This document shows positions 1 to 64,000 of a stretch of DNA of 64,000 nucleotides, piece after piece. Origin of the DNA: Gammaproteobacteria bacterium (GTDB lineage: Bacteria > Pseudomonadota > Gammaproteobacteria > SZUA-140). The translations under genes and the position numbers were made by a program. The stretch is from assembly GCA_026982565.1 (NCBI GenBank), contig JALSGV010000201.1, positions 27,658-91,657 of the forward strand, in the 5' to 3' direction. The notes beneath the pieces are model-generated. The model made no database searches and was not told where the DNA came from. It saw only the letters and a list, made by a program, of their open reading frames with translations. The stretch's first letter is position 1. The number at the start of each line of letters is the position of its first letter.

Positions 1-1107
1 GATGTAATAGACATCCGGGGCGAGGAATTTCATATTGAACAGGCTCTCGATGGCCGGGATGACGGTATCGATATTCTGCGCCAGGGCGACGCCTCCCATC
101 ATGCCCAGCAAGACCCCGATCAAACCGATGACGCCACCCTGGATGATGAAGATCATCATGATACTGCGGGGGCTGGAGCCAAGGGTCTGGAGGATGGCGA
201 TGTCGGCATGCTTGTCCGTCACCATCATGACCAGTGTGGAGACCAGGTTGAAGGCCGCTACCGCAACGATGAGCATGAGAATGACGAACATGACTGTCTT
301 CTCCATCTTCACCGCGCGGAAGAAATTGACGTGCTGCTGGGTCCAGTCCCGGACCCGATAACCAGGCGGGAGTTCCTTGGCGAACTGGCGCGCCAAGTAT
401 GGCGCGTCGAACATGTCCACCAGTTTCAGGCGCACCCCGGTCACAGTCCGCCCCATGCGAAACAGCGTGGCGGCATCATCCAGATGCATCAGAGCCAGAG
501 CGCTGTCATATTCATACATGCCGATCTCGAAAACCCCCGTCACAGTGAAACGCTTGAGACGCGGCAGGACGCCTACGGGCGTCACATTGGCCTGTGGCGT
601 GATGAGCGTTACCTTGTCACCCATGCCCACGCCCAGCGAAAAGGCGAGATCCTTGCCCAGCACGATGCCGAAACGGCCGGCTTCGAGGCTATCGAGCCGC
701 CCGCTTATCATTTCCCCCCCCAGGTCGGATACCTGGTCTTCGAGCGCCGGCAACACGCCCCTGAGTACGGTGCCGGCCACCCGCCCGCCGTTGCTGAGCA
801 TGCCCTCTGCATGAATATAAGGCGCGGCGCCCGTCACCCCTTCTTCGTGTCCCAGCACATCGATTACCGTCTGCCAGTCCGCCATGCCGCCAGGGCTGCC
901 CAGGACCGTGATATGGGAAACCACGCCCAGAATGCGTTCACGCAATTCCTTCTCGAAGCCGTTCATGACGGAAATCACGGTGATCAGGGCCGCCACGCCA
1001 AGGGCGATACCCAACATGGAAATCAGAGAAATGAATGAAATGAAGTGATTGCGGCGCTTGGCCCGCGTATAGCGGAGACCGATGTATAATTCCAGTGGCT
1101 TGAACAT
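1..1107 (-). CDS. LolC/LolE-family lipoprotein-release ABC permease (FtsX fold); C-terminal end cut by the window edge
   Basis: Minus-strand translation from the ATG at 1107 gives MFKPLELYIGLRYTRAKRRNHFISFISLISMLGIALGVAALITVISVMNGFEKELRERILG..., a typical LolC/E N-terminus. The frame stays open to position 1 (369 codons). It is absent from the ORF track because there is no stop inside the window. Confidence 0.8.
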   Translation of the reverse strand, partial: MFKPLELYIGLRYTRAKRRNHFISFISLISMLGIALGVAALITVISVMNGFEKELRERILGVVSHITVLGSPGGMADWQTVIDVLGHEEGVTGAAPYIHAEGMLSNGGRVAGTVLRGVLPALEDQVSDLGGEMISGRLDSLEAGRFGIVLGKDLAFSLGVGMGDKVTLITPQANVTPVGVLPRLKRFTVTGVFEIGMYEYDSALALMHLDDAATLFRMGRTVTGVRLKLVDMFDAPYLARQFAKELPPGYRVRDWTQQHVNFFRAVKMEKTVMFVILMLIVAVAAFNLVSTLVMMVTDKHADIAILQTLGSSPRSIMMIFIIQGGVIGLIGVLLGMMGGVALAQNIDTVIPAIESLFNMKFLAPDVYYI

Positions 1108-1197
1108 AAGGCTGCATTAAAACACAAAACGGGCAAAAATGCAGATCCGCCGTGACTCATCCGCATCGAAGTTTTTTCGTGTCAGTGTGAGGCCCGG

Positions 1198-1962
1198 TCA
1201 GGCCCTTTCCGAGACGAAACCACCCCGCGGTTTATTGAAGCACAGAGAGAGGAACTCCAGGCCGATGTTATAACCACCTCTCTGGTGGTCCTCGATGCAG
1301 CTCGCCACGCGGGAAACAGAAACAATGACCTGGCTGGTGATTTTGATGACCTGGTTGGGTTCCAGGGATGACCGCAGTTTGATTTGCATTCCATGCGGAG
1401 TGAAATTGCGTATCATGCCGGGAAAGCCCTGCGCCTGTGGCCAGCGCACATAGACTCTGACGCTGGCCTTGATGGCCAGACGTTCCAGGGCGCGCTGGTC
1501 CGTTGATGGGCTTCCCATGGGAGGCGGCGGCTGCAAGGGACTATCACAATGCGCGCAAACCGGCATGCCGCGACCATCCATGCCGCAAAAAAAGCAGCTT
1601 TCCAGAAAATCGGCATCATAGGGATTGACGCGTGGGACGAGCGGCTCTTCTTCAGGCACATATGGATCGCGCTCATGAGACGGGGTCCCGGCAGCTTCCT
1701 GTTCATTCCCGGCGGAGGCTTCAGCCTGCCCCCGGCCCGCAGCGCCAAAACCGTTGGCGGCATCATAGGCCGCCCGTTTCCTCTCGTCGCTGAGAACCGC
1801 CCATGCCTCGTTGAGCAGTGATGCATTCCATTCGTCCCCGCCCAGGTCCGGATGATAACGCAGCTTCTGCATCAAGGTGCGGTAGCTGCTCCTGATAATC
1901 TCGGCAGGCGCATCCTGCTGGACATGCAGGATGCGGTAGTAATTACGGCGATTGTCTTGCAT
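1198..1962 (-). CDS. J-domain (DnaJ-like, HPD motif) protein with a central CxxC...CxxC pair and a C-terminal PilZ-like domain
   Basis: The N-terminus reads YYRILHVQQDAPAEIIRSSYRTLMQKLRYHPDLGGDEWNASLLNEAWAVLSDERKRAAYD, a J domain with HPD. The middle has CFFCGMDGRGMPVCAHC. The C-terminus has RALER (RxxxR) followed by NFTPHG (D/NxSxxG), the PilZ c-di-GMP-binding signature. Confidence 0.7.
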   Translation of the reverse strand: MQDNRRNYYRILHVQQDAPAEIIRSSYRTLMQKLRYHPDLGGDEWNASLLNEAWAVLSDERKRAAYDAANGFGAAGRGQAEASAGNEQEAAGTPSHERDPYVPEEEPLVPRVNPYDADFLESCFFCGMDGRGMPVCAHCDSPLQPPPPMGSPSTDQRALERLAIKASVRVYVRWPQAQGFPGMIRNFTPHGMQIKLRSSLEPNQVIKITSQVIVSVSRVASCIEDHQRGGYNIGLEFLSLCFNKPRGGFVSERA

Positions 1963-2030
1963 GGCGGCTCCGATTCCAGACTCTTGTCTGATATCGGCTG
2001 ATCGCCACTTTCGTTGAATCCTGGCGCGTC

Positions 2031-2774
2031 CTAAAAATCATAAACCACGGTGACCGCGGACTTGATATCGGTCTTGTCAGTGTTGGGAGGAACATCCGTG
2101 TTGTTGATGATCGACATCGCCACTTTCAAGGCCAGGTGCCCAATTACCTGCACCTTGAGTTCGCTGAGTGAGTTGGTCACGGTGTTGTCACTGCCGAAAT
2201 CCACATAGAGCTCCTGGCTGAAATCACTGGTCTCGCTGACCTTCCACTTGAAATTACCGGCCAGCCGGCCAATGCCCTCGGAGCTGTCGTCGATATTTTC
2301 GTAGGCTGTTCTGCGAACACCCGCGCCGGCCTCCAGGTTGAGAGACATATTTTCCTGTTTCAGGACCTGGCGGCCATAGCCTGCCACGGCTGTCGTGCGG
2401 CTGTCATAACCGGCAAAATCGTCCCGCTCGAAGCGCAGCAGGCCAAAGAGGAAATCCCTGTCGGAAAACTTGTATTTGGAGTCGCCCTGGAACACAAAGG
2501 TCTTGGCCGTGGTCTTGCCGTCACTCTCGTTTCTCAGGCTGTTCGCACGCAACTCATGGTTCCATTTGGGGCGGGTGTTGATCACCTTGGCCCTGAGCAG
2601 AATGTTCTCCACATCGGTATTACCCGTTGCCTTGACGTAACCGAATTCCACTTCCCCGCCCCAGCTCACATCGCCCTGCGCCGATTTGTCATCCACGGCA
2701 ATGGCGGCGCCGGACGCCAGAAAGAACAGAGGGGCAACCAGAATTTTCTTGTTGATGCGCGATCTCATTTTCAT
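2031..2774 (-). CDS. DUF481-family outer-membrane beta-barrel protein (YdiY-like), signal peptide
   Basis: The ORF 2031..2819 has likely start MKMRSRINKKILVAPLFFLASGAAIA (signal peptide). Alternating beta-strand pattern with a terminal aromatic (…VTVVYDF). Resembles the salt-induced OMP / DUF481 family. Confidence 0.55.
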   Translation of the reverse strand: MKMRSRINKKILVAPLFFLASGAAIAVDDKSAQGDVSWGGEVEFGYVKATGNTDVENILLRAKVINTRPKWNHELRANSLRNESDGKTTAKTFVFQGDSKYKFSDRDFLFGLLRFERDDFAGYDSRTTAVAGYGRQVLKQENMSLNLEAGAGVRRTAYENIDDSSEGIGRLAGNFKWKVSETSDFSQELYVDFGSDNTVTNSLSELKVQVIGHLALKVAMSIINNTDVPPNTDKTDIKSAVTVVYDF

Positions 2775-2825
2775 TCCCTTCATTTCATTGAAAACCGGGA
2801 ACAATAGGCAGGCTGACAAGGGAAG

Positions 2826-3299
2826 TCAAATGGAAGACGGAGAGGACAGCGGCTCGAATTGAAAACCGTAGCGGAGACAGTACAACAGCCATTCCCTCAA
2901 AAACAGGTTGACCTGTTTTTTCTCGTGGCGCTGATACATCCTGCGATTGGGATAGCGATAAACGGGCAGTATTCGGACATGACCCTGATAGCCGATGACC
3001 TCGGCAACCCGGGCATCGTGACTGACGCGCAGTTTCAGTTCCATGTCGGAGGCAATCCCGCCGCCGGAACTGAGATAGTGGGTTACGGCCATGATGGAGG
3101 TGTAAGGACACTGTTCAAGCATATCCACGAACAGCACAGGTCTGCCGTTGAATTCGGATACCACGGTGCCACTGATGCGCTTGACCTCAGGCAGAATGCG
3201 CAGGAGGTAACGATAGTTATCCTCATACAATTGCATCATGTCATACAGACAGGGTTTGTCCACCAGGGTGTGCATGCTTGCGCTGCTCATTCTCAACAA
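2826..3299 (-). CDS. yqiB: YqiB-like protein (DUF1249)
   Basis: The C-terminal block RVSHDARVAEVIGYQGHVRILPVYRYPNRRMYQRHEKKQVNLFLREWLLYCLRYG aligns closely with E. coli YqiB (…RLYHDAMVAEV…[32 protein letters not shown]). Confidence 0.75.
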   Translation of the reverse strand: MLRMSSASMHTLVDKPCLYDMMQLYEDNYRYLLRILPEVKRISGTVVSEFNGRPVLFVDMLEQCPYTSIMAVTHYLSSGGGIASDMELKLRVSHDARVAEVIGYQGHVRILPVYRYPNRRMYQRHEKKQVNLFLREWLLYCLRYGFQFEPLSSPSSI

Positions 3300-3557
3300 T
3301 TATTCGTTAGTGTGATTTTCAAGCAAGTATAACAACTCCATCGGCACAACCGGCGTGGATTTGAAAAAACGCCATGTGGTGCGCAGAAGTAACCATTCAG
3401 GGTTGACAGCAGACATAATAAAATATAGATCGATACATTATAATATACAATTATATGGATAAAACTTCATGATATTTATAATTTTTTTCTGGCCGTGTTA
3501 AGGTGTCCTCGGTTTATTCTTACGCCCAATCACGTAATTTCCGAGTCACTATTACCC

Positions 3558-5042
3558 ATGATCCACAGACCTCCCGCATTTATCTCTGTTCTGATTCTGG
3601 CCTTCAGCCTTGTGCCTTCCGCCTTTGCCACCAATGGTATGAACATGGAAGGCTACGGCCCCATCGCCCTGGGCATGGGCGGCGCCTCCTTTGCCTACGA
3701 CAACGGCACCGCCGCTTCCATCAACAACCCCGCGACCCTGGGACTGGGACAGGAAGGATTGAGGACGGATATCGCCTTCGGCTTCCTGGGACCGGATATC
3801 GAGTCATCCGCGGGCGGCGAGTCATGGAAGTCGGACGCCGACGCATTCTACATGCCAGCCCTGGGAATCAACAGAAAAAAAGGGGGAATCAGCTATGGCC
3901 TCGGTATCTTTGCCCAAGGGGGCATGGGCACCGATTATGACACCGGCCCCGGGGCGGCCGTTTCCGCCAATCTCATGCAAGGCGGGAATACGGCGACCGG
4001 CGCGGGGAACCCTTCGGCAGGCGCCATTTCCTCCGTTGCCGGCTTGAGGGAGCGCGCGGAGATCGGGGTCGGGCGCCTCATGGTTCCCGCTACTTACGAG
4101 GTCAACGATAAACTCATCATCGGCGGCACCGTGGATTACGTTTGGGCCACCATGGATCTGCAAATGGCCATGTCGGGCATGCAAATGTTCGACATGATGG
4201 GGACCGGCCTCATCAATGGCAGCATGGTAGGCGCCTTGCAGGGCGCCATGGCCGGCGGCGCCATCAATGACCTCTATTACGGTTATTTCGATTTCGCCAA
4301 CAACAACGATTTTACCGGTGAGGCCAATTCCACGGGTTTCGCTGGTAAAATCGGCCTGACCTATAAGGTAAACTCGAAACTCAGTCTGGGCGCCACGTAT
4401 CACAGCAAGGTCAATCTGGACAAGTTCGAGGGCAGCGCCAAAGTGAACATGTCGGTCAGCGGCGACACGGGATACCTGGGCGGCGGCCCTCTTTCGGGCG
4501 CCTTTAGCGACGCCACCTTTCGCCTGAAAGGAGACATATCCCTCAAGGACTTCAGTTGGCCCTCCGTATTTGGAGTCGGCGTGGCCTATCAGGCCAGCGA
4601 CAAATGGTTCGTGGCGGCGGATGTGAAACGGATCGGCTGGGCGGGCGTGATGGAAAGCTTCAGAATGTCATTCAAGGCCAACAATTCGCCTGAGAACGGC
4701 GCCTTTGCCGGCCTCGTCCTGAACGCCGACATGCCCCAGGAGTGGAATGACCAGACCGTAATCCAGGGAGGGGCTTCCTACCGCGCCGGCATGAAACTCA
4801 CCCTGCGCGCCGGATTCAACTATGCCGACAACCCGGTGCCGGACAGCACGGTGCTCTATCTCTTCCCCGCCACCGTGAAAACACATTTCACGGGTGGACT
4901 CGGCTATGAAATGGACGACCGGCGGCAAGTCAACTTTGCCATGAGTTATGTGCCGGAAGAGAAGGTCACCAACTCGGTAAGCGGTATGGAAATCGCGCAC
5001 CGCCAGTTCAATTGGCAAATCATGTATACTCACCTGCTCTGA
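3558..5042 (+). CDS. FadL/TodX-family outer-membrane hydrophobic-compound (long-chain fatty acid / aromatic) transporter
   Basis: The ORF 3495..5042 has a signal peptide starting at MIHRPPAFISVLILAFSLVPSAFA. The N-terminus NGMNMEGYGPIALGMGGASFAY is typical of FadL/TodX. Gly/Ala-rich beta-barrel with a C-terminal aromatic region. Confidence 0.75.
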   Translation: MIHRPPAFISVLILAFSLVPSAFATNGMNMEGYGPIALGMGGASFAYDNGTAASINNPATLGLGQEGLRTDIAFGFLGPDIESSAGGESWKSDADAFYMPALGINRKKGGISYGLGIFAQGGMGTDYDTGPGAAVSANLMQGGNTATGAGNPSAGAISSVAGLRERAEIGVGRLMVPATYEVNDKLIIGGTVDYVWATMDLQMAMSGMQMFDMMGTGLINGSMVGALQGAMAGGAINDLYYGYFDFANNNDFTGEANSTGFAGKIGLTYKVNSKLSLGATYHSKVNLDKFEGSAKVNMSVSGDTGYLGGGPLSGAFSDATFRLKGDISLKDFSWPSVFGVGVAYQASDKWFVAADVKRIGWAGVMESFRMSFKANNSPENGAFAGLVLNADMPQEWNDQTVIQGGASYRAGMKLTLRAGFNYADNPVPDSTVLYLFPATVKTHFTGGLGYEMDDRRQVNFAMSYVPEEKVTNSVSGMEIAHRQFNWQIMYTHLL

Positions 5043-5081
5043 TAGACCGAATATCACCAGTCAGTCGCACCTGGATTATTT

Positions 5082-5516
5082 ATGGAAAATTTCACCCCCC
5101 TGACCTCTACGCTCGGAGGTATCATGATCGGTCTGTCCGTGGCCGGGCTGTTTTATTTCAACGGCAAGATTCTGGGAATCAGCAATATTCTTTCCGAACT
5201 GCTCAACCCGCGATGGCATGACAAGGACTGGCGCCTCACCTTTGTTCTCGGCCTCCTGAGCGGCGGCGCCCTGTTGCTTTTCCTATACCCGCCGGCGCTG
5301 AGTCACGAAAGCCCCCGTGCGCTGGGCATACTTATCCTCGGCGGCCTGCTGGTAGGCTATGGCGCCAGCCTGGGCCGGGGCTGTACCAGCGGGCACGGCA
5401 TTTGCGGCATCACACGCCTGTCGCCCCGCTCCCTGATTGCCACCGCCGTCTTTATGTCAACGGGCATGATCACTGTCTATGTCACCAACCACCTGCTGGG
5501 CTGGGCTGCCGGATGA
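5082..5516 (+). CDS. YeeE/YedE-family (DUF395) membrane protein, half 1 (sulfur-compound/thiosulfate transporter family)
   Basis: Conserved LGRGCTSGHGICG motif. Four predicted TM helices. The stop overlaps the start of the next gene (ATGA at 5513-5516). Confidence 0.75.
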   Translation: MENFTPLTSTLGGIMIGLSVAGLFYFNGKILGISNILSELLNPRWHDKDWRLTFVLGLLSGGALLLFLYPPALSHESPRALGILILGGLLVGYGASLGRGCTSGHGICGITRLSPRSLIATAVFMSTGMITVYVTNHLLGWAAG

Positions 5517-5953
5517 GATATGTGACACTATTCCTTTGCGGCCTGCTCTTTGCGCTGGGCCTGGGCGTCTCGGGCATGACCAACCCGGAGAAGATCATCG
5601 CGTTTCTCGATGTCACGGGAGACTGGGATCCCAGCCTGCTGTTCGTCATGGGCGGCGCGGTGGGCGTCAACATGCTGTTCTACCGCCTGACGCTGAAGCG
5701 TCCGCGCCCGGCCCTGGAAACATCTTTCGTGATTCCCTCCTTGCGCAAGATCAATACCCGCCTGATCAGCGGCGCGGCATTGTTCGGCGTGGGCTGGGGC
5801 CTGACCGGCTATTGTCCCGGCCCGGTGGTGGTTTCCTCGGTGACCGGCTGGCCTTCGGTGCTGGCCTTCATTGCGGCCATGCTGGCCGGCATGTTACTGT
5901 TTCAGAAACTGCAGGGAGAGGAGCCCCGCCCCGCCGGCGGCAGTGAAAAATGA
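5513..5953 (+). CDS. YeeE/YedE-family (DUF395) membrane protein, half 2
   Basis: MRYVTLFLCGLLFALGLGVSGMTNPEKIIAFLDV…GYCPGPVVVS; this is the second half-domain of split YeeE/YedE transporters. The ORF-track alternative start 5402 is in-frame upstream read-through. Confidence 0.7.
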   Translation: MRYVTLFLCGLLFALGLGVSGMTNPEKIIAFLDVTGDWDPSLLFVMGGAVGVNMLFYRLTLKRPRPALETSFVIPSLRKINTRLISGAALFGVGWGLTGYCPGPVVVSSVTGWPSVLAFIAAMLAGMLLFQKLQGEEPRPAGGSEK

Positions 5954-5956
5954 GGC

Positions 5957-6733
5957 TTAGCGATTCTCCTCCCCGACATGCTTGTCCAGCAGCTTTTGCA
6001 ACGGCCCGATCAGATCCATGGGCAGGGGGAAAACGATGGTGGAGTTTTTCTCTCCCGCGATTTCCGTCAGGGTCTGCAAATAACGCAGCTGCAGGGCCTG
6101 GGGCTGTTGCGCCAGAATCTGGGAGGCCTCCAGCAACTTGACGGAAGCCTGCAGCTCACCTTCCGCGTGTATGACCTTGGCGCGCCTTTCCCTCTCGGCC
6201 TCCGCCTGCCTGGCAATGGCGCGGATCATGCTCTCGTCCAGGTCCACATGCTTGATTTCCACATTGGCCACCTTGACGCCCCAGGCATCGGTCTGCTGAT
6301 CGAGTATGCGCTGGATGTCTGCATTGAGCTTGTCGCGTTCGGAAAGCATCTCATCCAGTTCGTGCTGGCCCAGCACGGAACGCAGGGTGGTCTGGGCCAA
6401 CTGGCTGGTGGCCATGTTGAAGCTTTCCACCTGGATGATGGCCTTTTCGGGGTCGATGACGCGGAAATAGATGACGGCATTGACCTTGACGGAGACATTG
6501 TCCCGGGAAATGACATCCTGGGATGGCACATCCATGACGACGGTGCGCAGGTCCACCCGCACCATTTTCTGGATCACGGGAATCACGATAATGAGACCCG
6601 GCCCCTTTACTTTCCAGAAGCGGCCCAGGAGAAAGATCACTCCGCGCTCATACTCACGCAGGACACGGAACGCGCTGGCGAAGAACGCGACCGCCAGGCC
6701 GATAATGATATAGACGCCATACATGGTGCTCAT
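5957..6733 (-). CDS. SPFH/band-7 (stomatin-like, QmcA/YbbK-type) membrane protein
   Basis: N-terminal TM helix followed by [16 protein letters not shown]…[21 protein letters not shown]. Coiled-coil C-terminus. Four-bp overlap with the upstream nfeD, the classic NfeD-stomatin operon. Confidence 0.85.
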
Positions 6734-8076
6734 ACTTCATTCTCCTCTGTCGTCTCCGGCAACGGCTCCACCGTCAATATCAGGCCATCCCGGGCTACGA
6801 CCCTGACGCGGCCGCCACGGCGCACCGGGCGCAGGGCCCGGGCTTTCCATGATTCGCTATGCACCCTCACCCGCCCGCTCTGTTGCAAATCATCCAGCGC
6901 TTCGCCCGTGGCGCCGATGAGTTCTTCCTCGCCGGAGACCACTGGGCGCCGGCGCGCCTTGACGGCCATGCCCACCACGAACAGGATGAAACCGGCGCTC
7001 AGCAGGGCGAACATCCCGATGAGGGGAATGGAGACACCATAACCGGGAACCCCGGTATCCAGCAACATGATGGAACCGAAAACAAAGGCGATGACGCCTC
7101 CGACACCCAGGGCGCCGAAGCTGGGCACGAACACCTCCGCCAGCATGAAGGCAATGCCCAGGACCATCAGCGCCAGTCCCGCATAGTTGACCGGCAGGAC
7201 CTGAAAGGCGAACAGGGCCAGCAACAGGCTGATGACGCCGGCTACGCCGGGAAGGATCATGCCGGGATTGGCGAACTCATAGATCAGGCCATAGATCCCC
7301 ACCAGCATGAGAATGTAGGCTACATTAGGGTCAGTGATGATGGCCAGCAGGCGCGTGCGCCAATCGGGCTCGGCGCGGGTCACCGCCACACCCTCAGTAT
7401 CAATAATAATTTTCTTTCCCAACAAGTTGATTTCCCTGCCATTCAACTGAGACAACAGCTCGCCCATATCTCTCGCGATCAAATCGATGACGCCTTCCGA
7501 CAAGGCAGCATCGGATGACAGGCTGACGCCCTCGCGCACCGCCCGCTCCGCCCACTCCCCGTTTCTGCCCCGCATCTGCGCCAGCCCCTGGATATAGGCC
7601 ACGGCATCATTGATGATCTTTCTGCCCATGGCGTCCATGGGCCGGGGGGCATCCTCGCCGTTTGTCTTGTCTGCCCCTCCCGGCAGGCCGCCAATGCGCA
7701 CGGGCGTCGCGGCCCCGAGATTGGTGGCGGGCGCCATGGCGGCAATATGGCTGGCATAGAGGATGTAGGTCCCCGCGCTGGCGGCCCGCGCGCCACTTGG
7801 CGCGACATAAGTGGCCACGGGAACCGGCGAGGCGATGATATCCTTGATGATGGCGCGCATGGAGGTATCCAGCCCCCCCGGCGTATCCATGCGGATAACG
7901 ACCAGTTGCGCCCCCTGCTCATGGGCACGGACGAGATTACGGCTCAGATAGTCCTGGGTGGCGGGCCCGATGGCGCCACTGACCTCCAGCAGGATGACCT
8001 GGCCCGCGCCCTGCGCCGTGGTCGCGGCGCCCAGGGCCAGCAAGAGCGCCACCAGAAAGCCGGCTTTTCGATACAT
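6730..8076 (-). CDS. NfeD-family membrane-bound ClpP-class serine protease
   Basis: Signal peptide, then ClpP-like domain ([15 protein letters not shown]…[17 protein letters not shown]…[25 protein letters not shown]). Multi-TM segment and a C-terminal OB-fold. Start taken at MYRKAGF. Confidence 0.8.
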
Positions 8077-8181
8077 GGCGCACCTCCTCAATATTGAGTT
8101 GCCGAACCAATAATGGCCGCGGGCTGGCGCTGAACGCGGCGAAGCTCAACCCGCTTCTTCCAGGGACCATTCTGGCACAGG

Positions 8182-8484
8182 CTACTCCAGCGTCGCAATA
8201 AATGACTCGGCCTCGGCGATAGATGCGCGCATGTCCGCAATGAGTTTCCTTACATCCTTGCCGATACTGGCCACTTCCGTATCCAGGCCGCCGATGGCGC
8301 GGGCATTGAGATTGTGTTTCAGATACAACACATGATCACGAAAACGCACCAGCACCTTGTCCCTGCTTTTCTCCGCCTTGACCATGGAGCGGTTCAGAGC
8401 GGCATATTTTTTCTTCGTGGCGCGCAGCTTGCGCTGGCTGTCCGTCTTGAAACGGGCATTGGAGACAAGACCGATCTCTCCCAT
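8182..8484 (-). CDS. hypothetical 100-aa protein (lysine/arginine-rich, predicted helical)
   Basis: Intact ORF between the sensor kinase and nfeD. I recognise no family. Confidence 0.3.
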   Translation of the reverse strand: MGEIGLVSNARFKTDSQRKLRATKKKYAALNRSMVKAEKSRDKVLVRFRDHVLYLKHNLNARAIGGLDTEVASIGKDVRKLIADMRASIAEAESFIATLE

Positions 8485-8508
8485 TCGTCGAACAAGTCAT
8501 TCAGGTCA

Positions 8509-9870
8509 TCAGGATGGAAAACAGACGGCCACGCGGGCGCCCCCCAGCTCTTTGGATGATCCGATCTCGCAACGCCCCTTGTAGACCTTGACGATGTCTT
8601 GCACCATGGCCAGCCCGATACCGTGTCCTGCGACGTGCTGATCCCCGCGAATACCCCGTTTGAGAATTTCTTCCTTCATCTCCGGGGCGATGCCCGGACC
8701 ATCATCCTCTACAGTGATCACCAGCCAGCCCTCGCCTTCCCCTCCTGAAGAGACATTCTCCGCCCGCACGGTAATCCTGCTGTGACACCACTTGAAGGCA
8801 TTGTCCAGCAAATTGCCCATAATCTCCATGAGATCGCCTTCATCGCCTGCCAGGTGAATATCAGCGGCAATTTCCATCCGGCACGTCACGGCCTTGTCGG
8901 CATAGATTTTCTCCATCGCCTGCAACACTTTCCTGACCACGGGCTCTATGGCGACGGACGCCACCATGACCGTTCGGCCCGATGTCGCGCCGCGCTGCAG
9001 ATGGTATTCGATGATGTGATCCATGCGTCCCACCTGGTCCTCGACCGTATGACGCAATTCATCCTGGGAATGCCCGGTTTCCATGGTGCTGCGGATCAAC
9101 GCCAGGGGTGTTTTGAGACTGTGGGCCAGATCCCCCAGGGCATTGCGGAAACGCTGCAGATGGTCGCGCTCGCTTTTCACCAGTGCATTGAGATTGTTGG
9201 TCAGGGCGCGCAATTCCTTGGGATAACGCCCTTCGAGCTGGGTCTTGCGCCCGCTCTCGATATCGGACAGGTCTTCGGCCACTTGGCGCAGCGGCCTCAA
9301 CCCCCACCGCAGGATGCCCCCCTGCACGGCAAGAAGAAGAATGGCCACGGCGCCCAGGGAACCCCACAGAGTACGGCGGAAACCGGCAATCTGCGCATGC
9401 AGGGTATCCAGGTCCTCAGCGATACTGAAGGTATAGATCTCTTCCAGTGGCGTGTCCTCAGACCAGCTGACGCCAATGCTGAAAGTATACAGTCTTGCCT
9501 GGGAGTCCAGCGTAACCTCCCTGCTGATGTATTCACCACGCTCCAGTCCCGTGGAGAAAGGAATATCGATGTCATTCATAGAGGGCGACCGCCAGGAAAA
9601 ACGGCCGTCGTTACGCTTCGCCTGTGCATAGAGGCCTGATCCGGGCGTGAAAAAGCGCGGAATGGGCAGCGCATTCATCAAATGCACTTCCCCCTGAATA
9701 TCCGGCTCCATAACGGCCACCAAGGCATAGGCGTAGCCCTGGAGGCGTTCCTGCAGCGCCGATTCCGCGCTGTTGCGGTAGGCCTGGTCGAGGATGACGC
9801 CGGTGAGGCCAAAGAATCCCGCCAGCACGATACTGGCGGCGACAAGAATGCGCAGGTGCAGGGAGATCAT
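8509..9870 (-). CDS. two-component sensor histidine kinase (PhoQ/EnvZ-like: TM, periplasmic loop, TM, HAMP, HisKA, HATPase_c)
   Basis: Two TM segments. H-box LAHSLKTPLALI. N, G1 and G2 boxes present (LLDNAFKW, DDGPGI, GHGIGLAMV). One-nt overlap with the upstream response regulator. Confidence 0.85.
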   Translation of the reverse strand: MISLHLRILVAASIVLAGFFGLTGVILDQAYRNSAESALQERLQGYAYALVAVMEPDIQGEVHLMNALPIPRFFTPGSGLYAQAKRNDGRFSWRSPSMNDIDIPFSTGLERGEYISREVTLDSQARLYTFSIGVSWSEDTPLEEIYTFSIAEDLDTLHAQIAGFRRTLWGSLGAVAILLLAVQGGILRWGLRPLRQVAEDLSDIESGRKTQLEGRYPKELRALTNNLNALVKSERDHLQRFRNALGDLAHSLKTPLALIRSTMETGHSQDELRHTVEDQVGRMDHIIEYHLQRGATSGRTVMVASVAIEPVVRKVLQAMEKIYADKAVTCRMEIAADIHLAGDEGDLMEIMGNLLDNAFKWCHSRITVRAENVSSGGEGEGWLVITVEDDGPGIAPEMKEEILKRGIRGDQHVAGHGIGLAMVQDIVKVYKGRCEIGSSKELGGARVAVCFPS

Positions 9871-10547
9871 CAGTCACACGCCAGTGCAAAACGGTAACCG
9901 CGCCCGCGCAGGGTTTCGATGGGTTTGATGCTGTTGTCCGGATCCAGTTTGCGGCGCAGGCGCCCAATGAAGACTTCGATGACATTGCTGTCTCGGTCAT
10001 AGTCCTGATCATAGAGGTGCTCCGTGAGGTCCGTCTTGGAGATCACCTGGCCGCGGTGCAGCATGAGGTATTCCAGCGCCTTGTACTCATAGGCGGTCAG
10101 ATCCACGGCCCGCCCGTTGACGCTGACCCGTTGCGCGGCCGTGTCCAGGGAGACAGGGCCACAACGGATCACCGGCTGCGCCCAGCCTGCCGCGCGGCGC
10201 AGCAGGGCATTGAGGCGCGCCATCAATTCCTCCATGTGGAAAGGCTTGACGAGATAATCATCGGCCCCGGCCTCCAGGCCTTCCACCTTGTCCTGCCAGC
10301 GCCCGCGCGCTGTAAGAATCAGGATGGGATAGGTCAATCCCTGTCCGCGCAAACACCGGATGACCTCGATACCCGACAGCTTGGGCAGGCCGAGGTCCAC
10401 CACTGCCACGTCGAAGGGATATTCACTGCCTAGATAGGCCCCCTCCTCGCCATCCTCCGCGGCATCCACGGCATAACCCTGCTGTTGCAGATGGCTCACC
10501 AACTGCTGGCGCAGGGAGGCCTCATCTTCAATCACCAATACGCGCAT
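9870..10547 (-). CDS. OmpR/PhoB-family response regulator
   Basis: MRVLVIEDE…VVDLGLPKLSGIEV…LTAR…GADDYLVKPF receiver domain, plus a winged-helix C-terminus (…LRRKLDPDNSIKPIETLRGRGYRF). Confidence 0.9.
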   Translation of the reverse strand: MRVLVIEDEASLRQQLVSHLQQQGYAVDAAEDGEEGAYLGSEYPFDVAVVDLGLPKLSGIEVIRCLRGQGLTYPILILTARGRWQDKVEGLEAGADDYLVKPFHMEELMARLNALLRRAAGWAQPVIRCGPVSLDTAAQRVSVNGRAVDLTAYEYKALEYLMLHRGQVISKTDLTEHLYDQDYDRDSNVIEVFIGRLRRKLDPDNSIKPIETLRGRGYRFALACD

Positions 10548-10594
10548 GATAATCCACAACGTACCATATATTTTTCAGCACTGCCGGCCCGCCC

Positions 10595-11710
10595 TCACCG
10601 CGCATATCCTGTCATTTCGAGATAACCATGACCTGAAACCTCTTCATCGCCCTGCTTCCCCTTTACCTCCACAGCCCCTTCCCAGTAGCGGACCGAGGTA
10701 TCGAGTTCCTGGTTTTTCAGCATGGATTGAATCTCGACTTCCAGCCCGGCAAGGGGGATTTCCATGCGCCAGGCCACGGGATAAAGACCGCCCAAGGGGC
10801 TCTCCCAGGTATCCAGCGCCTCCAGGAAGACATCTTCACGGCGCAGCGCTGTTGTCCCGCCTTCCGGGTCGATCAAGGTGCCACTGCTGAAGGGTTCTAC
10901 ACGACCATCCTTGTGGCGCAGCTGGTAGTACATTAGATCGTACCCGTTGTTCAATTGCAGGGAGAACCAGTCCCACCCCGCCTGCTCTTCACTCAATGCG
11001 CTGGTGCTCCACTCCCGGTCCAGCCAGGACAGGCCCGCAACCGGGTAATGTTCATCTCCCAGCGTAATGACGCCTTTTGTTGCGATGCGGGGAAGGGAAT
11101 AATAGTAGGAGGCATTGCCTGGCTCCGGCCCCTTGCGGCTCAGCCCGCGATCACCCTGCAGGACGACGGGTTTGAGCGGCGACAGGGTCAGGGAAATGGC
11201 CATATCGCTTTCGCCTGCCTGCAGGGTCCATGTTTCATCTTCGCCATCCACGGCCTCGACGCGCCAGTCTTCCAGCCATACCCGGAAAGGCGAGGCTTCG
11301 ACACCGGCCAGTCCCGCGGCATTGCGGGCGAAACGCTCATGGAAACGAAATTCCTGTGACTCCACATCTGTCAACGCCAGATGCGCCATGTAGACTTGCT
11401 TGGTCGCCCAGGCGGAGGAGCGCTCAACCCGACCAGGCGCCAGGGCAAAACGGAACAGCACCAGTTGATAACCAAAATGCCGTCCCTGATCCGTTGCAAG
11501 ATTACCGGTGAAATACCACCATTCAGTGCGGTAGTCCGGGTGGGCGCCATGATCCTCGGGGAAACGGAATTCACGGGCTGTCTCGGCGCGCGCGAAGCCT
11601 TCCGGAGTACTATCTCCCTGCCCAAGGAAGGAGGATAATGCCCTATCGGCATCCGCTTGCGCATCAGGCGAACGGCTGCAGCCCGGGATCGACCACAGGG
11701 CCAAGACCAT
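10595..11710 (-). CDS. AttH-like / CrtC-like lipocalin-fold secreted protein (COG5621 'predicted secreted hydrolase'); lipoprotein
   Basis: Lipobox LALWSIPGCS, then FPEDHGAHPDYRTEWWYFTGNL, which is typical of the AttH/hydroxyneurosporene-synthase-like family. An upstream alternative start at 11776 overlaps the GGDEF-EAL gene. Confidence 0.55.
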   Translation of the reverse strand: MVLALWSIPGCSRSPDAQADADRALSSFLGQGDSTPEGFARAETAREFRFPEDHGAHPDYRTEWWYFTGNLATDQGRHFGYQLVLFRFALAPGRVERSSAWATKQVYMAHLALTDVESQEFRFHERFARNAAGLAGVEASPFRVWLEDWRVEAVDGEDETWTLQAGESDMAISLTLSPLKPVVLQGDRGLSRKGPEPGNASYYYSLPRIATKGVITLGDEHYPVAGLSWLDREWSTSALSEEQAGWDWFSLQLNNGYDLMYYQLRHKDGRVEPFSSGTLIDPEGGTTALRREDVFLEALDTWESPLGGLYPVAWRMEIPLAGLEVEIQSMLKNQELDTSVRYWEGAVEVKGKQGDEEVSGHGYLEMTGYAR

Positions 11711-11733
11711 GATTGAACAGATCAGAAAGCGAC

Positions 11734-14232
11734 TCAAGACGAATTCAACAGACCCCACTGAGAAGTTTTGACCCATTCTATCAGGTCGGCGGGAGGAAGG
11801 GGACGGCTCATGAAATATCCTTGCGCCTCATCACAGCCCAGGACAAGCAGTTCGTTATAGGTTTCCTGGTTCTCCACGCCTTCTGCTATCACCTTGAGAC
11901 CCATATTGTGGGCAAGATCAATGGTGGATTTCACAATCATGGCATTGCTCTTGTCAGACAACATGTCCGTCACGAACGAACGGTCTATCTTGATGTCATC
12001 GACCGGCAGCGTTTTCAAGTAGGCCAGTGATGAATAACCCGTGCCAAAGTCGTCGATGGCAAGCTTGACCCCCATGGCGCTCAGCTCCTTCAATATACCC
12101 AGCGCCAGCGTCTGATCGGCCATGATGGCGCTCTCGGTGATCTCCAGTTTGAGATGCCCGGGCTCCATTCCCGTCTGCTCCAGCGCTCTGGCCACCTGCG
12201 TCCGCAGCTCCGGGTTCTGCAGGTCCTTTGCCGACAAATTCACAGCCACAACCATATCTGCGCTGATGTCCTGGCAGCGGACACAGACACTCAATGTCTT
12301 TTTCAACACCACCTGACCCAGTTTTTGAATGAGGCCGCTACGCTCTGCGAGAGGGACGAAGGTATCGGGAAACATCAGGCCGTGCTTTGGATGGGACCAG
12401 CGCACCAGGGCCTCGACACCGGCGATTTTCCCCGAGGACAGATTTATGACGGGCTGGAAATGTATCTCCAATGCCTCATTCTCGATGGCGTTACGCAGCT
12501 CCCCCATAAGAACCAGGTTTCGCAGATTGTAATGATCCAGGTCCGTATCATATACCGCAATACCGTCATCCCTTTCCTTGGCCACGTACATGGCAACATC
12601 CGCATGCTGTATCAGCGTCGAGACATCCGCGCCATGTTGCGGATATAACACGATGCCAAGACTCCCTTCAAGATGGAGCGTATGCCCATCCAGCGTGACG
12701 GCCTCATCAAATGCGCTATGCACCTTGGCCGCGATTTTCCTTGCGCCTGCCTCATCGACCCCCGGCAGCAGAATGGAAAACTCGTCTCCTCCCAGGCGGG
12801 CAAGGGTATCCGATTCCCGCAATACCGCCTGCACCCTGGCAGCGACATGCTGGAGGACCTTGTCGCCGAAATGGTGGCCCAGGGTATCGTTTATCTCCTT
12901 GAAACGGTCGAGGTCCATATACAGAATGGCGACAGAGCCTCTTTCGCGGTGCGCAGCGGAAATTGCCTGCTCGACCCGGTCTTCCAGCAGCGTGCGATTG
13001 GGCAGGCCTGTCAGGGCATCATGGAGGGCCTGGTGGCGCAGCGCCTCGATGCGCTTCTTCTTGACCGTGATATCACGAATAATCGCCAGAAAATAGCGCT
13101 TCCCTTCGACCCACATCTCGCTGGTGGACATTTCGATGGGGAATGTCGACCCATCCTTGCGACAGCCGAGTTCCTCCCGGATCCTGCCGATCACGTTACC
13201 CTTGCCCGTCTTGAGATAGTTAGCGATATACTCATCGTGTTTTTCACGCGTGGGGAAAGGGATGATGATCTCGACATTCTGGCCGGCCAGCTCCCCGGAT
13301 GAATAGCCGAACATGCGTTCCATGGCAGGGTTGGCAGACTCGATCATGCCATTTTCATCGACTACCACCATGCCATCGAAGCTTTGCGCCATAATGGCAT
13401 GGAGACGCTGTTCGCGACTGCGCAGGCTGCGCCACATGCTCCTGAAGATCCGGGCCATTTTTCCCAGTTCATCCTGGCGGTTTTCCGGCAAGATGATGTT
13501 TTCTTCGCCTGCGCCGATTCGCTGCATGGCGGCGCACATCATATGGACTGGACGTAAAACGGACAGACGCAGCATGAGCAACAAGATAAGGCCGAGAAAA
13601 AAAGCCACGCCTATGGCCAGCATCCAGAGCCTGAGACGAAGCGACTCAATATCCTGCAACAAACCGCCCGTATTGATAGAGAGGCGCAAAACACCCCGCA
13701 GCGGAGATGATTCATAGCCATGACAGGGCAGGCACTCCTGCTCTGTCTGGATAGGCATCCATATGGAGATTTTCTCTGGCGCGCCGGACATATCCAGGGC
13801 GGTCCGTCCCTTCAATGCCCGGGAAAAATTCACATCGCTGACGGTACCGGAATGTTGTGGTGGAACGGGCTGGCGCTCGAAAATGACGGACTGGCGGAAA
13901 TTATTGACGGCCTCGACGGTTGAGAGATCCGTGAAAGCCTCCCGGCCATCCCTGCGCAATACTTCAATGTCCAGGATGTCTTCCAGCTCACGCATTCGGT
14001 CCAGCCAGCCACGGGCGAGGACACCCTGGCCGTTGAGCATGAGTGTCTGCAGGCTGGAGAGGATGGTTTGCGCCTGAAGCTCCGCCTGTTGCGCCGCCTC
14101 CTGGTCCATCATCTGGCGCACCTGGCGCTCGATCCAGAAGCCGGCAAGCACCATGGCCACGAAGAGACTGAGCGCCAGGAACAAGGCAAAGCGCGCACCC
14201 AGACTTTTCATGCCAGAAGAGTCTCTGTGCAC
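11734..14232 (-). CDS. membrane c-di-GMP turnover protein: TM, periplasmic domain with CxxCH haem-c motif, TM, HAMP, PAS, GGDEF, EAL
   Basis: CLPCH sits between two TM segments. PAS region (AIMAQSFDGMVVVDENG). GGDEF is intact (RLGGDEFSIL). EAL is intact (EALVRW…EITES…DDFGTGYSSL…EGVE). Confidence 0.9.
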   Translation of the reverse strand: MHRDSSGMKSLGARFALFLALSLFVAMVLAGFWIERQVRQMMDQEAAQQAELQAQTILSSLQTLMLNGQGVLARGWLDRMRELEDILDIEVLRRDGREAFTDLSTVEAVNNFRQSVIFERQPVPPQHSGTVSDVNFSRALKGRTALDMSGAPEKISIWMPIQTEQECLPCHGYESSPLRGVLRLSINTGGLLQDIESLRLRLWMLAIGVAFFLGLILLLMLRLSVLRPVHMMCAAMQRIGAGEENIILPENRQDELGKMARIFRSMWRSLRSREQRLHAIMAQSFDGMVVVDENGMIESANPAMERMFGYSSGELAGQNVEIIIPFPTREKHDEYIANYLKTGKGNVIGRIREELGCRKDGSTFPIEMSTSEMWVEGKRYFLAIIRDITVKKKRIEALRHQALHDALTGLPNRTLLEDRVEQAISAAHRERGSVAILYMDLDRFKEINDTLGHHFGDKVLQHVAARVQAVLRESDTLARLGGDEFSILLPGVDEAGARKIAAKVHSAFDEAVTLDGHTLHLEGSLGIVLYPQHGADVSTLIQHADVAMYVAKERDDGIAVYDTDLDHYNLRNLVLMGELRNAIENEALEIHFQPVINLSSGKIAGVEALVRWSHPKHGLMFPDTFVPLAERSGLIQKLGQVVLKKTLSVCVRCQDISADMVVAVNLSAKDLQNPELRTQVARALEQTGMEPGHLKLEITESAIMADQTLALGILKELSAMGVKLAIDDFGTGYSSLAYLKTLPVDDIKIDRSFVTDMLSDKSNAMIVKSTIDLAHNMGLKVIAEGVENQETYNELLVLGCDEAQGYFMSRPLPPADLIEWVKTSQWGLLNSS

Positions 14233-14396
14233 GTTAAATAACCATTCTCTTCAGGAATATCCCTGCTCCTGTCAATAAGACCGCATAAATATTAAACAAA
14301 TTCCCGCAAGACGTAAAACCCCTGGGGGATCACGAAATGCCGGGAGATGAATAGGCGCTTCCATTCCCCAGTAGCGCCAGCGCCCAGAACCGCGTC

Positions 14397-16958
14397 TTAC
14401 TCCTCCCGCAGCGCCAGGGCAGGTGCTGTCCGCGTCATTCTCCAGCTGGGATAGATGGCTGCCAGCATTGCCGCGGATACCGCAAGTATTATAGCGGCAG
14501 ACAATTCATTGAGGTTAATCAGGGATTCCATACTCCACCCAAAGGAACGCTTGTTGATGACATGAATCAACACCTGGGAGAGCACCAGCCCCGTAGGAAT
14601 GGCCATCAGGCCGGCAAGCAGGCCCATTGTACCGGTCTGTATGGTAATAATGCGCGTCACCTCGCCCGGGGTGACCCCGGTGGCCCGCAGCACGGCGATC
14701 TCCTTGGCCCGCTCCAGTTGCAGGGCCATGAGCGCAGTGAGAATGCCGATAAAGGCCACCAGTATGGCCAGCAGGCGCAGGACATGGGTGATGGCGAAGG
14801 TACGGTCAAAGATCTCCAGAGTGTAGGCGCGGATTTCGCGGTTGGAGCGGATGCGTACCTGCTGACCGGCCTGTGCGGCAAGGGCCTTCACCTTGTCGAT
14901 GACCACCTCGGGCGTAATCCCTGGCTGTATATACAATCCCAGGCCAGCGACAGCGCGGTCACGGAAATGGCGGTTGTAGAGGCTGCGCGCCATGAGCACC
15001 TTGCCCTGGTCCGATCCATAGTCATTGTAGACAGCGGCGATGGGAAAGTGCCGTAGTCCATCGTCAGTGCGCAACGCGATGGCATCACCGGCGCGAAGCC
15101 CACGATGAAAGGCCAGAGGCTCGGAGACCAACACGGCCTCGCCACGCCGGTAGGCCGGCCAGACCACATCGGGATCCCCTTCCTTGAGCTGAAAACCCGG
15201 CTGGGCGCTATCGGCCAGTTTCAGGGCAAACAGTTTGGTGAGCTTGCCTTCCGACTCTATCGTCACTTGGCGGCCTTCGGATACGCCCGTGACCTCCGGC
15301 AGGGCTTTGACAGCCCGGATCAGCCCTGCATCCAAGGCCGTCAGGGAACGGCCAGAGCCCAGGCCGGGCGCTGACAGAAAAATATCCGCGCGCATGGTGG
15401 CCTCCAGCCAGGTCGAGACACTGGCGCGGAAGCTGTCGATCATGATACTGACGCCGATGGTCGTGGCCACCGCCAGCATCAGGGCGGCGATAGCCGTGCC
15501 CGTACGGCTCAAGGCATCCGAAATACCGCGTATGGCGAGCCGGGTGGTCACACCCAGCCGACCGGCGCCCAACTGATTGCTGAGGGAAACACATTTCATG
15601 ACCAGCAAGGGCGTGATGAAAGTCATTCCCAGAACCAGAAGGAACAGGGAGGCGAACCCCAGTGCCAACGCCTTGCTGGGAATCGCGAGCAACAGCAGGC
15701 CGATAATGAAGAGTGCAAGCCCCACTACCGACAGGCGGGATACGAACGTGTGGGTGTGGGCCTCCAGCATGGAGCGGCGCAGGGCCGCCTGCGGGCTGGT
15801 CATGGCGGCCTCGAGGGTGGGAATAAAAGCGGCAATGAGTGTGCCACCCACGCCCAGCATTACTGCCTTGAGGATGGGGGCCGCGCTCAACTGCAGATCC
15901 GTGACTGTCACGACGAAATAAAGATCGTTGATAGTGCGTGTTACCAGGTGAACCAGCCCCGACCCCAAAAGGACTCCCACCAATATCCCCAGCACCGTTG
16001 CCACAACGCCAACCAGCAGCGCCTCAGACAGAATAATACGGAACAGCTCTCCTCTGCTGACGCCCAGCATTCTCAAGGTGGCCAGCAGATGGCGGCGCTG
16101 GATGACCATGAAAGTCATGGTGTTGTAAACCAGGAACATGCCGACGATGAGGGCCATCAGCCCCATGGCCATGAGATTGGTGCGGAATGCCTGGCTCATT
16201 TGCATCATGGCGTTACTGCGCGACTCCGCAGGCACCAGTTCGGCATCAGGGGGCAGGTTGGCCCGAATGGTTTCCAGTATTTTTTTGTCTACGCCATCTT
16301 CCAGAAGCAGGTCTATCCAGCTCAAGCGGCCAATAAAGCCCGTGATTTCCTGCGCTGTGCTGATATCTGTCAGCAGCAGCCCCTCGATTGCCGCATCGGG
16401 CCGATCCCGCGCCTCCAGCAGCCCGATAAGGCGCAGGCGATGTTTGCGCCCGCCCAAATCGATATCAAAGGCATCCCCTTTGTCCAGCTTCATGCGTTTC
16501 GCCGTGGGCGCCGCCAGCAAGGCCGTCCCGGGGATGGTAATCAGGTCCTCCATGACGCCCTCCTCCAGGGCGCCAAAGCGCGTTTCCTGCCCCATATTCG
16601 TCATGGGGTCGAAACCGATGAGGTGCAGAATCTCCTCCCCGCTGACACCATAGGCCTCCACGGCGGGTGAACTGTCGCGCAATCCCAGTTCCACCCGCAA
16701 ACGGATATAAACTGCTTCGTCTAGCCCCGATGGCCCTCCCACGACCTGATGGGTAGCCCTGCCATTGATATTTTCCATGGAAAGCTGAAAGGCGCGGGTG
16801 GCGCTTTCATTGGCGAGGTCCACGGCCACGATGATGGCGATGCCAAGGGCGATGCCGATGATGGTGAGGGCCAGTTGCCAGGGATGTTGCAGGAGATAAC
16901 GGAAACTGGCCAGACGCAGGATCCTCTGCCCGGCAAGGACCGGCATCCCGTTCACCAT
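14397..16958 (-). CDS. ABC transporter permease with duplicated FtsX domains (YbbP/COG3127-type)
   Basis: 853 aa with two FtsX-like 4-TM modules, each preceded by a large periplasmic domain. Seven-bp overlap with the upstream ATPase gene. Confidence 0.85.
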   Translation of the reverse strand: MVNGMPVLAGQRILRLASFRYLLQHPWQLALTIIGIALGIAIIVAVDLANESATRAFQLSMENINGRATHQVVGGPSGLDEAVYIRLRVELGLRDSSPAVEAYGVSGEEILHLIGFDPMTNMGQETRFGALEEGVMEDLITIPGTALLAAPTAKRMKLDKGDAFDIDLGGRKHRLRLIGLLEARDRPDAAIEGLLLTDISTAQEITGFIGRLSWIDLLLEDGVDKKILETIRANLPPDAELVPAESRSNAMMQMSQAFRTNLMAMGLMALIVGMFLVYNTMTFMVIQRRHLLATLRMLGVSRGELFRIILSEALLVGVVATVLGILVGVLLGSGLVHLVTRTINDLYFVVTVTDLQLSAAPILKAVMLGVGGTLIAAFIPTLEAAMTSPQAALRRSMLEAHTHTFVSRLSVVGLALFIIGLLLLAIPSKALALGFASLFLLVLGMTFITPLLVMKCVSLSNQLGAGRLGVTTRLAIRGISDALSRTGTAIAALMLAVATTIGVSIMIDSFRASVSTWLEATMRADIFLSAPGLGSGRSLTALDAGLIRAVKALPEVTGVSEGRQVTIESEGKLTKLFALKLADSAQPGFQLKEGDPDVVWPAYRRGEAVLVSEPLAFHRGLRAGDAIALRTDDGLRHFPIAAVYNDYGSDQGKVLMARSLYNRHFRDRAVAGLGLYIQPGITPEVVIDKVKALAAQAGQQVRIRSNREIRAYTLEIFDRTFAITHVLRLLAILVAFIGILTALMALQLERAKEIAVLRATGVTPGEVTRIITIQTGTMGLLAGLMAIPTGLVLSQVLIHVINKRSFGWSMESLINLNELSAAIILAVSAAMLAAIYPSWRMTRTAPALALREE

Positions 16959-17638
16959 GCGAAGGCCGCTATATCGTCGGTGAACCCGCCATCCACCAGG
17001 GCCAGGACGCGATCGGCCCGTTCGGCAACGGCGCGGGAATGGGTCGCCAGCACCAGAGTCTTGCCTGTCTGCCTTGCCAGGCGGTCGAGCATATCAAGGA
17101 TGAGTTGACCCGTCTGCATGTCAAGATTACCCGTCGGTTCGTCTGCAAGCACCAGGGTCGGATCATGCACCAGCGCCCGGGCAATGGCGACGCGTTGCTG
17201 TTCCCCACCCGACAGACGGTCGGGGTAAGCCCCGGCGCGTTCGGACAACTCAACGGCTGCCAGCAGCTCGTCGGCGCGCTGTGATGGCAGACCGTTGAGT
17301 TCAAGCGGCAGCAAGAGATTTTCCCTGACCGTCAATGTGGGCAGCAGGTTGAAGAACTGATAAATGAATCCGATGTGCCGGCGGCGGTACAGGGTGCGGT
17401 CACGCTCATTGAGCGCCGACAGTTCCATGCCCCTCACCCAAATTGCGCCAGCTCGCGGTCCATCGATGCCGCTGATGAGATTGAACAGAGTTGACTTGCC
17501 TGAGCCACTGCGTCCCAGGATGGCGACGAATTCACCCTCGCCAATATCGAGATCCACATGATCCAGAACCGACCTGTCGCGCTCACCTTCACGGTAACCA
17601 TGGCAAAGCCCTTTCAAGGATAACAGCGGCCGCATCAT
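16952..17638 (-). CDS. ABC transporter ATP-binding protein (YbbA/LolD-like)
   Basis: Walker [10 protein letters not shown], signature [15 protein letters not shown], Walker [13 protein letters not shown]. Confidence 0.9.
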
Positions 17639-17677
17639 TCGCTCAGAAGAATTCTCAATCGCCAGTAGTCATATATT

Positions 17678-17782
17678 GTGTCATTCCCGCATGGGACGAG
17701 CGGGAATCCAGTGGTTTTGCCGATACGGATTCCCGTTGAAATCGCGCCGGAATGACGGGGATCCGGGGGCTTCTTAGCCCCA
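17678..17782. repeat. nested palindromic (REP-like) element in the galU-ybbA intergenic region
   Basis: gtcattcccgc / gcgggaatcc / ggattcccg / ccggaatgac form nested inverted repeats. A terminal ggggc-ttcttag-gcccc hairpin follows. Confidence 0.45.
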
Positions 17783-17793
17783 CCACAACAACA

Positions 17794-18681
17794 TCATTCC
17801 TTCTCACTCAATATGCAGAAGCGCTGCAAATAATCACCGAAAGGCGCCTGCAAATCAGGGTGCTGCAATGCATATTCCACCGTGGCCTTCAGGTAGCCCA
17901 GCTTGCTGCCGCAGTCATAGCGAACCCCATCGAACTGGTACGCCATGATGGGTTCCTCATCCAGCAGCCTGGCGATGGCGTCGGTCAACTGAATCTCTCC
18001 TCCCGCCCCTTTTTCCTGATTCTCGAGAAACGCAAAGACCCCAGGAGTCAAAATATAGCGCCCTACAACCGCCAAAGTGGACGGAGCCTGGGAAGGATCA
18101 GGCTTTTCGACAATGCCATCGATACTCGTCAACCTGTCGCCGATCTTTTCAGCGGGGCTGACGATACCATACTTGTCCGTCTCTCCCGCTTCGACCTCTT
18201 CAGTACCCAATATGCTGCAACGATGATGCAAAAACAGTTCGACCATCTGATGCAGGCATCCCCTGCCATCGCCATTGATCAGATCATCGGCGAGTATCAC
18301 CGCAAAGGGCTCGTCGCCCACGACCGGACGGGCGCACAGCACCGCATGCCCTAAGCCCAGCGCCTGCGGCTGACGGACGTAGATGTAGGAAACATCGTCA
18401 TGCACCACATCCTGAACGATTTCCAGCAAAGCCCGTTTTTCCTGCTTGATGAGTTGGGCTTCCAACTCATGGTTACGGTCAAAATGGTTCTCTATCGCCC
18501 GCTTGCTGCCACTGGTGACGAAAACCAGCTCCGTGATCCCCGCCGCCAGGGCCTCCTCGACGGCATATTGAATCAACGGCTTGTCGACAATGGGTAACAT
18601 CTCTTTGGGCGTTGCCTTGGTGGCGGGCAGAAAGCGTGTGCCCATGCCCGCCACGGGGAAAACTGCTTTTTTTATTCCCAT
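17794..18681 (-). CDS. galU: UTP--glucose-1-phosphate uridylyltransferase
   Basis: MGIKKAVFPVAGMGTRFLPATKATPKEMLPIVDKPLIQYAVEEA… is the canonical GalU N-terminus. Length 295 aa. Confidence 0.9.
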   Translation of the reverse strand: MGIKKAVFPVAGMGTRFLPATKATPKEMLPIVDKPLIQYAVEEALAAGITELVFVTSGSKRAIENHFDRNHELEAQLIKQEKRALLEIVQDVVHDDVSYIYVRQPQALGLGHAVLCARPVVGDEPFAVILADDLINGDGRGCLHQMVELFLHHRCSILGTEEVEAGETDKYGIVSPAEKIGDRLTSIDGIVEKPDPSQAPSTLAVVGRYILTPGVFAFLENQEKGAGGEIQLTDAIARLLDEEPIMAYQFDGVRYDCGSKLGYLKATVEYALQHPDLQAPFGDYLQRFCILSEKE

Positions 18682-18808
18682 CTTGTCCTTGTCACCTCTG
18701 CTGAGTTTTTTATCACAATACGATGTTGATCAGGATCTTATTCCTCAAGCCTTATTTGATGCAATTGCTTGTCCAGAAACAACGTTGATTGCACATCTTT
18801 TCTAAACC

Positions 18809-20017
18809 TCATTGTGAAACCAGGTGGGTGGCCCCACGCTTCCTTGCAACATGATAGCCCAAGACCAGCGCCATTGGTAACCACAGCACCAACCATAGCT
18901 CGCGAGGACGGGTCAGAAGGCGGTCAGTATCGAATGACATGCAAACCAATGCCAGGATCAACAGCGCAAGATAGTGGTAGTCACCACTGTCCCTGCCCGC
19001 CTGCCAGGCCTGATAGACTGCCATGCCCAACATGGCAAGCAGCAATAGCCCCCCCACCATGCCACCATCTCGAAAGGCTGCAAGATAGGCATTGTGGGAA
19101 AAGAGCAGTATGCCATCCACCTTTACATACTGATCCGTGAGGAACCCGTGTCCCCACACAGGAGCCTCGAAAATCTTGGAGAGCACAGCCTGCCAGATAT
19201 CAAGGCGGGCGCCCACCTTACGATCAAGAAGGGCGACAGTTTGAGGAAAATAGAAATACACCGCGAAAACAAGGGACCCAAGCAACAAGGCAGCTATCAT
19301 GACTTTACCCGGGCGCCACCCGATCATCATAATCATGGAGGCGGCAGCCAACGCCAACAATGAGCCTCTGCTATAGGTAAACAGGACAAAAGCAAACAGG
19401 ATTATCACAGACGCCATATGGAGAGCACGCAACCAGGCCGAACTTTTTTTATTGAAAGCATAGGCCAGATTCAACACGGCAAAAACGGCATAGACATAAC
19501 TGCTTGCATTCGGATTTTCGAGAATTCCAATACCAATCAGGCGCGGTTGGGCCGCCGGATCTCTGTACCATATTATTATTGAAGCGAAAGCGGCAACCGC
19601 CACCAACAGAGACATAAGGCGCAACATGGCCGTAAACGTCTGTGGCCATTGCTTGTACAACAAAACGGTAGAGACGACAAATACGATGACGAACAAAGCC
19701 AGCCGCAAATAATTCAAGTAGGCAGGCCACTCAAAATGCCCCCCCCAGACAGGAGAGACAAGCATGTATCCCAGGTAGACGATTATCAGAAGAAAAAGGA
19801 TATTGCCACGTAACAGGCGAAAACCACGAGGCAGAAGGAATAAACCAGGCGCCAGCACGGCCACGGAATAGAACTTATAGAGATCAACAGCATTGGGGAT
19901 GTAAAAGAATCCCGCCAGAAAAAGCGCGTAACTGACAAACAGCAGGCGCAGGAGCCTCTCCTCCCAGTTCATCCCACGCCATGCTAAACCTTCCATTAGA
20001 AGAATATGACGCCCCAA
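18809..20017 (-). CDS. O-antigen ligase family protein (Wzy_C domain; WaaL-like)
   Basis: Ten to twelve TM segments with a large periplasmic loop carrying FTYSRGSLLALAAA…GHGF…H-NAYL, the O-antigen ligase/polymerase signature. High-GC and next to galU, so likely the core ligase rather than the serotype-specific Wzy. Confidence 0.6.
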   Translation of the reverse strand: MGRHILLMEGLAWRGMNWEERLLRLLFVSYALFLAGFFYIPNAVDLYKFYSVAVLAPGLFLLPRGFRLLRGNILFLLIIVYLGYMLVSPVWGGHFEWPAYLNYLRLALFVIVFVVSTVLLYKQWPQTFTAMLRLMSLLVAVAAFASIIIWYRDPAAQPRLIGIGILENPNASSYVYAVFAVLNLAYAFNKKSSAWLRALHMASVIILFAFVLFTYSRGSLLALAAASMIMMIGWRPGKVMIAALLLGSLVFAVYFYFPQTVALLDRKVGARLDIWQAVLSKIFEAPVWGHGFLTDQYVKVDGILLFSHNAYLAAFRDGGMVGGLLLLAMLGMAVYQAWQAGRDSGDYHYLALLILALVCMSFDTDRLLTRPRELWLVLWLPMALVLGYHVARKRGATHLVSQ

Positions 20018-20088
20018 TATCTCAAGCAGTCAGATGAGCAGCGGGGCAATGCCTGCCGCGAGTAATACAGGTTTTCCGGTTTTTATGC

Positions 20089-21960
20089 TCAAGCGGGAAT
20101 ACGGTCCAGGTTCACAACATTATCTGGCACTACTTGTGACGCGGGATGCTTAGGCACCAATTTACCTAGCAAATCATGAAGCCGGGTGTCTTCATAAAAC
20201 TCGCAGGCCTCTTCAAGGGCCCGGATATCGGCCTCCAGCGATTCCCAATCACTTTCGTAGGAGCGCGCCAACAAAATCTTGTCATGGCTCGTGGCAAGAT
20301 GATCCTCCTGATCATAAAACAATTCCTCGTAGAGCTTTTCTCCAGGGCGCAGGCCTGTAAAAACTATCTCGATATCCTCACCAGGAACCTTGCCAGAAAG
20401 ACGGATCATTTGTTCGGCCAAATATGAAATCTTGACTGGCTCCCCCATATCCAGCACAAAAATCTCTCCTCCCCCACCTATCACAGCGGCCTGCATAATC
20501 AGCTGGGATGCTTCCGGAATAGTCATGAAATAGCGGGTGATTTCCGGGTGTGTAACTGTAATTGGGCCGCCCTCCTTGATCTGCTTGTGAAACAAGGGGA
20601 CAACGCTGCCAGCGGAACCCAGGACATTTCCGAAGCGCGTCGTGATAAAGCGCGTTCTTGAGCGCCCATTCAAGGACTGGCAATAAAGTTCCGCAATACG
20701 CTTGGTTGCCCCCATCACATTGGTCGGGTTGACGGCCTTATCAGTGGATATCATAACGAATGTTTCACAACCAAAACGGTCAGCCATGGCCGCCATGAGC
20801 TTGGTGCCCATCACATTGTTGCGTACTGCCTCACGGGCTCTCTGCTCCAGCATGGGGACATGTTTGTAGGCGGCGGCATGAAAAATCATCTCAGGCCGGT
20901 ATGTTTCATAGGCCTTGACCACTGAAGCCCGGTCACGCACATCCCCAAGGTAAGCATAGAGCACGAGGTCCGGATACTTGAGTTGAAGCTCCCGCTCTAT
21001 CCGATACAGATTATATTCATTATTTTCGAACACAATGAGTGCGCCGGGTCCCAGGCGGGCAATCTGGCGGCACAGCTCTGAACCGATGGAACCCCCACCG
21101 CCACTCACCAACACAGACTTCCCCGCCACGCCCTCACTAATAGCCTTCCAATCCAGGGACACGGGATCCCGGCTCAACAGGTCGTCCAAAGCCACTTCCC
21201 TGACATCATTGATACTGGCGCGCCCAGACAGCAGATCCTGAAAACGAGGCACAGTACGGAAGGGGATATCCACCTGTTCACATATCTCGACAATACGGCG
21301 CATCTGGGCATTGCTTGCCGAGGGAATAGCGATAATGACAATATCCACTTCGAATTTGTCAAGCATCTCAGCGAGCCGATTTATCGGCCCCAAAACCGGA
21401 ACGCCATGCATCTTGCTGCCACGGAGACGTTTGTTGTCATCCAGAAAACCAACCGGCATATATTCGCCACCGCGCCGCATATCGCGGCACAGCATCTCTC
21501 CTGCCTGGCCGGCCCCAAGGATCAAAACACGTTTGCAATCACCCCTGGATAAACTTGTGAATCGTTGCTCATTCCATATCCGATAAATCAGCCTCGGCGC
21601 GCCCAGGAGAAACACCAGATACACGGGGTAGAACAGGGAAACCGTCCTCGGCACCCCGTCCATTCGCTTAAATATAAACAGAATCAATGTGATAACAAGG
21701 ACACCAAGAACAGCAGCGCGCAGAATATTCCATAGATCCGCTATACTGGCGAAGCGCCACAATCCGCGATAGAGGCCAAATCTCCACAGAATCAATCCCT
21801 GAGCCACCATAACCACGGGGAGTGTCAGCCACAAATCCTGCCATGCAGGTTGGGGAATCGAGAAGTTATAGCGTGTGAAATAGGCGAGTCCCCAGGCAAC
21901 CGCCACCATCCCCAAATCATGTATCGCAATGGTTACACGACGATTTATCCTTCTTATCAC
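20089..21960 (-). CDS. membrane-anchored UDP-GlcNAc 4,6-dehydratase (WbpM/PglF/CapD family)
   Basis: 623 aa. N-terminal four-TM domain, then two Rossmann regions (ILGAGQAGEML; VSGGGGSIGSEL) and a YKHV-containing SDR catalytic region, as in WbpM/PglF. Confidence 0.9.
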   Translation of the reverse strand: MIRRINRRVTIAIHDLGMVAVAWGLAYFTRYNFSIPQPAWQDLWLTLPVVMVAQGLILWRFGLYRGLWRFASIADLWNILRAAVLGVLVITLILFIFKRMDGVPRTVSLFYPVYLVFLLGAPRLIYRIWNEQRFTSLSRGDCKRVLILGAGQAGEMLCRDMRRGGEYMPVGFLDDNKRLRGSKMHGVPVLGPINRLAEMLDKFEVDIVIIAIPSASNAQMRRIVEICEQVDIPFRTVPRFQDLLSGRASINDVREVALDDLLSRDPVSLDWKAISEGVAGKSVLVSGGGGSIGSELCRQIARLGPGALIVFENNEYNLYRIERELQLKYPDLVLYAYLGDVRDRASVVKAYETYRPEMIFHAAAYKHVPMLEQRAREAVRNNVMGTKLMAAMADRFGCETFVMISTDKAVNPTNVMGATKRIAELYCQSLNGRSRTRFITTRFGNVLGSAGSVVPLFHKQIKEGGPITVTHPEITRYFMTIPEASQLIMQAAVIGGGGEIFVLDMGEPVKISYLAEQMIRLSGKVPGEDIEIVFTGLRPGEKLYEELFYDQEDHLATSHDKILLARSYESDWESLEADIRALEEACEFYEDTRLHDLLGKLVPKHPASQVVPDNVVNLDRIPA

Positions 21961-22091
21961 CCCTTTCCCCTATGCAATTCCCTAGATAATCGACTACCCT
22001 CAATATGTTAACTCTATCTTATCATCCACACGCTCACAAGTGATTTAAGCTTTTGTGCCGGCCTCTCTCTGGATATGGTATTGCACCCAGC

Positions 22092-23267
22092 CTAAGCAAG
22101 ACTGGCTTGCCGCATGACTTTACATACTGCTTGACATATCGCATGCATATCATCGACGGATAAGGTTGGGTGCACTTGAAACATCAGACTAGTCTCTCCC
22201 AGCGCTCTGGCAACCGGGAGGCGCTCATCCGGGCGGAGCCCAGTCCCTTCGAATGCTTTCTCCAGATATATTTCCGGGCAAGATCCGCTAAAACAGGGCA
22301 CACCCATTTTCGTAACTGCATCAATTATCTTGTCCCTGTCCCAACCACTCCTCAGCATTTCCTGCTTTACAAACACATAATATTTATAGTACGCATGCCG
22401 TATTGATTCAGGCGCTTTAGTTACACGAAAAGCAGGTATGTCTTGAAAAGATTCTTCCAGAATTAATGCATTGCTTCGTCGCTTACGGTTCCAATCATGC
22501 ATTTTCTGTAACTGTATTCTGCCAATCGCAGCCTGCATTTCGGTCATCCGAGCATTTGTGCCAAATGACTCGTGCAGCCAGCGAAATCCGGCTGCATGCT
22601 CCCGATTGTAGACTGCATACCAGGATTTTCCATGATCCTTGAATGACCAGACACGTTCCCAGATAGTTTGGTCACTCGTTGTTAACATTCCTCCTTCACC
22701 GCCCGTCGTCATAATTTTATCCTGGCAGAAGGACCAAGCGGCAACATGCCCTAGTCCTCCCACAGGCTTGTCCTTATATAGTGCGCCATGCGATTGAGCA
22801 CAATCCTCAACCACGTATAAGTCATGTTTAAACGCTAGGGCCATCAAACCATCCATGTCACACGGCCAGCCAGCGAGATGAACAGCAATAATCGCGCGTG
22901 TTCGATCAGTAAGGACTTCGGCCACTGTGTCAGGCGTTATATTCTGGGAATCCACATCAACATCAGCAAATACGGGTGTCGCTCCCAGCATGACAATCGC
23001 ACTGACTGAGGCAATAAAGGTGCGCGGTGTAACAACCACCTCATCCCCCGGGCCAATTTCTAGAGCCCTCAATGCAATCTCTAGTGCTACAGTACCATTT
23101 GTCAGTGCTACGGCATGTTCAGTATTGCAGAATGTAGCGAACTCGACCTCAAACATACGGCCTTCTTCGCCTGTCCAATAATTAACTCTACCTGAACGTA
23201 ATGCACGTACAACAGCATCTTCTTCTTCCTGACCAAACTCGGGCCAAGATCCAAAATCCTGCATCAT
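22092..23267 (-). CDS. DegT/DnrJ/EryC1-family PLP aminotransferase (PglE-like UDP-4-keto-6-deoxy-sugar 4-aminotransferase)
   Basis: 391 aa with DegT-family motifs (TNGTVALEIALRAL…SFCQDKIMTTGGEGGM). Its position right downstream of wbpM/pglF and upstream of the PglD-like acetyltransferase supports the call. Confidence 0.8.
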   Translation of the reverse strand: MMQDFGSWPEFGQEEEDAVVRALRSGRVNYWTGEEGRMFEVEFATFCNTEHAVALTNGTVALEIALRALEIGPGDEVVVTPRTFIASVSAIVMLGATPVFADVDVDSQNITPDTVAEVLTDRTRAIIAVHLAGWPCDMDGLMALAFKHDLYVVEDCAQSHGALYKDKPVGGLGHVAAWSFCQDKIMTTGGEGGMLTTSDQTIWERVWSFKDHGKSWYAVYNREHAAGFRWLHESFGTNARMTEMQAAIGRIQLQKMHDWNRKRRSNALILEESFQDIPAFRVTKAPESIRHAYYKYYVFVKQEMLRSGWDRDKIIDAVTKMGVPCFSGSCPEIYLEKAFEGTGLRPDERLPVARALGETSLMFQVHPTLSVDDMHAICQAVCKVMRQASLA

Positions 23268-23896
23268 TAGATATGATCTCGTGCCGGAACACCCACAACA
23301 GTCAGTCCAGAGGCTATGTCATCTATCACAGCGGCACCAGCGCCAACTATGACATCATGACCTATGACACAGCCATGTATGACTGATGCACCGATCCCGA
23401 TCCAGCTTCTAGCACCTACATCCACATTTCCACCTAAGTGAGCTCCGGGTGAAATATGTACCCCATCTCCAATCTGGTTGTCGTGATCTACTGTTGCGGC
23501 AGTGTTAACTATGCATGCAGCGCCTAATTCTGAGCCTGTGTTAATTACTGCATTGGCAAAAACAACTGAACCCTTGCCAATTACTACATCTTCCGTTATC
23601 TGGGCAGAAGGGTGAATAATTGAGACAATATCAAAACCACAAGACTTAGTTCTTTCAAGTATCTCAATGCGGGTGGTATTGTCACCCACCGCAATCACAG
23701 CTTCTCCCCAATCAGAAACCAGACTATCCAATTCAGCTACTGCCCCGATTACAGACCAGACACCTGAAGAAAGCAACTCAGGATAACGATCATCAACAAA
23801 TGCAATTCGTTCCCATTGCCTAGATAATCGTGCTGCATCTGCCACTACACGGCCATGACCACCAGCACCAACAATCAATAGAGAGCGACTCATCAT
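23267..23896 (-). CDS. PglD/NeuD-family hexapeptide N-acetyltransferase
   Basis: N-terminal Rossmann-like LLIVGAGGHGRVVAD, then left-handed beta-helix hexapeptide repeats. One-nt overlap with the aminotransferase. Confidence 0.75.
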   Translation of the reverse strand: MMSRSLLIVGAGGHGRVVADAARLSRQWERIAFVDDRYPELLSSGVWSVIGAVAELDSLVSDWGEAVIAVGDNTTRIEILERTKSCGFDIVSIIHPSAQITEDVVIGKGSVVFANAVINTGSELGAACIVNTAATVDHDNQIGDGVHISPGAHLGGNVDVGARSWIGIGASVIHGCVIGHDVIVGAGAAVIDDIASGLTVVGVPARDHI

Positions 23897-24483
23897 GCAG
23901 AACCTCGAAACTTCTCCATAGTCGCATGCCCATCCTGACTTATTCCCTCACGGCATAAGACTTTTAAAATTGTCAACCAAAGGATCTTAACATCCAGCCA
24001 GAATGACCTGTTATCCACATACCAAACATCTAACTCAAATTTCTTTTCCCATGAAATTGCATTTCTCCCGTTTACCTGTGCCCACCCAGTAATTCCGGGT
24101 TTCACATCGTGGCGCCTGAATTGCCTCGCAGTATAAAGAGGTAAATATTCCATTAACAATGGTCTCGGACCAACAAGACTCATATCTCCTTTAAGTACGT
24201 TCCACAGCTCAGGCAGCTCATCAAGACTAGTAGAACGCAGAATACGCCCTACAGTAGTCAACCTTTCAGAATCATCAGAAACATCCCCATCAGAATCCAC
24301 TCTATCCTGCATTGTTCTAAATTTTATAAGCTCGAATGGCGCACCATTCAAACCAGGGCGTATTTGTCTGAAGAAAACGGGTGAGCCAACATCCGCCCGG
24401 ACCAACATCATTACAAGAAAAAAAAGTGGCGCTAGCAGAATCAAGGAAACCAGAGAAACAAGAATATCGAAAAACCTTTTCAT
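23893..24483 (-). CDS. bacterial sugar transferase (PglC/WbaP C-terminal-type undecaprenyl-phosphate sugar phosphotransferase)
   Basis: A single N-terminal TM (ILVSLVSLILLAPLFFLVMM) followed by PVFFRQIRPG…KFRTM…DELPELWNVLKGDMSLVGPRP, the hallmark of PglC-type initiating transferases. Confidence 0.85.
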   Translation of the reverse strand: MKRFFDILVSLVSLILLAPLFFLVMMLVRADVGSPVFFRQIRPGLNGAPFELIKFRTMQDRVDSDGDVSDDSERLTTVGRILRSTSLDELPELWNVLKGDMSLVGPRPLLMEYLPLYTARQFRRHDVKPGITGWAQVNGRNAISWEKKFELDVWYVDNRSFWLDVKILWLTILKVLCREGISQDGHATMEKFRGSA

Positions 24484-25703
24484 TTCTGATGATTGATTTT
24501 AACTAATCTCTCAATATAATCTCCCGCCAGTCTTGAATAGGATCTGTTTTTCAGTATCCACTTCCTCCCTTTGGCACCAATTTCAAGCCGCTCCGCAGGG
24601 GAAAAAGAGGCATACCTGAGAATAGCTTCCTGAATTGCTTGGGAATCATTAGAAGGAACAAATACGCCAGCTCCCGACTCATTAATCATTGAAGGAAAAC
24701 CTGAATAAGAGGCAATAATAGGTCTGCCAGACATCATGTACTCTACAACCTTATTCATTGACTGACCGAATCTCCAAACACCGGACTTCTTTGTCGATAA
24801 ATACAAAATATCACAACGGCTAAGAAACTGAGGAACATCACAAGCTCGTATTCTGGGAACAAAGGTAACATTCTTGTTCATCTCCAGGTCTTGTTCAAAA
24901 TTCTCCCGCAGATCTCCTCCACCCGTTAATACAAAGTGTATATTTTTATACTGCTCCATTCTCTTTATACACTCAACAAGTGGCTCTAGCGCATTACTTA
25001 CTCCCATGCTTCCAGCATATCCAACGATAATCTTTTTCTCCGGAAAGTACTGATCAAGATTCGGCCCATGAATATCATTATTTTTTGAGCAGGTTTCACG
25101 ATCATACCCAATAGGAGAACAAAAAAATGGTCTTTCATAACCAATTGACTCTCTGACGTGCAAATCCAGTCGTGGCATTGTTCCAACAATAAGGTCTGAG
25201 TGCCTATAACCAAATTTTTCAACAATTCTTAAAAACATAACCAGTGGGTGCCTCCTGCTGTATCCTCCCTCCTCAATCATGGTTAGTGGCCAAATATCCC
25301 GCACCTCGAAAACAAGCGTCGCCTTGTACCGCCTCTTCAAATAATACCCGTATATTATTGTCAATAGAGAAAGAGAAGACACTATGACCACCTCAGGTGT
25401 AGGCAACATGCTTTTCTTCATAAAAAAAAGCTTGGCATCAAAATCAATCCAGCTTAATACTCTGGATATTGACGCTGTTCTTGTATATTTTTTAGTTTTT
25501 ATCCAATAAACCGGGGTATTCTCGACTTTCTCATAGTTATAAATCTTCCTGCTGGAAGGAAAATCACACAAATGGTTCGCGTCAGAGGTTATCAGGATCG
25601 CTTCTTGACCACAGCTATTGAACTCATTTGCCAGATGAAACAGTCTGGATGCCGCCCCGTACTTGGGTATGCTCGCATATTTTGAAATGAACCATACTCT
25701 CAT
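24480..25703 (-). CDS. GT4-family (group 1) glycosyltransferase
   Basis: GT-B fold, 407 aa, with a C-terminal EX7E-like region (…MEQYKNIHFVLTGGGDLRE…E…). Four-bp overlap with pglC-like. Confidence 0.75.
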   Translation of the reverse strand: MRVWFISKYASIPKYGAASRLFHLANEFNSCGQEAILITSDANHLCDFPSSRKIYNYEKVENTPVYWIKTKKYTRTASISRVLSWIDFDAKLFFMKKSMLPTPEVVIVSSLSLLTIIYGYYLKRRYKATLVFEVRDIWPLTMIEEGGYSRRHPLVMFLRIVEKFGYRHSDLIVGTMPRLDLHVRESIGYERPFFCSPIGYDRETCSKNNDIHGPNLDQYFPEKKIIVGYAGSMGVSNALEPLVECIKRMEQYKNIHFVLTGGGDLRENFEQDLEMNKNVTFVPRIRACDVPQFLSRCDILYLSTKKSGVWRFGQSMNKVVEYMMSGRPIIASYSGFPSMINESGAGVFVPSNDSQAIQEAILRYASFSPAERLEIGAKGRKWILKNRSYSRLAGDYIERLVKINHQK

Positions 25704-25706
25704 CGT

Positions 25707-27521
25707 CTAGTAGAGCTTAGGCATTCTATTGATAGTTTCAATTGCGCTTGTATAGTCAATACCTACGGCTTGCAGATACCATTTAATACTTTCGTACCGA
25801 GGCTGGTTCTCGACCTCAACCAGACTTAGAGCATCTTCACGGGATAGCGCGCCTTCTCTTACCTGATTACTCCTAAAAGTATCATGTTCGGTAAATCCGG
25901 CGACTGTATAGTATATGTAATTGTAAAATGCTGCAGTGGCATCCCCAATGCGCCAGCTCGTATTTGTATCAGGCGACCTTTCCCAGTTGTATTGGTCTAA
26001 GGTCTCGTCAATCACCTTCTCATCCCAAACCCAGTAGTCAAACACATGGAAATAATCTGTCTTTTTGTGGATACTGCGCCAATACTCCCCTGACAAAGTA
26101 TCGAACAGGGACGAGTTGAAATAGCCTGGATTCCTGAACATTTGATAAGCTCTTTTGGATTGATAATAAAGCTGGGCCATCATACCGTGATTGTATACAT
26201 GTCGTCCTTCAAAGGATGGAGGTATACCCAGGAAGCCGGTCTTAAAATGTGTAACCTCAAGGGGATTTATTCCCCACAGGTTCAGGCTGATCTCTGTTTG
26301 CTTCTTTACCAGCTCAACATATCTGAAAAAATGCTTATCTCCGGCAGTCAGCAAACTTATCATCCCAAGATGAGGCCGTTTCAGCCAGGCAGAAAGATTT
26401 TTCCGGATATTCCTTCGCTTAAGCTCTATGTCTGCAGCGATAATAATATTCTCAACACCTAGCGCCGCACACATGCGGCTGATATTTCTCCTTCCCAGAT
26501 CGGTTATCATCCCCCAGTCATAAGTATAAGCAATAGGGTTCATCTTCAACTCGTTTACGATTAAATGTAATGAATAGCAGCTGTCCCTGCCACCTGAGAA
26601 AGGGACGATGCAATCGGGCTTGTCATTTCTACGATAAGGCTCAACCAGATCAAATAACATCTCGACGGGTTTAGGATGATTTCTAATTGTATAGTTGTGA
26701 CAATAATTACATATTCCATCCTGATCAAAGCGAATATAGGGCATAGTCTCAGGAAGGATACACCTGGAGCACCTCCTTAATTCAGGAACGATGAATTCAA
26801 GCAGATTCTCTTCACCTGCATCTGTAATCACATCAGGCAGGAGGTTAGGCCTATGTTTACTCGCAACAGTAGACTCCATGATTTTCTCAGCAATAGGAAT
26901 CTTAAGCTCAAGTGTACTCTTGACCTGGCTGACGTTTTCGCAACCAATCTCTACCAAAGGAAATGATTCTGACGAGAAATAAAGATCACCCTCCTTGAAT
27001 CCTGTGTATAAACTGCCGTTATTCGAAAACAGAAGGAGAACCCCCTCTGCGGGAATAAATGCTGCTGCGGAAATCACCCCTTCGCAATCTGAAAACAATA
27101 TACTTGCTATCTCATCAACTGACCGTCCCTTACTCCTTTCTTCCTTGATAATTACAGGTATAATTTCCGTATCGATGGAGAATTTTCGCTCAGCATCTCT
27201 TTTATCCCAAAGCGTATCAACATTGCATATGATCCCATTGTGTATAACGATGATGCCGTCTCGAATTACAGGCTGGTTATCCAAAACACCATTCGTGACC
27301 AATCGGCTATGCCCTGCTACAATCCTAGGCGCTTTTATTTCTGTCCGCGCCACCAGATCACTAACAGGCATATCTGCTCTGATAACTTTATATTTGTCAT
27401 CCACAAATAAAATCAACCCGGATGAGTCTCTGCCACGTTGCTCCGCAGCCTCTGCAAGCAAAGTGATTTCGTTTGTTTTTTGTTCATCGCTGCTTAACAA
27501 ACAGCCAAATATGCCACACAT
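25707..27521 (-). CDS. fusion: N-terminal class-II (Ntn) glutamine amidotransferase domain plus Zn-ribbon plus PP-loop N-acetyl-sugar amidotransferase (WbpG/WbuX/PseA-like)
   Basis: Starts MCGIFG (catalytic Cys2 of class-II GATases). Residues about 250-275 are CSRCILPETMPYIRFDQDGICNYC. Around residue 308 is PFSGGRDSCYSL, a PP-loop SGGxDS. Confidence 0.7.
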   Translation of the reverse strand: MCGIFGCLLSSDEQKTNEITLLAEAAEQRGRDSSGLILFVDDKYKVIRADMPVSDLVARTEIKAPRIVAGHSRLVTNGVLDNQPVIRDGIIVIHNGIICNVDTLWDKRDAERKFSIDTEIIPVIIKEERSKGRSVDEIASILFSDCEGVISAAAFIPAEGVLLLFSNNGSLYTGFKEGDLYFSSESFPLVEIGCENVSQVKSTLELKIPIAEKIMESTVASKHRPNLLPDVITDAGEENLLEFIVPELRRCSRCILPETMPYIRFDQDGICNYCHNYTIRNHPKPVEMLFDLVEPYRRNDKPDCIVPFSGGRDSCYSLHLIVNELKMNPIAYTYDWGMITDLGRRNISRMCAALGVENIIIAADIELKRRNIRKNLSAWLKRPHLGMISLLTAGDKHFFRYVELVKKQTEISLNLWGINPLEVTHFKTGFLGIPPSFEGRHVYNHGMMAQLYYQSKRAYQMFRNPGYFNSSLFDTLSGEYWRSIHKKTDYFHVFDYWVWDEKVIDETLDQYNWERSPDTNTSWRIGDATAAFYNYIYYTVAGFTEHDTFRSNQVREGALSREDALSLVEVENQPRYESIKWYLQAVGIDYTSAIETINRMPKLY

Positions 27522-27553
27522 AAATGATTCCTTATTACATCATTACATCAAAA

Positions 27554-28702
27554 TTATTTATCATCGTCGGATGTGACCTTTCTATATAATTGTATCAGCC
27601 TAGATGCCTGCGCCTCCCAGCCTAGCGCCACCAAGTCTGTGACTGAGAAATCAGAAGCCAAATCATCACGCTCAAATCTTTTAATACCTTCAATCACATC
27701 ATCGAGATTCAGGTCAACGCAAACGCCTATCCTGTACTGGTTTACAATTGCAGAAATATCAGGGAAATTTGACGCCAAGACCGGAATTCCAGAAAAGCAG
27801 TATTCAAATAATTTGTTAGGCAGGGAGTAATAATCACTCAACGAGACATTTTGAATTAAACATAACCCTACATCAGCAGTCCTCACAACCGACACTACCC
27901 TTTCGTGCTCAACGGCATCATGCACGTATATATTACTGTTTTTGTCGGCTATTTCGTTTAGCTCATCTGATAAAGGCCCATACCCTAAAAAAACCAAGGA
28001 TGAATTAATGCATTTGTTTTTAAAAGCCTCAACGATGAGGTCAATGCCGCGACCAGGACCTAGTATACCAACATAAATAAATATTTTTCTCCCTTTTTCA
28101 ATACCATACCTGTCCCGCAGATAATCGGTGCTGACAGGTCCTGATTGTACTTCTATAACCGGTGAATTCAATACAACCGCACTCGGTTTTTCTCCTACGT
28201 TGGCTTTATACCACGTTTCAATTGAAGGGCTGACAACTACGAGAGCATCTACAAAATACCAGGCGGCCTTTTCTATTAATAATGTTATTTTCCCTAGGAA
28301 TCGGGACAAACCGTTCCGGTTGGATTCCAACTCATGGGCATCATACACAAGTCTTGCGCTGGTAAATAATTTCACCAAAACACCTATTGGCAGGACCAGC
28401 GTATCGTTACAATGAATAATGTCAGGCTTACATTTCACGGCCAGGTAAAAGGCCCTTAACAAGAATTCAGTGAAAACAAAAAAATGTTGTAATATTTTTG
28501 GGCGTCTAACAAATTTTTTCGATATAAGCGCGATAGATATAATGTCACCTGGATTTATTAAATTAGAAGTAGCACGATTCACTTCACATTTAATACCAAT
28601 ACCTGTTACTTGGTACCCGGAATTCCTGGCCGCATCAATTTCTTTTATAATTCGCGAGTCAGACATGATATCTGTCTGTGTGAGATGCAATATTTTTTTC
28701 AT
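27554..28702 (-). CDS. GT4-family glycosyltransferase
   Basis: GT-B fold. C-terminal half has …VFLGYGPLSDELNEIAD…E…NKLFEYCFSGIPVLAS (EX7E). The ORF extends to 28750; start probably MKKILHLTQ. Confidence 0.8.
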   Translation of the reverse strand: MKKILHLTQTDIMSDSRIIKEIDAARNSGYQVTGIGIKCEVNRATSNLINPGDIISIALISKKFVRRPKILQHFFVFTEFLLRAFYLAVKCKPDIIHCNDTLVLPIGVLVKLFTSARLVYDAHELESNRNGLSRFLGKITLLIEKAAWYFVDALVVVSPSIETWYKANVGEKPSAVVLNSPVIEVQSGPVSTDYLRDRYGIEKGRKIFIYVGILGPGRGIDLIVEAFKNKCINSSLVFLGYGPLSDELNEIADKNSNIYVHDAVEHERVVSVVRTADVGLCLIQNVSLSDYYSLPNKLFEYCFSGIPVLASNFPDISAIVNQYRIGVCVDLNLDDVIEGIKRFERDDLASDFSVTDLVALGWEAQASRLIQLYRKVTSDDDK

Positions 28703-28892
28703 TATGTGTAAGGCCCTCAAATTCTGAACACATTTTTGCACAAAATTCAAACCGCCTTCGCCACGGATGCGCCGGGATTACCAGTCGAAGCTGGAAAACG
28801 GAATTAAATTCAAAGATGATTTTTGAGGTGAAAGCAGGCGATCAGGCCACGGCTTGTTTCAACTGGCCAAACAGCAGATTTGGCAATAACTC

Positions 28893-30197
28893 CTATCTTA
28901 CTGAATATCCAGCTTTCGACCTTACTAAGTATATTATAATAATTGCGACGAAAAAACCGTGCGTAAGCATTGCAGTAAACAAGTCAGTGGATATTAAAAA
29001 GCTCCTTAATGGCACTATGGTTAAAGAAAGAGAAACCCATAATGGCAATGATAGGAAAGTAATGTCATCGATAAACCGCAGCAAAATACCGACCAAAATC
29101 GAATAAAATATAACACCCAAATATCCTGCATGAGCAAACCCCATTGATACAAAGCCATTATTTGCATTTAAGTCATCTTTCCCCAAGAATTGACCAATAA
29201 CCTCTCCAACAGGACGATCATATGGGTATTCGACTAATGATTTTAAAATTGAATTTGACCAATAAACATTTGGGTTAGAGGCAAAGAATTCAAAATAATC
29301 GTACGTCAGGCGAGCTGGAACAAAGAATACCCGTCTCGAAAATAACGATGAAGCCGTGACATCACCCATAAAATAGTAAGTTAATAGTGAAGCCACAATG
29401 ACACTACTAAAAATAAAGGGCACTACAACAGCACTATTGGTCTTTCTAAAATAAAACCAAATTCCCACCACCAAGACAGGATAAAACAATACTGCCTTAT
29501 GCGCGGAAGCAGCAAAGAAATAAACCTGTATTAAAAATAAAATTACAGCTATAAAATAGCGCTTGTACAGTAATGCAAAGGTAAATAGGGTCACGTTAAA
29601 TATCTGATATGTCCAATTATTCGTATAGGCGAGTATTCCTCGCGCTGCAATTTCAGCGTTTCCCCTCCTAAATTCATACACCTTAGAAAAGTCTAAATTA
29701 AACTTTACACCAGAAACAAAATACCAAACGATTAGTAGCACAACAAATACAAGCGATACAACTACAGCAATCCCCATCCCATATTTAATTGTTGGCAACC
29801 CTTTAAAGGAAAAAAATTTAATATGACTGATAATATATGTTAAAAATAACGCAACATAGACAGTTAATAGTGGTAGTAAATCACGATTTGCATCGTAACC
29901 ATATAGAATAGTAATTGGAGCTAGCACACCTAATAATGCGGTGATAAAAAAATAGTCACTCACCCTTGTAATACGCCCCCTAACCATCACGAAAGAAAGA
30001 ATGAAAATAAGCCACGAAAGAATATAGTTAGAGAGCTGGAAGTTAATACTATAACCAAGATAACCAAAGACAGTACTGACAATATTGACGTAAGACGCCT
30101 CAAGTAATGCCCTAAACAGCAATGCAAACAAGAAAAAATTCCTGCTTTTAAGAAAACTGCCATAAATATTTTTGTTGATATAATTCACAGCCACCAT
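28893..30197 (-). CDS. polytopic membrane protein, probable O-antigen polymerase Wzy
   Basis: 434 aa, about 10-12 TM helices, very AT-rich, no soluble domains. Located among GT, Wzx and modification genes. Assigned by context only. Confidence 0.5.
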   Translation of the reverse strand: MVAVNYINKNIYGSFLKSRNFFLFALLFRALLEASYVNIVSTVFGYLGYSINFQLSNYILSWLIFILSFVMVRGRITRVSDYFFITALLGVLAPITILYGYDANRDLLPLLTVYVALFLTYIISHIKFFSFKGLPTIKYGMGIAVVVSLVFVVLLIVWYFVSGVKFNLDFSKVYEFRRGNAEIAARGILAYTNNWTYQIFNVTLFTFALLYKRYFIAVILFLIQVYFFAASAHKAVLFYPVLVVGIWFYFRKTNSAVVVPFIFSSVIVASLLTYYFMGDVTASSLFSRRVFFVPARLTYDYFEFFASNPNVYWSNSILKSLVEYPYDRPVGEVIGQFLGKDDLNANNGFVSMGFAHAGYLGVIFYSILVGILLRFIDDITFLSLPLWVSLSLTIVPLRSFLISTDLFTAMLTHGFFVAIIIIYLVRSKAGYSVR

Positions 30198-30222
30198 AAT
30201 ATAGTAGGTTCATATCGACGCA

Positions 30223-31608
30223 TTATTTTATTACATTGACATAAAAAGATTTGCTTGATTTTTTATGGAAAAACGAATTATGCCATAGCAGGGTAAAATC
30301 TCCTGAATGCTCCTTGCATTTATTCTTGAAATAATCGAAACGCTCCATAGCGAGGTGGGTAAATCCCAGGCCCTCGAATTCATCAGATAAAATTGACGCC
30401 TCCATTATGATCAATGGTCTTTGCCTTAGGTTCATTTTCTTCCGGCGAACTAATGAATACATTGTATACTCATAGCATACACCAGCGCGAAAACCCGGTT
30501 TATCAGGATAGCCTAGCGTTGAGTCATATATAAATCCGTTTTCCTGCCAATAGTCTGGTGTTCTAGCGATATCGTATCGCATGTAGTGTTGTCTCCCCCC
30601 CATTGAGGCAATATCAATATTTAGATTTCTACAAGCCTCACGAAGCGCCTGTGCTGACTGAGTGAATTTTTCTGAGCAATGATATGTCTCATAGCCTGGG
30701 TGAAATCCAATTTCGTGCCCCGCTCCTGCAATTTGTCTCAATAAATCTTGATTTTTCCCAGTCCGAATGTCATCAACATTATCAAACTGAGTGTCAGTCT
30801 GAATTGGTATAAAATAAAAAGCCACCTTATTTCCCGCTTTTTGATTAACTGTCATAATCCAGTCAATATTCCTCCGATATTCATCGAAATAATCGGATCC
30901 GAACCTCTTGAATATGTAATTCAGTCCGTCACGTATTACTAATTCAGGGTTATGGTCACGAATAAGGCGGGCACAGACACGTAGTAATGTTCTTTTTAAT
31001 GAGCGGCCAGCCAGATCAAAAGGCTGGTCTATATCACAACTAATGAGCTTTCTGAATTTGCGTTCTTTTCTTTCCATATCAGGCCATAAGGTTTGTATGC
31101 AAGCCCATAATATGTCTAAATATTGATTCACTACTGGCTTATCTAAAAAACCTGCATTATAAGCAACGGAAGAGGATGCAGGAAACCGGTCATGTTCATC
31201 TCTTTCAGGCGTAATGAGTTCTTCATAACGCGTCAGCATGAAGAAAGAGCTACCAAATATGTCCAAATTCATATGGATACAATTGTAATTTTCCTCCATT
31301 CCTGCCTGACCATAAATAACCGGAACGCTGATTTCAGCCAACTTTCTATTAAAACGATGTGACACAGGCACCCAGAATTTCATAGGCAACACAGGCATTG
31401 TTGATTTTCCCAGCCACTCTTTGTGCGCCCGGTGAAAAAAATCAGCATTCAATGATATAGATGAAGAACTCCCTGGCCTTCTGATATTGATATTGCTTTT
31501 ATCATACTCTTCTACTCTGAATGGCAAACCGAGAAATTCTCCAATCATTATATCTAGAATATAATGCTGTTCTCTTATGCATACTTTAGGAATCTGGACC
31601 AGTAGCAC
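30223..31608 (-). CDS. hypothetical carbohydrate-modifying enzyme (possibly divergent polysaccharide-deacetylase-like)
   Basis: 461 aa, soluble. A possible metal-binding HEIGFHPGYETYH preceded by an acidic DNVDD. The family assignment is weak; the CDS itself is clear. Confidence 0.4.
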   Translation of the reverse strand: MLLVQIPKVCIREQHYILDIMIGEFLGLPFRVEEYDKSNINIRRPGSSSSISLNADFFHRAHKEWLGKSTMPVLPMKFWVPVSHRFNRKLAEISVPVIYGQAGMEENYNCIHMNLDIFGSSFFMLTRYEELITPERDEHDRFPASSSVAYNAGFLDKPVVNQYLDILWACIQTLWPDMERKERKFRKLISCDIDQPFDLAGRSLKRTLLRVCARLIRDHNPELVIRDGLNYIFKRFGSDYFDEYRRNIDWIMTVNQKAGNKVAFYFIPIQTDTQFDNVDDIRTGKNQDLLRQIAGAGHEIGFHPGYETYHCSEKFTQSAQALREACRNLNIDIASMGGRQHYMRYDIARTPDYWQENGFIYDSTLGYPDKPGFRAGVCYEYTMYSLVRRKKMNLRQRPLIIMEASILSDEFEGLGFTHLAMERFDYFKNKCKEHSGDFTLLWHNSFFHKKSSKSFYVNVIK

Positions 31609-31610
31609 TT

Positions 31611-32573
31611 CTAAGTCCTGAGCACGTCGCGAAGGAATAATGATGTCTTTAATATTAAACTGGGTGTTTTATATATTGTGAAATATGGATGCTGCCTTGC
31701 ACCAAATGCGCGGAAATAGCGCTCAATTGACTCAATCATAGAACCTTCGAAATCGAATCTTTTAGTTACAGTTGAAGCATGGAGAATTGCATGCCACATA
31801 CACAAACTGGTTGCCCCACTGTTTCTTAATTTCGGGTCGCTCCCTCCCATAATATAATAAGCACTATTTTCATCCCATACGATATAAATTCCCGCATGGT
31901 GACGACCCTCAGGGTCCTCTGCCACCCATATCTTTCTACAATGATGCTTGACACAGGCGGAATCCAGGCGGTGAATAAAGCCATCTGAATATGGCTGCTG
32001 TATTCCCTGACGATTATAGGTTAGCCTGTTTAGACGGATGAATTCATCCAAATCCACGTCATCGCGTATCCTGAGATTAAGTCGAGACTCCGCTTTTCTT
32101 ATATCAGTCCGTATATTTGCTTGCATTTCAGACCAGAGGTGCTCGCTATCTGAAAGATCAGGAATTACATATGTATAATTTGTCGTTTGCTTGAATCCAT
32201 TCCAGTAAAAAGGCAGCCAGTTTAAATTTTTAAAACTCCAACTTTGAATAAAATGATCAAATTCGGGTAATTGGTCTATCAATTGCTGTATTAGATCTTT
32301 TTCTTCAGACAAGGCCTTGGCATACTTAGCATTAGAAGGGCACAACCAGGGACCAAGTGTTTGGGTCAGGCATGGCTGAGTAATTATGGTGAAGCCATAT
32401 TTTCTCTTAGTATAGTAAGGCATGGCGGCCATGACTTTCCCGCCTTTCTCTACAATCGCGGCCTCCCAGTGGCCTGAACCTTCACATACGGCATCCAACC
32501 ACCAATCACGTGAAAAAATCGGGATGGTCGGTTCATTCTCACAAAGTTTCCGATAAATATCTTTATTGTCCAT
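31611..32573 (-). CDS. FemAB/BioF2-like GNAT-fold acyl/aminoacyl transferase (tentative)
   Basis: 320 aa. Size and two-lobed composition resemble the Acetyltransf_6/FemAB-like proteins that occur in polysaccharide loci. Three-bp gap to the upstream gene and one-nt overlap with the sulfotransferase. Confidence 0.4.
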   Translation of the reverse strand: MDNKDIYRKLCENEPTIPIFSRDWWLDAVCEGSGHWEAAIVEKGGKVMAAMPYYTKRKYGFTIITQPCLTQTLGPWLCPSNAKYAKALSEEKDLIQQLIDQLPEFDHFIQSWSFKNLNWLPFYWNGFKQTTNYTYVIPDLSDSEHLWSEMQANIRTDIRKAESRLNLRIRDDVDLDEFIRLNRLTYNRQGIQQPYSDGFIHRLDSACVKHHCRKIWVAEDPEGRHHAGIYIVWDENSAYYIMGGSDPKLRNSGATSLCMWHAILHASTVTKRFDFEGSMIESIERYFRAFGARQHPYFTIYKTPSLILKTSLFLRDVLRT

Positions 32574-33529
32574 TATTCCCTACTATTATGAAAAATATTT
32601 TTCAGGCTTGAATAGATATCTTCATCAATACGTACTGATCTCTTGTTGGGAAACTTATCAGGAACACTAAATCGGCGCGCGAGATGTACATCATGAGATA
32701 TAAGAAACCTTTCAAAGTTGTCCAGTGATGACCTTACATCACTACAAAAATCTTCATACTTGAAAGTAAGAACACGTCGTCGATCAATGAATCCATTTTT
32801 TTCGGCTTCATATATAACATTATGAATAGCGCGTATCTGTTCTACCGCCTGGCTTGCTGGCTCAAGTAGTTTTAATTGCTCAATATTCGGAGGAGGCACT
32901 GACCACCACTGATCATAGCGCCCCAACGCCGTTTTCCTGCCATCGAGTATTGAAAGTGCGTTATCAAACTCATTTCTCTTAATAATGACAAACAATGCTT
33001 CAGGAATGTGCATTGAAATTGGTTCAAGCCTCATGCTTGCATAGAGATTTTTGAAAATGACTGGTTTGTCAAATGTCTCTGTCAAGGAAATAATGGAGCG
33101 GCGGAACCTGCGCATTCGTGCATCATCAACATTCTCTGACGATACATATACAGGTTTACTTGGAAAAAATCTGTACCACCATAAACCGCACTCTGATGGC
33201 CCTGATCTTCCTAAGGTTGCACCAAAACGGGAAGTGTAGTCAGAGCATGACTTGTCTTTTAGTGGACGAAACAAGCGCTCTGCCAGAGCCGGAGCACCAA
33301 AGAATTTACAGTGTAAATTGCTTAAATATCCCACATCAAATGCATCTGTAAGCACCTGATATACTAGCGTACTACCCGAACGTGGTGCCCCAATAATAAA
33401 TACTGGCGGATATTTAAGGTCTCTGTCGTAAACAGGCGCCATTAGCATATCAATATAATTCAGTACTATTTTGTTTACCAAGATAAATAACCGCCGCCAG
33501 TATCTGGACGGAGAAAGATACTTTGTCAT
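32573..33529 (-). CDS. PAPS-dependent sulfotransferase
   Basis: 5'-phosphosulfate-binding loop PVFIIGAPRSGSTLVYQVL near the N-terminus. About 318 aa, typical of bacterial Sulfotransfer_3 proteins. Confidence 0.7.
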   Translation of the reverse strand: MTKYLSPSRYWRRLFILVNKIVLNYIDMLMAPVYDRDLKYPPVFIIGAPRSGSTLVYQVLTDAFDVGYLSNLHCKFFGAPALAERLFRPLKDKSCSDYTSRFGATLGRSGPSECGLWWYRFFPSKPVYVSSENVDDARMRRFRRSIISLTETFDKPVIFKNLYASMRLEPISMHIPEALFVIIKRNEFDNALSILDGRKTALGRYDQWWSVPPPNIEQLKLLEPASQAVEQIRAIHNVIYEAEKNGFIDRRRVLTFKYEDFCSDVRSSLDNFERFLISHDVHLARRFSVPDKFPNKRSVRIDEDIYSSLKNIFHNSRE

Positions 33530-33611
33530 TTTAGATATTCACGCTTTCCGATATGACTCAGAGACTGAATACATGCTCGTGGTTTCGCCAAGTTTTCAGT
33601 TCACAGTGGGA

Positions 33612-34892
33612 CTAGATAATGTTCCTTGGTCTTTTTGCAGATGCAAGAATAAAGAAATAGTATAGGATATATAACAACACATCTATTATCAGGGCAGCAT
33701 ACAAAAGAACTATTATTTCACCTTTTGGGGCAACCCAGCTAAATACAGAAAGCGTCACCAAAAACGCAATGACTTTCCATATGGCACCATACTGATTATT
33801 TTTTGTTGCACCAAGGGTGCTGCTTAGTGTGGAAACAACAAAGCGAACTGCCAGTGCGGGAATTAATATCTGACAGTAGACTCCAGCTTCACGCCATGCC
33901 TCGCCAAATACAATCGCGAACAACTCTGGGGAAAATAATATTAGAAAAACCATGGGCACACTGGCAATAGCAGCAAGTAGTAATGTGAGCTTATATATGT
34001 ATGAGGTTACATTCTGTCGCGTGTTGACAAGATCTACAACCTTCCTTAAGTTAACCTGAGAAACGGATGCTGAAATAAAGCTTAATGGGGCGTTAGCTAC
34101 CCACATTACAAGAGCATAGAAACCTACAGTGGACTCCGGAAAATAACGCGAAAGAAAGAAAATGGGTATTGCCAGTGTAATACCATTAAGCAAGCTGCTG
34201 CTGGCGTTATATATGGGATATTCCTTATATCGCAGCATAAGGGCATATTTTTTTCTCCAACTGCCAAATAATGAGGTAGATAGACTATTCCAATTTGCAT
34301 GAATGATATAGCATGCGGCAAGCACTGCAGCAAGTATATTCCCAAGCAAAAGTCCCACAAACCCAACGCCGGCCACGCCTAATATTATGTTTAGTGTAAC
34401 TGCGGTAAGTGCTTGTACCAATTTGGACTCTGCCATCAACTTATAGAGTTTATGGCGGTTCGCATAATAACTACTCGCCTGGAATACCCCAATCATAAGC
34501 AGCATAACCGGCGTCAGATAAAGCCAGCCAGAAAGCTGACCAACATCAAGAAGGTCTGTCAGCCATTCATGAAAAAAATAAAGGAAAATCGCAAACAATA
34601 TCGAGATAGAAATTGTAACCAGTACTGAAACACCAAAGAGGTTCTTTCCTTGGTTATCATCCTTAGGCAATACCAATGCCACCTCATATTTACCGCAAAC
34701 AGCAGGTAGAATACTGGTCACAATAGCCATGAATACCGCCAGCAAGCCAAAATCCGTAGGCGTATATAATCTTGTCAATATTGGACTTGCCAGGACAGGT
34801 ATGGCCTGGGCTAGAGCTGTACCAGTAGCAAGCACAGCCACGCTTCTGGCAAATTGACTACTGCGTAAACGGGTTACAGTCCTCACCCTCAC
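33612..34892 (-). CDS. wzx: Wzx-type O-unit flippase (MOP/polysaccharide biosynthesis protein family)
   Basis: 426 aa, 12 predicted TM helices. N-terminus …AVLATGTALAQAIPVLASPILTRLYTPTDFG is typical of Wzx/RfbX. Confidence 0.8.
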   Translation of the reverse strand: MRVRTVTRLRSSQFARSVAVLATGTALAQAIPVLASPILTRLYTPTDFGLLAVFMAIVTSILPAVCGKYEVALVLPKDDNQGKNLFGVSVLVTISISILFAIFLYFFHEWLTDLLDVGQLSGWLYLTPVMLLMIGVFQASSYYANRHKLYKLMAESKLVQALTAVTLNIILGVAGVGFVGLLLGNILAAVLAACYIIHANWNSLSTSLFGSWRKKYALMLRYKEYPIYNASSSLLNGITLAIPIFFLSRYFPESTVGFYALVMWVANAPLSFISASVSQVNLRKVVDLVNTRQNVTSYIYKLTLLLAAIASVPMVFLILFSPELFAIVFGEAWREAGVYCQILIPALAVRFVVSTLSSTLGATKNNQYGAIWKVIAFLVTLSVFSWVAPKGEIIVLLYAALIIDVLLYILYYFFILASAKRPRNII

Positions 34893-34954
34893 CCCACGCC
34901 GCTAAGGTGTCACAAGCAAGATAATCTTGCCGCTGGCGCCGCGTGATATCATAG

Positions 34955-36055
34955 TCAGGATTCTACTAAATCGCTTATTAATTCCGACACGAACTGAACA
35001 TCAGAATCAGCCAGGTAGGGATTCATTGGCAGACTGATAACTTCAGACGCAACATTTTCTGAAACCGGGTAGCCGCCCTTTTCATTATTCAAATATTTAA
35101 AACACTCTTGCTGGTGCAATGGGACAGGGTAGTGAACTGCCGTAGGTACGCCTTTCTTTCTTAGTTCGTTCCGCACTTCATCACGATCACTGACGCGAAT
35201 CGTATACTGTGCCCAAACTGATGTTCGATCTGGCCTGACAGATGGTTTATGAATACTATCTGGTAATTGACGTGTATAATTCTCCGCCACCTCCTGCCGT
35301 AGAATTATCTCGCGCTCATAATGTGGCAACTTTGCGAGAAGAACTGCAGCCTGAATAGTATCCATTCTCCCTCCCATGCCTATGTATTTATGACAATAAC
35401 GCTTAACCTGGCCATGAACACGCATCGTTTTGATTTTTTCCGCAAATCCCTCATTATTTGTAAACACGGCGCCGCCATCACCATAACATCCTAGTGGTTT
35501 GGCTGGGAAAAAACTCGTAGTATAAATATCGCAATAGTGAACCTCCATTTTATTTTTATATAACGAACCAAATGATTGCGCACCATCCACAATCAACTTG
35601 AGGTTGTTTTTTTTCGCTATTGAGCATATTTCATCAAGGTCACATGGCTGTCCAAAAATGCTGACAGGCATGATTATTTTGGTTTTATCTGTAATTACAG
35701 AGTCAATTTTCGATGCATCAATATTGAATGTATCACTTTCTATATCGACGAATACTGGTATAGCCCTCAAAAGAGCGATGGTTTCAGCTGTAGCGATAAA
35801 AGTGAATGGCGTCGTTATCACTTCATCACCAGGCTGGATATCCAATGCCATCATGGCAAGCAACAATGCATCGGTTCCGCTTGAGCACGCTATCACGTGC
35901 TTAGCGCCAGTGAATCGGGTTAGATTATTTTCTAATTCGGCTACTTCTTCCCCCATGATATAGTTTGATTTATTCAACACACCATGAATCCTTGCATCGA
36001 TCTCTTTTTTATATAACTGATATTGGTGTTGTAGATTTGCAAAATCAATACTCAT
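34955..36055 (-). CDS. DegT-family aminotransferase (WbpE/WlbC-like UDP-3-keto-sugar 3-aminotransferase)
   Basis: DegT/DnrJ/EryC1 motifs (ACSSGTDALLLAMMAL…SFFPAKPLGCYGDGGA). Adjacent to WbpD-like and WbpB-like genes. Confidence 0.8.
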   Translation of the reverse strand: MSIDFANLQHQYQLYKKEIDARIHGVLNKSNYIMGEEVAELENNLTRFTGAKHVIACSSGTDALLLAMMALDIQPGDEVITTPFTFIATAETIALLRAIPVFVDIESDTFNIDASKIDSVITDKTKIIMPVSIFGQPCDLDEICSIAKKNNLKLIVDGAQSFGSLYKNKMEVHYCDIYTTSFFPAKPLGCYGDGGAVFTNNEGFAEKIKTMRVHGQVKRYCHKYIGMGGRMDTIQAAVLLAKLPHYEREIILRQEVAENYTRQLPDSIHKPSVRPDRTSVWAQYTIRVSDRDEVRNELRKKGVPTAVHYPVPLHQQECFKYLNNEKGGYPVSENVASEVISLPMNPYLADSDVQFVSELISDLVES

Positions 36056-36064
36056 ATCGGCATC

Positions 36065-36655
36065 TTATTCATTAATTATCCTTACGGTATTATTCTCAAG
36101 GCGGTACCGCTGACCAGTGGCTGTACAGAACGCCTCGCTATTCCCTGAAAGCGGCAAGACCAGTCTCTCACCATATTGGCTCATCCACCCCACCTGTTTG
36201 GCTGGCACGCCAACCATTAATGCATATGCTGGGACGTCCTTATTAACAACTGCGCCGGCGCCTATAAATGCATACTCCCCAATCGAGGTGCCACATACAA
36301 TCGTGCAATTTGCACCCAATGTTGCCCCCTTTTTGACTATTGTATCCCGATACTCGCTCTTTCTGTTTATCGCTGACCGCGGATTGTAAACATTTGTAAA
36401 AACCATGGACGGCCCACAGAAAACGTCGTCTTCTAAAATTACATTATCATATACAGACACGTTATTCTGAATTTTAACATTGCTCCCAATTTTGACAGTA
36501 TTTCCAACAAAGACATTTTGCCCAAATGTGCATCCTCTTCCAATTCTTGCCCCACTACATATGTGAGTCCAATGCCATATTTTTGTGCCTTTACCAATAA
36601 TTGCGCCATCATCGACAATGGCAGTTTCATGTATGAAAATATTATCGGTAATCAC
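36065..36655 (-). CDS. hexapeptide N-acetyltransferase (WbpD/WlbB-like UDP-3-amino-sugar N-acetyltransferase)
   Basis: Left-handed beta-helix repeats throughout ([50 protein letters not shown]…). 196 aa. Confidence 0.75.
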
Positions 36656-38612
36656 TAAATAGATCTCCGCTAATTCTTCTGGCTATATATTTTGAGCCAA
36701 ATACTGAAAGATGATCATCGTCAGCATATAAGTAACTATCTTCCTTGAATGAATAACACTTGTCCGAATCACACAGATATGGCATTGGATCAATAATTTT
36801 AAGAATTTTAAATTCTTTTCCATATAGGAATGCCAGATCTCTGTATTTTTTCATCCGTAGCAAATACAGGCCTTTTTTTACAGTTGCAGCATTTGTAGAT
36901 ATACCCCAAATATCGAAAGGCCTGGCTACGATCTCTTTGGGAAGGAAATCCAGTTCTGGGTTTTCTAGAAAATAAAATACCTCTCTAATGTGTCGTATAT
37001 TTTGAATCCTCTCCAGTGTGTTTCTAAATCCATCAAAGTATGTTTTATAGGTCAGCTTCTCCTGCCTAATAATCTGTAAACTCTCATTCACATTCTCGAG
37101 AGTAAAGCCTCCGTCAACCTCTCCATGAATATATACAGGCCCCCTCGTTGCCATAAAAACCCTGTCTATTTTCTCATCAGATTCAATTATTGAGAAAATT
37201 TGCCCTATCTTTTTCACACATTCATCCGACTCTTTCGTGCTCCAGCCCCATTCAAACCCTATCAGTGTCGGACAGCTAGAGTTTGCCATGAGCAGAACTC
37301 CATATCCCCTCTTTTGAGCTTCCTCTGAAATTCCCGGGTATATTGCATGCGCATGGGAGTCACCTATTATCGCAATATACCTCTCTTCTTGCAGGGCATC
37401 GGCTCGACAATAGTCAAACAGCCGCTCATCAGACTGCTTGTATTTTACGTATTCTTCACATTGTTTATCCACCATCTCAGGACGTGTAAAATCTATATTG
37501 TACTTTTTCATGTAACTTAAATTGTGGCGATCTGGCAACCCATTTTTATCACTTACATATGCTCCTGCAACACCAATTGACAGAAGCAACAAAAGTAAGG
37601 TTATAGTAATAAAAGATCCTTTAGCATATCTCAGCTTTTCTATATATCGGTATGTTAGATACGCAAAAAAAAATGAAAATATTATGATGGACAACATAGA
37701 GATAGAATTAGGATACTGGCCTATGTAAATATAGAGGAATGAGATAAAAAGCCAGTGCCACAAATACAGTGGATAACTGATCAGACCAACATTTACCATA
37801 ACCTTAAAATCAAGCGAACGGGAATTAGCCATGATTATCATTATGGCCCCCAGCGTGGGAACTAATGCAGCCCAACCCGGATAAACCACATCTTCATTAA
37901 GAATAAGTGCGGATGAAAGGATCAGGAGCAGGCCAGATACACAAAGGTACTTTCTCTCCTTAATCTCCTTTCTATACAAGTACACACCTAAAAAAGACCC
38001 CAGTGCCAACTGCCATATTCTCGTGAGCGTATTGTAGTAGACATTTTCAGGATATGCTTCTATAAAATAGATATTTGCTGCAAATGATACTAAGACTATA
38101 AATGAAATGATGTATATTGGCCTTAGAAATGCCTGCTTTAGTAGAGCCAGCAATATCAACGGCCAAAAAATATAGTATTGCTCTTCAACGCTGAGAGTCC
38201 ATAAATGCAGAACTGGCTTGTAAACACTTTCAACATCGAAATATCCTGCCTCACCTATAAGAATAAAATTAAGGATATATATAGACGAATATTTAACATG
38301 TTCCGCCAACCTCTCATATTCATCTGGAAATAGTATCAGCCATCCAACAAACATTGCTGCGAGCAACACAGTAATTAATGCGGGAAACAGCCTCCTGATC
38401 CGTCGACTATAAAACTCGAGCAATGAAAAATCGTTTTTATATACTGAATCTATAATAATCTGTGTTATCAGGTAACCTGATATCACAAAGAAAATATCAA
38501 CACCAATAAACCCACCAGGAATAATATCTGGGAACGCATGAAAGAAAACAACCAGCAGAACTGACAAACCCCTCAGGGCATCAATATCCCTTCTATATGC
38601 AATGGCATGCAT
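36642..38612 (-). CDS. acyltransferase-3 family O-acetyltransferase with C-terminal SGNH domain (OafA/OatA-like)
   Basis: N-terminus [20 protein letters not shown]…[16 protein letters not shown] is the AT3 signature. About 10 TM helices, then a soluble domain with [10 protein letters not shown] (SGNH). Confidence 0.85.
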
Positions 38613-38618
38613 GTAGGA

Positions 38619-39677
38619 TCAATATTCCAGTGGTAATGATACCGTTCTTCCATCTCGTGCTGAAATATAACCGGCGATAAGAAGCTCCAATGACCTCAAT
38701 CCCTCCCGGCCATCTGTTTCTGGCTCTGTCTCGCCGCGGAGGACATCAATAACATTCTTGTAGTATAGAGGGTGACCAAACCCATAAACCGATGTTGTCT
38801 CATAATTAGCCTCTTTTATGTTGCGGTCATAGTCTCTTTCATCACTAAACTCCCAGGACTGAATATCGTTTACCGCAACCCCTCCCACACGCACTGTCCC
38901 TTTTTCTCCGAGGATTGTGATTGATCCTTCTAGATTCTTCGGGTATGTCAGCATAGTTACACTCATTGACCCAAGTGCGCCACTCCGCCACTTGATATTC
39001 ATTACCCCTGTATCCTCGACTTCTATATTTCGCGCAAGCGTTCCAGTCATTGCTTGAACAGACTCTACCGGCCCAATGAGCCAATCAATCAGGTCAACGT
39101 AGTGGCTGGCCTGGTTCATAAAAGCACCTCCATCAAGCTCCCACGTTCCACGCCACTTTGCTTGATCATAATATTCCTGGGGTCTTGTCCAGAATACATT
39201 GATGTTTACCATATATATACGCCCGAAACGCTTCTCCTCCAAAGCTCGCTTGAGTAATTGTAATGTTGCATTCTTCCTGTTCTGCTTTACAACAAACAGG
39301 TGAACTCCTGCTTCATCACAAGCCTTCACCATGCGCAGTCCATCTTGCCACCGGGTCGCCATTGGCTTTTCTGTCAGAACATGAATACCGATCCGAGCAG
39401 CCATCATGGCCTGCTCAGCATGAAGGCCACTTGGTGAGCATATAGCTACGACATCAATTTGTTCTGATTCCAGCATTGACTGAAAATCCTGATATCCAGG
39501 GACACCATGTTTTTTATGATATTTTTCCATGGAGGTTTTATTTCTGTCACATATCGCCACCAGCTCCATGTCGTTTTTGTGTCTTTCAATTGAAGCAAAG
39601 TGATTCTCTGAGATACGTCCACACCCAACTATTGCTATACGAATTTTACGATCTTTAATTACTCTGCTGATAGGCAT
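38619..39677 (-). CDS. Gfo/Idh/MocA-family NAD-dependent sugar 3-dehydrogenase (WbpB/WlbA-like)
   Basis: IRIAIVGCGRISENHF Rossmann fold. Start at MPISRV with GGAGA RBS six nt upstream. The ORF-track start 39755 is upstream read-through. Confidence 0.8.
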   Translation of the reverse strand: MPISRVIKDRKIRIAIVGCGRISENHFASIERHKNDMELVAICDRNKTSMEKYHKKHGVPGYQDFQSMLESEQIDVVAICSPSGLHAEQAMMAARIGIHVLTEKPMATRWQDGLRMVKACDEAGVHLFVVKQNRKNATLQLLKRALEEKRFGRIYMVNINVFWTRPQEYYDQAKWRGTWELDGGAFMNQASHYVDLIDWLIGPVESVQAMTGTLARNIEVEDTGVMNIKWRSGALGSMSVTMLTYPKNLEGSITILGEKGTVRVGGVAVNDIQSWEFSDERDYDRNIKEANYETTSVYGFGHPLYYKNVIDVLRGETEPETDGREGLRSLELLIAGYISARDGRTVSLPLEY

Positions 39678-39858
39678 ATTACAGTCTCCAGACTGGATCA
39701 GGAAGAATCTCCTTAACGTTAATGAGTACCACATTATCCTTGGATATGGAGTCATAGTCGTTCATAGAGAGTTTTTTTAACTGGCCATATCCGACCGCAA
39801 CTACAATAGTCATATCTTTTACATTCCGACCTGAGAATATTTTAAGGTTTGATCTCTT

Positions 39859-40143
39859 TTATTAACCCGGCAATAATATATATCGTATTCAGCCATTGCG
39901 TGCCGGTTCGCTGCAAGGCGGCGAAACTTGCTGTAGTCATTCTACAGCAAGTTTCGCCAACGCAGTCAGCGGGACGGCACGCAATGGCCTGTCTTTTAAT
40001 ATCAACCTGTTAGGGACTTCAGGCCTGCGCTGGCACGGCGTTGCGGCGCTTGCCAATGGAATCACCATTGCCTGCGCACCGCGCCTTGTTCCAGCACAGG
40101 CCTGAAGTCCTGAATACGATATATATTGTTGCCGGGTTAATAA
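39859..40143. mobile_element. 285-bp MITE-like element: 34-bp terminal inverted repeats (33/34 match) enclosing two long near-perfect hairpins
   Basis: Left TIR ttattaacccggcaataatatatatcgtattcag (39859-39892). Right TIR ctgaatacgatatatattgttgccgggttaataa (40110-40143). Internal perfect inverted repeats: ccattgcgtgccg/cggcacgcaatgg and ggcgaaacttgctgtag/ctacagcaagtttcgcc. Also gacttcaggcctgcgctgg/ccagcacaggcctgaagtc. Confidence 0.55.
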
Positions 40144-40530
40144 CCAGCCGCGGGATTCCATGTCGATCAAGATGCGTTCCGCGTCTTCTGTTAGTGTGGC
40201 TACATGCTCATGTCCTTTTTTTAGGGCATCAGCCAGCCTGCCGACCCTGACAGAGGGGGTCTCTTTCTCCACAATCTGCGCCAGGTTGGGGGCGCTAAGC
40301 ACAACATCTATCTTCCGTCCCCCTAACTTGAGACTGATGCGGCCCGATATTCTCGCACTCAGCCATGCGGGCTCATCAACCGGATGCGGGATTTCAACCA
40401 GCAGGTCAATATCACCACCACGGGCATTATCATCTGTGCGGGAGCCAAACAAGGTGACTTGCGCCTCATCTCCAGCCAGGTCCGCAATTGCCTGGCGGAT
40501 TATATCAATTTGATACGGTTCTAGTCTCAT
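39937..40530 (-). CDS. minimal nucleotidyltransferase (MNT, Pol-beta superfamily) antitoxin-like protein; 3' end runs into the MITE-like element
   Basis: From the ATG at 40530: MRLEPYQIDIIRQAIADLAGDEAQVTLFGSRTDDNARGGDIDLLVE (GS…DIDL NTase motif). The frame continues without a stop into the element, and the last ~68 codons are element-encoded. The native C-terminus is probably lost. Confidence 0.6.
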   Translation of the reverse strand: MRLEPYQIDIIRQAIADLAGDEAQVTLFGSRTDDNARGGDIDLLVEIPHPVDEPAWLSARISGRISLKLGGRKIDVVLSAPNLAQIVEKETPSVRVGRLADALKKGHEHVATLTEDAERILIDMESRGWLLTRQQYISYSGLQACAGTRRGAQAMVIPLASAATPCQRRPEVPNRLILKDRPLRAVPLTALAKLAVE

Positions 40531-40678
40531 TATTATGCTCTGCCGGGGGAGGGTGTCGAAAAAACCAGTTTTCTTTAGTTGGCTGTGAGGAATGAACTCC
40601 AACATGTTTGGTATTCTATCGTCGTGCTTAACCGGCAGGTAACGCGGAAGACTGTCCGGTTGAAGCAATTGTTCAGCT

Positions 40679-40945
40679 CTATCCGTAGTACGTCCACATT
40701 CGGATAATTTTAACAACACGCTCTTCTTCGTAAACTTGATAGACCAATCTATGTTGAATATTTATTCTTCTTGAATATGCCCCAGACAAGTCACCAACTA
40801 GCTTTTCATAAGGTGGTGGTTTTTTATAAGGATTCTCTTGCAGCAATTCCAGCAACGATTTAGCCTTCTGCTTCAATCCAGATGCTGCAATTTTCTTAGC
40901 GTCTTTTTCTGCCTGTTTTGTATACATTAACTCCCAACTCACCAA
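40679..40945 (-). CDS. yoeB: YoeB/Txe-family toxin (RelE/ParE superfamily)
   Basis: …YSRRINIQHRLVYQVYEEERVVKIIRMWTYYG parallels E. coli YoeB …WSRRITEEHRLVYAV…IAACRYHY. Seven-bp overlap with the upstream antitoxin. Confidence 0.85.
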   Translation of the reverse strand: MVSWELMYTKQAEKDAKKIAASGLKQKAKSLLELLQENPYKKPPPYEKLVGDLSGAYSRRINIQHRLVYQVYEEERVVKIIRMWTYYG

Positions 40946-41181
40946 TCAAGCTCCTTAGAGCACTCTGATATATTTTGACTCATACCTTCTTTAATTGATT
41001 CCCGCATTCCGGGTACTGACAGCAAATGTAGCGTTTCAGCAATTGCATTCCAATCGTCCTCAGACACAAGGACGGCATTAGCTCTTTTTCCCGTAATTAC
41101 AATGGGTTGATGAGTCTCCGCCGCCTCATCAATAAGGCTATAGAGCTTAGAGCGGGCTTCTGTTGCATTCAATATAGTCAT
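40939..41181 (-). CDS. yefM: YefM/Phd-family antitoxin
   Basis: MTILNATEARSKLYSLIDEAAETHQPIVITGKRANAVLVSEDDWNAIAETLHLLSVPGMRESI is a typical Phd/YefM fold sequence. Direct GTAC-containing repeats lie upstream (41195-41230), consistent with a YefM-YoeB operator. Confidence 0.85.
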   Translation of the reverse strand: MTILNATEARSKLYSLIDEAAETHQPIVITGKRANAVLVSEDDWNAIAETLHLLSVPGMRESIKEGMSQNISECSKELDW

Positions 41182-41295
41182 AATAAATACCCCCTCAATA
41201 TAGCGTACGACTAAGCGTACGGTACATCAAGGCCTATTTTGTCCCTTTACAGGGAATCCCGAGGCCCCGAGCTTGGCTCGGCACAAGGTGCCTTG

Positions 41296-41484
41296 TTAGG
41301 CGATATACCCCCATTTCTTGAACTGTTCATGTAATTCAGGCTCATCCTTGAATACTTGGCAATAAATATACTCCGGCGCCAAATCTGCGCCGTTCGGCCA
41401 TACTATCGTTTCAGGCTCATCATCAACTTTTAGTTTGGAAAATATGGACACGTTCTTCAACGGTTCGAACGCCGGCCCTCTCAA
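41296..41484 (-). pseudogene. probable 5'-truncated DUF2442-like gene remnant
   Basis: The 62-aa ORF …GPAFEPLKNVSIF…VDDEPETIVWPNGADLAPEYIYCQV resembles the C-terminal half of DUF2442 proteins. The position where the N-terminal half should be is occupied by REP-like repeats (41535-41665). Confidence 0.3.
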
Positions 41485-41534
41485 AGCGCTTGATAAATCC
41501 GCAACGTGTAAAACAATGCTTTTTTCTCCATTTA

Positions 41535-41665
41535 TCCCCTCACCCCAACCCCTTTACCCTCAAGGGGCACCGAGGTCCCAGCGGGAGAGGGGCTTTTGCG
41601 ACACCCTCCACAGAGGCGGGGGGCTTTTGCGCCTTCCTACGGAGGGAGGCGGTTGGGGGCTTTCT
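41535..41665. repeat. REP-like intergenic repeat cluster (family with core GGAGGGTGYCGCAAAAG / CCCCTCTCCC)
   Basis: cccctcaccccaacccc…gggagaggggcttttgcgacaccctcc…gggggcttttgcgcc. Related copies are at 44725-44800, 53160-53400 and 60128-60200. Confidence 0.6.
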
Positions 41666-41698
41666 TGAGGGCAAGATAGGTTGTTCGCCACCTCACTT

Positions 41699-42031
41699 TT
41701 AGGCTCTTTCGTAGAATACTTTTCCCGCCCTTTTTATATGCTCGATCAGATTCTCATTGTCTATCTGATCATATAACGACAAGTCTGTTTTATAGGGCAA
41801 TAACAAATCGTCTATCTTCAGTTCAATGGCTTGCAGATCCTCCCATTTCATCGCTGACCCTATTATTGTCAGGTCGATATCTGACGCTGGTCTGTAGTCG
41901 CCTTTAGCCCTTGATCCATAGATTATAACCTGTTCTACAGCAGGCGTATCCGCGAATATGCTGCGTATTTTCGAGATGACTTGTTCGTCCAGGCCAAAGT
42001 CCGGCTCGATATTATTGGGCGCTGTGTTCAT
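41699..42031 (-). CDS. minimal nucleotidyltransferase (MNT) protein, second copy in the triad
   Basis: …VIIYGSRAKGDYRPASDIDLTIIG… Four-bp overlap (ATGA) with the upstream HEPN gene. Confidence 0.75.
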   Translation of the reverse strand: MNTAPNNIEPDFGLDEQVISKIRSIFADTPAVEQVIIYGSRAKGDYRPASDIDLTIIGSAMKWEDLQAIELKIDDLLLPYKTDLSLYDQIDNENLIEHIKRAGKVFYERA

Positions 42032-42450
42032 GCAGCACCTTCCTGCAGATGCGCCAGGCGCTTATCCAGCGCCATGAACAGTTGATGATATTTGTCCTTT
42101 ATATTTGTTAGTATCGATTCCGCCGTTTCTTCATTGTACGTATGCGAGGTTCGATTTCGATCAACCAGCATTTGCATCCAACCCTCACCATCTTCGATCA
42201 ATCCTCTGCTGAAGCTTTCCCGTATGGTGTCACGAGAACCCACGATTCCACCGATACCTTGCCATAATAGGTAGTCCTTCAGCGCATTCCAGGCAAGCTC
42301 GTAGGTATATTCAAAAGCCTGAATCACGCCCTGTTTTTCCAAAGGCGTCAATTCCCGTTCCGCCATCAGGCGCATGGCGCTATCCAGCTGTCCAAAAGCC
42401 TTTTTGAATTGGGCGTATCTTTGCTTCCAGCGGATATCTTCGTTTGTCAT
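42028..42450 (-). CDS. HEPN-domain protein (HepT / HI0074-like nucleotidyltransferase substrate-binding protein; putative RNase toxin)
   Basis: Rx4HxY motif present: DRNRTSHTY. 140 aa, helical. Four-bp overlaps on both sides with the flanking MNT genes. Confidence 0.8.
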   Translation of the reverse strand: MTNEDIRWKQRYAQFKKAFGQLDSAMRLMAERELTPLEKQGVIQAFEYTYELAWNALKDYLLWQGIGGIVGSRDTIRESFSRGLIEDGEGWMQMLVDRNRTSHTYNEETAESILTNIKDKYHQLFMALDKRLAHLQEGAA

Positions 42451-42740
42451 AGCTGAATTCCTGTTTTTTTCGCCATGCGGTGGATGGCTCTCAATGGCGC
42501 ACTCCGGAGTTTTAGGTCGATGTCTATTCGCTGTTCCCCGATACGCTCCCAGAGCTTGCTGAGTATGCGGAATTTGTGCTTTAACAATTTCTCCTGGATT
42601 TCCGTTTCAGCATAAAGATCGATATCACCACCATGGCGGGAATCATCTAAGCGTGACCCAAAGAGGTAGATATCTGCCGTAGGGTCCACGCCGTGAATGA
42701 CCTCGCGGATTGCCGTTTTTTCATGTTCATTCAAGCGCAC
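42447..42740 (-). CDS. minimal nucleotidyltransferase (MNT) protein, first copy in the triad
   Basis: MRLNEHEKTAIREVIHGVDPTADIYLFGSRLDDSRHGGDIDLYAE…. Confidence 0.75.
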   Translation of the reverse strand: MRLNEHEKTAIREVIHGVDPTADIYLFGSRLDDSRHGGDIDLYAETEIQEKLLKHKFRILSKLWERIGEQRIDIDLKLRSAPLRAIHRMAKKTGIQL

Positions 42741-42877
42741 GTGTCTATTTTGTGTTCTGCGCCGGATTCGGCGCGTTCAGCACAACCTCCTCCTGCCTCT
42801 TAATTTGTGACTGACCCGGTCTGTGACCCTTGCGCTCAGCCATACAGATTCGTCTCCCGGATGCGGAGCCTGTAACA

Positions 42878-44647
42878 TTAGAAAGACCAGATCAGCGGCA
42901 CGAGTACCACGACAATTATACCGACCAGGAGTGTCAGTGGGATACCGATTTTGACATAATCCGAAAAATGGTAGCCGCCGGGTCCATAGACCATGAGGTT
43001 GGTCTGGTAGCCGATGGGGGTGGCGAAGCTGACCGAGGCCGCGACCATGATGGTGATCATGAAGGGCATGTAGTCCACGCCCAGCGCCTGGCTGGCGGCC
43101 ATGGCGATGGGAAACATGAGCACGGCGGCCGTATTGTTGGTGATGACGGCGGTGAACAGCGCGGTGATGGCATAGATCAATACCAGGGCGACGTGGGGAC
43201 TCTCGCTCGTCAGGGCCAGCAGGGTTTGTGCAATGAACTGGGCGGCGCCGGTTGTCTGGAGCGCCTGCCCGATGCCCAGTGAGGCGGCAATCACGATCAG
43301 CACCTGCCAGTCCACGGAGCGCCTTGCCACGCTACCTACTGTACACTTTGTAATCAGCATCAGGCCTGCCGCCAGCATGGCGGCCTTGAGCATGGTCAGC
43401 ACCCCTGTCGCGACGGACAGCACCATGGCGACGAGGATCAGGATGGCGGTGAGGGCATTTTCATGACGGGGCGGGCTGGAATCCTCCAGGCGGCTGATGA
43501 GATAAAAATCCCTTGAATTGCGCTGCTGCTCGATAAAATCCGGGGGGGCTTCAAGCAGCAGGACGTCGCCCGGCCGTAGGACGATGTCGCCGATTTTCAT
43601 TTTCATTTGCTCGCCATTGCGGGCCACGGCGATGATGGCGGCGTTGTACCTGTTCCGGAAGCGGCTTTCCCTGATCGTCTTCCCCGCCGTGGGGAAGCTG
43701 TCGGAGACGACGGCCTCGACCAGGCAACGGGTGGTCCTGGGCATGTTGAGCTTGAAGACCTGGTTGGTCGCCGGCCTGAGGCCGCGAATCTTTTGCAGGT
43801 CGACCACTGATTCCACCACGCCCGCGAATACCAGGCGGTCGTTGGCCTGGAGCTTCTCCTGCGGTGAAACGGCCGGCAACAGGGCGTCCTTGCGGTCGAT
43901 TTCTATCAGATACAGGCCGGGCAGCTGGCGCAGCCCCGCCTGCTCGATGGTTTTGCCAATCAGCGGCCCGTCGGGATCGACAATCATCTCCACGGTATAG
44001 CCGCGCACGTCCGAAAACTGGCTGATGGCGGAGCGCCGGTCGGGCAGCAGCCATTTGCCCAGTACGATGACGGCGATGATGACGAATAGCGTCAGGGGGA
44101 GGCCTATCCACGCCAGTTCGAATATCCCCAGGCCGGAGGAGCCCGTTTCCTTGATCAACAGGCCGTTTATCACCAGGTTGGTGCTGGTGCCAATCAAAGT
44201 ACAGGTGCCACCCACCATGGCGGCATAACTCAATGGTATCAGCAGTTTTGAAATTGAAAGGCGGTACCGCCGGGACCAGTCCTGGATGGCGGGGATCATC
44301 ATGGCGACAACGGGCGTGTTGTTGAGAAACGCGCTCATGGCCGCGACCGGGGTCATCATTCTGACCTGCGCCCCGGCAAGGGTTTTGGGGCGCCCCAGGA
44401 TGTATTCAACCACCCAGGCGATGGCCCCCGTTTCCTTCAGCCCGGAAACGACGACATAGAGGGCGCCCACGGTCACCATGCCCTCATTGGCCAAGCCGGC
44501 CAGGGCCTGCTCGGGAGAGAGGATTCCGCCGACGAGGAGGAGCGTCAGGCCGCCCATTAAGATGACATCAGGGGGGATCCGGTTCAGGACCAGCAGGAAG
44601 AAGCAGAGGCCTATGACCGCCAATGTTACCCAAGCGTCAATTTCCAT
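42878..44647 (-). CDS. DASS/SLC13-family anion permease with two internal TrkA-C (RCK_C) domains; likely sulfate or other divalent-anion transporter
   Basis: 589 aa. N- and C-terminal transmembrane repeat units flank two soluble TrkA-C-like modules (…GYTVEMIVDPDGPLIGKTIEQAGLRQ…; …RCLVEAVVSDSFPTAGKTIRESRFRNRYNAAIIAV…). Lies immediately upstream of cysC. Confidence 0.75.
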   Translation of the reverse strand: MEIDAWVTLAVIGLCFFLLVLNRIPPDVILMGGLTLLLVGGILSPEQALAGLANEGMVTVGALYVVVSGLKETGAIAWVVEYILGRPKTLAGAQVRMMTPVAAMSAFLNNTPVVAMMIPAIQDWSRRYRLSISKLLIPLSYAAMVGGTCTLIGTSTNLVINGLLIKETGSSGLGIFELAWIGLPLTLFVIIAVIVLGKWLLPDRRSAISQFSDVRGYTVEMIVDPDGPLIGKTIEQAGLRQLPGLYLIEIDRKDALLPAVSPQEKLQANDRLVFAGVVESVVDLQKIRGLRPATNQVFKLNMPRTTRCLVEAVVSDSFPTAGKTIRESRFRNRYNAAIIAVARNGEQMKMKIGDIVLRPGDVLLLEAPPDFIEQQRNSRDFYLISRLEDSSPPRHENALTAILILVAMVLSVATGVLTMLKAAMLAAGLMLITKCTVGSVARRSVDWQVLIVIAASLGIGQALQTTGAAQFIAQTLLALTSESPHVALVLIYAITALFTAVITNNTAAVLMFPIAMAASQALGVDYMPFMITIMVAASVSFATPIGYQTNLMVYGPGGYHFSDYVKIGIPLTLLVGIIVVVLVPLIWSF

Positions 44648-44724
44648 GGTGAGCTACCGGTTGTCCTGTCGGCATGGGTTTTCTGTCCAGGTGTATCGTT
44701 AAATCGTATACGGCGCGCCTCCAT

Positions 44725-44800
44725 CACTCCCCTCACCCCGGCCCTCTCCCGGAGGGAGAGGGGGCTTGTTTGGGCGATGGCGTGTTTGAGTGGGAGAGGA
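44725..44800. repeat. REP-like intergenic repeat (same family as 41535-41665)
   Basis: cccctcaccccggccctctcccggagggagagggggcttgtttgggcg…gagtgggagagg. Confidence 0.55.
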
Positions 44801-44831
44801 ATTCCGCGCCGGGCTCGTGATCGTGGCTTGG

Positions 44832-45443
44832 TTATTTCTGGATCACGCCCCGTTCCAGGAGGAGATTGATCACCTTGGCGGCGCTTTCCTCCAGGGACTC
44901 ACTGCCCGTGTCAACGGTCAATTCGGGATTCAGCGGTTCTTCATAGGGCGAATTGATGCCCGTGAATTCCTTGATCTCCCCTGCCCTCGCCTTTTTGTAG
45001 AGCCCTTTTACATCACGCTCCTCGCAGATGTCCAGGGAACACTTGCAGTAGATCTCGAAAAAATCACCCTCAGCGTTGATCTTTCTGACATTGTCGCGGT
45101 CCGCCCGGAAGGGGGAAATAAAGGCCGTCAGACTGATCACGCCCGCCTCCACGAAGAGCTTGGCCACCTCGCCGATGCGGCGGATGTTCTCCACCCGGTC
45201 CTCATTGGAAAAACCAAGATCTCCGCAGAGCCCATGACGGATGTTGTCGCCATCCAGAACATAGGTGCGGCACTTCATTTCGTAGAGCTTTTCCTCCACG
45301 GCATGGGCCAGCGTGGATTTCCCTGAACCCGACAAGCCGGTGAACCACAGGATGACGCTCTTGTGGCCGTTCAGTTTCTCACGGGCTTCACGGTCGATGG
45401 TGGCATGGTGCCACACCACGTTGCTGCTGACTTTTTTTTCCAT
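44832..45443 (-). CDS. cysC: adenylyl-sulfate (APS) kinase
   Basis: Walker [12 protein letters not shown]. Also …[12 protein letters not shown]…GFS…DR.ENIRRI…ISPF… APS-kinase motifs. 203 aa. Confidence 0.9.
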
Positions 45444-45569
45444 GTTTTTTATTCCTCAATAGTCGCAATTTGTAAATTATCTTATGCAGATCTGATTGAT
45501 CTGCTACCGCTTGTCGATCCCACCGGCAAAGGGCGCGCACCTGCGTCCCCGCATTCTCCCGACAGGGCA

Positions 45570-45800
45570 TTATGCTGCTTTGATTACAGCTTCCTCTATA
45601 TTTTTTGGTAGGCTTACATAAATAAAGTATTCTTCTGGATACAAATAATCCTCACCAGACTCATCTATCACCCGTATTTGCTTGCGTTGCTCCGCCTCTG
45701 AATCTGGAAGCGCCTCATATATCTTTCTCTTTTCCAGAGAAGCAGGGTAATCTTCGTTTTTTATACAGATAACCAATTGATGTGATTTCATATTTCTCAT
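45570..45800 (-). CDS. hypothetical small acidic protein (76 aa)
   Basis: Intact ORF in a low-GC patch. Acidic (many D/E). Located downstream of the basic 87-aa ORF. No family recognised. Confidence 0.35.
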   Translation of the reverse strand: MRNMKSHQLVICIKNEDYPASLEKRKIYEALPDSEAEQRKQIRVIDESGEDYLYPEEYFIYVSLPKNIEEAVIKAA

Positions 45801-45810
45801 GGTTGTTGAC

Positions 45811-46074
45811 TTAATCCAGGTAACGTTTGATTTTTATTTCCTTTTTTCCACTGCCTGTCGCTTCATACCAGTGTACTTCGGCGCGTACTATCGACCCATC
45901 AGTCAATTTGACCTTCGCCACACCTTTTCTTTTTTTCCATTTTCCTTTGCCATATATCTTCTGTAATCTGGACAGCTCGCGAATTCTTTTCCCTGTCGCA
46001 AATGTCTCCTGATTCTCAATCCTTCCGATTATTTCAAATTGCATTAAGCGACTATTCCCTGTGCCCTTGCCCAT
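45811..46074 (-). CDS. hypothetical small basic protein (87 aa, Lys/Arg-rich)
   Basis: Intact ORF in a low-GC patch, 10 bp upstream of the acidic ORF. No family recognised. Confidence 0.35.
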   Translation of the reverse strand: MGKGTGNSRLMQFEIIGRIENQETFATGKRIRELSRLQKIYGKGKWKKRKGVAKVKLTDGSIVRAEVHWYEATGSGKKEIKIKRYLD

Positions 46075-46094
46075 GAGCAGATTCTTGGCTGGTA

Positions 46095-47141
46095 TCAGTG
46101 GGCTTTGCCTCCCCGGCTGCTGTCGAGCACCCGGTAATTCTCAATATACCAGTTATAGGCATCTTCTATGCCATGCCTGAGCTCAATTTTTTGCTTCCAG
46201 CCCAGGGCGCTTATGCGGCTGATATCGAGAAGTTTACGCATTGTGCCATCGGGTTTCGACGTATCAAAGACCAAATCCCCTCCGAACCCGACGATATCCT
46301 TGACCAGCAGGGCCAGCTCCCTGATGGTGATGTCCTGGCCGCAGCCGATATTGACCAGTGGCAGAGCATAGGTCGCTGGCCCGGACACACGGGGATTGAG
46401 AGCCTGACCGAAGGTCTCGCCTGGCAGGCCCATGAGGTACATGCAGGCATCGGCCATGTCGTCACTATGGAGGAATTCCCGGCGTGGATTGCCCGTGCCC
46501 CAGACGGTGACGGTGTCCTGGCCACTGGCTTTTGCTTCATGCATTTTCCGGATCAGCGCCGGCAACACATGGGAGTTTTCGAGATCAAAATTATCCCCTG
46601 GGCCATAGAGGTTGGTGGGCATCACCGCCAGGTAGCGGGTGCCGTACTGACGATTATACGCCGCGCACATCTCGATGCCGGCGATCTTCGCAACAGCATA
46701 GGGGCTGTTGGTGGCCTCCAGCGGCCCGGTCAGCAGATACTCTTCCCTCATCGGCTGCGGGCAGTCCCGGGGGTAGATGCAGGACGACCCAAGGAACAGC
46801 AGGCGCTTGACCCCCGTGCGCCATGCCTGATGAATGACATTGAGCTGGATGGCCAGGTTCTGCTGTATAAACTCAGCGGGACAGGTTTTATTGGCCATGA
46901 TCCCACCCACCTTGGCGGCGGCAAGAAAGACATACTCGGGTTTTTCATTTTCGAAGAATGCTTGGACTGCTTCCTGATTGGTCAGATCCAGCTCGCGGTG
47001 AGTGCGCGTGATGAGGTTTTTGCAGCCAGCGCCTTCGAGTTTCCTCAGGATGGCGCTGCCGACCAGGCCCCGGTGCCCCGCCACATATATTGGGGATTCA
47101 GGGTCGAGGGGCGGGGATTGTGTGTCTGGATTATCTGGCAT
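46095..47141 (-). CDS. fcl: GDP-L-fucose synthase (GDP-4-keto-6-deoxy-D-mannose 3,5-epimerase/4-reductase)
   Basis: …IYVAGHRGLVGSAI…LAAAKVGGI…SSCIYP…YAVAKIAG… SDR-fold Fcl/WcaG signature. 348 aa. Confidence 0.9.
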   Translation of the reverse strand: MPDNPDTQSPPLDPESPIYVAGHRGLVGSAILRKLEGAGCKNLITRTHRELDLTNQEAVQAFFENEKPEYVFLAAAKVGGIMANKTCPAEFIQQNLAIQLNVIHQAWRTGVKRLLFLGSSCIYPRDCPQPMREEYLLTGPLEATNSPYAVAKIAGIEMCAAYNRQYGTRYLAVMPTNLYGPGDNFDLENSHVLPALIRKMHEAKASGQDTVTVWGTGNPRREFLHSDDMADACMYLMGLPGETFGQALNPRVSGPATYALPLVNIGCGQDITIRELALLVKDIVGFGGDLVFDTSKPDGTMRKLLDISRISALGWKQKIELRHGIEDAYNWYIENYRVLDSSRGGKAH

Positions 47142-47187
47142 TGATTCTTCGTCCTACTGCTTTCGGGGGGCTTTTATGTCAAGAACC

Positions 47188-47706
47188 CTATTCCCCGCAT
47201 AGCACTATCTTTTTCGGCAACCTCTCCTCGTTGACGCCCATGCGCACCTTGGCATAATCACGGATCTTGTTATAGGCGTTAAGCAGAAGATGGCTGTATT
47301 CCTTCGCCATTTTCAGGTCTTCCGCAAAGGATTCCGGACTCTGCATGTGTTCATGTACTAAGCGGTTGCGCAATTCCCGGGCCTCAAGCCATCGCTCAAC
47401 GCTGTCCATTACACCCAGTTGCTCAGCACGGTTCAGGTTCTCTATCAGACTGCCTGGCCTTTCCGCCTGGGCCATAAGCCATCGGGGAAGGAGCTTATCC
47501 GCTATGGTATCCTGCATGCGGCCGAACCGGGAGACAAAGGCTTCAAGCCGCTCAGCAATCTCCGGCGCGGATTCCAGTCCGCGCACCCAATCTGCCGTAA
47601 TAGCACAGGCATCCAGCCGCCCCCAACTGTAAGCAAGGTGCCTTCCCTCATGGGAAACGATATCCAGAGTATGGAGAAAGCGGTCTACCGGCAAAACCTT
47701 GTTCAT
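47188..47706 (-). CDS. HEPN-like putative toxin partnered with the upstream MNT
   Basis: 172 aa, helical, with RNRLVHEH (Rx4H, a HEPN-type motif). The ATG overlaps the MNT stop (ATGA at 47703-47706). Confidence 0.55.
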   Translation of the reverse strand: MNKVLPVDRFLHTLDIVSHEGRHLAYSWGRLDACAITADWVRGLESAPEIAERLEAFVSRFGRMQDTIADKLLPRWLMAQAERPGSLIENLNRAEQLGVMDSVERWLEARELRNRLVHEHMQSPESFAEDLKMAKEYSHLLLNAYNKIRDYAKVRMGVNEERLPKKIVLCGE

Positions 47707-48002
47707 AGCTGCACCCCTGAGCGTAATGCTTCCTCATGTACGGCTTGACGCTGAGTCTCTGGATCGAGAATCAAGACATCGATGGGTTGGTCGCCAAGAC
47801 GGACCTGGAGACGGGCCACGAATTTTAACACCTTGCGTTCGCGTTCGCTGACAGGGTGTTCAGAACGGACAAGAAGATCGATATCGCCACCACGAGCTTC
47901 ATCATCGACGCGGGAGCCAAACAAGAGAACACTGGCATCCGGACCAAATATCTCATGCACGGTCTCGCGGATTACGGATTTTTCTTCATCGGTGAGGCGC
48001 AC
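47703..48002 (-). CDS. minimal nucleotidyltransferase (MNT) antitoxin-like protein
   Basis: (V)RLTDEEKSVIRETVHEIFGPDASVLLFGSRVDDEARGGDIDLLV. The N-terminus aligns with the other MNTs in this window (MRLNEHEK…, MRLEPYQ…). This favours the GTG start at 48002, five nt after the gmd stop, over the in-frame ATG at 48056 inside gmd. Confidence 0.65.
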   Translation of the reverse strand: MRLTDEEKSVIRETVHEIFGPDASVLLFGSRVDDEARGGDIDLLVRSEHPVSERERKVLKFVARLQVRLGDQPIDVLILDPETQRQAVHEEALRSGVQL

Positions 48003-48006
48003 CTTG

Positions 48007-49095
48007 CTATTCGTGGTAATCAAAGGTCCTGAACCCTTCCCGGCGGCAGAGTTCATCGCGTTCCGCTGTTTTGAGATCCTCCCGCACCATTTCCGCAACT
48101 AGTTCGTCCAGCGTAATCCTTGGCTGCCACCCCAGCTTTTCCCTGGCCTTGCTTGCGTCTCCCAGCAGGGTCTCGACTTCCGTTGGCCGGAAATAGCGTG
48201 GATCCACCGCCACAATCAGTTTACCCGTATGTTCGTCAAAACCTTTCTCTGCTTCACCCTCGCCTTCCCAGCGTATGCCGATGCCAAGCTCCTTCGCGGC
48301 GGCATTGACGAAATCCCTGACGGTGTATTGTATACCACTGGCTATAACGAAATCTTCCGGCTCATCCTGCTGCAGCATCAGCCACTGCATTTCCACGTAG
48401 TCCCTGGCATGCCCCCAGTCGCGCCTGGCTTCCAGATTTCCCAGAAAAAGGCAGTCCTGCAGCTCAAGCTTGATGCGCGCCAGGGCGCGGGTGATTTTCC
48501 GGGTAACAAAGGTTTCACCCCGCAGCGGGCTTTCATGATTGAACAATATGCCGTTACAGGCATAGATGCCATAGGCCTCGCGGTAATTGACCGTGATCCA
48601 GTAGGCATAGAGTTTTGCCACCGCATAGGGTGAGCGGGGATAGAATGGCGTTTTTTCGTTCTGAGGCACTTCCTGGACCAGACCATAGAGCTCGGAAGTG
48701 GATGCCTGATAGTATTTTGTTTTCTTTTCAAGTCCAAGAATACGGATCGCCTCCAATATACGCAGGGCGCCGAGAGCATCGGAATCAGCGGTGTATTCCG
48801 GTTCCTCGAAAGAAACCGCGACATGGCTCTGGGCAGCCAGATTATAAATTTCATCAGGCTGCACCTGCTGAATCACCCGGATCAGGCTGCTGGTATCCGT
48901 CATATCGCCGTAGTGAAGGACGAAATGGCGGTTTTCAACATGAGGATCCTGATAGAGATGGTCTATGCGATCGGTATTGAAGAGGGAGGTGCGGCGCTTG
49001 ATACCATGTACTTCATACCCCTTGGCCAACAGGAACTCAGCGAGGTAAGCGCCATCCTGACCGGTAATACCAGTAATCAAAGCCCGCTTTTTCAT
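48007..49095 (-). CDS. gmd: GDP-mannose 4,6-dehydratase
   Basis: [37 protein letters not shown]…YGDMTD…YNLAAQSHV… is the canonical Gmd sequence. 362 aa. Confidence 0.95.
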
Positions 49096-49210
49096 GTCAT
49101 GCCCCTCGTATCGATCGGGTGGCTTTGGCTATTGACCAGCCTGGAAGAGAAAAAACCAGCTGATCCCTCCAGAGCGCTGCCCTGAATGTGCGTACTTTAG
49201 ATAGACCCTT

Positions 49211-50689
49211 TCAATCACGCCCGTAGTTATCCTCAAAACGGACGATGTCGTCTTCACCGAGGTATGAGCCGGATTGCACCTCGATAAGTTCCAAGGGCAG
49301 GGCGCCGGGATTCTCCAGTCTGTGCGTCACGCCGATGGGGATATAGGTAGACTCATTTTCACTGATCAGAAAGGTTTCATCACCCTTGGTGACTCTGGCC
49401 GTCCCCCTGACGACGATCCAGTGCTCGGCCCGATGGTGATGCATCTGCAACGAGAGTGAAGCCCCAGGATTGACGGTGATGCGTTTGACCTGATAGCGCT
49501 CTCCCCTGTCGATACCCTCGTAGTTCCCCCAGGGACGGTGAGCAAGGCGGTGTATCTGATGCTCTGTGCGGCCATCCTTTTTGAGCTGACTGACGATTTC
49601 CTTGACCGCCTGGGCCTGGTCCTTATGGGCGACCAAGACGGCATCGGCGGTTTCCACGACGACGATATCATCCAGCCCCAGGGCAGCCAGCAGACGGTGC
49701 CCCGAGATGATCAGGGAATTCCGAGAATTGATGGCAATGACATCCCCCTGAAGGATGTTGCCGTTTTCATCCCGGGGCAGGACCTCACAAAGGCTTGACC
49801 AGGCGCCCACATCAGACCAGCCAGCATCCAGGGGAATGACATAGGCCGTGGTGGCAGTATCAACCGATTCTGCCGCGGTTTCCGTCAGGTTCTCCATCAC
49901 GGCATAATCGATGGAGTCGCTGGGACAGCTTTCGAAACAATCCTCCGCCACGCGATAGAAATCGCCATCCTCCTTTCCCAGGTTATAGGCTTCCTGGCAG
50001 GCAGTCAGGATACCGGCCTGGTACCGGCCGATGTTGTCCAGCCAGGTCTTCGCCTGCATCATGAAGATACCGCTGTTCCACAAATAGCCGCCAGACGCCA
50101 CGTAAGCCTCGGCGGTCGGGGCATCAGGCTTCTCCACGAATTGCTCAAGAATGCAGGGTTCGGGATGTTTTTCACCCGGCAAGGCGCGGCCTTTCTTGAT
50201 ATAGCCAAACCCGGTTTCCGGCCTGTCCGGGACGATGCCAAATGTCACAATCCCCCCCTGGGCCGCGATCCCGGCCCCAGACAGAACAGCATCGTGAAAA
50301 GCCTTGACATCGAGAATCAGATGGTCAGCGGGCATGATCAACATGATGGCATCCGGCGCCCCCTCAGAAACCCGCAGCGCCGCCAGTGTGGCCGCGGGCG
50401 CCGTATTCCGCCCTATGGGCTCCAGCAATATCTTGTCATGAGCCTGATTGGCCTGGCGCAACTGCTCGGCGACAAGGAAACGGTGGGTTTCGTTACAGAT
50501 GATGAGTGGCTCAGCAATCCTGATTTCATCGGCGCCTTGACCCTGCAGGTCTGACAGACGATCCACCGTTGCCTGGAGCAGCGTCAGGTCACCGCAGGGG
50601 GCCAGGAGCTGTTTGGGATAGTATTCTCGCGACAAGGGCCACAGGCGGGTGCCGGAACCTCCGGACAAAATAACAGGCTGGATGATCAT
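49211..50689 (-). CDS. manC: mannose-1-phosphate guanylyltransferase / mannose-6-phosphate isomerase (type II PMI-GMP)
   Basis: PVILSGGSGTRLWPLSR…YPKQ… NTP-transferase N-terminus. C-terminal cupin with …HHHRAEHWIVV.G.A…. Confidence 0.9.
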   Translation of the reverse strand: MIIQPVILSGGSGTRLWPLSREYYPKQLLAPCGDLTLLQATVDRLSDLQGQGADEIRIAEPLIICNETHRFLVAEQLRQANQAHDKILLEPIGRNTAPAATLAALRVSEGAPDAIMLIMPADHLILDVKAFHDAVLSGAGIAAQGGIVTFGIVPDRPETGFGYIKKGRALPGEKHPEPCILEQFVEKPDAPTAEAYVASGGYLWNSGIFMMQAKTWLDNIGRYQAGILTACQEAYNLGKEDGDFYRVAEDCFESCPSDSIDYAVMENLTETAAESVDTATTAYVIPLDAGWSDVGAWSSLCEVLPRDENGNILQGDVIAINSRNSLIISGHRLLAALGLDDIVVVETADAVLVAHKDQAQAVKEIVSQLKKDGRTEHQIHRLAHRPWGNYEGIDRGERYQVKRITVNPGASLSLQMHHHRAEHWIVVRGTARVTKGDETFLISENESTYIPIGVTHRLENPGALPLELIEVQSGSYLGEDDIVRFEDNYGRD

Positions 50690-50763
50690 CCGTATATTTT
50701 AACAAAAATATCAGTTACTTGCATTCTCATGCCCAACCAGGGGAAAGGGATCGACGGCTGAGT

Positions 50764-51822
50764 TTACTGTGCGACATCGAGCTTCTTTTTCTTCTTGACC
50801 TTTTCCGAAAATTCTTGTGCAAATACGGCAGTCAGTGCCGCGACCAGGCCCAGTACAGCGGCCAGAACAATGATAAGTTTGCGGTTGGGCGCCGTCGGGT
50901 TCTGAGAGCGCATCGTTGGCGTGATCGCCCGCGTCTTGATGATATTGGCGATCTTGGCCTTCATTTCCAGGATCTTCTCCTGCTGTTCCGCCTGGGCACG
51001 GCTGTTATTTGCCAACTCCTGTTGCAGCAAATCCCGCTCCGATGCCAATCCCAGGTGCAGTTGCTCTATCAACATGGATTCGCGCTCCTGATACTGCTGG
51101 ATTTCGTTGTCAATGAGCAGCAGGGTCATGGCCTTGGCCTCACCCGTCACCTCGCTGACTGCCTTGATGCGGTTTTTCCTGGATTCCTCGATGACCTTGC
51201 CGATTTCATCGATCTGTTTGGTAATCAGCTTGGATTTCTCATCGAGGCGCTCTATCTGGTTTTCGGTAAAGACCGCTTTATCCTGCAGTTCACCCAGTTT
51301 GTTTTCTGCGCCATGCAATTGGGCCTCGAGTTCCGCTTTAATGACAGAAATCGTACTATCATGATCTTTTGCAATCTTATCGACGATGGATTGATGCAGT
51401 TCCGCCAGAAGGAGGTTCTCACCTTCCCTACCTTCACTGCTCAATACTACGATTTCGCTTCCCTTGGGGATCGCGGCAGCTATATTGATATTTGTGCTCT
51501 CTTCAGGATGGGTGCTTCCATATTCATGGATGACCAGAGGTATGTAACTCTGCTGCAATTTGGCCAATACGGTGCCTGGCTCTTCCAACAATCCATCAGT
51601 ACTGCGGGCAATTTCTATAGAGGTTGTATAGGTATATTTGTTGCTTTGCACCAGCGCAACGCCCAGTCCCAGCAAGACTGCCCCCACAAGAATAGTTACA
51701 AGCAGTTTTTTCCGTTTCTCCAATATCAACCAGAGATCCACCAGGCTGATCTCATCCTCCTGGTAGTAGGTGTGTAAGGCCTCGATCTCCTGGGGCAGGA
51801 TTTGTCTTTTTTCGCTATTCAT
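50764..51822 (-). CDS. wzz: O-antigen chain-length determinant (Wzz, PCP-1 family)
   Basis: N-terminal TM (LLVTILVGAVLLGLGVALV), a long periplasmic coiled-coil region, C-terminal TM (LIIVLAAVLGLVAALTAVF) and a lysine tail. 352 aa. Confidence 0.8.
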   Translation of the reverse strand: MNSEKRQILPQEIEALHTYYQEDEISLVDLWLILEKRKKLLVTILVGAVLLGLGVALVQSNKYTYTTSIEIARSTDGLLEEPGTVLAKLQQSYIPLVIHEYGSTHPEESTNINIAAAIPKGSEIVVLSSEGREGENLLLAELHQSIVDKIAKDHDSTISVIKAELEAQLHGAENKLGELQDKAVFTENQIERLDEKSKLITKQIDEIGKVIEESRKNRIKAVSEVTGEAKAMTLLLIDNEIQQYQERESMLIEQLHLGLASERDLLQQELANNSRAQAEQQEKILEMKAKIANIIKTRAITPTMRSQNPTAPNRKLIIVLAAVLGLVAALTAVFAQEFSEKVKKKKKLDVAQ

Positions 51823-51902
51823 CCTAAATCTCGATATTCACGTATTGCGCCAGGGCTGAATTGTAGACAACCCCTGTTGCCTGTCAATCATGTCACTTCT
51901 AT

Positions 51903-51940
51903 AAAAACAAAAAAACGGCCCTGCATGACAAGGCCGTTTA
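51903..51940 (-). terminator. Rho-independent terminator downstream of comEA (hairpin plus T-tract on minus strand)
   Basis: Minus-strand reading: AAACGGCC-ttgtcatgcag-GGCCGTTTTTTTGTTTTT. Confidence 0.5.
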
Positions 51941-52007
51941 TTGATCCTCGGCGACTGGCGGATACGCAGTTGAGCAACTGCGTACCCGCCCGAAGAGTCA
52001 ATGATGA

Positions 52008-52310
52008 TTATTTTTTGGCATGCTTCCCGGTATTGTCACCGGTCGTCAGATGCCGCCTGTTCTTGTCTATCGTGACCGGCCCGATCCCCTTGATATTGAC
52101 CAGCTCATCCACTGTCCTGAAAGGCCCGTTTTGCTCCCGGTATCTAACGATTTCCTGAGCCGTTTTCATGCCGACGCCGTTTATTACATCTGCCAGCTCA
52201 GTTGCGCTCGCCGTATTGACATTGACGATGTTGACGGTATTTGCGGAAACCAGCCCTGAAAGAAACAGCAAGCTGGCAATAAAAAGTATCGCCCATATTT
52301 TCGTTTTCAT
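52008..52310 (-). CDS. comEA: ComEA-family helix-hairpin-helix DNA-binding protein (periplasmic DNA receptor)
   Basis: Signal peptide, then …VNVNTASATELADVINGVGMKTAQEIVRYREQNGPFRTVDELVNIKGIGPVT (tandem HhH). Confidence 0.8.
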   Translation of the reverse strand: MKTKIWAILFIASLLFLSGLVSANTVNIVNVNTASATELADVINGVGMKTAQEIVRYREQNGPFRTVDELVNIKGIGPVTIDKNRRHLTTGDNTGKHAKK

Positions 52311-52419
52311 TTTTACACACTCCCTTGTGTAGAGATTTAACGCTTATCCAGAGGGCACACCCGCCCCCGGATTCCATGCTCCTGGAGCGCTTACAAGCGT
52401 ATCATAAACGCCAAATGCG

Positions 52420-53145
52420 TCAAGCAGTGGCGAGCGCCTCGTCGATCTCCGCCTGAACGGAGTTGAGCGCTGCAGTCGGATTTTGCGCTGCGGTGATGGC
52501 CCGGCCGATGACCAGGAAATCACTGCCGTTCCTGAGCGCCTTTGCAGGGGTCATAACGCGTTTCTGATCCTGTGTCTGCCCGCCGGCAGGCCGTATCCCC
52601 GGGGTCACAAGGCAAAACGCCCGGCCAAACCTGGCCTTCAGCATGGCGGCCTCAGCGGCCGAACATACGACCCCATCCATGCCGGCGTCCCTTGCCAGGC
52701 CGGCAAGGCGCGCCACATTGTCTGAAACGCTGCCCTGCAATCCCGTTTCCCGTATATCTTCCTCATCCATGCTGGTGAGAATGGTCACGGCAATCAGCAA
52801 GGGCCTGCGCGCGCAGCTGTCTACAGCCTCCCGCGCCGCCTCCATCATGCGCCGTCCACCCAGCGCATGGATATTGAGCATCCATGCGCCAGTGCTGGCG
52901 GCTGCCCGGCATGCCTTGGCGACAGTATTGGGAATATCGTGGAATTTCAGGTCGAGAAAGACCTCGAAGCCCTTTGCGTTGAGCTGCCTCACCACGTCAG
53001 GACCACCGGCGGTGAACAGTTCCTTGCCGACCTTGAGGCGGCACAGCGATGGTTCCAGCCTTTCAGCCAGGGCCAGCGCCTGCGCCGGATCGGGATAGTC
53101 CAGTGCAACGATGATACGATTATGGTCGTTTTGCTGTTGTTGCAT
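52420..53145 (-). CDS. pyrF: orotidine-5'-phosphate decarboxylase
   Basis: …IIVALDYPD…[10 protein letters not shown]…[13 protein letters not shown]… are canonical PyrF motifs. Start taken at [13 protein letters not shown]. The ORF extends to 53169. Confidence 0.9.
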
Positions 53146-53159
53146 AGGGTTGGGATTTC

Positions 53160-53400
53160 GCCCCCTCACTCCGACCTTCTCCCGGAGGAGGGTGCCGCAA
53201 AAGGCGTTGGTTCCTTCCCTCCCTTGGAGGGTGTCGCAAAAGTCATTCGTAGGTTGGGCTGAGGAACGAAGCCCAACATGTTTGGCTTTTCAAGCTGTTA
53301 CTGTTGGGCTTCGTTCCTCAGCCTTTATGCCCACTTTGGGTGCAACCTACAGAAAAACCGGCTTTTGCGACACCCTCTGGAGGGAGAGGGGCTTTTATGG
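53160..53400. repeat. composite REP-like element with a large nested hairpin (22-bp perfect inverted repeat) flanked by the family core motif in both orientations
   Basis: ggagggtgtcgcaaaag (53227-53243) and cttttgcgacaccctc (53362-53377). Inner stem ggctgaggaacgaagcccaaca (53247-53268) / tgttgggcttcgttcctcagcc (53302-53323). Outer stem gtaggttg/caacctac. Confidence 0.6.
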
Positions 53401-53402
53401 AA

Positions 53403-53696
53403 TCAGTGGTCTGCCTTCAGGGACAGGTTGCGCAAGTTGGTCAACTCGATGTTGTTGCCCCTGGCCTTTCTCTTCAGGCGGCCGATCTCCAGCTTCAATT
53501 TCAGGATGATGCCAATACTGGATATGGCGCCGAGCACAGCCCCCAAAAGCAGGGTAAACACCAGTACCAGTGACAGCGGCAATTCGAGCGTCCCTACATA
53601 GTAATCCATCTTGATGGGTGAATTGTTCAGAACACCCAGGAACAGGCCAAAGACCAAAACCACCAGAACAATGATCAAACCGACAATGCGCATCAT
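53403..53696 (-). CDS. lapA: LapA/YciS-like inner-membrane protein (DUF1049)
   Basis: 97 aa with two TM helices (IVGLIIVLVVLVFGLFLGVL; LSLVLVFTLLLGAVLGAISSIG) and a C-terminal basic/coiled tail (LKLEIGRLKRKARG), matching E. coli LapA architecture. Confidence 0.6.
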   Translation of the reverse strand: MMRIVGLIIVLVVLVFGLFLGVLNNSPIKMDYYVGTLELPLSLVLVFTLLLGAVLGAISSIGIILKLKLEIGRLKRKARGNNIELTNLRNLSLKADH

Positions 53697-53765
53697 CTTG
53701 TTTTCCCCCTCTCCATTCGGCTATTTCAGGTTTTTATTGTTGTATTGTAACGGGTGTTGCCGGAA

Positions 53766-54155
53766 TCAGAAACCGCTTGTTGGGTTTGTCGCGAATCCTT
53801 GCCGGGACGAATGGCTCTCAGCACTATTCCCGTTTCCACCATCTGCCTCGCCGCCGGCCCGGGAGCCGCTCACACCCGCGTTGACCCGCTCGCGCAGCTC
53901 TTTTCCAGGCTTGAAATGCGGGACGTATTTACCTGACAACTGTACCGGCTCCCCCGTCTTGGGGTTGCGTCCCATGCGTGGCGGCCGGTAATGCAGGGAA
54001 AAACTGCCAAAGCCGCGGATTTCGATGCGCTCTCCTGAAGACAGGGTTTGTGCCATTTGTTCGATCATGGTCTTGACAGCGAATTCGATGTCCTTGTAGG
54101 ACAGGTGCTTCTGCTTCTGCGCGATAATTTCGATTAACTCAGATTTTGTCATCAC
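53766..54155 (-). CDS. ihfB: integration host factor beta subunit, with about 35-aa Gly/Ser-rich C-terminal extension
   Basis: [91 protein letters not shown] is the IHF-beta core. A tail …[37 protein letters not shown] follows. Confidence 0.85.
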
Positions 54156-54266
54156 CCTCGCCCCTTATGAACGAAATCTCAAAAACCAAAATTGTTATCA
54201 GGAAAGCTGCTCATTCCATCAGTAAGGGATGCGGCCTGAAAAGGCCGCATCCTCTCCGGGCCGTTA

Positions 54267-55946
<1,680 letters not shown>

Positions 55947-56116
55947 TGATCATTAATCCTGTGTCAACAGTTCAGCGGGAACCGCTGACAACCATAGTTA
56001 AAACTGACTCATGCCGCCCAACTGTTCAGGGCCGCTTGAACAGATTACAGTTAAATAAAAACCCCTTCCCAGAGAAAGGGCTACCCGAATGTCACGCACT
56101 GGGTCGCGACAATGAA

Positions 56117-56818
56117 TCACCGCCCGGGACTGGCTTCAGCCCAGAGCGCCATGATGGTCTCGACCACGCGGTCGATAGCCATCCCCGTCGTGTCCACCGT
56201 AATGGCGTCCTCCGCCGGCTTCAGAGGGGCGACTTCCCGATTGCTGTCACGCGCGTCACGGGACTCGATCTCCTCTAAAAGGGAAACAAGACTAACATCC
56301 ATTCCCTTGTCTTTCAACTGTTTATAGCGTCTTCTGGCCCTTTCCTCCGGGGTCGCGGTAAGGAAGATCTTGAGGTCCGCATCGGGGAATACCACCGTGC
56401 CCATATCGCGCCCGTCGGCGACCAGTCCCGGCGCCGTTCTGAAGGCCCGCTGGCGCTCCAGCAGCCCTTCGCGCACGGCGGGCAAGGCGGCCACCTGCGA
56501 AGCATCGGCCCCGCAGGCCTCGCCGCGCAGCACCAAAGTTACATCATCCTTTTCCAGAAGAATAGATGGCGACCCATTGATTTCACTATATTTAAACTGA
56601 ACAGGGAGTGCCAGGGCCAGGCGGCCGAGGGCTTCCTCATCGTCCAGCTTCATCCCCCTGCGGCGCGCCGCAAGGGCCACGGCCCGATACAGGGCGCCAC
56701 TATCGAGAAAATGCCAGCCCAGGCGCCGGGCCAGGATGAGACTCACGGTCCCCTTCCCTGAACCGCCGGGCCCGTCGAGGGTGATGACGGGCGCCCTGTC
56801 CGTTTTGGAACCAGGCAT
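56117..56818 (-). CDS. cmk: cytidylate kinase
   Basis: [35 protein letters not shown] is the Cmk P-loop region. Confidence 0.9.
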
Positions 56819-56821
56819 TTC

Positions 56822-58141
56822 CTAGCCCTCCACCCTGAGACTCATTCCCGCGCGACATGCCATCTCCACGAAGCCGGGAAAGGAAGTGGCAACATTGGCG
56901 CAATCGAGAATCCGGATCTCCCCTTTGGCGCGCAAGGCGGCCATGGTAAAGGCCATGGCGATGCGGTGATCGCCGTGGCTGTCCACTTCGCCACCCTGAA
57001 GGCCACCGCCCTCGATCACCATGCCGTCCGCCGTCGCTTGCGCGCCTATGCCCAGGGCATTCAGACCATCGGCCATCACCTGGATACGGTCGCTCTCTTT
57101 CACACGCAGTTCCTCTGCCCCGGTGAGAACCGTGGTCCCCCTGGCACAGGCCGCGGCGATAAAAATGGCGGGGAATTCGTCGATGGCCAAAGGCACTTCT
57201 TCCTCGGGAATCCGGATCCCCCGCAGCTCACCGCCGCGCACGCGGATATCGGCCACGGGCTCGCCGCCAGCCCGGCGCTCATTGAGCAACTGGATATCCA
57301 CGCCCATGCGGCGCAGAATATTGATGACGCCGGTGCGAGTAGGGTTGACGCCAAGCTGTTCCAATACGATATCGCCATCGGGAACCAGCGCCGCGCCGAC
57401 CATGAAAAACGCCGCCGAGGAAATATCACCCGGCACCTGAATGCGTGTAGCCCGCAGGCGACCGCCGCCACGGACACAGATGCGGCGGCCCTTGCGTTCG
57501 ACGGGCCAGGAGAACGCCTCCAGCATGCGCTCCGTATGGTCGCGGGTGGGCGCCGGCTCCGTTACGCAGGTTTCCCCCTGGGCATAGAGCCCCGCCAGCA
57601 GTAGTGCGGATTTGACCTGTGCGCTGGCGACGGGCATTTTATAGTGAATCCCGCGCAAAGTGCGCCCGCCACGAATTTCCAGGGGCGGCGTGCCTGCCTC
57701 CGTCGTAATGATCCGCCCGCCCATCTGCTCCAGCGGCCGGGTTACGCGCCGCATGGGCCGCTGCATGAGAGAGGCGTCTCCCTCCAGGATCGTGTTGAAT
57801 GGCTGGGCCGCGAGGATGCCCGACAACAGGCGCATGGAGGTGCCGGAATTCCCCAGATAGATGGGACCGTTTGGCGCCTGCAAACCATCCAGCCCCACGC
57901 CATGGACGATGACGCGTCCTGGCGCGCGTCTCTCGATATGCACCCCCATCTCCTGAAAGGCCCTCAGCGTCGCCAGACTGTCTTCTCCTTCCAGAAAACC
58001 ATCGATCGCCGTCACGCCATCCGCCAGGGCGCCCAGCATGATGGAACGATGGGAAATGGACTTGTCGCCCGGCACCCGGATGGTTCCCTTCAGGGTCCCG
58101 CCTGGCGCCACGACATAGGTGACTTCACTTTCGCAATTCAC
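56822..58141 (-). CDS. aroA: 3-phosphoshikimate 1-carboxyvinyltransferase (EPSP synthase)
   Basis: …LKGTIRVPGDKSISHRSIMLGALA…LGNSGTSMRLL… are EPSPS motifs. 439 aa. Confidence 0.9.
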   Translation of the reverse strand: MNCESEVTYVVAPGGTLKGTIRVPGDKSISHRSIMLGALADGVTAIDGFLEGEDSLATLRAFQEMGVHIERRAPGRVIVHGVGLDGLQAPNGPIYLGNSGTSMRLLSGILAAQPFNTILEGDASLMQRPMRRVTRPLEQMGGRIITTEAGTPPLEIRGGRTLRGIHYKMPVASAQVKSALLLAGLYAQGETCVTEPAPTRDHTERMLEAFSWPVERKGRRICVRGGGRLRATRIQVPGDISSAAFFMVGAALVPDGDIVLEQLGVNPTRTGVINILRRMGVDIQLLNERRAGGEPVADIRVRGGELRGIRIPEEEVPLAIDEFPAIFIAAACARGTTVLTGAEELRVKESDRIQVMADGLNALGIGAQATADGMVIEGGGLQGGEVDSHGDHRIAMAFTMAALRAKGEIRILDCANVATSFPGFVEMACRAGMSLRVEG

Positions 58142-59022
58142 GTTTTATCCTTCACGATATATTGATCCCGCGCGGCCTTGGCGTGGGAGAAAAATTCCAG
58201 GATGCCTTCACTATCGCCTTCTCGTATAAGCCTCGAAATACATTCGATGTCCGTATTGAATTTTTGCAGCATGGCAAGAATGGCATCGCGGTTTGCCAGG
58301 CAGATGTCACGCCACATGACTGGATCACTGGACGCGATACGTGTGAAATCCTTGAAACCGCCCGCGGCAAACTGAAAAATCTGCTCCCTGCTTTCCGTAT
58401 GAAGCAGGGTGTGCATCAAGGTATAGGCCAGGAGATGGGGAAGATGGCTGGTTGCCGCCAGCACCTGGTCATGGGCCTCGGGAGTCATCTCATAGACCCG
58501 GGCGCCAATGCATTCCCATAACCGGCGAGTCCCTGCAACGGCCTCCGGCGTGGTTTCCTGGATGGGCGTCAATATGGCGCAGCGTCCCTTGAACAAACCG
58601 GCATGGGAGGCATCCACCCCGCTCTGCTCCGAACCAGCGATGGGATGACCGGGCACGAAAGCGCCCAGAGTGCGCTCAAGGGTTTCCCTGGCTTGCTGAA
58701 CGACACGGCCTTTTGCGCTGCCTACATCCGTCAGAATGGCGCCGGACTTGAGGGCGCCATCGATTTTCCGGAACAGTTCGGGAATTGCCCCCAGAGGCAC
58801 GGCAACAACCACGACATCCGCGTCTTTCACAGCCTTGACAACATCCTGCTCGATGACGTCGATAACGCCCAACCGCCGGGCGTACTCAAGATTGGCCAGA
58901 CTGCGCCCGCATCCCAGCACTTTTTCACAGGCGCCGCTGCCCTTGAGCGCGCGCGCCATGGAGCCACCGATCAATCCGACCCCGATAACGGTCAGTTGTG
59001 TAATGCGAAACGATTGCGACAT
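58138..59022 (-). CDS. tyrA: prephenate/arogenate dehydrogenase
   Basis: VIGVGLIGGSMARAL Rossmann fold. …GHPIAGSE… catalytic region. Four-bp overlap with aroA. Confidence 0.8.
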   Translation of the reverse strand: MSQSFRITQLTVIGVGLIGGSMARALKGSGACEKVLGCGRSLANLEYARRLGVIDVIEQDVVKAVKDADVVVVAVPLGAIPELFRKIDGALKSGAILTDVGSAKGRVVQQARETLERTLGAFVPGHPIAGSEQSGVDASHAGLFKGRCAILTPIQETTPEAVAGTRRLWECIGARVYEMTPEAHDQVLAATSHLPHLLAYTLMHTLLHTESREQIFQFAAGGFKDFTRIASSDPVMWRDICLANRDAILAMLQKFNTDIECISRLIREGDSEGILEFFSHAKAARDQYIVKDKT

Positions 59023-59070
59023 ATTTTTCCCGGTCAGTCGACGGGTTTTCCTGCCAATCCGGTGGCGGTG

Positions 59071-60087
59071 CTACAGATCACGGCCCAGCACGGCGGCGAT
59101 ACCCTGCAGTTCCCCCATCAGGGCGGCCAGTTCCTCCGGGCTCAGGGCCTGGTCTGCATCGGACCAGGCCTGCTCTGGAACAGGATGCATCTCAACCAGC
59201 AACCCATCGGCGCCCGCCGCGACTGCGGCCCTCGACAAGGCAGGCACCATCCATGACTTGCCGCCCGCGTGACTGGGATCGATGATCACCGGCATATGGG
59301 TCTCCCGCTTGAGCACGGGAATCGCGGTGACATCCAGCATGTTACGGTAGGCATCCTCATAGGTGCGCACGCCACGCTCGCAGAAAATGATATTGTGGTT
59401 ACCGCCCGCCGCAATATATTCCGCCGCCATCAGCCACTCACTGATGGTGGCTGAGAGACCGCGCTTGAGTATGACCGGCGTGTGGGTGCGCCCCACCTCC
59501 TTCAGCAGGTCGAAATTCTGCATGTTGCGGGTGCCGATCTGGATCACGTCCACCTCATGGGACAGGAAAGTATCCAGCATGCGCACATCCATGAGTTCAG
59601 TGACGATGGGAAGATTGTACTCCCCGGCCGCCGCCCTGAACATCTCCAGCCCTTCCACGCCCAGGCCCTGAAAGGCATAGGGGCTGGTGCGTGGCTTGAA
59701 GGCGCCGGCGCGCATCATGCGGCAACCCGCCGCGGCAACCCCTTGCGCGGCAGCCCGCATCTGTTCCTCAGTCTCCACCGAACAGGGGCCGGCGATGACC
59801 TGCAGGGTCTTGCCGCCGATAACGATATCACCTACTTTGACGGTACTGTCTCTCTCGTGGCTCTCGCGCGCAACGATTTTGTAGGGCTTCATGACGCGCA
59901 CGACCTTTTCCACGCCATGCAGCGCCTCCAAAGACTCGACGTCGATCACCCGCTCATCGCCGATGGCGCCGACCACGGTGCGTTCGATGCCCCGCGAGAC
60001 ATGAGGCTGCATCCCCATGGTTTGCAACTTTTCCTCCACCGCCTGAACCTGTTCATCGGTGACATGTGATTGCATGACGATAATCAT
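59071..60087 (-). CDS. 3-deoxy-D-arabino-heptulosonate-7-phosphate synthase, class I-beta type with about 70-aa N-terminal regulatory extension
   Basis: IAGPCSVETEEQ…GAFKPRTSPYAFQGLG are DAHPS-I-beta/KDO8PS-family motifs. Its context among aromatic amino-acid genes favours DAHPS. Confidence 0.8.
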   Translation of the reverse strand: MIIVMQSHVTDEQVQAVEEKLQTMGMQPHVSRGIERTVVGAIGDERVIDVESLEALHGVEKVVRVMKPYKIVARESHERDSTVKVGDIVIGGKTLQVIAGPCSVETEEQMRAAAQGVAAAGCRMMRAGAFKPRTSPYAFQGLGVEGLEMFRAAAGEYNLPIVTELMDVRMLDTFLSHEVDVIQIGTRNMQNFDLLKEVGRTHTPVILKRGLSATISEWLMAAEYIAAGGNHNIIFCERGVRTYEDAYRNMLDVTAIPVLKRETHMPVIIDPSHAGGKSWMVPALSRAAVAAGADGLLVEMHPVPEQAWSDADQALSPEELAALMGELQGIAAVLGRDL

Positions 60088-60127
60088 GTGTTTCTCATAC
60101 CTGCTATTGTTTCAGAATCTTTCAATC

Positions 60128-60200
60128 ATACCCCCTCTCCCCCTGGAGGGTGCCGCAAAAGCTCCTCTCCCCAGGAAGTTGGGGTGAGGGGCATCCCGCC
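60128..60200. repeat. REP-like intergenic repeat (same family)
   Basis: ccccctctccccctggagggtgccgcaaaagctcctctccccaggaagttggggtgagggg. Confidence 0.55.
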
Positions 60201-60209
60201 CTTCACGGA

Positions 60210-61316
60210 CTACAAGACGGCACAGGGGTAAGACCCCAACACCTTCACCATGGCCGCCTCCGCTTCGAAGTCCCGCAGGGCCGCCGCCACATTGGCATCG
60301 TCGATATGGCCTTCGATGTCGATGAAAAAGACATATTCCCAAATGCCCTGCCGCGAAGGCCGGGATTCGATGCGCGTCATGCTGATGTTGTGCGTGGACA
60401 GGGGCTTCAGCAAGCGATAGAGGGCGCCGGGCTTGTTGGCCGCGGAAACCAGCAGGGAAGTCTTGTCCTTGCCACTGGATGACGGCATCTGGCGTCCAAT
60501 GACGAGAAAGCGGGTCGTATTGTCCGGCTTGTCCTCGATATTGGCCGCCAGTTTGTTTAACTGATAGATTTCGGCGGCGGTTTCACTGGCGATGGCTGCG
60601 GCGCCTTCCTCCCCGGCCGCCCTTCTCGCGGCCTCAGCATTACTGTTGACCGACACCCTCTCGATGCGGGCAGCATGCTCATCCAGCCACTCGCGGCACT
60701 GGGCCAATGCCATCTGGTGGCCATAGATGCATTCGATCCTATCGATGCCGCCGGCCTTCGACAGCAGGCAGTGATGGATGCGCAACTCGATCTCGCTGCA
60801 GATCTTGAGCGGCGAGAACATGAACATATCCAGTGTATGATCGACGGCGCCCTCGCTGGAATTTTCGATGGGCACCACGCCATAGTGAGCCGCATTGGCC
60901 TCTACATCGCGAAAGACCTCATCGATAGAGCCATGGGGAACGGTCGCCGCGGCATGGCCAAAATGCTTGATGGCCGCGGCCTGGGTATGGGTGCCCTCCG
61001 GACCCAGATAGGCCACTTTCATGGGATGCTGCAGCGACAGGCAGGCCGACATGATTTCCCGAAACAGGCGCGCCACGGCTTCGTCTGGCAAAGGCCCCTG
61101 GTTGCGCTGAACCACCTTGCGCAGAATTTGCGCCTCTCGCTCCGGGCGGTAATATTCGGAGGTATCCTCCGCGACCTCCTTGTGACGGGCGACTTCCTGC
61201 GCGCAGCGTGCGCGATCGGCGATCAGGTCCTGCAGTTGCTGGTCGATCTGGTCGATGCGTGAGCGGATTTTCCGCAGTTTCTTTTCGTCTGTCATGCCCG
61301 TATGGTGTCCATTCAC
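60210..61316 (-). CDS. pheA: bifunctional chorismate mutase / prephenate dehydratase
   Basis: N-terminal CM domain (LRKIRSRIDQIDQQLQDLIADRARCAQEV). PDT domain (KVAYLGPEGTHTQ…TRF.V.). C-terminal ACT domain. Confidence 0.9.
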   Translation of the reverse strand: MNGHHTGMTDEKKLRKIRSRIDQIDQQLQDLIADRARCAQEVARHKEVAEDTSEYYRPEREAQILRKVVQRNQGPLPDEAVARLFREIMSACLSLQHPMKVAYLGPEGTHTQAAAIKHFGHAAATVPHGSIDEVFRDVEANAAHYGVVPIENSSEGAVDHTLDMFMFSPLKICSEIELRIHHCLLSKAGGIDRIECIYGHQMALAQCREWLDEHAARIERVSVNSNAEAARRAAGEEGAAAIASETAAEIYQLNKLAANIEDKPDNTTRFLVIGRQMPSSSGKDKTSLLVSAANKPGALYRLLKPLSTHNISMTRIESRPSRQGIWEYVFFIDIEGHIDDANVAAALRDFEAEAAMVKVLGSYPCAVL

Positions 61317-61324
61317 AGGGAATA

Positions 61325-62488
61325 TCAGAGAACCCGGACATTCAGGACGCCATCGATATTCCTGATTCCTTCGACCACGTCTTCCGGGATCTCCTTATCC
61401 ACGTCAGCCAGGGTATAGGCCAGATCGCCACGCGACTTGTTCAACATGTCGATGATATTGAGTTCTGCCCGGGCCATGAGCGTGGAGATCTGTCCCACCA
61501 TATTGGGCACGTTGGAATTGGCAATGGCGATGCGGAAACCCTCCGTGCGCGGCATATAGACCTCGGGAAAATTGACGGCATTGTGGATATTGCCATTTTC
61601 CAGATAGTCCCTGACCTGTTCCGCCACCATGATGGCGCAGTTGTCCTCCGCCTCTTTGGTGGACGCCCCCAAATGCGGCAGGGTAATCACCCGCTCATGG
61701 TTCTTCAGAAGGTTATTGGTGAAATCGCAGACATAGGCATAGATCCGGCCATCCTTGATGGCCTGACAGACGACCTCGTCATCCACAATCCCGTCGCGCG
61801 CGAAATTGAGGATCACCGCTCCTTTTTTCATGGCCTTGACGCGTTCGGCGTTGATCATGTGCCGGGTGGTATCAACCAGTGGTACATGGAAAGTCACAAA
61901 GTCCGACCGCGAAAGCAGGTCTTCCACGCTGGAGGCCTGCTGTACCTCGGAAGAAAGTTTCCAGGCGCTCTGCACGGTGATCTCAGGATCGAAGCCCACC
62001 ACGTTCATACCCAGCTTCAGGGCCACATTGGCCACCTGGATGCCGATGGCGCCCAGGCCGATGACACCCAGGGTTCGCCCGGGCAGCTCGAAACCGACGA
62101 ATTGTTTCTTGCCCTTCTCCGCCTGGCTGTGGATCGTCTTGTCGTCACCTTCCAGCTTGCGCGCAAACTCCCATGCCTGGCAGATGTTGCGGCACGCCAG
62201 CAGCATGCCTGCCACCACCAGTTCCTTGACGGCGTTGGCGTTGGCCCCCGGCGCATTGAAGACGGGAATACCCCGCTCGTTCATGTCCGCAACGGGAATA
62301 TTATTCACCCCCGCACCGGCCCTTCCTACCGCCTGCAGGGTATCCGGTATTTCCATGCCATGCATGTTGAAGGAGCGCAGCAGGATGGCATCGGGATGCT
62401 GGATCTCCGAGGCCACCTCGTAGTCGTCTCGGGGCAGTCGCTCCAGTCCGGCAACGGAGATATTGTTCAGTGTGAGAATCTTGTACAT
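61325..62488 (-). CDS. serA: D-3-phosphoglycerate dehydrogenase
   Basis: 2-hydroxyacid dehydrogenase NAD-binding motif GVIGLGAIGIQVA. C-terminal ACT-like domain. 387 aa. Confidence 0.9.
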   Translation of the reverse strand: MYKILTLNNISVAGLERLPRDDYEVASEIQHPDAILLRSFNMHGMEIPDTLQAVGRAGAGVNNIPVADMNERGIPVFNAPGANANAVKELVVAGMLLACRNICQAWEFARKLEGDDKTIHSQAEKGKKQFVGFELPGRTLGVIGLGAIGIQVANVALKLGMNVVGFDPEITVQSAWKLSSEVQQASSVEDLLSRSDFVTFHVPLVDTTRHMINAERVKAMKKGAVILNFARDGIVDDEVVCQAIKDGRIYAYVCDFTNNLLKNHERVITLPHLGASTKEAEDNCAIMVAEQVRDYLENGNIHNAVNFPEVYMPRTEGFRIAIANSNVPNMVGQISTLMARAELNIIDMLNKSRGDLAYTLADVDKEIPEDVVEGIRNIDGVLNVRVL

Positions 62489-62554
62489 ATCAATAAATCA
62501 CCCTAATCCAGTAGATGTCAATCAGGTAGCGCCGCGCCTCGGGCTGTTCCGGGA

Positions 62555-63637
62555 TTATCCGTGACGCTGCTCGAAATCACGCATGAAACTCACCAGGGCG
62601 TCCACGCCCTCTTCCGGCATGGCATTGTAGATACTGGCGCGCATCCCCCCCACGGAGCGGTGCCCTTTCAGGGTCAGCAGGCCAGCCGCCTTGGCCTCCT
62701 CCAGGAAGACGCCATCAAGCCCCGGATCCGACAGGGTGAAGGGAACGTTCATCCACGAACGACTCTCCGTATCGACAGGGTTGTGATAGAAGCCTGAATC
62801 GTCGATGAGATCATAGAGCTTGCCGGCCTTGCGCCGGTTGATCTCCGCCATGGCCTGCAGGCCGCCGCGCTGTTTCAGCCACTCGAACACCAGTCCCGCC
62901 AGATACCAGCTATAAGTCGGCGGTGTGTTGTACATGGAATCGCTGTCGGCCAGGACCTGATAGTCGAACAGGGTGGGTGCGCCGGGAAGGACTTCACCCA
63001 TGAGATCTTCGCGCACGATCACCACGGTCAGGCCCGCAGGGCCGATGTTTTTCTGCGCGCCGGCATAGATCACGCCGTAACGGGACACATCCAGGGGACG
63101 GGACAACAGGGTGGACGACATATCGGCCACCAGCGGCACATCACCCGTCTCGGGCACCCAGTGGAACTCCACCCCGCCGATGGTTTCGTTGGGTGTGTAG
63201 TGCAGGTAAGCGGCATCGGGGTCCGTCCGCCAGCCGGCCTGGTCTGGAATCGAGGTGAACTCGCCGTCCTCCGAGGTGGCGGCGACATTGACGTCACAGA
63301 AGCGCCTGGCCTCCGCGATCGCCTTTTTAGACCATTGCCCGGTGTTGACGTAGTCCGCTTTGCCCTTGCCACGCAGCAGGTTCATGGGCACCATGGCGAA
63401 CTGGGCGCTGGCGCCTCCCTGCAGGAACAGCACCTTGTAGTTTGCGGGAATGGCCAGCAGCTCGCGCAGGTCTTCCTCCGCCTTGCCGGCGATGGACATG
63501 AACTCCTTGCCGCGATGGCTCATTTCCATGACGGACATACCACTGCCCCGCCAATCCAGCATTTCCTCCCTGGCCTGTGTGAGTACGGCTTCCGGCATCA
63601 TGGCCGGTCCTGCGCTGAAATTGTAGACGCGTGACAT
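62555..63637 (-). CDS. serC: phosphoserine aminotransferase
   Basis: [19 protein letters not shown]… is the canonical SerC N-terminus. 360 aa. Confidence 0.95.
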
Positions 63638-63660
63638 TATTCGTTTTCCACCTCGCAGAC

Positions 63661-64000
63661 TTAGGTTGATATTTCTTCAGGTTCCTCGATGCTTTCCAGC
63701 CTGTCCAGGCCCACCACCCGTTCGCCGTTGCTCAACCTGATGAGGCGCACGCCCTGCGTATTGCGGCCCTGTACGGATACTTCATCGACACGGGTGCGCA
63801 CCAGGGTGCCGCCATTGGTGATCAACATGATCTCGTCGCCCTGATTGACCAGCTCGGCGCCGACGACGTCGCCATTGCGTTCTGAGGTCTGTATGGTGAT
63901 GACGCCCTGGCCGCCCCGCCCCTTGACGGGGTATTCATCGACGGGGGTGCGCTTGCCGAACCCCTTCTCTGTGACGGTCAACACATAACCTTCACGGGCG
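63661..64000 (-). CDS. gyrA: DNA gyrase subunit A, C-terminal end only (gene continues beyond window)
   Basis: …[61 protein letters not shown]… is a GyrA C-terminal beta-pinwheel blade. The frame is open to the window end. Confidence 0.85.

Follow-up and report, generated by a model that had tools for sequence, protein, structure and literature searches.

The Correia elements (NEMIS) of Neisseria are small, non-coding repeats found near genes, with terminal inverted repeats of about 26-30 bp, a TA duplication and a central IHF site. They occur as full-length and internally deleted size classes, no transposase has been identified for them, and they are co-transcribed into hairpins that are processed by RNase III. 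The ERIC/IRU sequences of Enterobacteriaceae are imperfect palindromes that lie in transcribed intergenic regions and target TA, and effects on mRNA stability have been reported for them. Insertion at TA with duplication of the dinucleotide, together with a preference for palindromic AT-rich sites, is a property of IS630/Tc1-mariner elements, and some IS5-family elements target TA as well. The TIMEs carry 38-bp repeats of the Tn3 family and are flanked by AT-rich duplications of 5-6 bp (PMC4133298).

Here, we describe a repeat of 283 bp, counting its flanking TAs (39860-40142), in a 64-kb stretch of gammaproteobacterial DNA that we call the window. We consider it very probably one copy of an undescribed family of non-autonomous DNA transposons (MITEs). 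The family is absent from Rfam and from the searchable literature, in which we found no link of Sedimenticola with MITEs and neither end sequence printed in such a context. It is ordinary in kind, and what is noteworthy in the element is the strength of the covariation in its hairpins and a core that is common to a family with different ends.

An inverted-repeat search returned terminal arms of 34 nt at 39859-39892 and 40110-40143, inverted and 97% complementary (33/34), exactly as an earlier note made from the sequence alone had described them. The 34-mer arm occurs at this single pair of sites in the 64-kb window, and none of 100 shuffles matched. Comparison with other copies shows that the outermost T/A of that 34-mer is flank, outside the element, with the true ends at the TAs at 39860-61 and 40141-42 and a core of 39862-40140. 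The ends read TTAACCCGGCAAC ... GTTGCCGGGTTAA, and the repeats are about 31 bp long and start with TTAACCC. The order of the parts is a terminal inverted repeat of about 31 bp, hairpin 1, an AT-rich spacer, hairpin 2 and the second repeat (Table 1). The two hairpins of roughly 95 nt that had been proposed are real and measure about 97 nt each, but their stems are of 22, 17 and 23 nt and not of 13, 17 and 19.

Table 1. The element, its parts and the gene remnants on either side, in window coordinates
Feature	Position	Strand	Basis
Left flanking TA, probable target-site duplication	39860..39861		Pooled-end bias; L097 homology begins at TA
Left terminal inverted repeat (TTAACCCGGCAATAATATATATCGTATTCAG)	39862..39892	+	Inverted-repeat search; 18/30 helix pairs invariant in 21 aligned copies
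Hairpin 1, ~97 nt	39892..39988		Outer stem 39892-39913 / 39967-39988 (22 nt, 86%)
Hairpin 1 inner stem	39920-39936 / 39942-39958		17 nt, 100%; loop TCATT
Central AT-rich spacer with TATCAACCTGTTA	40000..40012	+	Exact match to IHF consensus WATCAANNNNTTR
Hairpin 2, ~97 nt	40014..40110		Outer stem 40014-40036 / 40088-40110 (23 nt, 91%)
Conserved apex of hairpin 2, ~55-60 nt (GCGTTGCGGCGCTTGCCAATGGAATCACCATTGCCTGCGCACCGCGCCTTG)	40037..40098	+	Common to second MITE family with unrelated ends
Right terminal inverted repeat	40110..40140	-	1 mismatch against left arm
Right flanking TA, probable target-site duplication	40141..40142		Copy comparison, pooled ends
Element-encoded tail of read-through ORF, ~68 codons	39937..40143	-	Element translated; no homologue past 99 aa
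3' remnant of 163-aa HEPN-like partner gene (ORF residues 96-129)	40144..40245	-	BLASTP against L093:1816-2307
MNT (minimal nucleotidyltransferase) part of fusion, residues 1-84	40279..40530	-	PF01909 9.7e-6
3' stump of WbpA-like UDP-sugar dehydrogenase gene (last ~50-59 codons + stop), directly upstream of wbpB	39679..39858	-	phmmer

The repeat is dispersed over many genomes. An exact 24-mer taken from it occurs in at least 91 stretches from at least 10 species-representative gammaproteobacterial MAGs, which belong to Sedimenticola, Thiohalobacter, Chromatiales, Thiotrichales and unclassified gammaproteobacteria. A single Sedimenticola MAG accounts for 48 of the first 80 matches listed, and the remainder come from nine other gammaproteobacterial MAGs. 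The loci that we fetched hold 156 end matches (up to 6 mismatches allowed) and 43 complete copies with flanks that differ in all of them; such dispersed copies with the same terminal repeats and variable flanks are what the earlier note had expected of a MITE. Another 79 matches to the terminal repeat in these loci stand alone, unpaired, and family ends were placed at 171 positions in the fetched DNA, which derives from at least 10 gammaproteobacterial MAGs. The family profile finds one copy only in the 64-kb window. Copies are single, or in pairs that share a TA, often lie just past the stop codons of genes, and in Sedimenticola-like MAGs many of them are found at contig ends. No match to the element was obtained in 5,426 E. 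coli genomes (blastn, E 1e-5) or in phage and viral collections. As for the source organism, the RpsA protein encoded in the window is 97% identical to that of "MAG TPA Gammaproteobacteria bacterium", 79% to that of a Chromatiales MAG and 73% to that of Thiohalobacter.

Complete copies range from 163 to 337 bp, with 285-287 bp as the commonest class, followed by 247, 214, 337 and 196 bp and by rarer sizes. The size variants are modular, with ends that stay constant across classes: the 196- and 247-bp classes lack exactly hairpin 1, and the 214-, 247- and 337-bp classes carry a 51-nt insert within hairpin 2, which is present in about one third of the Sedimenticola copies. A motif resembling an IHF site recurs at the same central position, exactly in 4 of the 43 copies and with one mismatch in 19 of 43, against 0.15 and 4.25 in shuffles. 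Because this motif is inherited among copies, we treat it as a predicted site and a weak lead.

The immediate surroundings of the copies show a strong bias. When the 171 ends are pooled, the most frequent neighbours are A at -1 (94%), T at -2 (93%) and T at -3 (69%), followed by A or G at -4 and T at -5 (50%), and beyond that the composition is background; the base outside the conserved TA differs from copy to copy, and neighbouring copies have one common TA (L029, L006 and L043). Judged from these sequences, the flanks probably reflect insertion at a TA that lies in AT-rich, roughly palindromic surroundings and is duplicated in the process, while the TA could alternatively belong to the repeat itself. 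Since TA reads the same on both strands, proof of the duplication would require a clean empty site, and nested insertions that would reveal it were not found in the fetched loci. The terminal repeats would presumably be bound and cleaved by a DDE transposase acting in trans, and such an enzyme would insert the element at the TA of a T-TA-A site and duplicate this TA.

Evidence for mobility comes from a sister copy. The copy at L097:9774-10058 is 95% identical to the one in the window, with homology bounded by TA...TA, and has an FGGY kinase gene on one side and an alcohol dehydrogenase gene on the other, in a locus unrelated to that of the window which also carries a 113-bp mini-variant. We reached this locus with a peptide profile derived from hairpin 2 and the right repeat, which retrieved two contigs; gene callers seldom call ORFs within the element. 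Using the FGGY protein as a probe, we found a close relative (L098, FGGY protein 91% identical) in which the orthologous intergenic site is without the ~283 bp and both flanks align. Between the FGGY kinase and alcohol dehydrogenase genes, the site is filled in L099 and empty in L098, a difference that concerns the 95%-identical sister copy and not the window's own site. The junction at the empty site is too diverged for a base-by-base reading of the duplication, and TA is palindromic. For the window's own site no empty allele was found; the empty site predicted there is ...CGCGGCTGGTTAAAAGAGATCAAACC.... An independent Logan assembly (L127) shares the wbpB-stump junction of the window, and the contig begins 13 nt into the repeat, as expected from the effect of a multi-copy repeat on short-read assemblies.

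The earlier note had seen no transposase in the window and had called the element MITE-like and non-autonomous, and both our scans of the window and the dispersed copies agree with this. Pfam searches of 40 window ORFs and the gene table of the central 20 kb gave no transposase domain in the window. In the fetched loci, homology that extends inward from unpaired ends reached 285 bp at most, about 660 kb contained no repeated segment of at least 450 bp and no IS-sized end pair, and no clean end pair lay 0.7-4 kb apart. A 1.7-kb end pair in L079 was considered as an autonomous element and rejected, as it consists of separate copies around ordinary genes. Plasmids searched with the ends alone returned chance matches only and no annotated insertion sequence with the window family's ends, and viral and phage collections and E. 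coli genomes returned nothing with these ends. MAG assemblies usually lose insertion sequences, and the missing autonomous partner is for this reason weak evidence. As no autonomous partner with matching ends was found, we infer the transposase family from the TA flanks. The non-autonomous character of the element itself is supported.

The size of the element, 283 bp, and its lack of coding capacity agree with the definition of MITEs that we applied (below about 600 bp and non-coding). We conclude that it has no coding capacity of its own because the ORFs that run through it are accidental, few "proteins" are called from it and the homologues of the neighbouring MNT end at 99 aa. A pseudo-peptide profile built from 10 copies retrieved only 4 called "proteins" among 5.8 billion. 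On the right flank, the MNT ORF that had been reported to read into the element indeed does so, from its ATG at 40530 to a stop at 39937-39939. Its MNT homologues are all 99 aa long, up to 84% identical, and cover just the first two-thirds of the query. In relatives, MNT is followed by a partner of 163 aa with weak NTase_sub_bind and HepT-like Pfam signals, and residues 96-129 of the window ORF match the C-terminal end of this partner (64% identity over 39 residues, E 7e-16, BLASTP against L093:1816-2307), from which we read the ORF as a decayed fusion. By this comparison, the "198-aa MNT ORF" is an artefact, a decayed ORF in which residues 1-84 of MNT are fused in frame to the final ~35 residues of the HEPN-like partner. 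Exact-protein look-ups found the fusion ORF and YoeB not on record and the antitoxin only on the source contig.

It had been suggested that the element replaced the natural C-terminus of MNT or its HEPN partner. This holds only for the last few codons, the ORF being already a decayed fusion: the internal deletion that made it lies ~100-130 nt upstream of the element, and the gene was decayed before insertion. The intact partner ends in ...ESRGW-IIQEE*, whereas in the window the element follows ...ESRGW-L, and the element itself removed at most the last ~5-6 codons. Insertion took place 5-6 codons short of the stop of a HEPN-like gene already reduced to the MNT fusion, and the ORF consequently reads ~68 codons into the element by accident. 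Three findings that the earlier note had listed as speaking against a MITE were not made in our analysis: the element is not unique, an empty-site allele exists at the sister copy, and the MNT homologues, at 99 aa, do not form a 198-aa family.

The left flank tells of a second loss. Between the element and a stop just before wbpB runs a frame of 59 codons, and residues 12-59 of its product align with the C-termini of P0129 and P0130 (E 2-4e-4, 45-48% identity) in an exhaustive phmmer search of 1.8 billion proteins; these two UDP-glucose/GDP-mannose dehydrogenase-family fragments carry PF03720 UDPG_MGDP_dh_C (6-8e-24). Pfam and PDB searches with the stump returned nothing, and the exhaustive phmmer search alone confirmed it. 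The alignment shows homology starting at about residue 8 (nt 39837). Since only the C-terminal end is matched, most of the WbpA-like gene is missing, and the breakpoint either coincides with the element or lies no more than ~22 nt away; these 22 nt, up to the first clear dehydrogenase residue, could belong to either flank. An exact-protein look-up placed WbpB on one further contig, a short one from Logan whose start lies within the repeat.

The polysaccharide cluster around the element spans ~33.7 kb between galU-like and pyrF genes, which are adjacent in the relative L096. The element was said to sit where a low-GC block meets the toxin-antitoxin island. It does lie at the border of a block of ~40% GC and the toxin-antitoxin island of ~48% GC, but inside the cluster and not at its outer edge, as the low-GC block and the polysaccharide cluster continue on either side. 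The same note had proposed a recombination junction used for O-antigen cassette exchange. A deletion junction is present at the element or within ~22 nt of it, whereas nothing shows cassette exchange. The simplest cause of the loss of the WbpA-like gene would be an adjacent deletion associated with the element or recombination between two copies.

It may be, however, that the deletion has nothing to do with the element. It is quite possible, if somewhat short of an even chance, that the wbpA-like gene was truncated when the toxin-antitoxin island was acquired and that the element inserted later by chance, as a passive marker. If the element and one TA are taken out, the window ORF would finish with GW-LKEIKP*, of nearly the same length as the GW-IIQEE* of the intact partner, as a simple insertion would give, and the preference of the family for AT-rich sites near gene ends makes the spot a likely target anyway. 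On the other hand, the junction and the element coincide within 22 nt, and no relative was found that has the junction without the element.

Beyond its ends, the element is highly structured. Its predicted RNA fold is a three-way junction of -186.1 kcal/mol on the plus strand (z -19.2) and -184.3 on the minus strand (z -18.4), with shuffles at about -90; folding both strands had been proposed as a check, and each comes to about -185 kcal/mol. We aligned 21 copies of the 285-bp class, which have a mean column identity of 86% and for which RNAalifold predicts 93 pairs. Paired cells amount to 97.8%, and 31 of the 93 pairs changed on both sides, compared with 16.7 +/- 2.2 in shuffles and 5-8 when the partners were slid by 1-3 columns. 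These double-sided changes are concentrated in the hairpin helices, which account for 29 of the 31 (16/35 pairs in hairpin 1 and 13/28 in hairpin 2), while 18 of the 30 pairs of the terminal-repeat helix are invariant across the 21 copies. A near-invariant repeat helix implies constraint on sequence, as expected of a transposase recognition site, and covarying hairpins imply constraint on structure. We accordingly expect, from the alignment, that the terminal repeats are conserved as a putative transposase recognition site, and the hairpins would be kept folded by compensatory change. It should be considered that the complementarity of the arms can also arise by templated repair within the palindrome, without selection.

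All local genes are on the minus strand, and the element would therefore be co-transcribed between the toxin-antitoxin island and wbpB. By analogy with ERIC and Correia elements, a transcribed three-way junction of about -185 kcal/mol would most likely act as a processing, stability or termination barrier. Mismatches did not single out a strand: G-T and A-C mismatches number 80 and 26 by cells but 27 and 22 by independent events, and we dropped the strand asymmetry as a sign of RNA since the independent events are balanced. Orientation relative to the nearest gene is likewise roughly equal among copies, with no bias. With balanced mismatches and no orientation bias, neither strand stands out as a functional RNA, and a role at the RNA level is unproven.

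A further possibility arises from a second family. The sole plasmid match of the element in BLASTN is a stretch of 53 nt (88.7% identity, E 2e-9) on Azotobacter chroococcum pAcX50f, inside a TA-flanked element of ~265 bp with a fold of -175 kcal/mol; relatives of this element are present on a P. aeruginosa PA83 plasmid and a Halomonas PA16-9 chromid. In nhmmer, the profile of the window family matched L121, L122 and L123 with E values of 8e-9 to 1e-7, over profile positions 179-240 only. What is common to both families is the ~55-nt apex of hairpin 2, at 85-90% identity, hairpin 1 being alike in layout and loop only. The ~265-bp elements of Azotobacter, Pseudomonas and Halomonas have the same layout of repeat, hairpin, spacer, hairpin and repeat, the same TA flanks and the same intergenic position as the window family, but their ends, TA|GGGTCTGTTGACGTTT..., are unrelated to those of the window family. 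Over their first 15-19 nt, these ends are identical to the end of an IS5-family insertion sequence annotated on Paracoccus plasmids, which is ~0.85 kb long and flanked by TA. We considered the ~265-bp elements as TIMEs, as their end begins with GGGTCTG, and rejected this on account of the TA flanks and the match to the IS5 end. Legionella primers that lie immediately downstream of a toxin-antitoxin locus contain the same end string as the ~265-bp elements (PMC12457610).

The shared apex with unrelated ends is the basis for a reading in which the conserved unit is the folded core, above all its ~55-nt apex, and not the ends, so that a selected cargo would be repackaged between unrelated terminal repeats. 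Apex and two-hairpin layout would then have persisted across gammaproteobacterial orders, with the ends exchanged for those of unrelated transposases, and the element would owe its persistence to the core. The core might bind a host or transposase factor, as an enhancer, or serve as a transcript-processing signal, which would explain the compensatory changes in the hairpins. For MITEs it is, to our knowledge, unusual that conservation is higher in the interior than at the ends. In favour of this reading, the apex is 85-90% identical in elements of Azotobacter, Pseudomonas aeruginosa and Halomonas that have IS5-type ends, the stems have diverged by compensated changes around an apex and loops that remain constant, and the IHF-like motif is kept in the central spacer. 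Nevertheless, we consider a selected core unlikely. The ~55 nt alone are statistically shared, with hairpin 1 similar in layout only, and neither hairpin seems to be needed, since copies persist with the 51-nt insert in hairpin 2, without hairpin 1 or without most of hairpin 2. In addition, no Rfam family matches the core, and shared descent followed by replacement of the ends would look alike without any function.

The very stable fold and the strong covariation could also be taken as marks of a stand-alone structured ncRNA gene, with the inverted termini as its closing helix, as the earlier note had offered as its alternative. Our results speak against this, and we regard it as very improbable. 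A genome carries the repeat dozens of times, at sites that are unrelated and in either orientation to the neighbouring genes; its presence varies at orthologous sites, and its copies behave like mobile DNA. The two strands fold equally well, with G-T and A-C mismatches in balance. No promoter or terminator beyond chance is predicted on the element; a sigma-54 or sigma-70 promoter in the conserved apex was considered by eye and rejected for its wrong spacing. Rfam gave no match at threshold, the best being MIR862 with 31.5 bits against a threshold of 100, and all matches were generic long-hairpin matches to plant miRNA models; the Pseudomonas-type relatives had no Rfam matches either.

We likewise see hardly any chance that the element is a palindromic repeat of the REP/BIME type, moved by a RAYT acting on single-stranded hairpins and not a DDE-type MITE: it is a highly structured intergenic repeat that often lies just past stop codons, with modular size variants and a central IHF-like site that recalls the RIP/BIME of E. 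coli, but its ~31-bp terminal inverted repeats are constrained in sequence and flanked by TA, its units are of ~280 bp and single or in TA-sharing pairs where REP units are of 20-40 bp in tandem clusters, it has no match in the REP-rich E. coli genomes, and no RAYT-like gene was noticed beside the copies on inspection of the fetched loci.

Taking the element as a MITE, several consequences follow for the reading of this DNA. The 243/198-aa "nucleotidyltransferase" should be annotated as a pseudogene fusion that runs into a repeat, and the 44-aa ORF beside wbpB as a gene stump. The repeat breaks assemblies of Sedimenticola-like MAGs. A high-copy MITE family is added for uncultured sulfur-cycle gammaproteobacteria, and its copy at a deletion junction in a polysaccharide cluster points to a place where such repeats can drive loss or exchange of surface-antigen genes. 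Should the core prove functional, its presence in families with unrelated ends would clearly illustrate selection at work in the interior of a MITE, not on its termini.

How does the family relate to the systems described so far? Its likeness to MITEs of the IS630/Tc1-mariner group is by target choice alone, and neither an IS630-family transposase nor a matching end was found in our searches. An assignment to the IS5-family (IS427-like) MITEs was rejected for the window element, whose ends have no counterpart there; it is the Pseudomonas-type relatives that have such ends. With the TIMEs, the family has in common a length of ~260-285 bp, the absence of coding sequence, conserved core stretches, similar predicted folds across classes and the presence on Pseudomonas replicons, and it was set apart from these Tn3-derived MITEs by its unrelated repeats of ~31 bp and its TA flanks.

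The likeness to ERIC/IRU is in the imperfect palindrome, the TA target and the size variants produced by internal indels at fixed sites. ERIC is 127 bp long, whereas the window element has 283 bp and a different architecture, and the lack of any match in 5,426 E. coli genomes indicates that the two are not related in sequence. The Correia elements resemble the family in layout, TA flanks, modular size classes and the central IHF-like motif. The ends of the window element, TTAACCCGGCAAC, are presumably unlike those of the Correia elements with their 26-bp repeat. The window family is twice as long and forms two separate hairpins of ~97 nt in a three-way junction in place of one long hairpin, and its hosts are uncultured Chromatiales- and Sedimenticola-like bacteria, whereas that of the Correia elements is Neisseria.

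We found that the 'MNT' gene adjoining the MITE (window 40144-40530, minus strand) is a pseudogene. Its open reading frame is an in-frame fusion from which the C-terminus of the MNT and about 124 codons of its HEPN-like partner have been lost by internal deletion, and the 243-aa gene call at this place on the source contig is an artefact. The ORF called upstream of wbpB is a 3' stump (see table), and the remainder of the WbpA-like dehydrogenase gene is absent from the 64-kb window.

Features in and around the polysaccharide cluster, and copies of the second MITE family (window positions unless a replicon is given)
Feature	Position	Strand
3' stump of a gene for a WbpA-like UDP-sugar dehydrogenase, called as a 44-aa ORF upstream of wbpB	39679-39858	-
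In-frame fusion of MNT residues 1-84 with the final ~35 residues of its HEPN-like partner (163 aa)	40144-40530	-
Phd/YefM-YoeB	40679-41181	-
Triplet MNT (97 aa)-HEPN (NTase_sub_bind, 140 aa)-MNT (110 aa)	41699-42740	-
Further MNT (131 aa) and 172-aa partner, amid GDP-sugar genes	47188-48098	-
~265-bp family, copy on L121 (Azotobacter)	L121:2341-2608	
~265-bp family, copy on L122 (P. aeruginosa)	L122:4001-4270	
~265-bp family, copy on L123 (Halomonas)	L123:3001-3270	

The polysaccharide cluster as a whole spans ~33.7 kb and is bounded by a galU-like NTP-transferase gene and pyrF (window about 17.8-53.2 kb). Since it encodes an APS kinase, an SLC13 permease and a sulfotransferase, our data suggest that its product is a sulfated polysaccharide. 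In the locus of a relative (L096:10353-12110), the galU-like gene and pyrF are neighbours with no cluster between them, and a copy of the MITE lies directly past galU. The density of toxin-antitoxin modules (window 40679-42740 and 47188-48098, minus strand) is unusually high for a polysaccharide cluster. In the relatives L093-L095, too, the MNT pair is located directly upstream of a polysaccharide operon that includes a NusG/RfaH-like gene.

The MITE itself varies in size. A 113-bp mini-variant (L097:17608-17720) consists of both terminal repeats and a short piece of hairpin 2, so the ends can persist after the loss of both hairpins. Some copies carry 51 additional nt in hairpin 2 (CGCTGGACAGGATGTCCAAGTGTCGCGAGTGCATGGATGCACTGGAGCGAC; L021, L050, L038, L014 and others; columns about 193-243 of A3, the alignment of element copies). 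This optional insert has two small hairpins itself, is confined to copies from the Sedimenticola MAG, and could be a nested micro-element. In six copies (L012, L021, L027, L037, L043 and L087), the TAA stop of a converging gene occupies the identical position in the terminus (...TAT TAA), as expected if insertion had targeted the TA within a stop codon, or if the stop comes from the terminus itself. An independent short-read assembly of the window locus (Logan SRR7968108, L127:1-20) begins 13 nt into the terminal repeat, and many MAG contigs likewise end within the MITE; therefore, the element often breaks assemblies of these genomes.

A second, ~265-bp, TA-flanked MITE family, apparently without a name so far, is present on replicons of Azotobacter, P. 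aeruginosa and Halomonas. A primer table in a study of Legionella pneumophila contains the Pseudomonas-type end of this family (T-TA-GGGTCTGTTGAC) directly downstream of the toxin-antitoxin locus lpg2920-21 (PMC12457610), which is a second instance of such an element adjoining a toxin-antitoxin module; this may be a coincidence. The ~265-bp family shares its arrangement of two hairpins with the window element, and the apex of hairpin 2 is homologous between them, but at its ends the family matches an insertion sequence of the IS5 family (Paracoccus, L125 about 2003-2845).

Follow-up and report, generated by a model that had tools for sequence, protein, structure and literature searches.

Among the closest described relatives of the genes considered here are HEPN/MNT toxin–antitoxin (TA) pairs, in which a HEPN protein is paired with a small nucleotidyltransferase (MNT). 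In the type VII pair lpg2920/lpg2921 of Legionella pneumophila (PMC11586414; PDB 8xdj, 8xeh), the toxin bears an RX4HXY motif and the nucleotidyltransferase a GSX10DXD motif, while in HepT/MntA of Shewanella oneidensis (SO_3166/SO_3165) and in HEPN/MNT of Aphanizomenon (PMC7641770, PMC4621449) the antitoxin gene comes first. In Thermus thermophilus HB8, an MNT-HEPN module is inserted in the lysine operon of one strain and absent from another (PMC2701414, Makarova et al. 2009). O-chain clusters of aquatic bacteria are presented in PMC4033161 as replacement flexible genomic islands. In the literature that we searched, we found neither the accumulation of TA modules at an internal junction of O-chain loci described as a theme nor TA modules described as habitual residents of O-antigen loci, an absence that is no proof of novelty.

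The window (the whole stretch of DNA analyzed, 64,000 nucleotides) comes from an uncultured vent gammaproteobacterium and carries a TA patch of about 3 kb, called the island below, within an O-antigen gene cluster that we confirmed to extend from wzz to a gene for a WbpM-like protein. One flank of the island is the conserved half of the locus, wzz-manC-gmd-fcl-cysC-DASS, the last gene encoding an SLC13/DASS permease. The other flank encodes glycosyltransferases, DegT aminotransferases, a Wzy_C/O-antigen-ligase-family protein and the WbpM-like protein, to which Pfam annotation of locus L001 added a Polysacc_synt (Wzx-type) protein and a sulfotransferase. Locus L002 has the same sequence from another sample and is thus not an independent context. 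With a GC content of 0.43-0.50, the island is intermediate between the conserved block (0.54-0.62) and the variable one (0.35-0.46).

A preliminary description of this DNA had proposed a cluster of addiction modules inside the O-antigen locus, and this was borne out: all the elements that it had listed (YefM/YoeB, MNTs, HEPN, a DUF2442 remnant, REP-like repeats and a MITE-like element) were found, with their genes on the minus strand, at the site where gene content switches. It had delimited the island as 39859-42740; the end moved to 42877 with the addition of a frameshifted MNT fragment directly after the DASS stop codon. The interval 39859-42877 holds nothing but small genes of the addiction-module type, a MITE-like palindrome of 285 bp and REP-like repeats. 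Two TA pairs, HEPN140/MNT110 and YefM/YoeB, look intact and functional, and several others are broken. Where a notable density of nucleotidyltransferase modules had been pointed out (four within 8 kb), we counted five MNT-derived sequences but only two complete HEPN/MNT modules. Scans for promoters and terminators gave results at chance level, Rfam yielded only sub-threshold matches, due to the palindromes, and the single-sequence AlphaFold model of a 77-aa ORF was poor (pLDDT 57.5). We consider it probable that mobile TA cassettes, each acquired independently, make up the island as a mosaic, that they accumulated where the conserved and the serotype-specific parts of the O-antigen locus meet, recombining among themselves and in part decaying there, and that in this recombination hotspot they are for the most part selfish passengers.

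The first intact-looking cassette starts with HEPN140 (42028..42450, minus strand), a HEPN toxin of the HI0074/NTase_sub_bind family (PF08780, E 1e-43; TIGR01987) whose residues 1-137 match the HEPN toxin of PDB 8xdj (E 1.6e-43). Its motif, RNRTSHTY, conforms to RX4HXY, and among 22 homologues H103 and Y105 were invariant and R98 nearly so. The gene overlaps by 4 nt that of MNT110 (41699..42031, minus strand), predicted to be the antitoxin in a type VII pair like that of Legionella, in which GSX10DXD is intact (GSRAKGDYRPASDID) and which aligns over 99 residues with the MNT 8xeh_E (E 1.7e-25). The order HEPN then MNT was observed in 75 of the 80 loci with a HEPN140 homologue. HEPN140/MNT110 shares with lpg2920/lpg2921 both motifs, the overlap of the genes and the HEPN-first order; it differs by its host and by an extra, unrelated MNT (MNT97) translationally coupled upstream. 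By homology with the Legionella proteins, HEPN140 is predicted to be an RNase. MNT110 would bind it and use ATP to oligo-AMPylate the Tyr of RX4HXY, thereby keeping HEPN140 inactive, and loss of MNT110 or removal of the AMP would lead to RNA cleavage by HEPN140 and to a growth stop, following the mechanism of homologous HEPN/MNT pairs (PMC11586414, PMC7641770).

MNT97 (42447..42740, minus strand) is an intact orphan MNT of another family (family A); ten homologues shared 71-88% identity with it and every one was 97 aa long. In locus L010, an intact HEPN-like gene of 161 aa comes directly after the MNT97 homologue, and in locus L004 the corresponding gene is split into ORFs of 87 and 67 aa. In the window, nucleotide homology switches from one source to another at the ATGA overlap, i.e. 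at the start codon, between MNT97 and HEPN140. MNT97 would thus be an orphan antitoxin: the 161-aa HEPN-like protein with which it is usually paired has been replaced, the toxin having been swapped out at the start codon. The MNT-HEPN-MNT triad of the preliminary description is therefore not a unit but a chimera, in which an orphan family-A MNT is joined to a complete HEPN140-MNT110 pair; judged from these comparisons, it is a junction artefact and not a conserved three-gene system. That two different nucleotidyltransferases control one HEPN toxin in a genuine three-component system is very unlikely. The three genes are all intact and linked by 4-nt ATGA-type overlaps, and MNT97 showed a dN/dS of ~0.07 against its relatives, as such a system would have it, but a family-A MNT was directly upstream of the HEPN140 homologue in none of the 80 loci, as compared with the 75 that have the MNT downstream, and both the HEPN-like partner of the MNT97 homologues and the change of source at the start codon argue against it. 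Given its fully intact sequence and its translational coupling to HEPN140, MNT97 may nevertheless have a role.

The second intact-looking pair comprises a YefM/Phd antitoxin (40939..41181, minus strand; 80 aa; PF02604, E 4e-20), which has a Shine-Dalgarno sequence of its own and, upstream, a repeat containing GTAC, and a YoeB/Txe-type toxin (40679..40942, minus strand; 87 aa; PF06769, PF05016), which was called as a gene in L001 and scored 97.3 bits with TIGR02116 (cutoff 51.8). The GTG start codon of YoeB overlaps the stop codon of YefM (GTGA overlap), so that the two form an antitoxin-then-toxin operon. As in E. coli YefM-YoeB, the Phd/YefM gene is upstream, the toxin is of the Txe/YoeB type and the genes overlap; in contrast with this likeness, sequence identity is low. 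The catalytic residues of E. coli YoeB are E46, R65, H83 and Y84. The Glu and Arg positions align with the window protein, which ends in TYYG rather than YHY, with Tyr as the equivalent of His83 in a part of the pairwise alignment that is uncertain. The two make up a type II pair, in which YoeB would be a ribosome-dependent mRNA interferase sequestered by the labile YefM. Upstream of this pair lies a DUF2442 fragment (41296..41484, minus strand), which is 5'-truncated, covers only positions 33-67 of the 72 of the Pfam profile and contains no in-frame ATG. A DUF4160-type partner was looked for next to this fragment and not found, so that it does not represent a DUF4160/DUF2442 pair. GC-rich palindromic REP-like repeats are located at 41526..41680, with related units at 44719-44790 and in locus L011 (1927-1968; 88% identity).

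The gene previously described as a lone MNT (40273..40530, minus strand; family A; PF01909) corresponds to residues 1-86 of a protein that normally has 99 aa; the last 13 residues are missing, as is the stop codon. Its close homologues (66-84% identity) are all 99 aa long and cover just 63-66% of the ORF. The MNT is not alone: it forms an in-frame fusion with the C-terminal end of its own toxin, and the ORF runs on into the MITE-like element. The toxin remnant (40144..40236, minus strand), HEPN-like and with 31 codons outside the element, amounts to ~31-41 residues that align with residues 102-142 of a 143-aa partner type and continue into the end of the element (L174_143 against window positions 40236-40114: 61% identity, E 2e-12 by tblastn; nucleotide identity 75%). 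The RX4H RNase motif is deleted. The tail had also been considered as a remnant of HEPN172 (see below); the HEPN172-family HMM found no match there in the six-frame translation of the window, and the tail was identified as the different HEPN-like subfamily represented by L174_143.

The MITE-like element itself (39859..40143; 285 bp) is inserted in the 3' end of the toxin remnant. It is short, non-coding and bounded, as expected of a MITE, by terminal inverted repeats (34 nt, 97% complementary), contains nested internal palindromes and has a DNA fold z of -17. A 31-nt terminal pattern matched its two ends only, with no match expected by chance, and no further copies of the ends were found in the window or in 174 loci, apart from the same contig. 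Since a single copy was found, "MITE" is used as a structural description only. The TA dinucleotides that flank it could be a target duplication; as they are palindromic, they are indistinguishable from the repeat itself. The fusion of the MNT to what was left of its toxin presumably came first, and the MITE-like insertion would have followed. A last family-A sequence is a frameshifted 3' MNT fragment (42745..42877, minus strand), cut off at the DASS stop codon, which was recognized from its translation frames, the family alignment and tblastn with L174_99 (E 3e-6). It would be, like the DUF2442 fragment, a further relic, and three of the five island modules are relics. The toxin catalytic centre has been kept in none of the three family-A relics, which is the order of decay expected of addiction modules.

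An MNT-HEPN pair also lies outside the island, between gmd and fcl. MNT99 (47703..48002, minus strand), a family-A MNT and predicted antitoxin that is 73% identical to L011_99, begins 5 nt past the gmd stop codon. HEPN172 (47188..47706, minus strand) is a predicted toxin of HEPN fold belonging to a large family (776 homologues) without a Pfam model, and an MNT was directly upstream of the HEPN172-family gene in 78 of 80 loci. The motif in the window, RNRLVHEH, contains RX4H but deviates from RX4HXY, with His in place of the acceptor Tyr; the family consensus is RNRLVHEY (~110 of 120 members). Because sequence and profile matches were weak (nothing significant in a profile search of PDB sequences; by hhalign, a 36-column match between the HEPN172 and HEPN140 families around the motif only, probability 34%), a fold comparison was needed. 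With the AF2 model (pLDDT 93.7), the top Foldseek matches in the PDB were 8xdj, 8xeh, 1wty, 7ae9 and 7bxo, the best of them type VII HEPN toxins, with target-normalized TM up to 0.77 and probability up to 1.00, at E-values of only 0.05-1. HEPN172 has in common with HepT/MntA and the Aphanizomenon pair the antitoxin-first order, the HEPN fold and an RX4H motif beside the acceptor position; it differs from the HepT/MntA type by the lack of a Pfam model, the weak sequence similarity outside the motif and the His at the acceptor position.

The dN/dS was 0.20 for MNT99 and 0.09 for HEPN172. All the dN/dS values given here are rough, because dS was saturated (>1), and they also average over the history before any inactivation. 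The insertion between gmd and fcl is common to at least three lineages; conservation of the pair extends across species, and purifying selection acts on it. As in the case of the HB8 lysine operon, a HEPN/MNT module sits inside a biosynthetic operon; unlike that module, the gmd-fcl insertion is old and found in several lineages. The missing Tyr in a conserved HEPN172 and the non-conserved C-terminal His of YoeB, together with three relics in 3 kb, the MITE-like insertion and the REP-like repeats, are what would be expected if the whole island were dead, i.e. a graveyard of inactive remnants. We regard this as quite improbable, because HEPN140, MNT110, YefM, YoeB and MNT97 are full length with intact motifs, and the intact genes show low dN/dS, indicating purifying selection, and preserved translational coupling.

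The closest relative, a sister MAG (loci L011, L012 and L013), is syntenic from rpsA to the stop codon of the SLC13 (DASS) permease gene. Past that codon, this genome, the one closely related genome compared, has no island and different sugar genes. The end of synteny and the absence of the island place the latter at the conserved/variable junction and indicate that it is lineage-specific and tied to this variable block. A remnant of the MarR-type HTH gene that lies 3' of the permease gene in the sister genome was looked for and not found. The preliminary description had stated that its reading would fail if the island were absent from related O-antigen loci and its genes non-functional; the absence was indeed found, while loss of function applies to only some of the genes. 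As in the O-chain islands outlined in PMC4033161, conserved flanks enclose gene content that is swapped between close relatives. The closest relatives differ from one module to another (L004 and L010 for MNT97, L094 for HEPN140-MNT110, L174 for the lone MNT). Other polysaccharide loci carry similar TA strings, and HEPN/MNT modules are met with in such loci surprisingly frequently, across many taxa.

Stabilization of the cassette or phage defense by the island is plausible. The O-antigen is a common phage receptor. An anti-phage abortive-infection island tied to receptor genotype, whose TA modules fire upon infection by a phage using this O-antigen, would fit with the match of MNT110 and other MNTs to PADLOC candidates, with the presence of HEPN-MNT among cloned "defence systems" in PMC13645617, and with the share (about one-third) of related loci, for two HEPN/MNT families, that is found within polysaccharide clusters. 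We nevertheless consider it unlikely. The PADLOC matches (PDC-S09, PDC-M05A and PDC-M70A) were weak, generic to the MNT domain and restricted to unvalidated candidate models, with nothing for the HEPN proteins, YefM or YoeB; neither the island nor its immediate surroundings contain a validated defense gene, three of the five modules are broken and the sister genome does without the island. That the small nucleotidyltransferases serve O-antigen synthesis (e.g. by nucleotidylating sugars or polymers) and are not antitoxins is suggested by their location among NDP-sugar genes, one pair being exactly between gmd and fcl, but is extremely improbable: each MNT is paired with a HEPN protein in which the RNase motif is present, their nearest homologues of solved structure are demonstrated TA pairs, and the same families are found outside sugar loci too.

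We retain, as the probable explanation, the accumulation of mainly selfish cassettes, in which intact ones would penalize the loss of the DNA carrying them and an older MNT-HEPN pair would have become fixed between gmd and fcl. The parts of the island are all of known kinds and, by itself, it is an ordinary accumulation of addiction modules. It is, at the same time, a clearly resolved and useful case of the life and death of these modules: family-A toxin catalytic regions are lost while antitoxin sequence persists, a toxin is swapped at overlapping stop/start codons and a MITE-like element is nested within, all at the breakpoint of a serotype-gene change in an O-antigen locus. The enrichment in polysaccharide loci could reflect more than passive accumulation. 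A tentative and rather doubtful extension is that type VII HEPN/MNT modules are non-randomly placed, as preferential and sometimes fixed residents of surface-polysaccharide operons (e.g. gmd-[MNT-HEPN]-fcl), where a resident antitoxin could be joined by different toxins, exchanged at the start codon. Such placement would point to a functional coupling: the modules might guard the operon against being deleted or replaced, or mount an abortive response linked to the phage receptor. The wider pattern, seen in passing, is that about one-third of the loci of two HEPN/MNT families are in polysaccharide clusters and that one pair is fixed in the GDP-fucose genes across species. Should this pattern hold up in a genome-wide comparison with proper controls, it would bear on whether TA modules help to keep surface-polysaccharide cassettes in place and on whether they link defense to receptor type.

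The window matched a metagenome contig (ENA ERZ27262642 k141_29949) at 99.96-99.97% identity, proteins of the window were also found on a 122-kb NCBI contig, and the representative (P0041) of the SLC13 (DASS) permease cluster was on a hydrothermal-vent metagenome contig. Pfam confirmed an O-antigen locus of about 33 kb. The minus strand carries every gene that we discuss. Preceded by rpsA, ihfB, lapA, pyrF and comEA, this locus comprises wzz (50764-51822), manC, gmd, fcl, cysC (APS kinase, 44832-45443) and the SLC13/DASS permease gene (42878-44647). Next in the locus, Pfam recognised genes for an oxidoreductase, an AT3-SGNH acyltransferase and a hexapeptide transferase, then for three DegT-type aminotransferases, two GT1 glycosyltransferases, one Wzy_C/O-antigen-ligase-family protein and, at 20089-21960, a WbpM-like protein. 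The Pfam annotation of L001, one of the fetched loci, added a Polysacc_synt (Wzx-type) protein and a sulfotransferase.

A preliminary description had placed an island of toxin-antitoxin (TA) genes within this locus and proposed a comparison of related loci, which we performed with a sister genome (L011 and L012, GCA_011322035.1, and L013). The order rpsA-ihfB-lapA-pyrF-comEA-wzz-manC-gmd-[MNT-HEPN]-fcl-cysC-DASS was common to both, with 75-85% nucleotide identity, and homology stopped at the DASS stop codon (42878). In the sister genome, this point is followed by a MarR-type HTH gene and then by unrelated sugar genes (epimerases, PEP mutase, methyltransferases). The island is therefore absent from this nearest relative, and it lies where the conserved half of the O-antigen locus meets its variable half. 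The GC content of the island (0.43-0.50), between those of the conserved (0.54-0.62) and variable (0.35-0.46) blocks, fits this position.

Only small genes and repeats were found between the end of the first serotype-specific gene (39755) and the DASS stop codon, and every element previously listed was recovered there. In the order of transcription, these are a frameshifted 3' fragment of a minimal nucleotidyltransferase (MNT) gene (42745-42877), MNT97 (42447-42740; the numbers in names are lengths in aa), HEPN140 (42028-42450), MNT110 (41699-42031), REP-like repeats (41526-41680), a 5'-truncated DUF2442 fragment (41296-41484), YefM (40939-41181), YoeB (40679-40942), a further MNT ORF starting at 40530, and a 285-bp MITE-like element (39859-40143). 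The inventory first reported was right, but the MNT fragment shifts the right edge from 42740 to 42877. In sum, two modules of the island look intact, one antitoxin is an intact orphan and three further pieces are relics, and every component is of a known kind. The 285-bp element has inverted ends of 34 nt (97% complementary) and a fold z-score of -17; its 31-nt terminal pattern matched only its own two ends, for a chance expectation of zero. GC-rich palindromic REP-like units (CCCTCACCCC…GGGAGAGGGG) were also dispersed in other intergenic spaces (44719-44790 and about 34886), and one unit was 88% identical to a unit located elsewhere in the sister genome (L011 1927-1968).

The ORF starting at 40530, initially taken for a lone MNT, proved to be an in-frame fusion of an MNT with a toxin remnant. 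Its close homologues (66-84% identity) are all 99 aa long and align to its residues 1-86 only, and its aberrant tail (…ALKKGHEHVATLTEDAERILIDMESRGWLL) corresponds to the C-terminal end of a 143-aa HEPN-like protein that is paired with such an MNT (residues 102-142 of the protein encoded by L174; 61% identity, E 2e-12, and 75% identity at the nucleotide level). An internal deletion of about 400 nt took out the last part of the MNT, the intergenic spacer and some 100 codons from the start of the toxin, including the RX4H motif, and the two remainders were joined in frame. The MITE-like element, into which the ORF reads before stopping at 39937, was inserted afterwards and broke the 3' end of the fused ORF. 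The MNT fragment at 42745-42877 is spread over two frames (…HPGDESVWLSARVTDRVSHKLRGR / VVLNAPNPAQ) and parallels residues ~47-86 of the same MNT subfamily. The DUF2442 ORF covers only positions 33-67 of the 72 of the profile, with no in-frame ATG, and no partner gene was found for it. YefM and YoeB are full length, their stop and start codons overlap, and a GTAC-containing repeat and a Shine-Dalgarno sequence precede them; where E. coli YoeB has its C-terminal His, this YoeB appears to have Tyr. As established for this family, a labile antitoxin would here sequester the mRNA interferase and also repress the operon.

HEPN140 and MNT110 are close homologues of Legionella pneumophila lpg2920 and lpg2921, a pair characterized both structurally and biochemically (E 1.6e-43 over residues 1-137 with PDB 8xdj for HEPN140, and E 1.7e-25 with 8xeh_E for MNT110). 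The RX4HXY motif of the toxin (RNRTSHTY) and the GSX10DXD motif of the antitoxin are intact, and an MNT110 relative immediately follows the HEPN140 relative in 75 of 80 metagenome loci. They form a complete, canonical two-gene module, toxin then antitoxin. By homology, MNT110 would bind the HEPN140 RNase and oligo-AMPylate its motif Tyr with ATP, so holding it inactive, as described for the Legionella pair (PMC11586414), and the RNase would be freed upon antitoxin loss or AMP removal.

MNT97 belongs to another MNT family (family A; about 97-99 aa, motif GSRxDDxxxGGDIDL, G-x-x-L at the end). Ten homologues (71-88% identity) are each 97 aa long, and in both recovered contexts the next gene encodes a 161-aa HEPN-like protein, intact in locus L010 and split (87 + 67 aa) in locus L004. 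MNT97, HEPN140 and MNT110 had been read as a triad, which might then be a true three-component system. The comparative data argue against this, as a family-A MNT was directly upstream of a HEPN140 relative in none of 80 loci. Furthermore, at the nucleotide level the window stops matching L004 and L010 3-8 nt beyond the MNT97 stop codon (42445, 42439), while its homology to L094, the closest HEPN140 locus, starts at the HEPN140 ATG (42450). Because of this switch of source and of the lack of upstream family-A MNTs, the triad is a chimera, in which a complete module of foreign origin was attached, at the ATGA stop/start overlap, to an orphaned antitoxin gene. The toxin catalytic centre was kept in none of the three family-A remains of the island.

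A family-A pair is present between gmd and fcl. MNT99 (47703-48002, by homology with the 99-aa family) begins 5 nt past the gmd stop codon and overlaps HEPN172 (47188-47706) by 4 nt. Pfam, NCBIfam, PADLOC and PHROG gave no match for the HEPN172 protein, whose exact sequence is recorded in NCBI, JGI, Logan and ENA sources. The protein belongs to a large family with 776 homologues (the best 120 being 60-78% identical), in hosts including Thiobacillus, Sedimenticola, methanotrophs, Halomonas and Alcanivorax, and in 78 of 80 genome loci the gene just upstream encodes a family-A MNT. The AlphaFold model of HEPN172 (pLDDT 93.7) best matched type VII HEPN toxins in the PDB (8xdj, 8xeh, 1wty, 7ae9, 7bxo, 5yep), with target-normalised TM-scores of up to 0.77 and modest E-values (0.05-1). 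The HEPN172 motif is RNRLVHEH, with His at residue 120, compared to RNRLVHEY in about 110 of 120 family members; only 2 of the 120 have His for the acceptor Tyr. In S. oneidensis HepT, this residue is a Tyr that serves as AMP acceptor, and its change blocks adenylylation (PMC7641770); a change at this position does not abolish toxicity (PMC4621449). Modules of this type often occurred as 2-3 diverged tandem copies (L015, L017, L027, L036, L048, L049, L057), in L015 between two gmd paralogues.

The order gmd-MNT-HEPN-fcl was also found in the sister genome and in Gammaproteobacteria bacterium RBG_16_51_14 (L073). Window and L011 share 75% nucleotide identity over the pair, as in neighbouring genes, and dN/dS was 0.20 for MNT99, 0.09 for HEPN172 and 0.07 for fcl, these values being rough since dS is saturated. 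That the island is a wholly dead graveyard is unlikely because of intact genes and low dN/dS, and a biosynthetic role of the MNTs is unlikely because they have HEPN partners.

Similar strings of TA modules were found within polysaccharide loci of other genomes. L010 has the order comEA-[RHH-PemK]-[MNT97-HEPN161]-[MNT133-81 aa ORF]-manC, L094 the order MarR-[MNT-HepT]-HEPN fragment-[HEPN-MNT]-…-flippase-like gene, and in L174 MNT-HEPN pairs precede epimerase genes and a Polysacc_synt (Wzx-type) gene. L004 (JGI 3300044985, Ga0494342_00000004, 1-14000) contains at least six TA-like pairs (HepT-like, PIN-DUF6364, HigB-HTH, three MNT-HEPN), several with truncated or split toxins, and an IS200-type transposase in a 12-kb stretch that is bounded by rml genes on one side and, on the other, by an ABC-2 transporter pair (ABC2_membrane plus ABC_tran) and then a glycosyltransferase gene. 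A MarR/HTH_24-type regulator recurred at the start of the variable part, adjoining TA strings (L011 11888-12217; L094 4307-4672; L004 7729-8010 and 8931-9536), and one copy in L004 is truncated at the start of the MNT97 cassette.

Among the 126 neighbouring ORFs of 32 non-redundant HEPN172-family genome loci (on each side, the two closest with 180 aa or more), the commonest Pfam families were Epimerase (10), GDP_Man_Dehyd (8), RmlD_sub_bind (8) and Polysacc_synt_2 (7), followed by ABC2_membrane (5), ABC_tran (5) and Wzt_C (4). In a tblastn search with 25 polysaccharide genes, at least two were found in the fetched flanks of 15 of 40 long HEPN172 loci (up to 10 kb per side) and 7 of 22 HEPN140 loci with a length of 8 kb or more (up to 6 kb per side), these loci being phylogenetically non-independent and some metagenome loci clearly from the same population. 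Roughly a few per cent would be expected for random positions, which is an estimate based on what genomes generally contain and not a computed control, and TA modules generally favour variable regions. The association of HEPN/MNT modules with polysaccharide loci is real in these data.

We propose that independently acquired cassettes pile up at the recombination junction, recombine with each other and decay. Any benefit might come from a penalty on losing the flanking cassette or from abortive infection. A dedicated defence island is conceivable but finds no support in the PADLOC matches, which are weak, confined to the MNT domain and to unvalidated candidate families. The TA island stands as an observation, with its anatomy corrected; it is ordinary in kind, and the comparative pattern is modestly interesting. 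In the literature searched, we found no description of TA modules as habitual residents of O-antigen loci; the insertion of HEPN/MNT pairs into operons was noted by Makarova et al. (PMC2701414).

The occurrence of cysC and the SLC13-family permease gene, in the conserved half, together with a Sulfotransfer_3 sulfotransferase gene (32573-33529), in the variable half, suggests that the O-antigen is sulfated and has a PAPS supply of its own; both conserved genes are retained in the sister genome, whose variable block is different. A conserved two-gene cassette between cysC and fcl (45570-45800 and 45811-46074, minus strand; 76 aa and 77/87 aa) is absent from the sister genome, and Pfam, NCBIfam and PADLOC gave no match for it. 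In a library of 1.8 billion proteins, 1435 representative clusters belong to the 87-aa family, and on the unrelated contig L175 the partner gene lies next to it, with 51% identity. The organisation of this cassette is TA-like.

Follow-up and report, generated by a model that had tools for sequence, protein, structure and literature searches.

A resident APS kinase-permease gene pair beside an O-antigen locus with an imported sulfotransferase: a candidate PAPS source for glycan sulfation in a gammaproteobacterium

The window analyzed here, a stretch of 64,000 nucleotides from a gammaproteobacterial genome (contig JALSGV010000201.1, positions 27,658 to 91,657), contains an O-antigen locus. The following features were assigned, those of the flank, the cassette, and the toxin-antitoxin island by matches to Pfam and, except for the island (Pfam only), NCBIfam models.

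46095-51822, minus strand: conserved flank of the locus (GC3, 0.61-0.70)
50764-51822, minus strand: wzz
49211-50689, minus strand: manC
48007-49095, minus strand: gmd
47188-48098, minus strand: NTase/HEPN-like pair
46095-47141, minus strand: fcl
45570-46074, minus strand: two small low-GC open reading frames (ORFs; 87 and 76 aa) between fcl and cysC
44832-45443, minus strand: cysC, predicted adenylyl-sulfate (APS) kinase (EC 2.7.1.25; 203 aa), above Pfam and NCBIfam cut-offs
44648-44831, no strand: cysC-permease spacer (184 bp) with a GC-rich palindrome at 44742-44762
42878-44647, minus strand: SLC13/CitMHS-type permease (589 aa), a full-length ORF with strong profile matches
39937-42740, minus strand: toxin-antitoxin island (NTase/NTase_sub_bind pairs and Phd/YoeB)
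22092-39755, minus strand: low-GC variable Wzx/Wzy O-unit cassette
32573-33529, minus strand: predicted PAPS-type sulfotransferase (318 aa), Sulfotransfer_3 PF13469 (50.7 bits; GA cut-off, 27)
31611-32573, minus strand: FemAB-like Acetyltransf_6 protein, partner of the sulfotransferase
30223-31608, minus strand: DUF7033/VimE-like deacetylase, partner of the sulfotransferase

Both ORFs of the cysC-permease pair lie on the minus strand exactly where a preliminary description of this DNA had placed them, and their position between fcl and the toxin-antitoxin island was likewise borne out. For these two and for the sulfotransferase, the profile matches are strong and span full-length ORFs, so chance does not explain them. 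The island separates the pair from the variable cassette, which encodes a GFO oxidoreductase, an AT3/SGNH acyltransferase, a hexapeptide transferase, a DegT protein, Wzx, the sulfotransferase, the FemAB-like and DUF7033 proteins, a putative Wzy, glycosyltransferases, a WbuX-like amidotransferase, a Bac_transf protein, a PglD-like protein, and another DegT protein. GC3 is 0.31 to 0.44 throughout this cassette, compared with 0.61 to 0.80 in the flank. Searches of the window by tblastn with Sat, CysD, CysN, and CysQ found no sat, cysD, cysN, or cysQ; the lack of an ATP sulfurylase gene here had been noted correctly, and the PAPS pathway is therefore incomplete at this locus.

The product of cysC is, judged from profile matches and aligned motifs, a canonical APS kinase, predicted to convert APS to PAPS with ATP, in agreement with the original annotation. 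It scores far above the thresholds of Pfam APS_kinase PF01583 (237 bits; GA, 21.1) and of the NCBIfam models NF003013 (317.5 bits; cut-off, 163) and TIGR00455 (286.7 bits; cut-off, 138.7). It also matches Arabidopsis APS kinase 1 (APK1; 3uie) with an E value of 1e-63, and its Walker-A loop (GxxGxGKS/T), LDGD(N) motif, and FISP serine loop (FISPF) all align with those of APK1. A scan of the spacer (44648-44831) detected no promoter-like site, and nothing argues against co-transcription of cysC and the permease gene.

The permease has CitMHS PF03600 as its best Pfam model (277 bits; E value, 2e-82) and matches Na_sulph_symp PF00939 (52.9 bits; GA, 27) in its C-terminal half only (residues 402-587). 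Two stretches match TrkA_C (E value, 2.5e-22; 79 bits) and correspond to predicted cytoplasmic TrkA-C (RCK_C) domains (residues ~219-285 and ~309-375) between two membrane halves. Matches in the PDB to VcINDY (E value, 1.4e-16), SLC13A3 (9e-13), and human SLC13A1 (NaS1; 2e-5) are all confined to residues ~402-587. Since its score against the NCBIfam "dass" model TIGR00785 (115.6 bits) is below the cut-off (198.6), the protein is classified by sequence as an SLC13/DASS relative that is non-canonical for DASS (TC 2.A.47). Thus, of the previous assignment as a DASS-type permease with TrkA-C, the SLC13 relatedness and the TrkA-C domains (two of them) stood, and the strict family label did not. A C-terminal segment, SVSFATPIGYQTNLMV, agrees with the sodium:sulfate symporter signature PS01271. 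Homologs of the permease carry the JGI name "di/tricarboxylate transporter."

The sulfotransferase gene lies between wzx and the putative wzy, adjoining wzx. Its product contains the PAPS-binding loop PVFIIGAPRSGSTL; among 31 homologs, G47, P49, R50, S51, G52, and T54 of the 5'-PSB loop and R185 of the 3'-PB motif are invariant, and S193 is nearly so. A PDB sequence search gave no direct match. With an AF2 model (pLDDT, 93.7) as the query, the best 34 Foldseek matches in the PDB were all PAPS sulfotransferases (E values down to 2e-6), including Stf9, Stf1, CurM-ST, HS 3-OST, TPST, and NDST, although the acceptor type cannot be read from these matches because their TM-scores are only 0.4 to 0.5. 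Judged by these residues and the modeled fold, the protein is a genuine PAPS-type enzyme, as had been proposed from its binding loop and its place inside the Wzx/Wzy cassette. It is the sole recognizable PAPS consumer in the window, where no second sulfotransferase was found.

The trio of sulfotransferase, Acetyltransf_6, and DUF7033 genes recurs in three other loci (L092, L093, and L094), of which L092 carries a cassette syntenic with the variable cassette of the window. In all three, the trio stands without cysC or the permease gene nearby; the trio is a cassette that travels independently of these two genes. The variable cassette, including the sulfotransferase gene, is horizontally imported, whereas cysC and the permease gene are resident, because GC3 is 0.35 in the sulfotransferase gene versus 0.73 in cysC and 0.80 in the permease gene (both core-like) and because the synteny of the pair is kept in six relatives.

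These close relatives are the six loci that were read (L002, L085, L086, L088, L089, and L090), with permeases 68 to 94% identical to that of the window. Their genomes include GCA_011322035.1, at 94% identity, GCA_016716465.1, GCA_964437335.1, and GCA_050486285.1. All six have manC-(gmd-fcl)-cysC-permease at the same position, followed by unrelated cassettes, and cysC adjoins the permease gene in every one. The order wzz-manC-gmd-fcl-cysC-permease is common to L002, L085, L086, and L090, with two genes at the Wzz position in L085 and L086 and with gmhB/SIS genes separating fcl from cysC in L090; L088 and L089 have a shorter manC-cysC-permease arrangement. At the junction occupied by the toxin-antitoxin island in the window, the relatives have a MarR_EPS regulator or other toxin-antitoxin modules. 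In this gammaproteobacterial clade, the pair is thus an ancestral feature of the O-antigen locus, at its fcl-proximal edge, whatever cassette follows. The nearest relatives in this comparison are hydrothermal-vent and Chromatiales-type metagenome-assembled genomes.

In these six relatives, no recognizable sulfotransferase was found downstream of the pair over the 3 to 10 kb of contig read. The relative with 72% identity (GCA_050486285.1), read through its entire locus up to WbpM, keeps the pair with no recognizable sulfotransferase anywhere in that locus, so the pair must serve another purpose there; this is an observation that the preliminary description had itself named as counting against its proposal. 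The proposal that cysC and the permease form a "dedicated" supply line "matching" the sulfotransferase is consequently not supported: the pair is core-like in GC3 and kept in all six relatives, the sulfotransferase is imported and low in GC, and homologs of the latter occur without the former, with no sign of co-inheritance. The pair would act as a standing PAPS source beside glycan genes, not as a co-inherited supply line. Several unannotated downstream proteins were considered as hidden sulfotransferases and rejected: proteins of 445 and 250 aa in L090 are kinase-like, with Walker-A GxGK[ST] loops of the classical type, and those in L088 and L089 are LicD- or glycerophosphotransferase-like.

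To characterize the permease family more widely, we surveyed 160 loci from many phyla (80 genome and 80 metagenome loci, among the matches listed); the metagenome matches listed included only relatives of 45 to 62% identity and no further members of the close clade. Among the matches listed, sat, cysDN, cysC, or cysQ lies within 10 kb of the permease gene in 22 of 80 genome loci and 15 of 80 metagenome loci. In these 37 of 160 loci, the activation genes, whose identities were confirmed by NCBIfam, are on the permease strand, in arrangements such as (i) cysD-cysN-cysC-permease, (ii) permease-sat/cysC-cysQ, and (iii) permease-cysQ-cysD-cysNC. Such same-strand operons recur across Gammaproteobacteria, Balneolaceae, Trueperaceae, cyanobacteria, and planctomycete-type loci. 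Among the matches listed, roughly three of every four family loci have no sulfur gene nearby. Because of this operon linkage to sulfate activation, the permease probably imports sulfate, as a candidate Na+/H+-coupled carrier, and its earlier designation as a candidate sulfate importer gains support from comparative genomics.

Neighbors in 21 loci with activation genes are mostly glycosyltransferases, epimerases, UDP-sugar dehydrogenases, Wzx, Wzz, and WbpM-like genes, and Pfam sulfotransferases were among the neighbors in a first scan of six loci. Sulfotransferase-like ORFs were present in at least 5 of 37 loci with activation genes and at least 3 of 123 without (Fisher P = 0.017; among the matches listed), both counts being lower bounds since the HMM was narrow and caught the Sulfotransfer_1 protein of L094 only after that protein had been added as a seed.

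On this evidence, we favor, with a probability of about 0.6, a resident module for sulfate uptake and PAPS synthesis that is usable by, and not tailored to, the imported sulfotransferase of this strain. In the proposed scheme, the SLC13-like permease would import sulfate, probably gated from the cytoplasmic side by its two TrkA-C domains, and an ATP sulfurylase presumably encoded outside the window would make APS. The CysC protein, with its strong homology to APS kinases, would phosphorylate APS to PAPS, and the sulfotransferase from the acquired cassette would use PAPS to sulfate an O-unit sugar in the cytoplasm before the unit is flipped. Because of this proposed sulfation before flipping, the O-antigen is probably sulfated; the prediction of a sulfated polysaccharide, made at the outset, remains a reasonable one given a real CysC, a PAPS-type sulfotransferase, and published capsule clusters that are alike.

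The pair could instead be ordinary housekeeping, supplying sulfate and PAPS for cysteine synthesis via PAPS reductase, with its adjacency to O-antigen genes being inherited synteny without functional meaning. This would fit the core-like GC3, the retention of the pair in every relative read regardless of cassette (including one complete locus without a recognizable sulfotransferase), a cysC-permease pair among unrelated, non-glycan genes in "Ca. Tenderia electrophaga," and the permease-cysQ-cysD-cysNC operons of Balneolaceae, which show no visible glycan link. However, none of the 160 loci (among the matches listed) showed the (P)APS reductase signature ECG[LIV]H in any ORF, and PAPS-reductase-type CysH and sulfite reductase are absent from the 25 commonest neighbor Pfam families in both scans, which leaves room for single cases. 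Polysaccharide genes and sulfotransferases, by contrast, recur as neighbors, and the cultured Chromatiales member Allochromatium vinosum assimilates sulfate from cysDN to APS reductase without CysC, which feeds a separate branch (PMC3368242). We therefore regard a purely assimilatory role as unlikely, albeit deserving of serious weight.

The two other alternatives concern the fate of PAPS and the cargo of the permease. The sulfotransferase might use PAPS to make a leaving group, as in CurM, or an N-sulfated intermediate of a de-N-acetylated amino sugar, leaving the mature O-antigen unsulfated. Conservation of the trio in four unrelated clusters, the presence of CurM/olefin-synthase and NDST sulfotransferase domains among the best fold matches, and the likeness of the DUF7033 protein to UDP-diNAc-glucuronate deacetylase (140 bits, though below the 440-bit cut-off) are compatible with such transient sulfation. 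Nevertheless, genuine O-sulfotransferases of glycans and glycolipids (Stf9, Stf1, and HS 3-OST) match the fold equally well at these TM-scores, and we know of no bacterial glycan pathway in which sulfate serves as a leaving group; we consider this very improbable. We give slightly less credence still to the idea that the substrate of the permease is a di/tricarboxylate or some other anion and that the gene adjoins cysC by coincidence, as its best Pfam model (the "citrate transporter" CitMHS), the JGI names, the TIGR00785 score, and the lack of a sulfur gene near most family loci (among the matches listed) might suggest. Against it, operons that join the permease gene to sat, cysDN, cysC, or cysQ on the same strand recur far above the ~2 to 3% estimated for a random gene, SVSFATPIGYQTNLMV fits the PS01271 signature, and the domain architecture is common to SAC1/SLT (PMC8780407).

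That PAPS genes together with a sulfotransferase mark a locus for a sulfated polysaccharide is a principle already in print, and the authors of studies on Cobetia and Vibrio described it as a hallmark of such synthesis (PMC11766843, PMC11641403). Region 2 of the sulfated capsule (CPS) cluster of Cobetia marina KMM 1449 includes cysN/cysC, cysD, cysQ, a sulfate permease, and sulfotransferases (PMC11766843), and the CPS cluster of Vibrio sp. KMM 8419 has second copies of cysC, cysN, and cysD along with three sulfotransferases (PMC11641403). Like these clusters, the window has PAPS gene(s) and a sulfate permease (a candidate here, likened by description) in or beside a surface-polysaccharide locus with a sulfotransferase. 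In contrast, it has only cysC and the permease gene instead of a fuller PAPS gene set with ATP sulfurylase and cysQ, it is a Wzx/Wzy O-antigen locus rather than an ABC (kps) capsule locus, and its pair belongs to an ancestral flank beside a sulfotransferase imported according to GC3. The polymer chemistry is known for Cobetia and Vibrio, whereas for the window sulfation is predicted from the genes.

In rhizobia (nodPQ/nodH) and Xanthomonas (raxPQ/raxST), a dedicated sulfotransferase that modifies a secreted or surface molecule, namely a Nod factor or a peptide, receives its PAPS from extra sulfate-activation genes. There, ATP sulfurylase is duplicated together with APS kinase and no permease is linked; in the window, a permease is linked and the proposed acceptor is the O-antigen. 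For the permease itself, the closest description is that of SAC1 and SLT1-3 of Chlamydomonas, SLC13-like proteins bearing TrkA-C, of which the SLTs are described as Na+/SO4 transporters; SAC1 homologs with two TrkA-C domains are reported in bacteria (PMC8780407, PMC3355512). Likened by description, they share with the permease an SLC13-like membrane core interrupted by cytoplasmic TrkA-C domains, but they are eukaryotic, SAC1 is considered a sensor, and the SLTs bear three or four TrkA-C domains rather than two. Low-affinity bacterial sulfate permeases of the DASS/PerO type, secondary carriers of the ion transporter superfamily for which sulfate import is proposed or shown, are likewise similar by description, in a review that does not mention TrkA-C (PMC5840216).

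If the O-antigen is sulfated, an uncultured gammaproteobacterial lineage would join a few cultured marine heterotrophs as a case of bacterial glycan sulfation, and a new serotype could arise where a mobile sulfotransferase cassette meets a resident source of PAPS. The survey also suggests a testable function, sulfate uptake for PAPS, for a large family annotated as "citrate," "di/tricarboxylate," or "TrkA" transporters. As a tentative extension that may well prove wrong, the TrkA-C-bearing SLC13-like family could be a widespread sulfate importer tied to PAPS for sulfation, not for sulfate reduction, with the cysC-permease pair of this clade acting as a permanent "plug-and-play" PAPS source at the O-antigen edge for any incoming sulfotransferase cassette. 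Surface-glycan sulfation would then be a recurrent, so far unrecognized trait of vent and sediment sulfur-cycle bacteria.

Two minor features accompany the pair. The hairpin at 44742-44762 was flagged by the scan on the plus strand only and was rejected as a terminator separating cysC from the permease gene, since on the minus strand no T-run follows the palindrome. The two small ORFs at 45570-46074 have GC contents of 0.42 and 0.37, versus 0.55 to 0.61 in the flanking genes, and gave no Pfam match at an E value of 0.1; in L002, the gap between fcl and cysC, where the window has these ORFs, is only ~240 bp.

Both ORFs that the preliminary description had assigned to a PAPS supply line were recovered in the ORF table, at exactly 42878-45443 on the minus strand. 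The pair, the sulfotransferase, and its cassette lie as follows:

42878-44647, minus strand: SLC13-like permease (589 aa; ORF table)
44832-45443, minus strand: cysC, APS kinase (203 aa; ORF table)
32573-33529, minus strand: PAPS-type sulfotransferase (Sulfotransfer_3, 50.7 bits; cut-off, 27)
30223-33529, minus strand: trio of Sulfotransfer_3, Acetyltransf_6 (FemAB-like), and DUF7033 genes
L092 6381-9707, L093 10001-14687, and L094 8707-12075: the same trio in loci with sulfotransferase homologs

By homology, the shorter ORF (203 aa) encodes a textbook APS kinase, which matches PF01583 in Pfam (237 bits) and NF003013 (317.5 bits; cut-off, 163) and TIGR00455 (286.7 bits; cut-off, 138.7) in NCBIfam; Arabidopsis APS kinase 1 matched it with an E value of 1e-63, with the P-loop and FISP motifs aligned. 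The 589-aa protein is, judged by its domains, an SLC13-like permease, with Pfam matches to CitMHS (277 bits), two central TrkA_C domains, and Na_sulph_symp at residues 402-587 (52.9 bits), and with a C-terminal half resembling VcINDY (E value, 1e-16) and human SLC13A1 (E value, 2e-5). It is related to the DASS type named earlier but is not a canonical member, as the curated DASS model TIGR00785 scored 115.6 bits (cut-off, 198.6). The PAPS-dependent sulfotransferase was borne out: its 5'-phosphosulfate loop (GAPRSGST) and 3'-phosphate motif (R185/S193) are conserved across 31 homologs, and the best 34 PDB fold matches to its AlphaFold model (pLDDT, 93.7) were all PAPS sulfotransferases (34/34). 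No sat, cysD, cysN, cysQ, or second sulfotransferase gene was found in the 64-kb window, in agreement with the earlier remark that it contains no ATP sulfurylase.

These genes belong to an O-antigen locus of the Wzx/Wzy kind, with the rpsA-ihfB...wbpM layout. On the minus strand, aroA, cmk, rpsA, ihfB, lapA, pyrF, and comEA are followed by wzz, manC, gmd, an NTase/HEPN-like pair, fcl, two small ORFs, cysC, the permease gene, and a toxin-antitoxin island; by genes for a GFO oxidoreductase, an AT3/SGNH acyltransferase, a hexapeptide transferase, and DegT, then wzx, the trio, and a putative wzy; and by genes for a glycosyltransferase, a WbuX-like amidotransferase, another glycosyltransferase, Bac_transf, PglD-like, and DegT proteins. 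WbpM, a Wzy_C/ligase-like gene, and NTP_transferase end the locus. Neither Pfam nor NCBIfam matched the putative wzy (28893-30197, minus strand; 434 aa); L092 has a 436-aa Wzy_C protein at the corresponding position, so this ORF probably encodes the O-antigen polymerase. The second Wzy_C-domain gene (18809-20017, minus strand), after WbpM, may encode the ligase.

Third-position GC content (GC3) splits this locus into a resident part, comprising cysC (0.73), the permease gene (0.80), and core or flanking genes (rpsA, 0.78; aroA, 0.74; manC, 0.69; fcl, 0.70), and an imported part (22092-39755), in which every gene has a GC3 of 0.31-0.44 (sulfotransferase, 0.35). The order pyrF-comEA-(wzz)-manC-(gmd-fcl)-cysC-permease recurs at the same position in six of six relatives (permease identities of 94, 81, 79, 72, 70, and 68%), and the genes after the permease differ among them (e.g., a MarR_EPS regulator with phosphonate [PEP mutase] genes, LicD/glycerophosphotransferase, and methyltransferases). 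In the 3-10 kb of contig downstream of the permease in these six, we detected no Pfam sulfotransferase and no match to our own sulfotransferase HMM, a narrow model whose counts are lower bounds. The locus of the 72% relative (Chromatiales MAG GCA_050486285.1), read to its conserved WbpM-NTP_transferase end, has no recognizable sulfotransferase; one 587-aa ORF there lacks annotation, and a 553-aa ORF has only weak TPR matches. The permease-cysC pair of "Candidatus Tenderia electrophaga" (66%) has chemotaxis, pyrimidine, and ABC-transporter genes as its neighbors.

Sulfotransferase homologs (45-67% identical) occur in Halothiobacillus, Thiohalocapsa, Halomonas, Electrothrix, and others. The trio was kept together in Wzx-type clusters in all three contexts examined (L092, L093, and L094), with neither cysC nor the permease within 10 kb. 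The sulfotransferase has a history separate from that of the pair. The proposal of a dedicated supply line thus conflicts with the retention of the pair in the GCA_050486285.1 locus, an arrangement that the preliminary description had itself named as refuting it, with the differing GC3 values, and with the occurrence of the trio without the pair. These trio-bearing clusters are otherwise unrelated, and the trio usually adjoins GFO/hexapeptide/DegT genes; the L093 trio is interrupted by an AMP-binding enzyme, and those of L092 and L094 are preceded by an asparagine synthase. DUF7033 is weakly similar to VimE (UDP-diNAc-glucuronate deacetylase); jointly, the trio might perform N-deacetylation and then N-sulfation or aminoacylation.

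We surveyed the permease family in 80 orthologue loci at species level (50-72% identity), drawn from Gammaproteobacteria, Balneolaceae, Planctomycetota, Cyanobacteria, and Trueperaceae among other groups, and in 80 metagenome loci among the matches listed. Sulfate-activation or CysQ genes, with identities confirmed by NCBIfam, lay within 10 kb in 22/80 and 15/80 loci, respectively, nearly always adjacent to the permease and on the same strand (cysD-cysN-cysC-permease in Marinobacter, permease-sat/cysC-cysQ in Ectothiorhodospiraceae and Methylonatrum, and permease-cysQ-cysD-cysNC in Balneolaceae). An APS-kinase domain accompanies ATP sulfurylase in nearly every such locus, the sole exception being cut at a contig end; therefore, the linked pathway makes PAPS and not just APS. 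The motif ECG[LIV]H, which we take to be the (P)APS reductase signature, was in no ORF of any of the 160 loci. Two Pfam scans of the remaining neighbors in 21 activation-linked loci, each covering the 25 commonest families, returned mostly glycosyltransferases, sugar epimerases/dehydratases, UDP-sugar dehydrogenases, Wzx, Wzz, WbpM-like, and Bac_transf proteins. Pfam sulfotransferases appeared only in the first scan (6 loci; Sulfotransfer_3 and Sulfotransfer_1 in four proteins each), and neither PAPS-reductase-type CysH nor sulfite reductase was in the top 25 of either scan, below which single cases may fall. Sulfotransferase-like ORFs occurred in 5 of 37 loci with activation genes versus 3 of 123 without (P = 0.017).

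Operon linkage, these neighbors, and an architecture like that described for the Na+/SO4 transporters SAC1/SLT of Chlamydomonas and their bacterial homologs (PMC8780407, PMC3355512) make it likely that the permease is a sulfate importer feeding PAPS synthesis; "citrate transporter" remains its top-scoring Pfam model, and roughly three-quarters of the family loci show no sulfur neighbor. The most interesting point left by the analysis is the family-wide tie of these misannotated permeases to PAPS synthesis and to glycan loci. One metagenome locus (L158, 5832-13466) carries sulfotransferase, cysD, cysN, permease, and sat/cysC genes on one strand, apparently a complete sulfation operon with both ATP sulfurylase types.

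In Allochromatium vinosum, a cultured member of the Chromatiales, sulfate assimilation runs through cysDN, APS reductase, and sulfite reductase, and a separately located CysC diverts APS to a second, PAPS-forming branch (PMC3368242). Because CysC sits off the assimilatory route there (PMC3368242) and the neighbor counts for the permease family point to glycan genes rather than reduction genes, sulfation is indirectly favored, and it is unlikely that the pair serves housekeeping sulfate assimilation. A sulfated O-antigen, the part of the preliminary reading that survives the loss of "dedicated," is plausible (probability of roughly 0.55). PAPS genes, a sulfate permease, and sulfotransferases are co-located in surface-polysaccharide clusters whose polymers were chemically shown to be sulfated (PMC11766843, PMC11641403), namely those of Cobetia marina KMM 1449 (cysN/cysC, cysD, cysQ, sulfate permease, and sulfotransferases; PMC11766843) and Vibrio sp. 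KMM 8419 (second cysC/N/D copies and sulfotransferases; PMC11641403). Compared with these, the window holds a reduced version: its lineage is uncultured, its locus is of the Wzx/Wzy O-antigen kind, and cysC and the permease gene are the only supply genes present. These are ancestral flank, whereas the sulfotransferase is a newcomer. The locus has neither a complete PAPS pathway nor co-inheritance of supply genes and sulfotransferase, features of a self-contained sulfation cluster, yet it plausibly functions as such a cluster.

In such a scheme, the permease would import sulfate under regulation by its TrkA-C domains, an ATP sulfurylase encoded elsewhere would supply APS, and a CysQ encoded elsewhere would remove PAP. 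Homology shows that CysC makes PAPS and that the sulfotransferase binds it; this enzyme would then modify a sugar of the O-unit on the cytoplasmic side, ahead of flipping by Wzx. The GFO/hexapeptide/DegT genes imply a 2,3-diacetamido-uronic acid, a derivative of which may be the acceptor. The conserved trio, with its deacetylase-like DUF7033, would also be compatible with N-sulfation or with a sulfate that is present only transiently.

The two small ORFs between fcl and cysC (45570-46074, minus strand; 87 and 76 aa) had no Pfam match and have GC contents of 0.42 and 0.37 (surroundings, 0.55-0.61); they are probably a recent insertion, because the gap is only ~240 bp in relatives (L002, the 94% relative). 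Small toxin-antitoxin-like or mobile modules lie at 39937-42740, 47188-48098, and 45570-46074 in the window and, in relatives, at 7302-7667 and 11883-13649 (L085) and at 7112-7423 and 9243-9946 (L086). They include NTase/HEPN-type pairs, Phd/YoeB, 23S_rRNA_IVP, and MqsA-like modules at the gmd/fcl, fcl/cysC, cysC/permease, and permease/variable cassette junctions of the conserved flank, and they differ among relatives at the same junctions, as if these were recurrent insertion sites. A MarR-family "EPS-associated" regulator follows the permease in four relatives (L002 11888-12217, TIGR04176, 158 bits; L088 14777-15259; L089 12079-12432; L090 12002-12337) and starts the variable cassette. It adjoins the permease gene in three of them, and in L088 a reverse-strand GGDEF/EAL gene intervenes; the window lacks the regulator and has the toxin-antitoxin island at this point instead. 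At L002 16312-20906, phosphonate genes (PEP mutase, a phosphonopyruvate decarboxylase-like TPP enzyme, an aminotransferase, and nucleotidyltransferases), with methyltransferases, replace the sulfotransferase-bearing cassette, a difference that points to phosphonate decoration of the O-antigen within an almost identical genomic setting. Unrelated to the pair, a CrtC-like lipocalin protein (hydroxyneurosporene-synthase family) adjoins a HAMP-PAS-GGDEF-EAL signaling protein at 10595-14232 (minus strand).

Follow-up and report, generated by a model that had tools for sequence, protein, structure and literature searches.

Between gmd and fcl, two genes of GDP-sugar metabolism that are normally neighbours, a pair of small MNT and HEPN genes is wedged in the 64 000-nucleotide stretch of DNA analysed here (the window). 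What is this pair, and how did it come to lie inside a biosynthetic operon? Our verdict is that it is a member, not described before, of the HepT/MntA-type family, embedded in the operon. It is likely, we think, that a HepT/MntA-type (type VII-like) toxin-antitoxin (TA) module with a divergent HEPN subfamily entered the gmd-fcl junction of a GDP-fucose/O-antigen operon in an ancestor of the clade, and that module and operon have been passed on together since. Toxicity, AMPylation and co-transcription of the pair are properties that we infer.

Gene order and gene identities

The genes lie on the minus strand in the order gmd (48007-49095), MNT (47703-48002), a gene for a 172-aa HEPN-fold protein (47188-47706), and fcl (46095-47141). 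An earlier note on this DNA, made from the sequence, had described the same order on one strand, and all of its coordinates hold. The co-directional run begins with a wzz-like chain-length determinant (50764-51822, minus strand; PF02706 Wzz and PF13807 GNVR), which is syntenic in the relatives L087 and L167, and continues with manC (49211-50689, minus strand; mannose-1-phosphate guanylyltransferase/mannose-6-phosphate isomerase; PF00483, PF22640, and PF01050). The gmd gene, for GDP-mannose 4,6-dehydratase, is full length and ends in the TAG at 48009-48007. Its product scores 598 bits against TIGR01472 (cut-off 415), matches PF16363 with E = 9e-157, and is 95% identical in amino acid sequence to the L087 and L167 orthologues; the best match among the GTDB representatives scanned is 85%. 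The fcl product, a GDP-L-fucose synthase-type epimerase/reductase (PF01370, E = 1.5e-65), scores 478 bits against NF047922 GDP-L-fucose synthase, just under the 500-bit equivalog cut-off, and it may instead be a related GDP-6-deoxyhexose reductase. It is 54-70% identical to the product of the gene directly 3' of gmd in other genomes, and comparison of the N-termini shows an extension of about 17 aa ahead of its IYVAGHRG Rossmann start. The usual adjacency of gmd and fcl, which the earlier note had assumed, is borne out, since the two are no more than 150 nt apart in 53 of 61 more distant genome loci that have gmd followed by fcl.

The stop of MNT overlaps the start of HEPN in an ATGA (47703-47706, minus strand), again as the note had it. 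A spacer of 46 nt (47142-47187, minus strand) separates the HEPN gene from fcl. This spacer is missing in the relatives, in which the longest reading frame for fcl overlaps the stop of the HEPN gene; it contains a TTGACA without a usable -10 element, and the promoter scan made no call there. The two other MNT genes whose N-termini the note had quoted are also present in the window, at 42447-42740 and from 40530 downward, and a PF08780 HEPN gene with flanking MNTs lies at 42028-42450.

The MNT start codon and the gmd-MNT junction

The MNT (minimal nucleotidyltransferase) gene encodes a predicted antitoxin/adenylyltransferase of 99 aa. The protein matches PF01909 NTP_transf_2 (E = 3.4e-8; 34 bits, cut-off 21 bits), and it matches NF047752 MntA_antitoxin with E = 7.6e-5, below the cut-off of that model. 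The catalytic motif is G29-S30-x9-D40-I-D42 (FGSRVDDEARGGDID; 47877-47918, minus strand), and the alignment of MNT homologues shows no variation at the residues F, G, S, R, D, G, G, D, and D. The x9 spacing (FGS-RVDDEARGG-DID) is found throughout the subfamily; the published motif, GSX10DXD, has x10, and is not matched literally.

The unusual GTG start at 48002 that had been proposed for MNT proves correct. Nine of the 10 homologues in the alignment start with MRL at the position aligned to this GTG, the MNTs of the closest homologues are also 99 aa long, and in the junction alignment L087 and L167 have an ATG at the same position. Gene callers choose an ATG at 48056, inside gmd, which would give an MNT of 117 aa. 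We reject this start: nine of the 10 homologues have no counterpart to the 18 additional residues, the sole N-terminal extension in the alignment, a longest-ORF call (L011), fails to align with them, and the syntenic relatives carry a noncoding spacer at the matching position.

The junction itself reads TAG-caag-GTG (48000-48009, minus strand), with the GTG at 48002-48000. The distance of 5 nt given earlier is the offset from the last base of the stop to the first base of the start; the actual gap is 4 nt (caag). In L087 and L167, the MNT start follows a spacer of 78-102 nt, and the window differs from them by a clean loss of this spacer together with the A of the ancestral ATG. On the evidence of this alignment, the tight junction is derived in the window lineage, through a spacer deletion that turned ATG into GTG. 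The site made by this loss is probably one of termination-reinitiation coupling. The GTG has no Shine-Dalgarno sequence ahead of it, and MNT may therefore be expressed at a very low level.

Fold and active-site motif of the HEPN partner

The 172-aa protein has no Pfam or NCBIfam match at default thresholds, and in that respect the label HEPN had been a guess. The label is nevertheless backed by other evidence. The AF2 model is all-helical, with a pLDDT of 92.9, and 15 of the first 16 Foldseek matches in the PDB are HEPN toxins, HEPN-MNT complexes, or related small HEPN-type proteins; the leading matches have a probability of 1.0 and a target TM of up to 0.76, with E no better than 0.03. The family profile matches HI0074 (1jog) over the RNxxxHxY region with E = 0.008. 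Furthermore, there are sub-threshold matches to PF08780 (13.4 bits, cut-off 31.8) and PF01934 (12.5 bits, cut-off 23.5), and such matches recur in 34 of 35 family members. The protein is thus a predicted RNase toxin with the HEPN four-helix-bundle fold. PADLOC gave weak PDC-S09 matches for MNT and a CARF_HEPN match with E = 0.016 for its partner, which are uninformative.

An exhaustive search at E ≤ 1e-3 found 1809 clusters (50% identity) of this family. An MNT gene lies within about 120 nt upstream of the HEPN gene in about 68 of 80 metagenomic loci, and at most of the other loci the contig breaks off next to the HEPN gene. The N-terminal half of the protein, with the invariant residues F61, Q65-D66, and K71, is specific to the family. 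The HEPN R-x4-H motif is intact in the window copy, in the stretch R113-N-R-L-V-H118-E-H120 (47347-47370, minus strand). However, the conserved tyrosine of the family is replaced by histidine: the family consensus is RNRLVHEY, with tyrosine in 118 of 120 homologues, while the window has RNRLVHEH. Residue 120 aligns with the tyrosine of HepT that is AMPylated by MntA (PMC7641770). Since this acceptor is absent, canonical neutralisation cannot operate at residue 120, which fits an active toxin awkwardly.

Is the pair then a disarmed remnant, a nonfunctional TA module carried along by the operon, whose decay has set in with Y120H and with the disappearance of the spacer and the ATG? Both changes are derived and confined to the window lineage, and the GTG without a Shine-Dalgarno sequence would agree with such decay. 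Furthermore, substitution of the tyrosine in HepT impairs neutralisation (PMC7641770), so a viable cell with H120 suggests a harmless toxin. Yet both reading frames are intact, and of 81 conserved columns only 2 are altered in the window HEPN, the median number for the family. R113, N114, H118, and E119 are kept, as are the catalytic residues of MNT. There is also no sign of acceleration, since the window pair is about as similar to the L003 pair (78% and 74% identity) as to the L087 pair (80% and 75%). We consider a remnant unlikely, and a HepT/MntA-type module remains the explanation that we prefer.

Transcription signals around the pair

The best sigma-70-like match, TTGACA-16-TACAAT (11 of 12 positions; 51860-51887, minus strand), is located upstream of wzz and is, as a consensus match, a candidate for the operon promoter. 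The terminator-like hairpin of the gene preceding wzz lies at 51939-51913. The close packing of the genes leaves the pair no space for a promoter of its own or for a terminator. No consensus promoter was found on the minus strand at 47100-48100, nor anywhere from the wzz promoter to fcl, and no promoter was scored in the gmd-MNT spacer of the relatives. A search around the pair for an isolating terminator gave weak hairpins, at chance frequency and inside coding sequence. An Rfam search of 45000-52500 at E ≤ 1 gave no match, and the L087 spacer folds no better than shuffled sequences (z = 0.49).

An ops/JUMPstart element was considered and rejected. The spacer of the relatives has GACGGTAG, but GRCGGTAG has three occurrences in the window, where 2.3 are expected, and the operon leader contains none of them. 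With an integron-cassette origin in mind, the sequence beside the pair was inspected by eye for attC-like core sites (GTTRRRY/RYYYAAC), and none were seen.

Recurrence in other O-antigen operons

The same HEPN family is found between wzm and wzt at six other loci, where one to three pairs occupy the site, between manC and gmd at two, and between murA and hisG adjoining Wzy/wzm/wzt. It is also found in LPS or rml neighbourhoods of Sedimenticola and Sulfuriferula. The top neighbour Pfams of the family are ABC2_membrane, GDP_Man_Dehyd, ABC_tran, and Wzt_C. These are raw counts and include vertically related, nonindependent loci. The recurrence in O-antigen operons makes pure accident less likely than the earlier note assumed. 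Elsewhere the family lies upstream of thyA-folA or in tandem arrays beside other MNT/HEPN pairs, settings of an unrelated kind, and the gmd-fcl site in other genomes is held by the Pfam-recognised HEPN families PF01934 (HepT) and PF08780. In the literature, we found no paper linking HEPN/MNT modules to O-antigen clusters and no support for the location of Shewanella SO_3165/3166 in a polysaccharide region.

Residence in O-antigen operons would be explained if the pair were not a TA module at all, but a two-subunit nucleotidyltransferase, with a catalytic MNT and a HEPN-type substrate-binding subunit, acting in the biosynthesis or control of surface polysaccharide. Kanamycin nucleotidyltransferase and HI0073/HI0074 are comparable cases. 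The tight, co-directional, and repeated placement at gmd-fcl, manC-gmd, and wzm-wzt, the long retention under purifying selection described below, and the dispensability of the acceptor tyrosine in the window lineage are all points in favour of such an enzyme. However, the RNase-type R-N-x3-H-E-Y motif is near-invariant across the family, and the thyA-folA, murA-hisG, and tandem-array contexts are hard to reconcile with a polysaccharide enzyme. The pair is missing, moreover, from the 53 gmd-fcl operons in which these genes are adjacent, and the PF01934 and PF08780 pairs at the same junction indicate a permissive site rather than a role in the pathway. We regard a two-subunit nucleotidyltransferase as quite improbable, and return to the TA module.

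Age and inheritance of the pair

The gene order pyrF-comEA-wzz-manC-gmd-MNT-HEPN-fcl-cysC-CitMHS is found in L167 and L168, and L087 shares the wzz-manC-gmd-MNT-HEPN-fcl-cysC part of it. Divergence was estimated by the Nei-Gojobori method. Between L087 and L167, dS is 0.25 for MNT and 0.29 for HEPN, and 0.34-0.50 for wzz, manC, gmd, and fcl. Between the window and either relative, dS is 0.9-1.6 for the pair and 0.9-1.7 for the flanking genes, values that above 1 are near saturation and therefore coarse. The dN/dS of the pair is 0.09-0.23, and both genes are under purifying selection. At 0.54-0.57, the pair has the same GC content as its flanks. We reject a recent horizontal acquisition on the flank-like GC and dS. 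The shared gene order, the dS like that of the neighbours, and the purifying selection together indicate that the insertion is old and was inherited vertically with the operon.

An empty site in the gmd-fcl loci of relatives had been expected. It is found in the more distant genomes, as the 53 adjacent gmd-fcl loci show, but the nearest relatives carry the pair. The four-gene order is thus restricted to these nearest relatives, rather than being universal and associated with some other function of the two reading frames. The suggestion of a one-off wedge does not stand. A recent selfish insertion, non-polar by chance, is very improbable because the placement is common to three diverged lineages with dS as in the flanking genes, the GC matches the flanks, and dN/dS is low, even though MNT-HEPN modules are mobile (one is present in the lysine operon of Thermus thermophilus HB8 and not of HB27; PMC2701414) and the DNA similarity to the L003 pair ends at the coding boundaries.

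Comparison with known systems

The nearest model for the preferred TA module is the type VII system HepT/MntA, SO_3166/SO_3165 of Shewanella oneidensis (Yao et al. 2020, PMC7641770). Class I HEPN/MNT systems are defined there by GSX10DXD in the antitoxin and RX4HXY, with the AMP-acceptor tyrosine, in a toxin of Pfam PF01934 or PF08780 that acts as an RNase and is neutralised through oligo-AMPylation by the MNT (PMC7641770). As in HepT/MntA, a small HEPN gene is directly preceded and overlapped by a small MNT gene, GS...DxD is present in MNT and R-x4-H in HEPN, followed in the family by x-Y, and the predicted helical fold of HEPN matches 7bxo, 6m6w, and 6m6u. Unlike HepT/MntA, the HEPN has 172 aa, compared with about 130-145 for HepT chains in the PDB, no Pfam HEPN model passed, the MNT spacing is x9 and not x10, histidine takes the place of the AMP-acceptor tyrosine in the window copy, and the module, set within a biosynthetic operon, lacks a separate promoter region.

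In structure, the AF2 model is matched best by the HEPN-MNT system of Legionella pneumophila (PDB 8xdj, 8xeh, and 8yuf; Jin et al. 2024, PMC11586414), in which the MNT is also short (99 aa here). However, the sequence identity is only 12-15%. The Legionella toxin is restrained in two ways, by self-occlusion in a tetramer and by AMPylation of Y105 (PMC11586414), so that tyrosine-independent control is conceivable here too. The best HEPN-type sequence-profile match is to HI0073/HI0074 and PF08780 NTase_sub_bind (HI0074, 1jog, ...RN...H.Y), although all scores are under the Pfam gathering threshold and the N-terminal half is family-specific. There is a precedent for an MNT-HEPN pair within a biosynthetic operon, in the lysine biosynthesis operon of T. 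thermophilus HB8 (Makarova et al. 2009, PMC2701414). That module is strain-specific and therefore recent, whereas the pair described here is common to three lineages that have diverged, and has evolved together with the operon.

Proposed mechanism

How would such a module work in the operon? The pair would lack a promoter of its own, and its transcription would start at the operon promoter ahead of wzz. Ribosomes that terminate on gmd would reinitiate on MNT, and the ATGA would couple the translation of HEPN to that of MNT. With operon transcription and translational coupling, the dosage of the pair would be tied to that of the sugar operon. By analogy with HepT/MntA, HEPN would act as an RNase, and MNT would silence it through AMPylation of the tyrosine next to R-x4-H. 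Given the change of this tyrosine to histidine in the window copy, silencing there would have to come from complex formation or from a low intrinsic activity. The selective value may be addiction-type stabilisation of a cluster that is often lost under phage pressure, abortive-infection defence, or both. An addiction or defence value would agree with the repeated occurrence of the family in other O-antigen operons.

Significance

A more far-reaching idea, to which we give little credence, is that the subfamily is a dedicated long-term resident of O-antigen/LPS operons (wzm-wzt, manC-gmd, and gmd-fcl), in many cases co-directional with them, held under purifying selection and perhaps dependent on host transcription, with its activity tied to the surface polysaccharide. 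If so, the pair might serve as a guard, with a penalty for cells that lose or shut down the O-antigen operon when phages exert pressure, or might sense operon expression and trigger abortive infection, and the window copy without the tyrosine would be a variant controlled without AMPylation.

The HEPN family, at 1809 clusters, is sizeable, yet reaches the threshold of no Pfam or NCBIfam model, and would be missed by surveys that choose HEPN proteins by Pfam membership, such as that of PMC7641770. The persistence of a TA-type module inside a biosynthetic operon until synonymous saturation, under purifying selection, argues against the usual picture of a transient selfish passenger. The recurrence between paired O-antigen genes in several clades, together with a natural tyrosine-to-histidine change, provides a way to ask what benefit HEPN/MNT modules bring to the host and whether silencing is possible without AMPylation.

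Results

On the minus strand of the window, a co-directional run begins with wzz (50764–51822) and continues through manC (49211–50689) to gmd (48007–49095), whose identity is unambiguous (TIGR01472, 598 bits). The gmd stop codon, TAG at 48009–48007, is followed by 4 nt and then by the GTG at 48002 that opens a 99-aa ORF (47703–48002), a minimal nucleotidyltransferase (MNT) above the PF01909 threshold. This ORF shares an ATGA overlap at 47706–47703 with the 172-aa ORF of its HEPN-type partner (47188–47706). Next comes fcl (46095–47141), with a strong Epimerase match and 478 bits to the GDP-L-fucose synthase equivalog, just below the cut-off; two small ORFs and then cysC lie downstream on the same strand. 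Checking ORFs and domains confirmed the earlier note, which had placed an MNT/HEPN pair at this position between gmd and fcl. The minus strand has a single strong promoter-like site, TTGACA-16-TACAAT (51887–51860), upstream of wzz; it comes just after a terminator-like hairpin belonging to the preceding gene. Because a consensus scan gave no promoter-like site between wzz and fcl, and the terminator-like hairpins found are few, weak, within coding sequence and at chance frequency, the simplest reading of these scans is that the pair would be co-transcribed with the sugar operon.

What is the 172-aa partner? Pfam and NCBIfam searches gave nothing above threshold, and of the 776 homologues from a word-indexed search nearly all lack both a name and Pfam domains. 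An exhaustive profile search extended the family to 1809 clusters at 50% identity with E ≤ 1e-3 (585 at E ≤ 1e-10). In the family alignment R113, N114, and E119 are invariant, and H118 and Y120 nearly so, giving an R-N-x3-H-E-Y block; a second block, F61/Q65-D66/K71, is specific to the family. The family profile matches HI0074 exactly across the RN...H.Y stretch (E = 0.008) and several HEPN toxins more weakly, while 34 of 35 members match PF08780 and PF01934 below threshold. The AlphaFold model, from a 35-sequence input, is all-helical and confident (pLDDT 92.9). Of the first 16 PDB structures that Foldseek matched to it, 15 are HEPN toxins or HEPN-MNT complexes (among them 8xdj, 8xeh, 8yuf, 7bxo, 6m6w, and 7ae6), HI0074, TTHA0048, and YutE, with probabilities of 0.9–1.0 and target TM up to 0.76, but E never better than 0.03. 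From these results, we conclude that the protein represents a divergent HEPN family, captured above threshold by no current Pfam model.

A scan of gmd loci, one genome per species, returned 80 loci, with fcl after gmd in 61; gmd identity to the window reaches at most 85%, and none of the 80 is closely related to it. The close relatives came instead from the HEPN-protein search. One, L087, is a metagenomic contig with the order wzz-manC-gmd-MNT-HEPN-fcl-cysC, and the other, the hydrothermal-vent MAG GCA_011322035.1 (L167/L168), has the order of the window, pyrF-comEA-wzz-manC-gmd-MNT-HEPN-fcl-cysC-CitMHS. The empty site expected in the earlier note does exist in 53 of the 61 loci, where gmd and fcl are ≤150 nt apart, but the nearest relatives are occupied. 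Between L087 and L167, Nei–Gojobori dS is 0.25 for MNT and 0.29 for HEPN, against 0.34–0.50 for wzz, manC, gmd, and fcl; between the window and either relative it is 0.9–1.6 for the pair and 0.9–1.7 for the same four genes, values that above 1 approach saturation and allow only a coarse reading. The dN/dS is 0.09–0.23 for the pair and 0.07–0.10 for wzz, manC, and fcl, and in GC content the pair does not differ from its flanks. Among pairs in other gene contexts, the nearest (L003) has 75% DNA similarity to that of the window, limited to the coding sequence. The shared order, matching dS, low dN/dS, and flank-like GC indicate one old insertion at gmd/fcl with vertical descent under purifying selection. 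The alternative of a fresh selfish insertion, offered previously as a fallback, does not fit synteny in three lineages together with these values; the pair is old and conserved.

Gene callers on public copies of the contig start the MNT at ATG 48056 inside gmd (117 aa). Three lines of evidence favor GTG 48002 instead, as the earlier note had proposed: M-R-L opens nine of ten homologous MNTs at the aligned position, including the two other MNTs of the window; the closest homologues are 99 aa long; and both syntenic relatives have a conserved spacer of 78–102 nt followed by ATG-CGC-CTG. In the window this spacer is gone, together with the A of its ATG, so that ...TAGCAAG is fused to G-TGCGCCTC. 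GTG 48002 thus occupies the ancestral start position, as correctly called in the note, and the 4-nt gap is a derived deletion. Since the window sequence has no Shine–Dalgarno upstream of this GTG, translation of the MNT most probably relies on reinitiation after gmd. The lost spacer (L087, 3817–3894; L167, 4603–4704) holds GACGGTAG, which resembles the ops/JUMPstart core; such motifs are not in excess in the window, and the likeness may be chance.

The HEPN–fcl junction differs too: the window has 46 nt of spacer there, and the relatives an overlap between the HEPN stop codon and the longest frame of fcl. The HEPN copy of the window is off consensus at 2 of 81 conserved columns, the family median. 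One deviation is Y120H, at a position that is Tyr in 118 of 120 homologues.

Several observations concern the neighborhood. The cysC (APS kinase) and CitMHS/Na-sulfate-symporter-type transporter genes (42878–45443, minus), which follow fcl directly save for the two small ORFs, are syntenic in the relatives and hint at a sulfated polysaccharide; loci L171 and L172 have a Wzt-sulfotransferase fusion. The small ORFs (45811–46074, 87 aa; 45570–45800, 76 aa; minus) lie in a low-GC patch (45570–46074, 0.44 vs. ~0.57 in the flanks) and have no Pfam, NCBIfam, or PADLOC match. Both are missing from L087 and L167, whose cysC follows fcl directly, and they may be a more recent two-gene insertion. A further toxin–antitoxin-type cluster in the same polysaccharide region (39937–42740, minus), missing from L167, contains an MNT-HEPN-MNT unit (MNT 42447–42740, PF08780 HEPN 42028–42450, MNT 41699–42031), a YefM-like (40939–41181) and YoeB-like (40679–40945) pair recognized by eye, and an MNT from 40530 that runs on into a tail of ~100 residues with no recognized domain.

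In other genomes, small modules of different kinds occupy the gmd/fcl junction. L012 has a Polbeta-type MNT together with a PF01934 HepT; L030 has MNT+PF08780 and MNT+DUF86 pairs and, like L015, ORF6N proteins; L057 has a 23S-IVS protein. In L030 (8083–10464), the ORF6N gene and two MNT-HEPN pairs are stacked from gmd to fcl, with fragments like the fcl 5′ end, MKPSAKIYLAGHRG... (8634–8870) and MHLQDKIYLAGRGG... (9507–9674), ahead of successive modules; it looks as if the fcl start was duplicated at each insertion or recombination. The fcl frame of a Chlorobiaceae MAG (L066, 8143–9258) has an N-terminal extension with tandem STQHSAL repeats, and that of Methylobacillus glycogenes JCM 2850 (L045, 8096–9069) is in two parts, 69 aa and 258 aa, a frameshift or assembly error.

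Discussion

How does the pair compare with the type VII system HepT/MntA? The literal Pfam definition does not cover a 172-aa protein without a Pfam HEPN match, and two features are off the literal motifs: the spacing of the window MNT, GS-x9-DxD, and, in this copy, His for the acceptor Tyr. MntA attaches three AMP moieties to HepT Y104, the equivalent of the Tyr that is His in the window copy, and replacing it leaves toxicity intact and weakens neutralization (PMC7641770). A Legionella toxin is AMPylated at Y105 and is further restrained by a second, self-occluding state, a tetramer (PMC11586414). With Y120H, the window MNT lacks its usual acceptor; either binding or oligomerization would suffice for restraint, or the toxin would be weak.

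A precedent for an operon with an inserted MNT-HEPN pair is known from Thermus thermophilus HB8 (PMC2701414). Among 128 proteins flanking the 172-aa family in 80 metagenomic loci, surveyed with no prior choice, the commonest Pfams are ABC2_membrane (9), GDP_Man_Dehyd/Epimerase (5), and ABC_tran (5), then Wzt_C, FkbM methyltransferase, thymidylate synthase, and DHFR (4 each); neighbors are co-directional in 36 of 43 cases upstream and 33 of 44 downstream. In diverged metagenomic lineages (L093, L129, L136, L158, L159, and L161, for example L161 4643–8716), one to three pairs lie co-directionally between wzm and wzt, which encode the ABC transporter for O-antigen, with partial versions in L121, L127, L131, and L133. 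The L161 Wzt is a fusion with an FkbM methyltransferase. Members of ~40% identity occur at the manC/gmd junction (L028, L044), beside fcl (L030), and in a polysaccharide cluster (L011). A Thiobacillus MAG and related contigs have murA-pair-hisG adjoining Wzy, wzm, and wzt; in Sedimenticola its neighbors are msbA, rml genes, and a gene of the NusG family, and in Sulfuriferula they are genes for a dehydratase, a sugar nucleotidyltransferase, and a DegT aminotransferase. Outside polysaccharide loci, some members lie upstream of thyA-folA and others within tandem TA arrays. A literature search found no paper describing such recurrence in O-antigen operons.

The pair is best regarded as a new member of the HepT/MntA-type family that is embedded in an operon; its biochemical activity, like any link to O-antigen expression, is inferred. 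As an observation rather than a statistic, the counts including several loci related by descent, O-antigen operon junctions repeatedly host such modules, and this HEPN family favors them.
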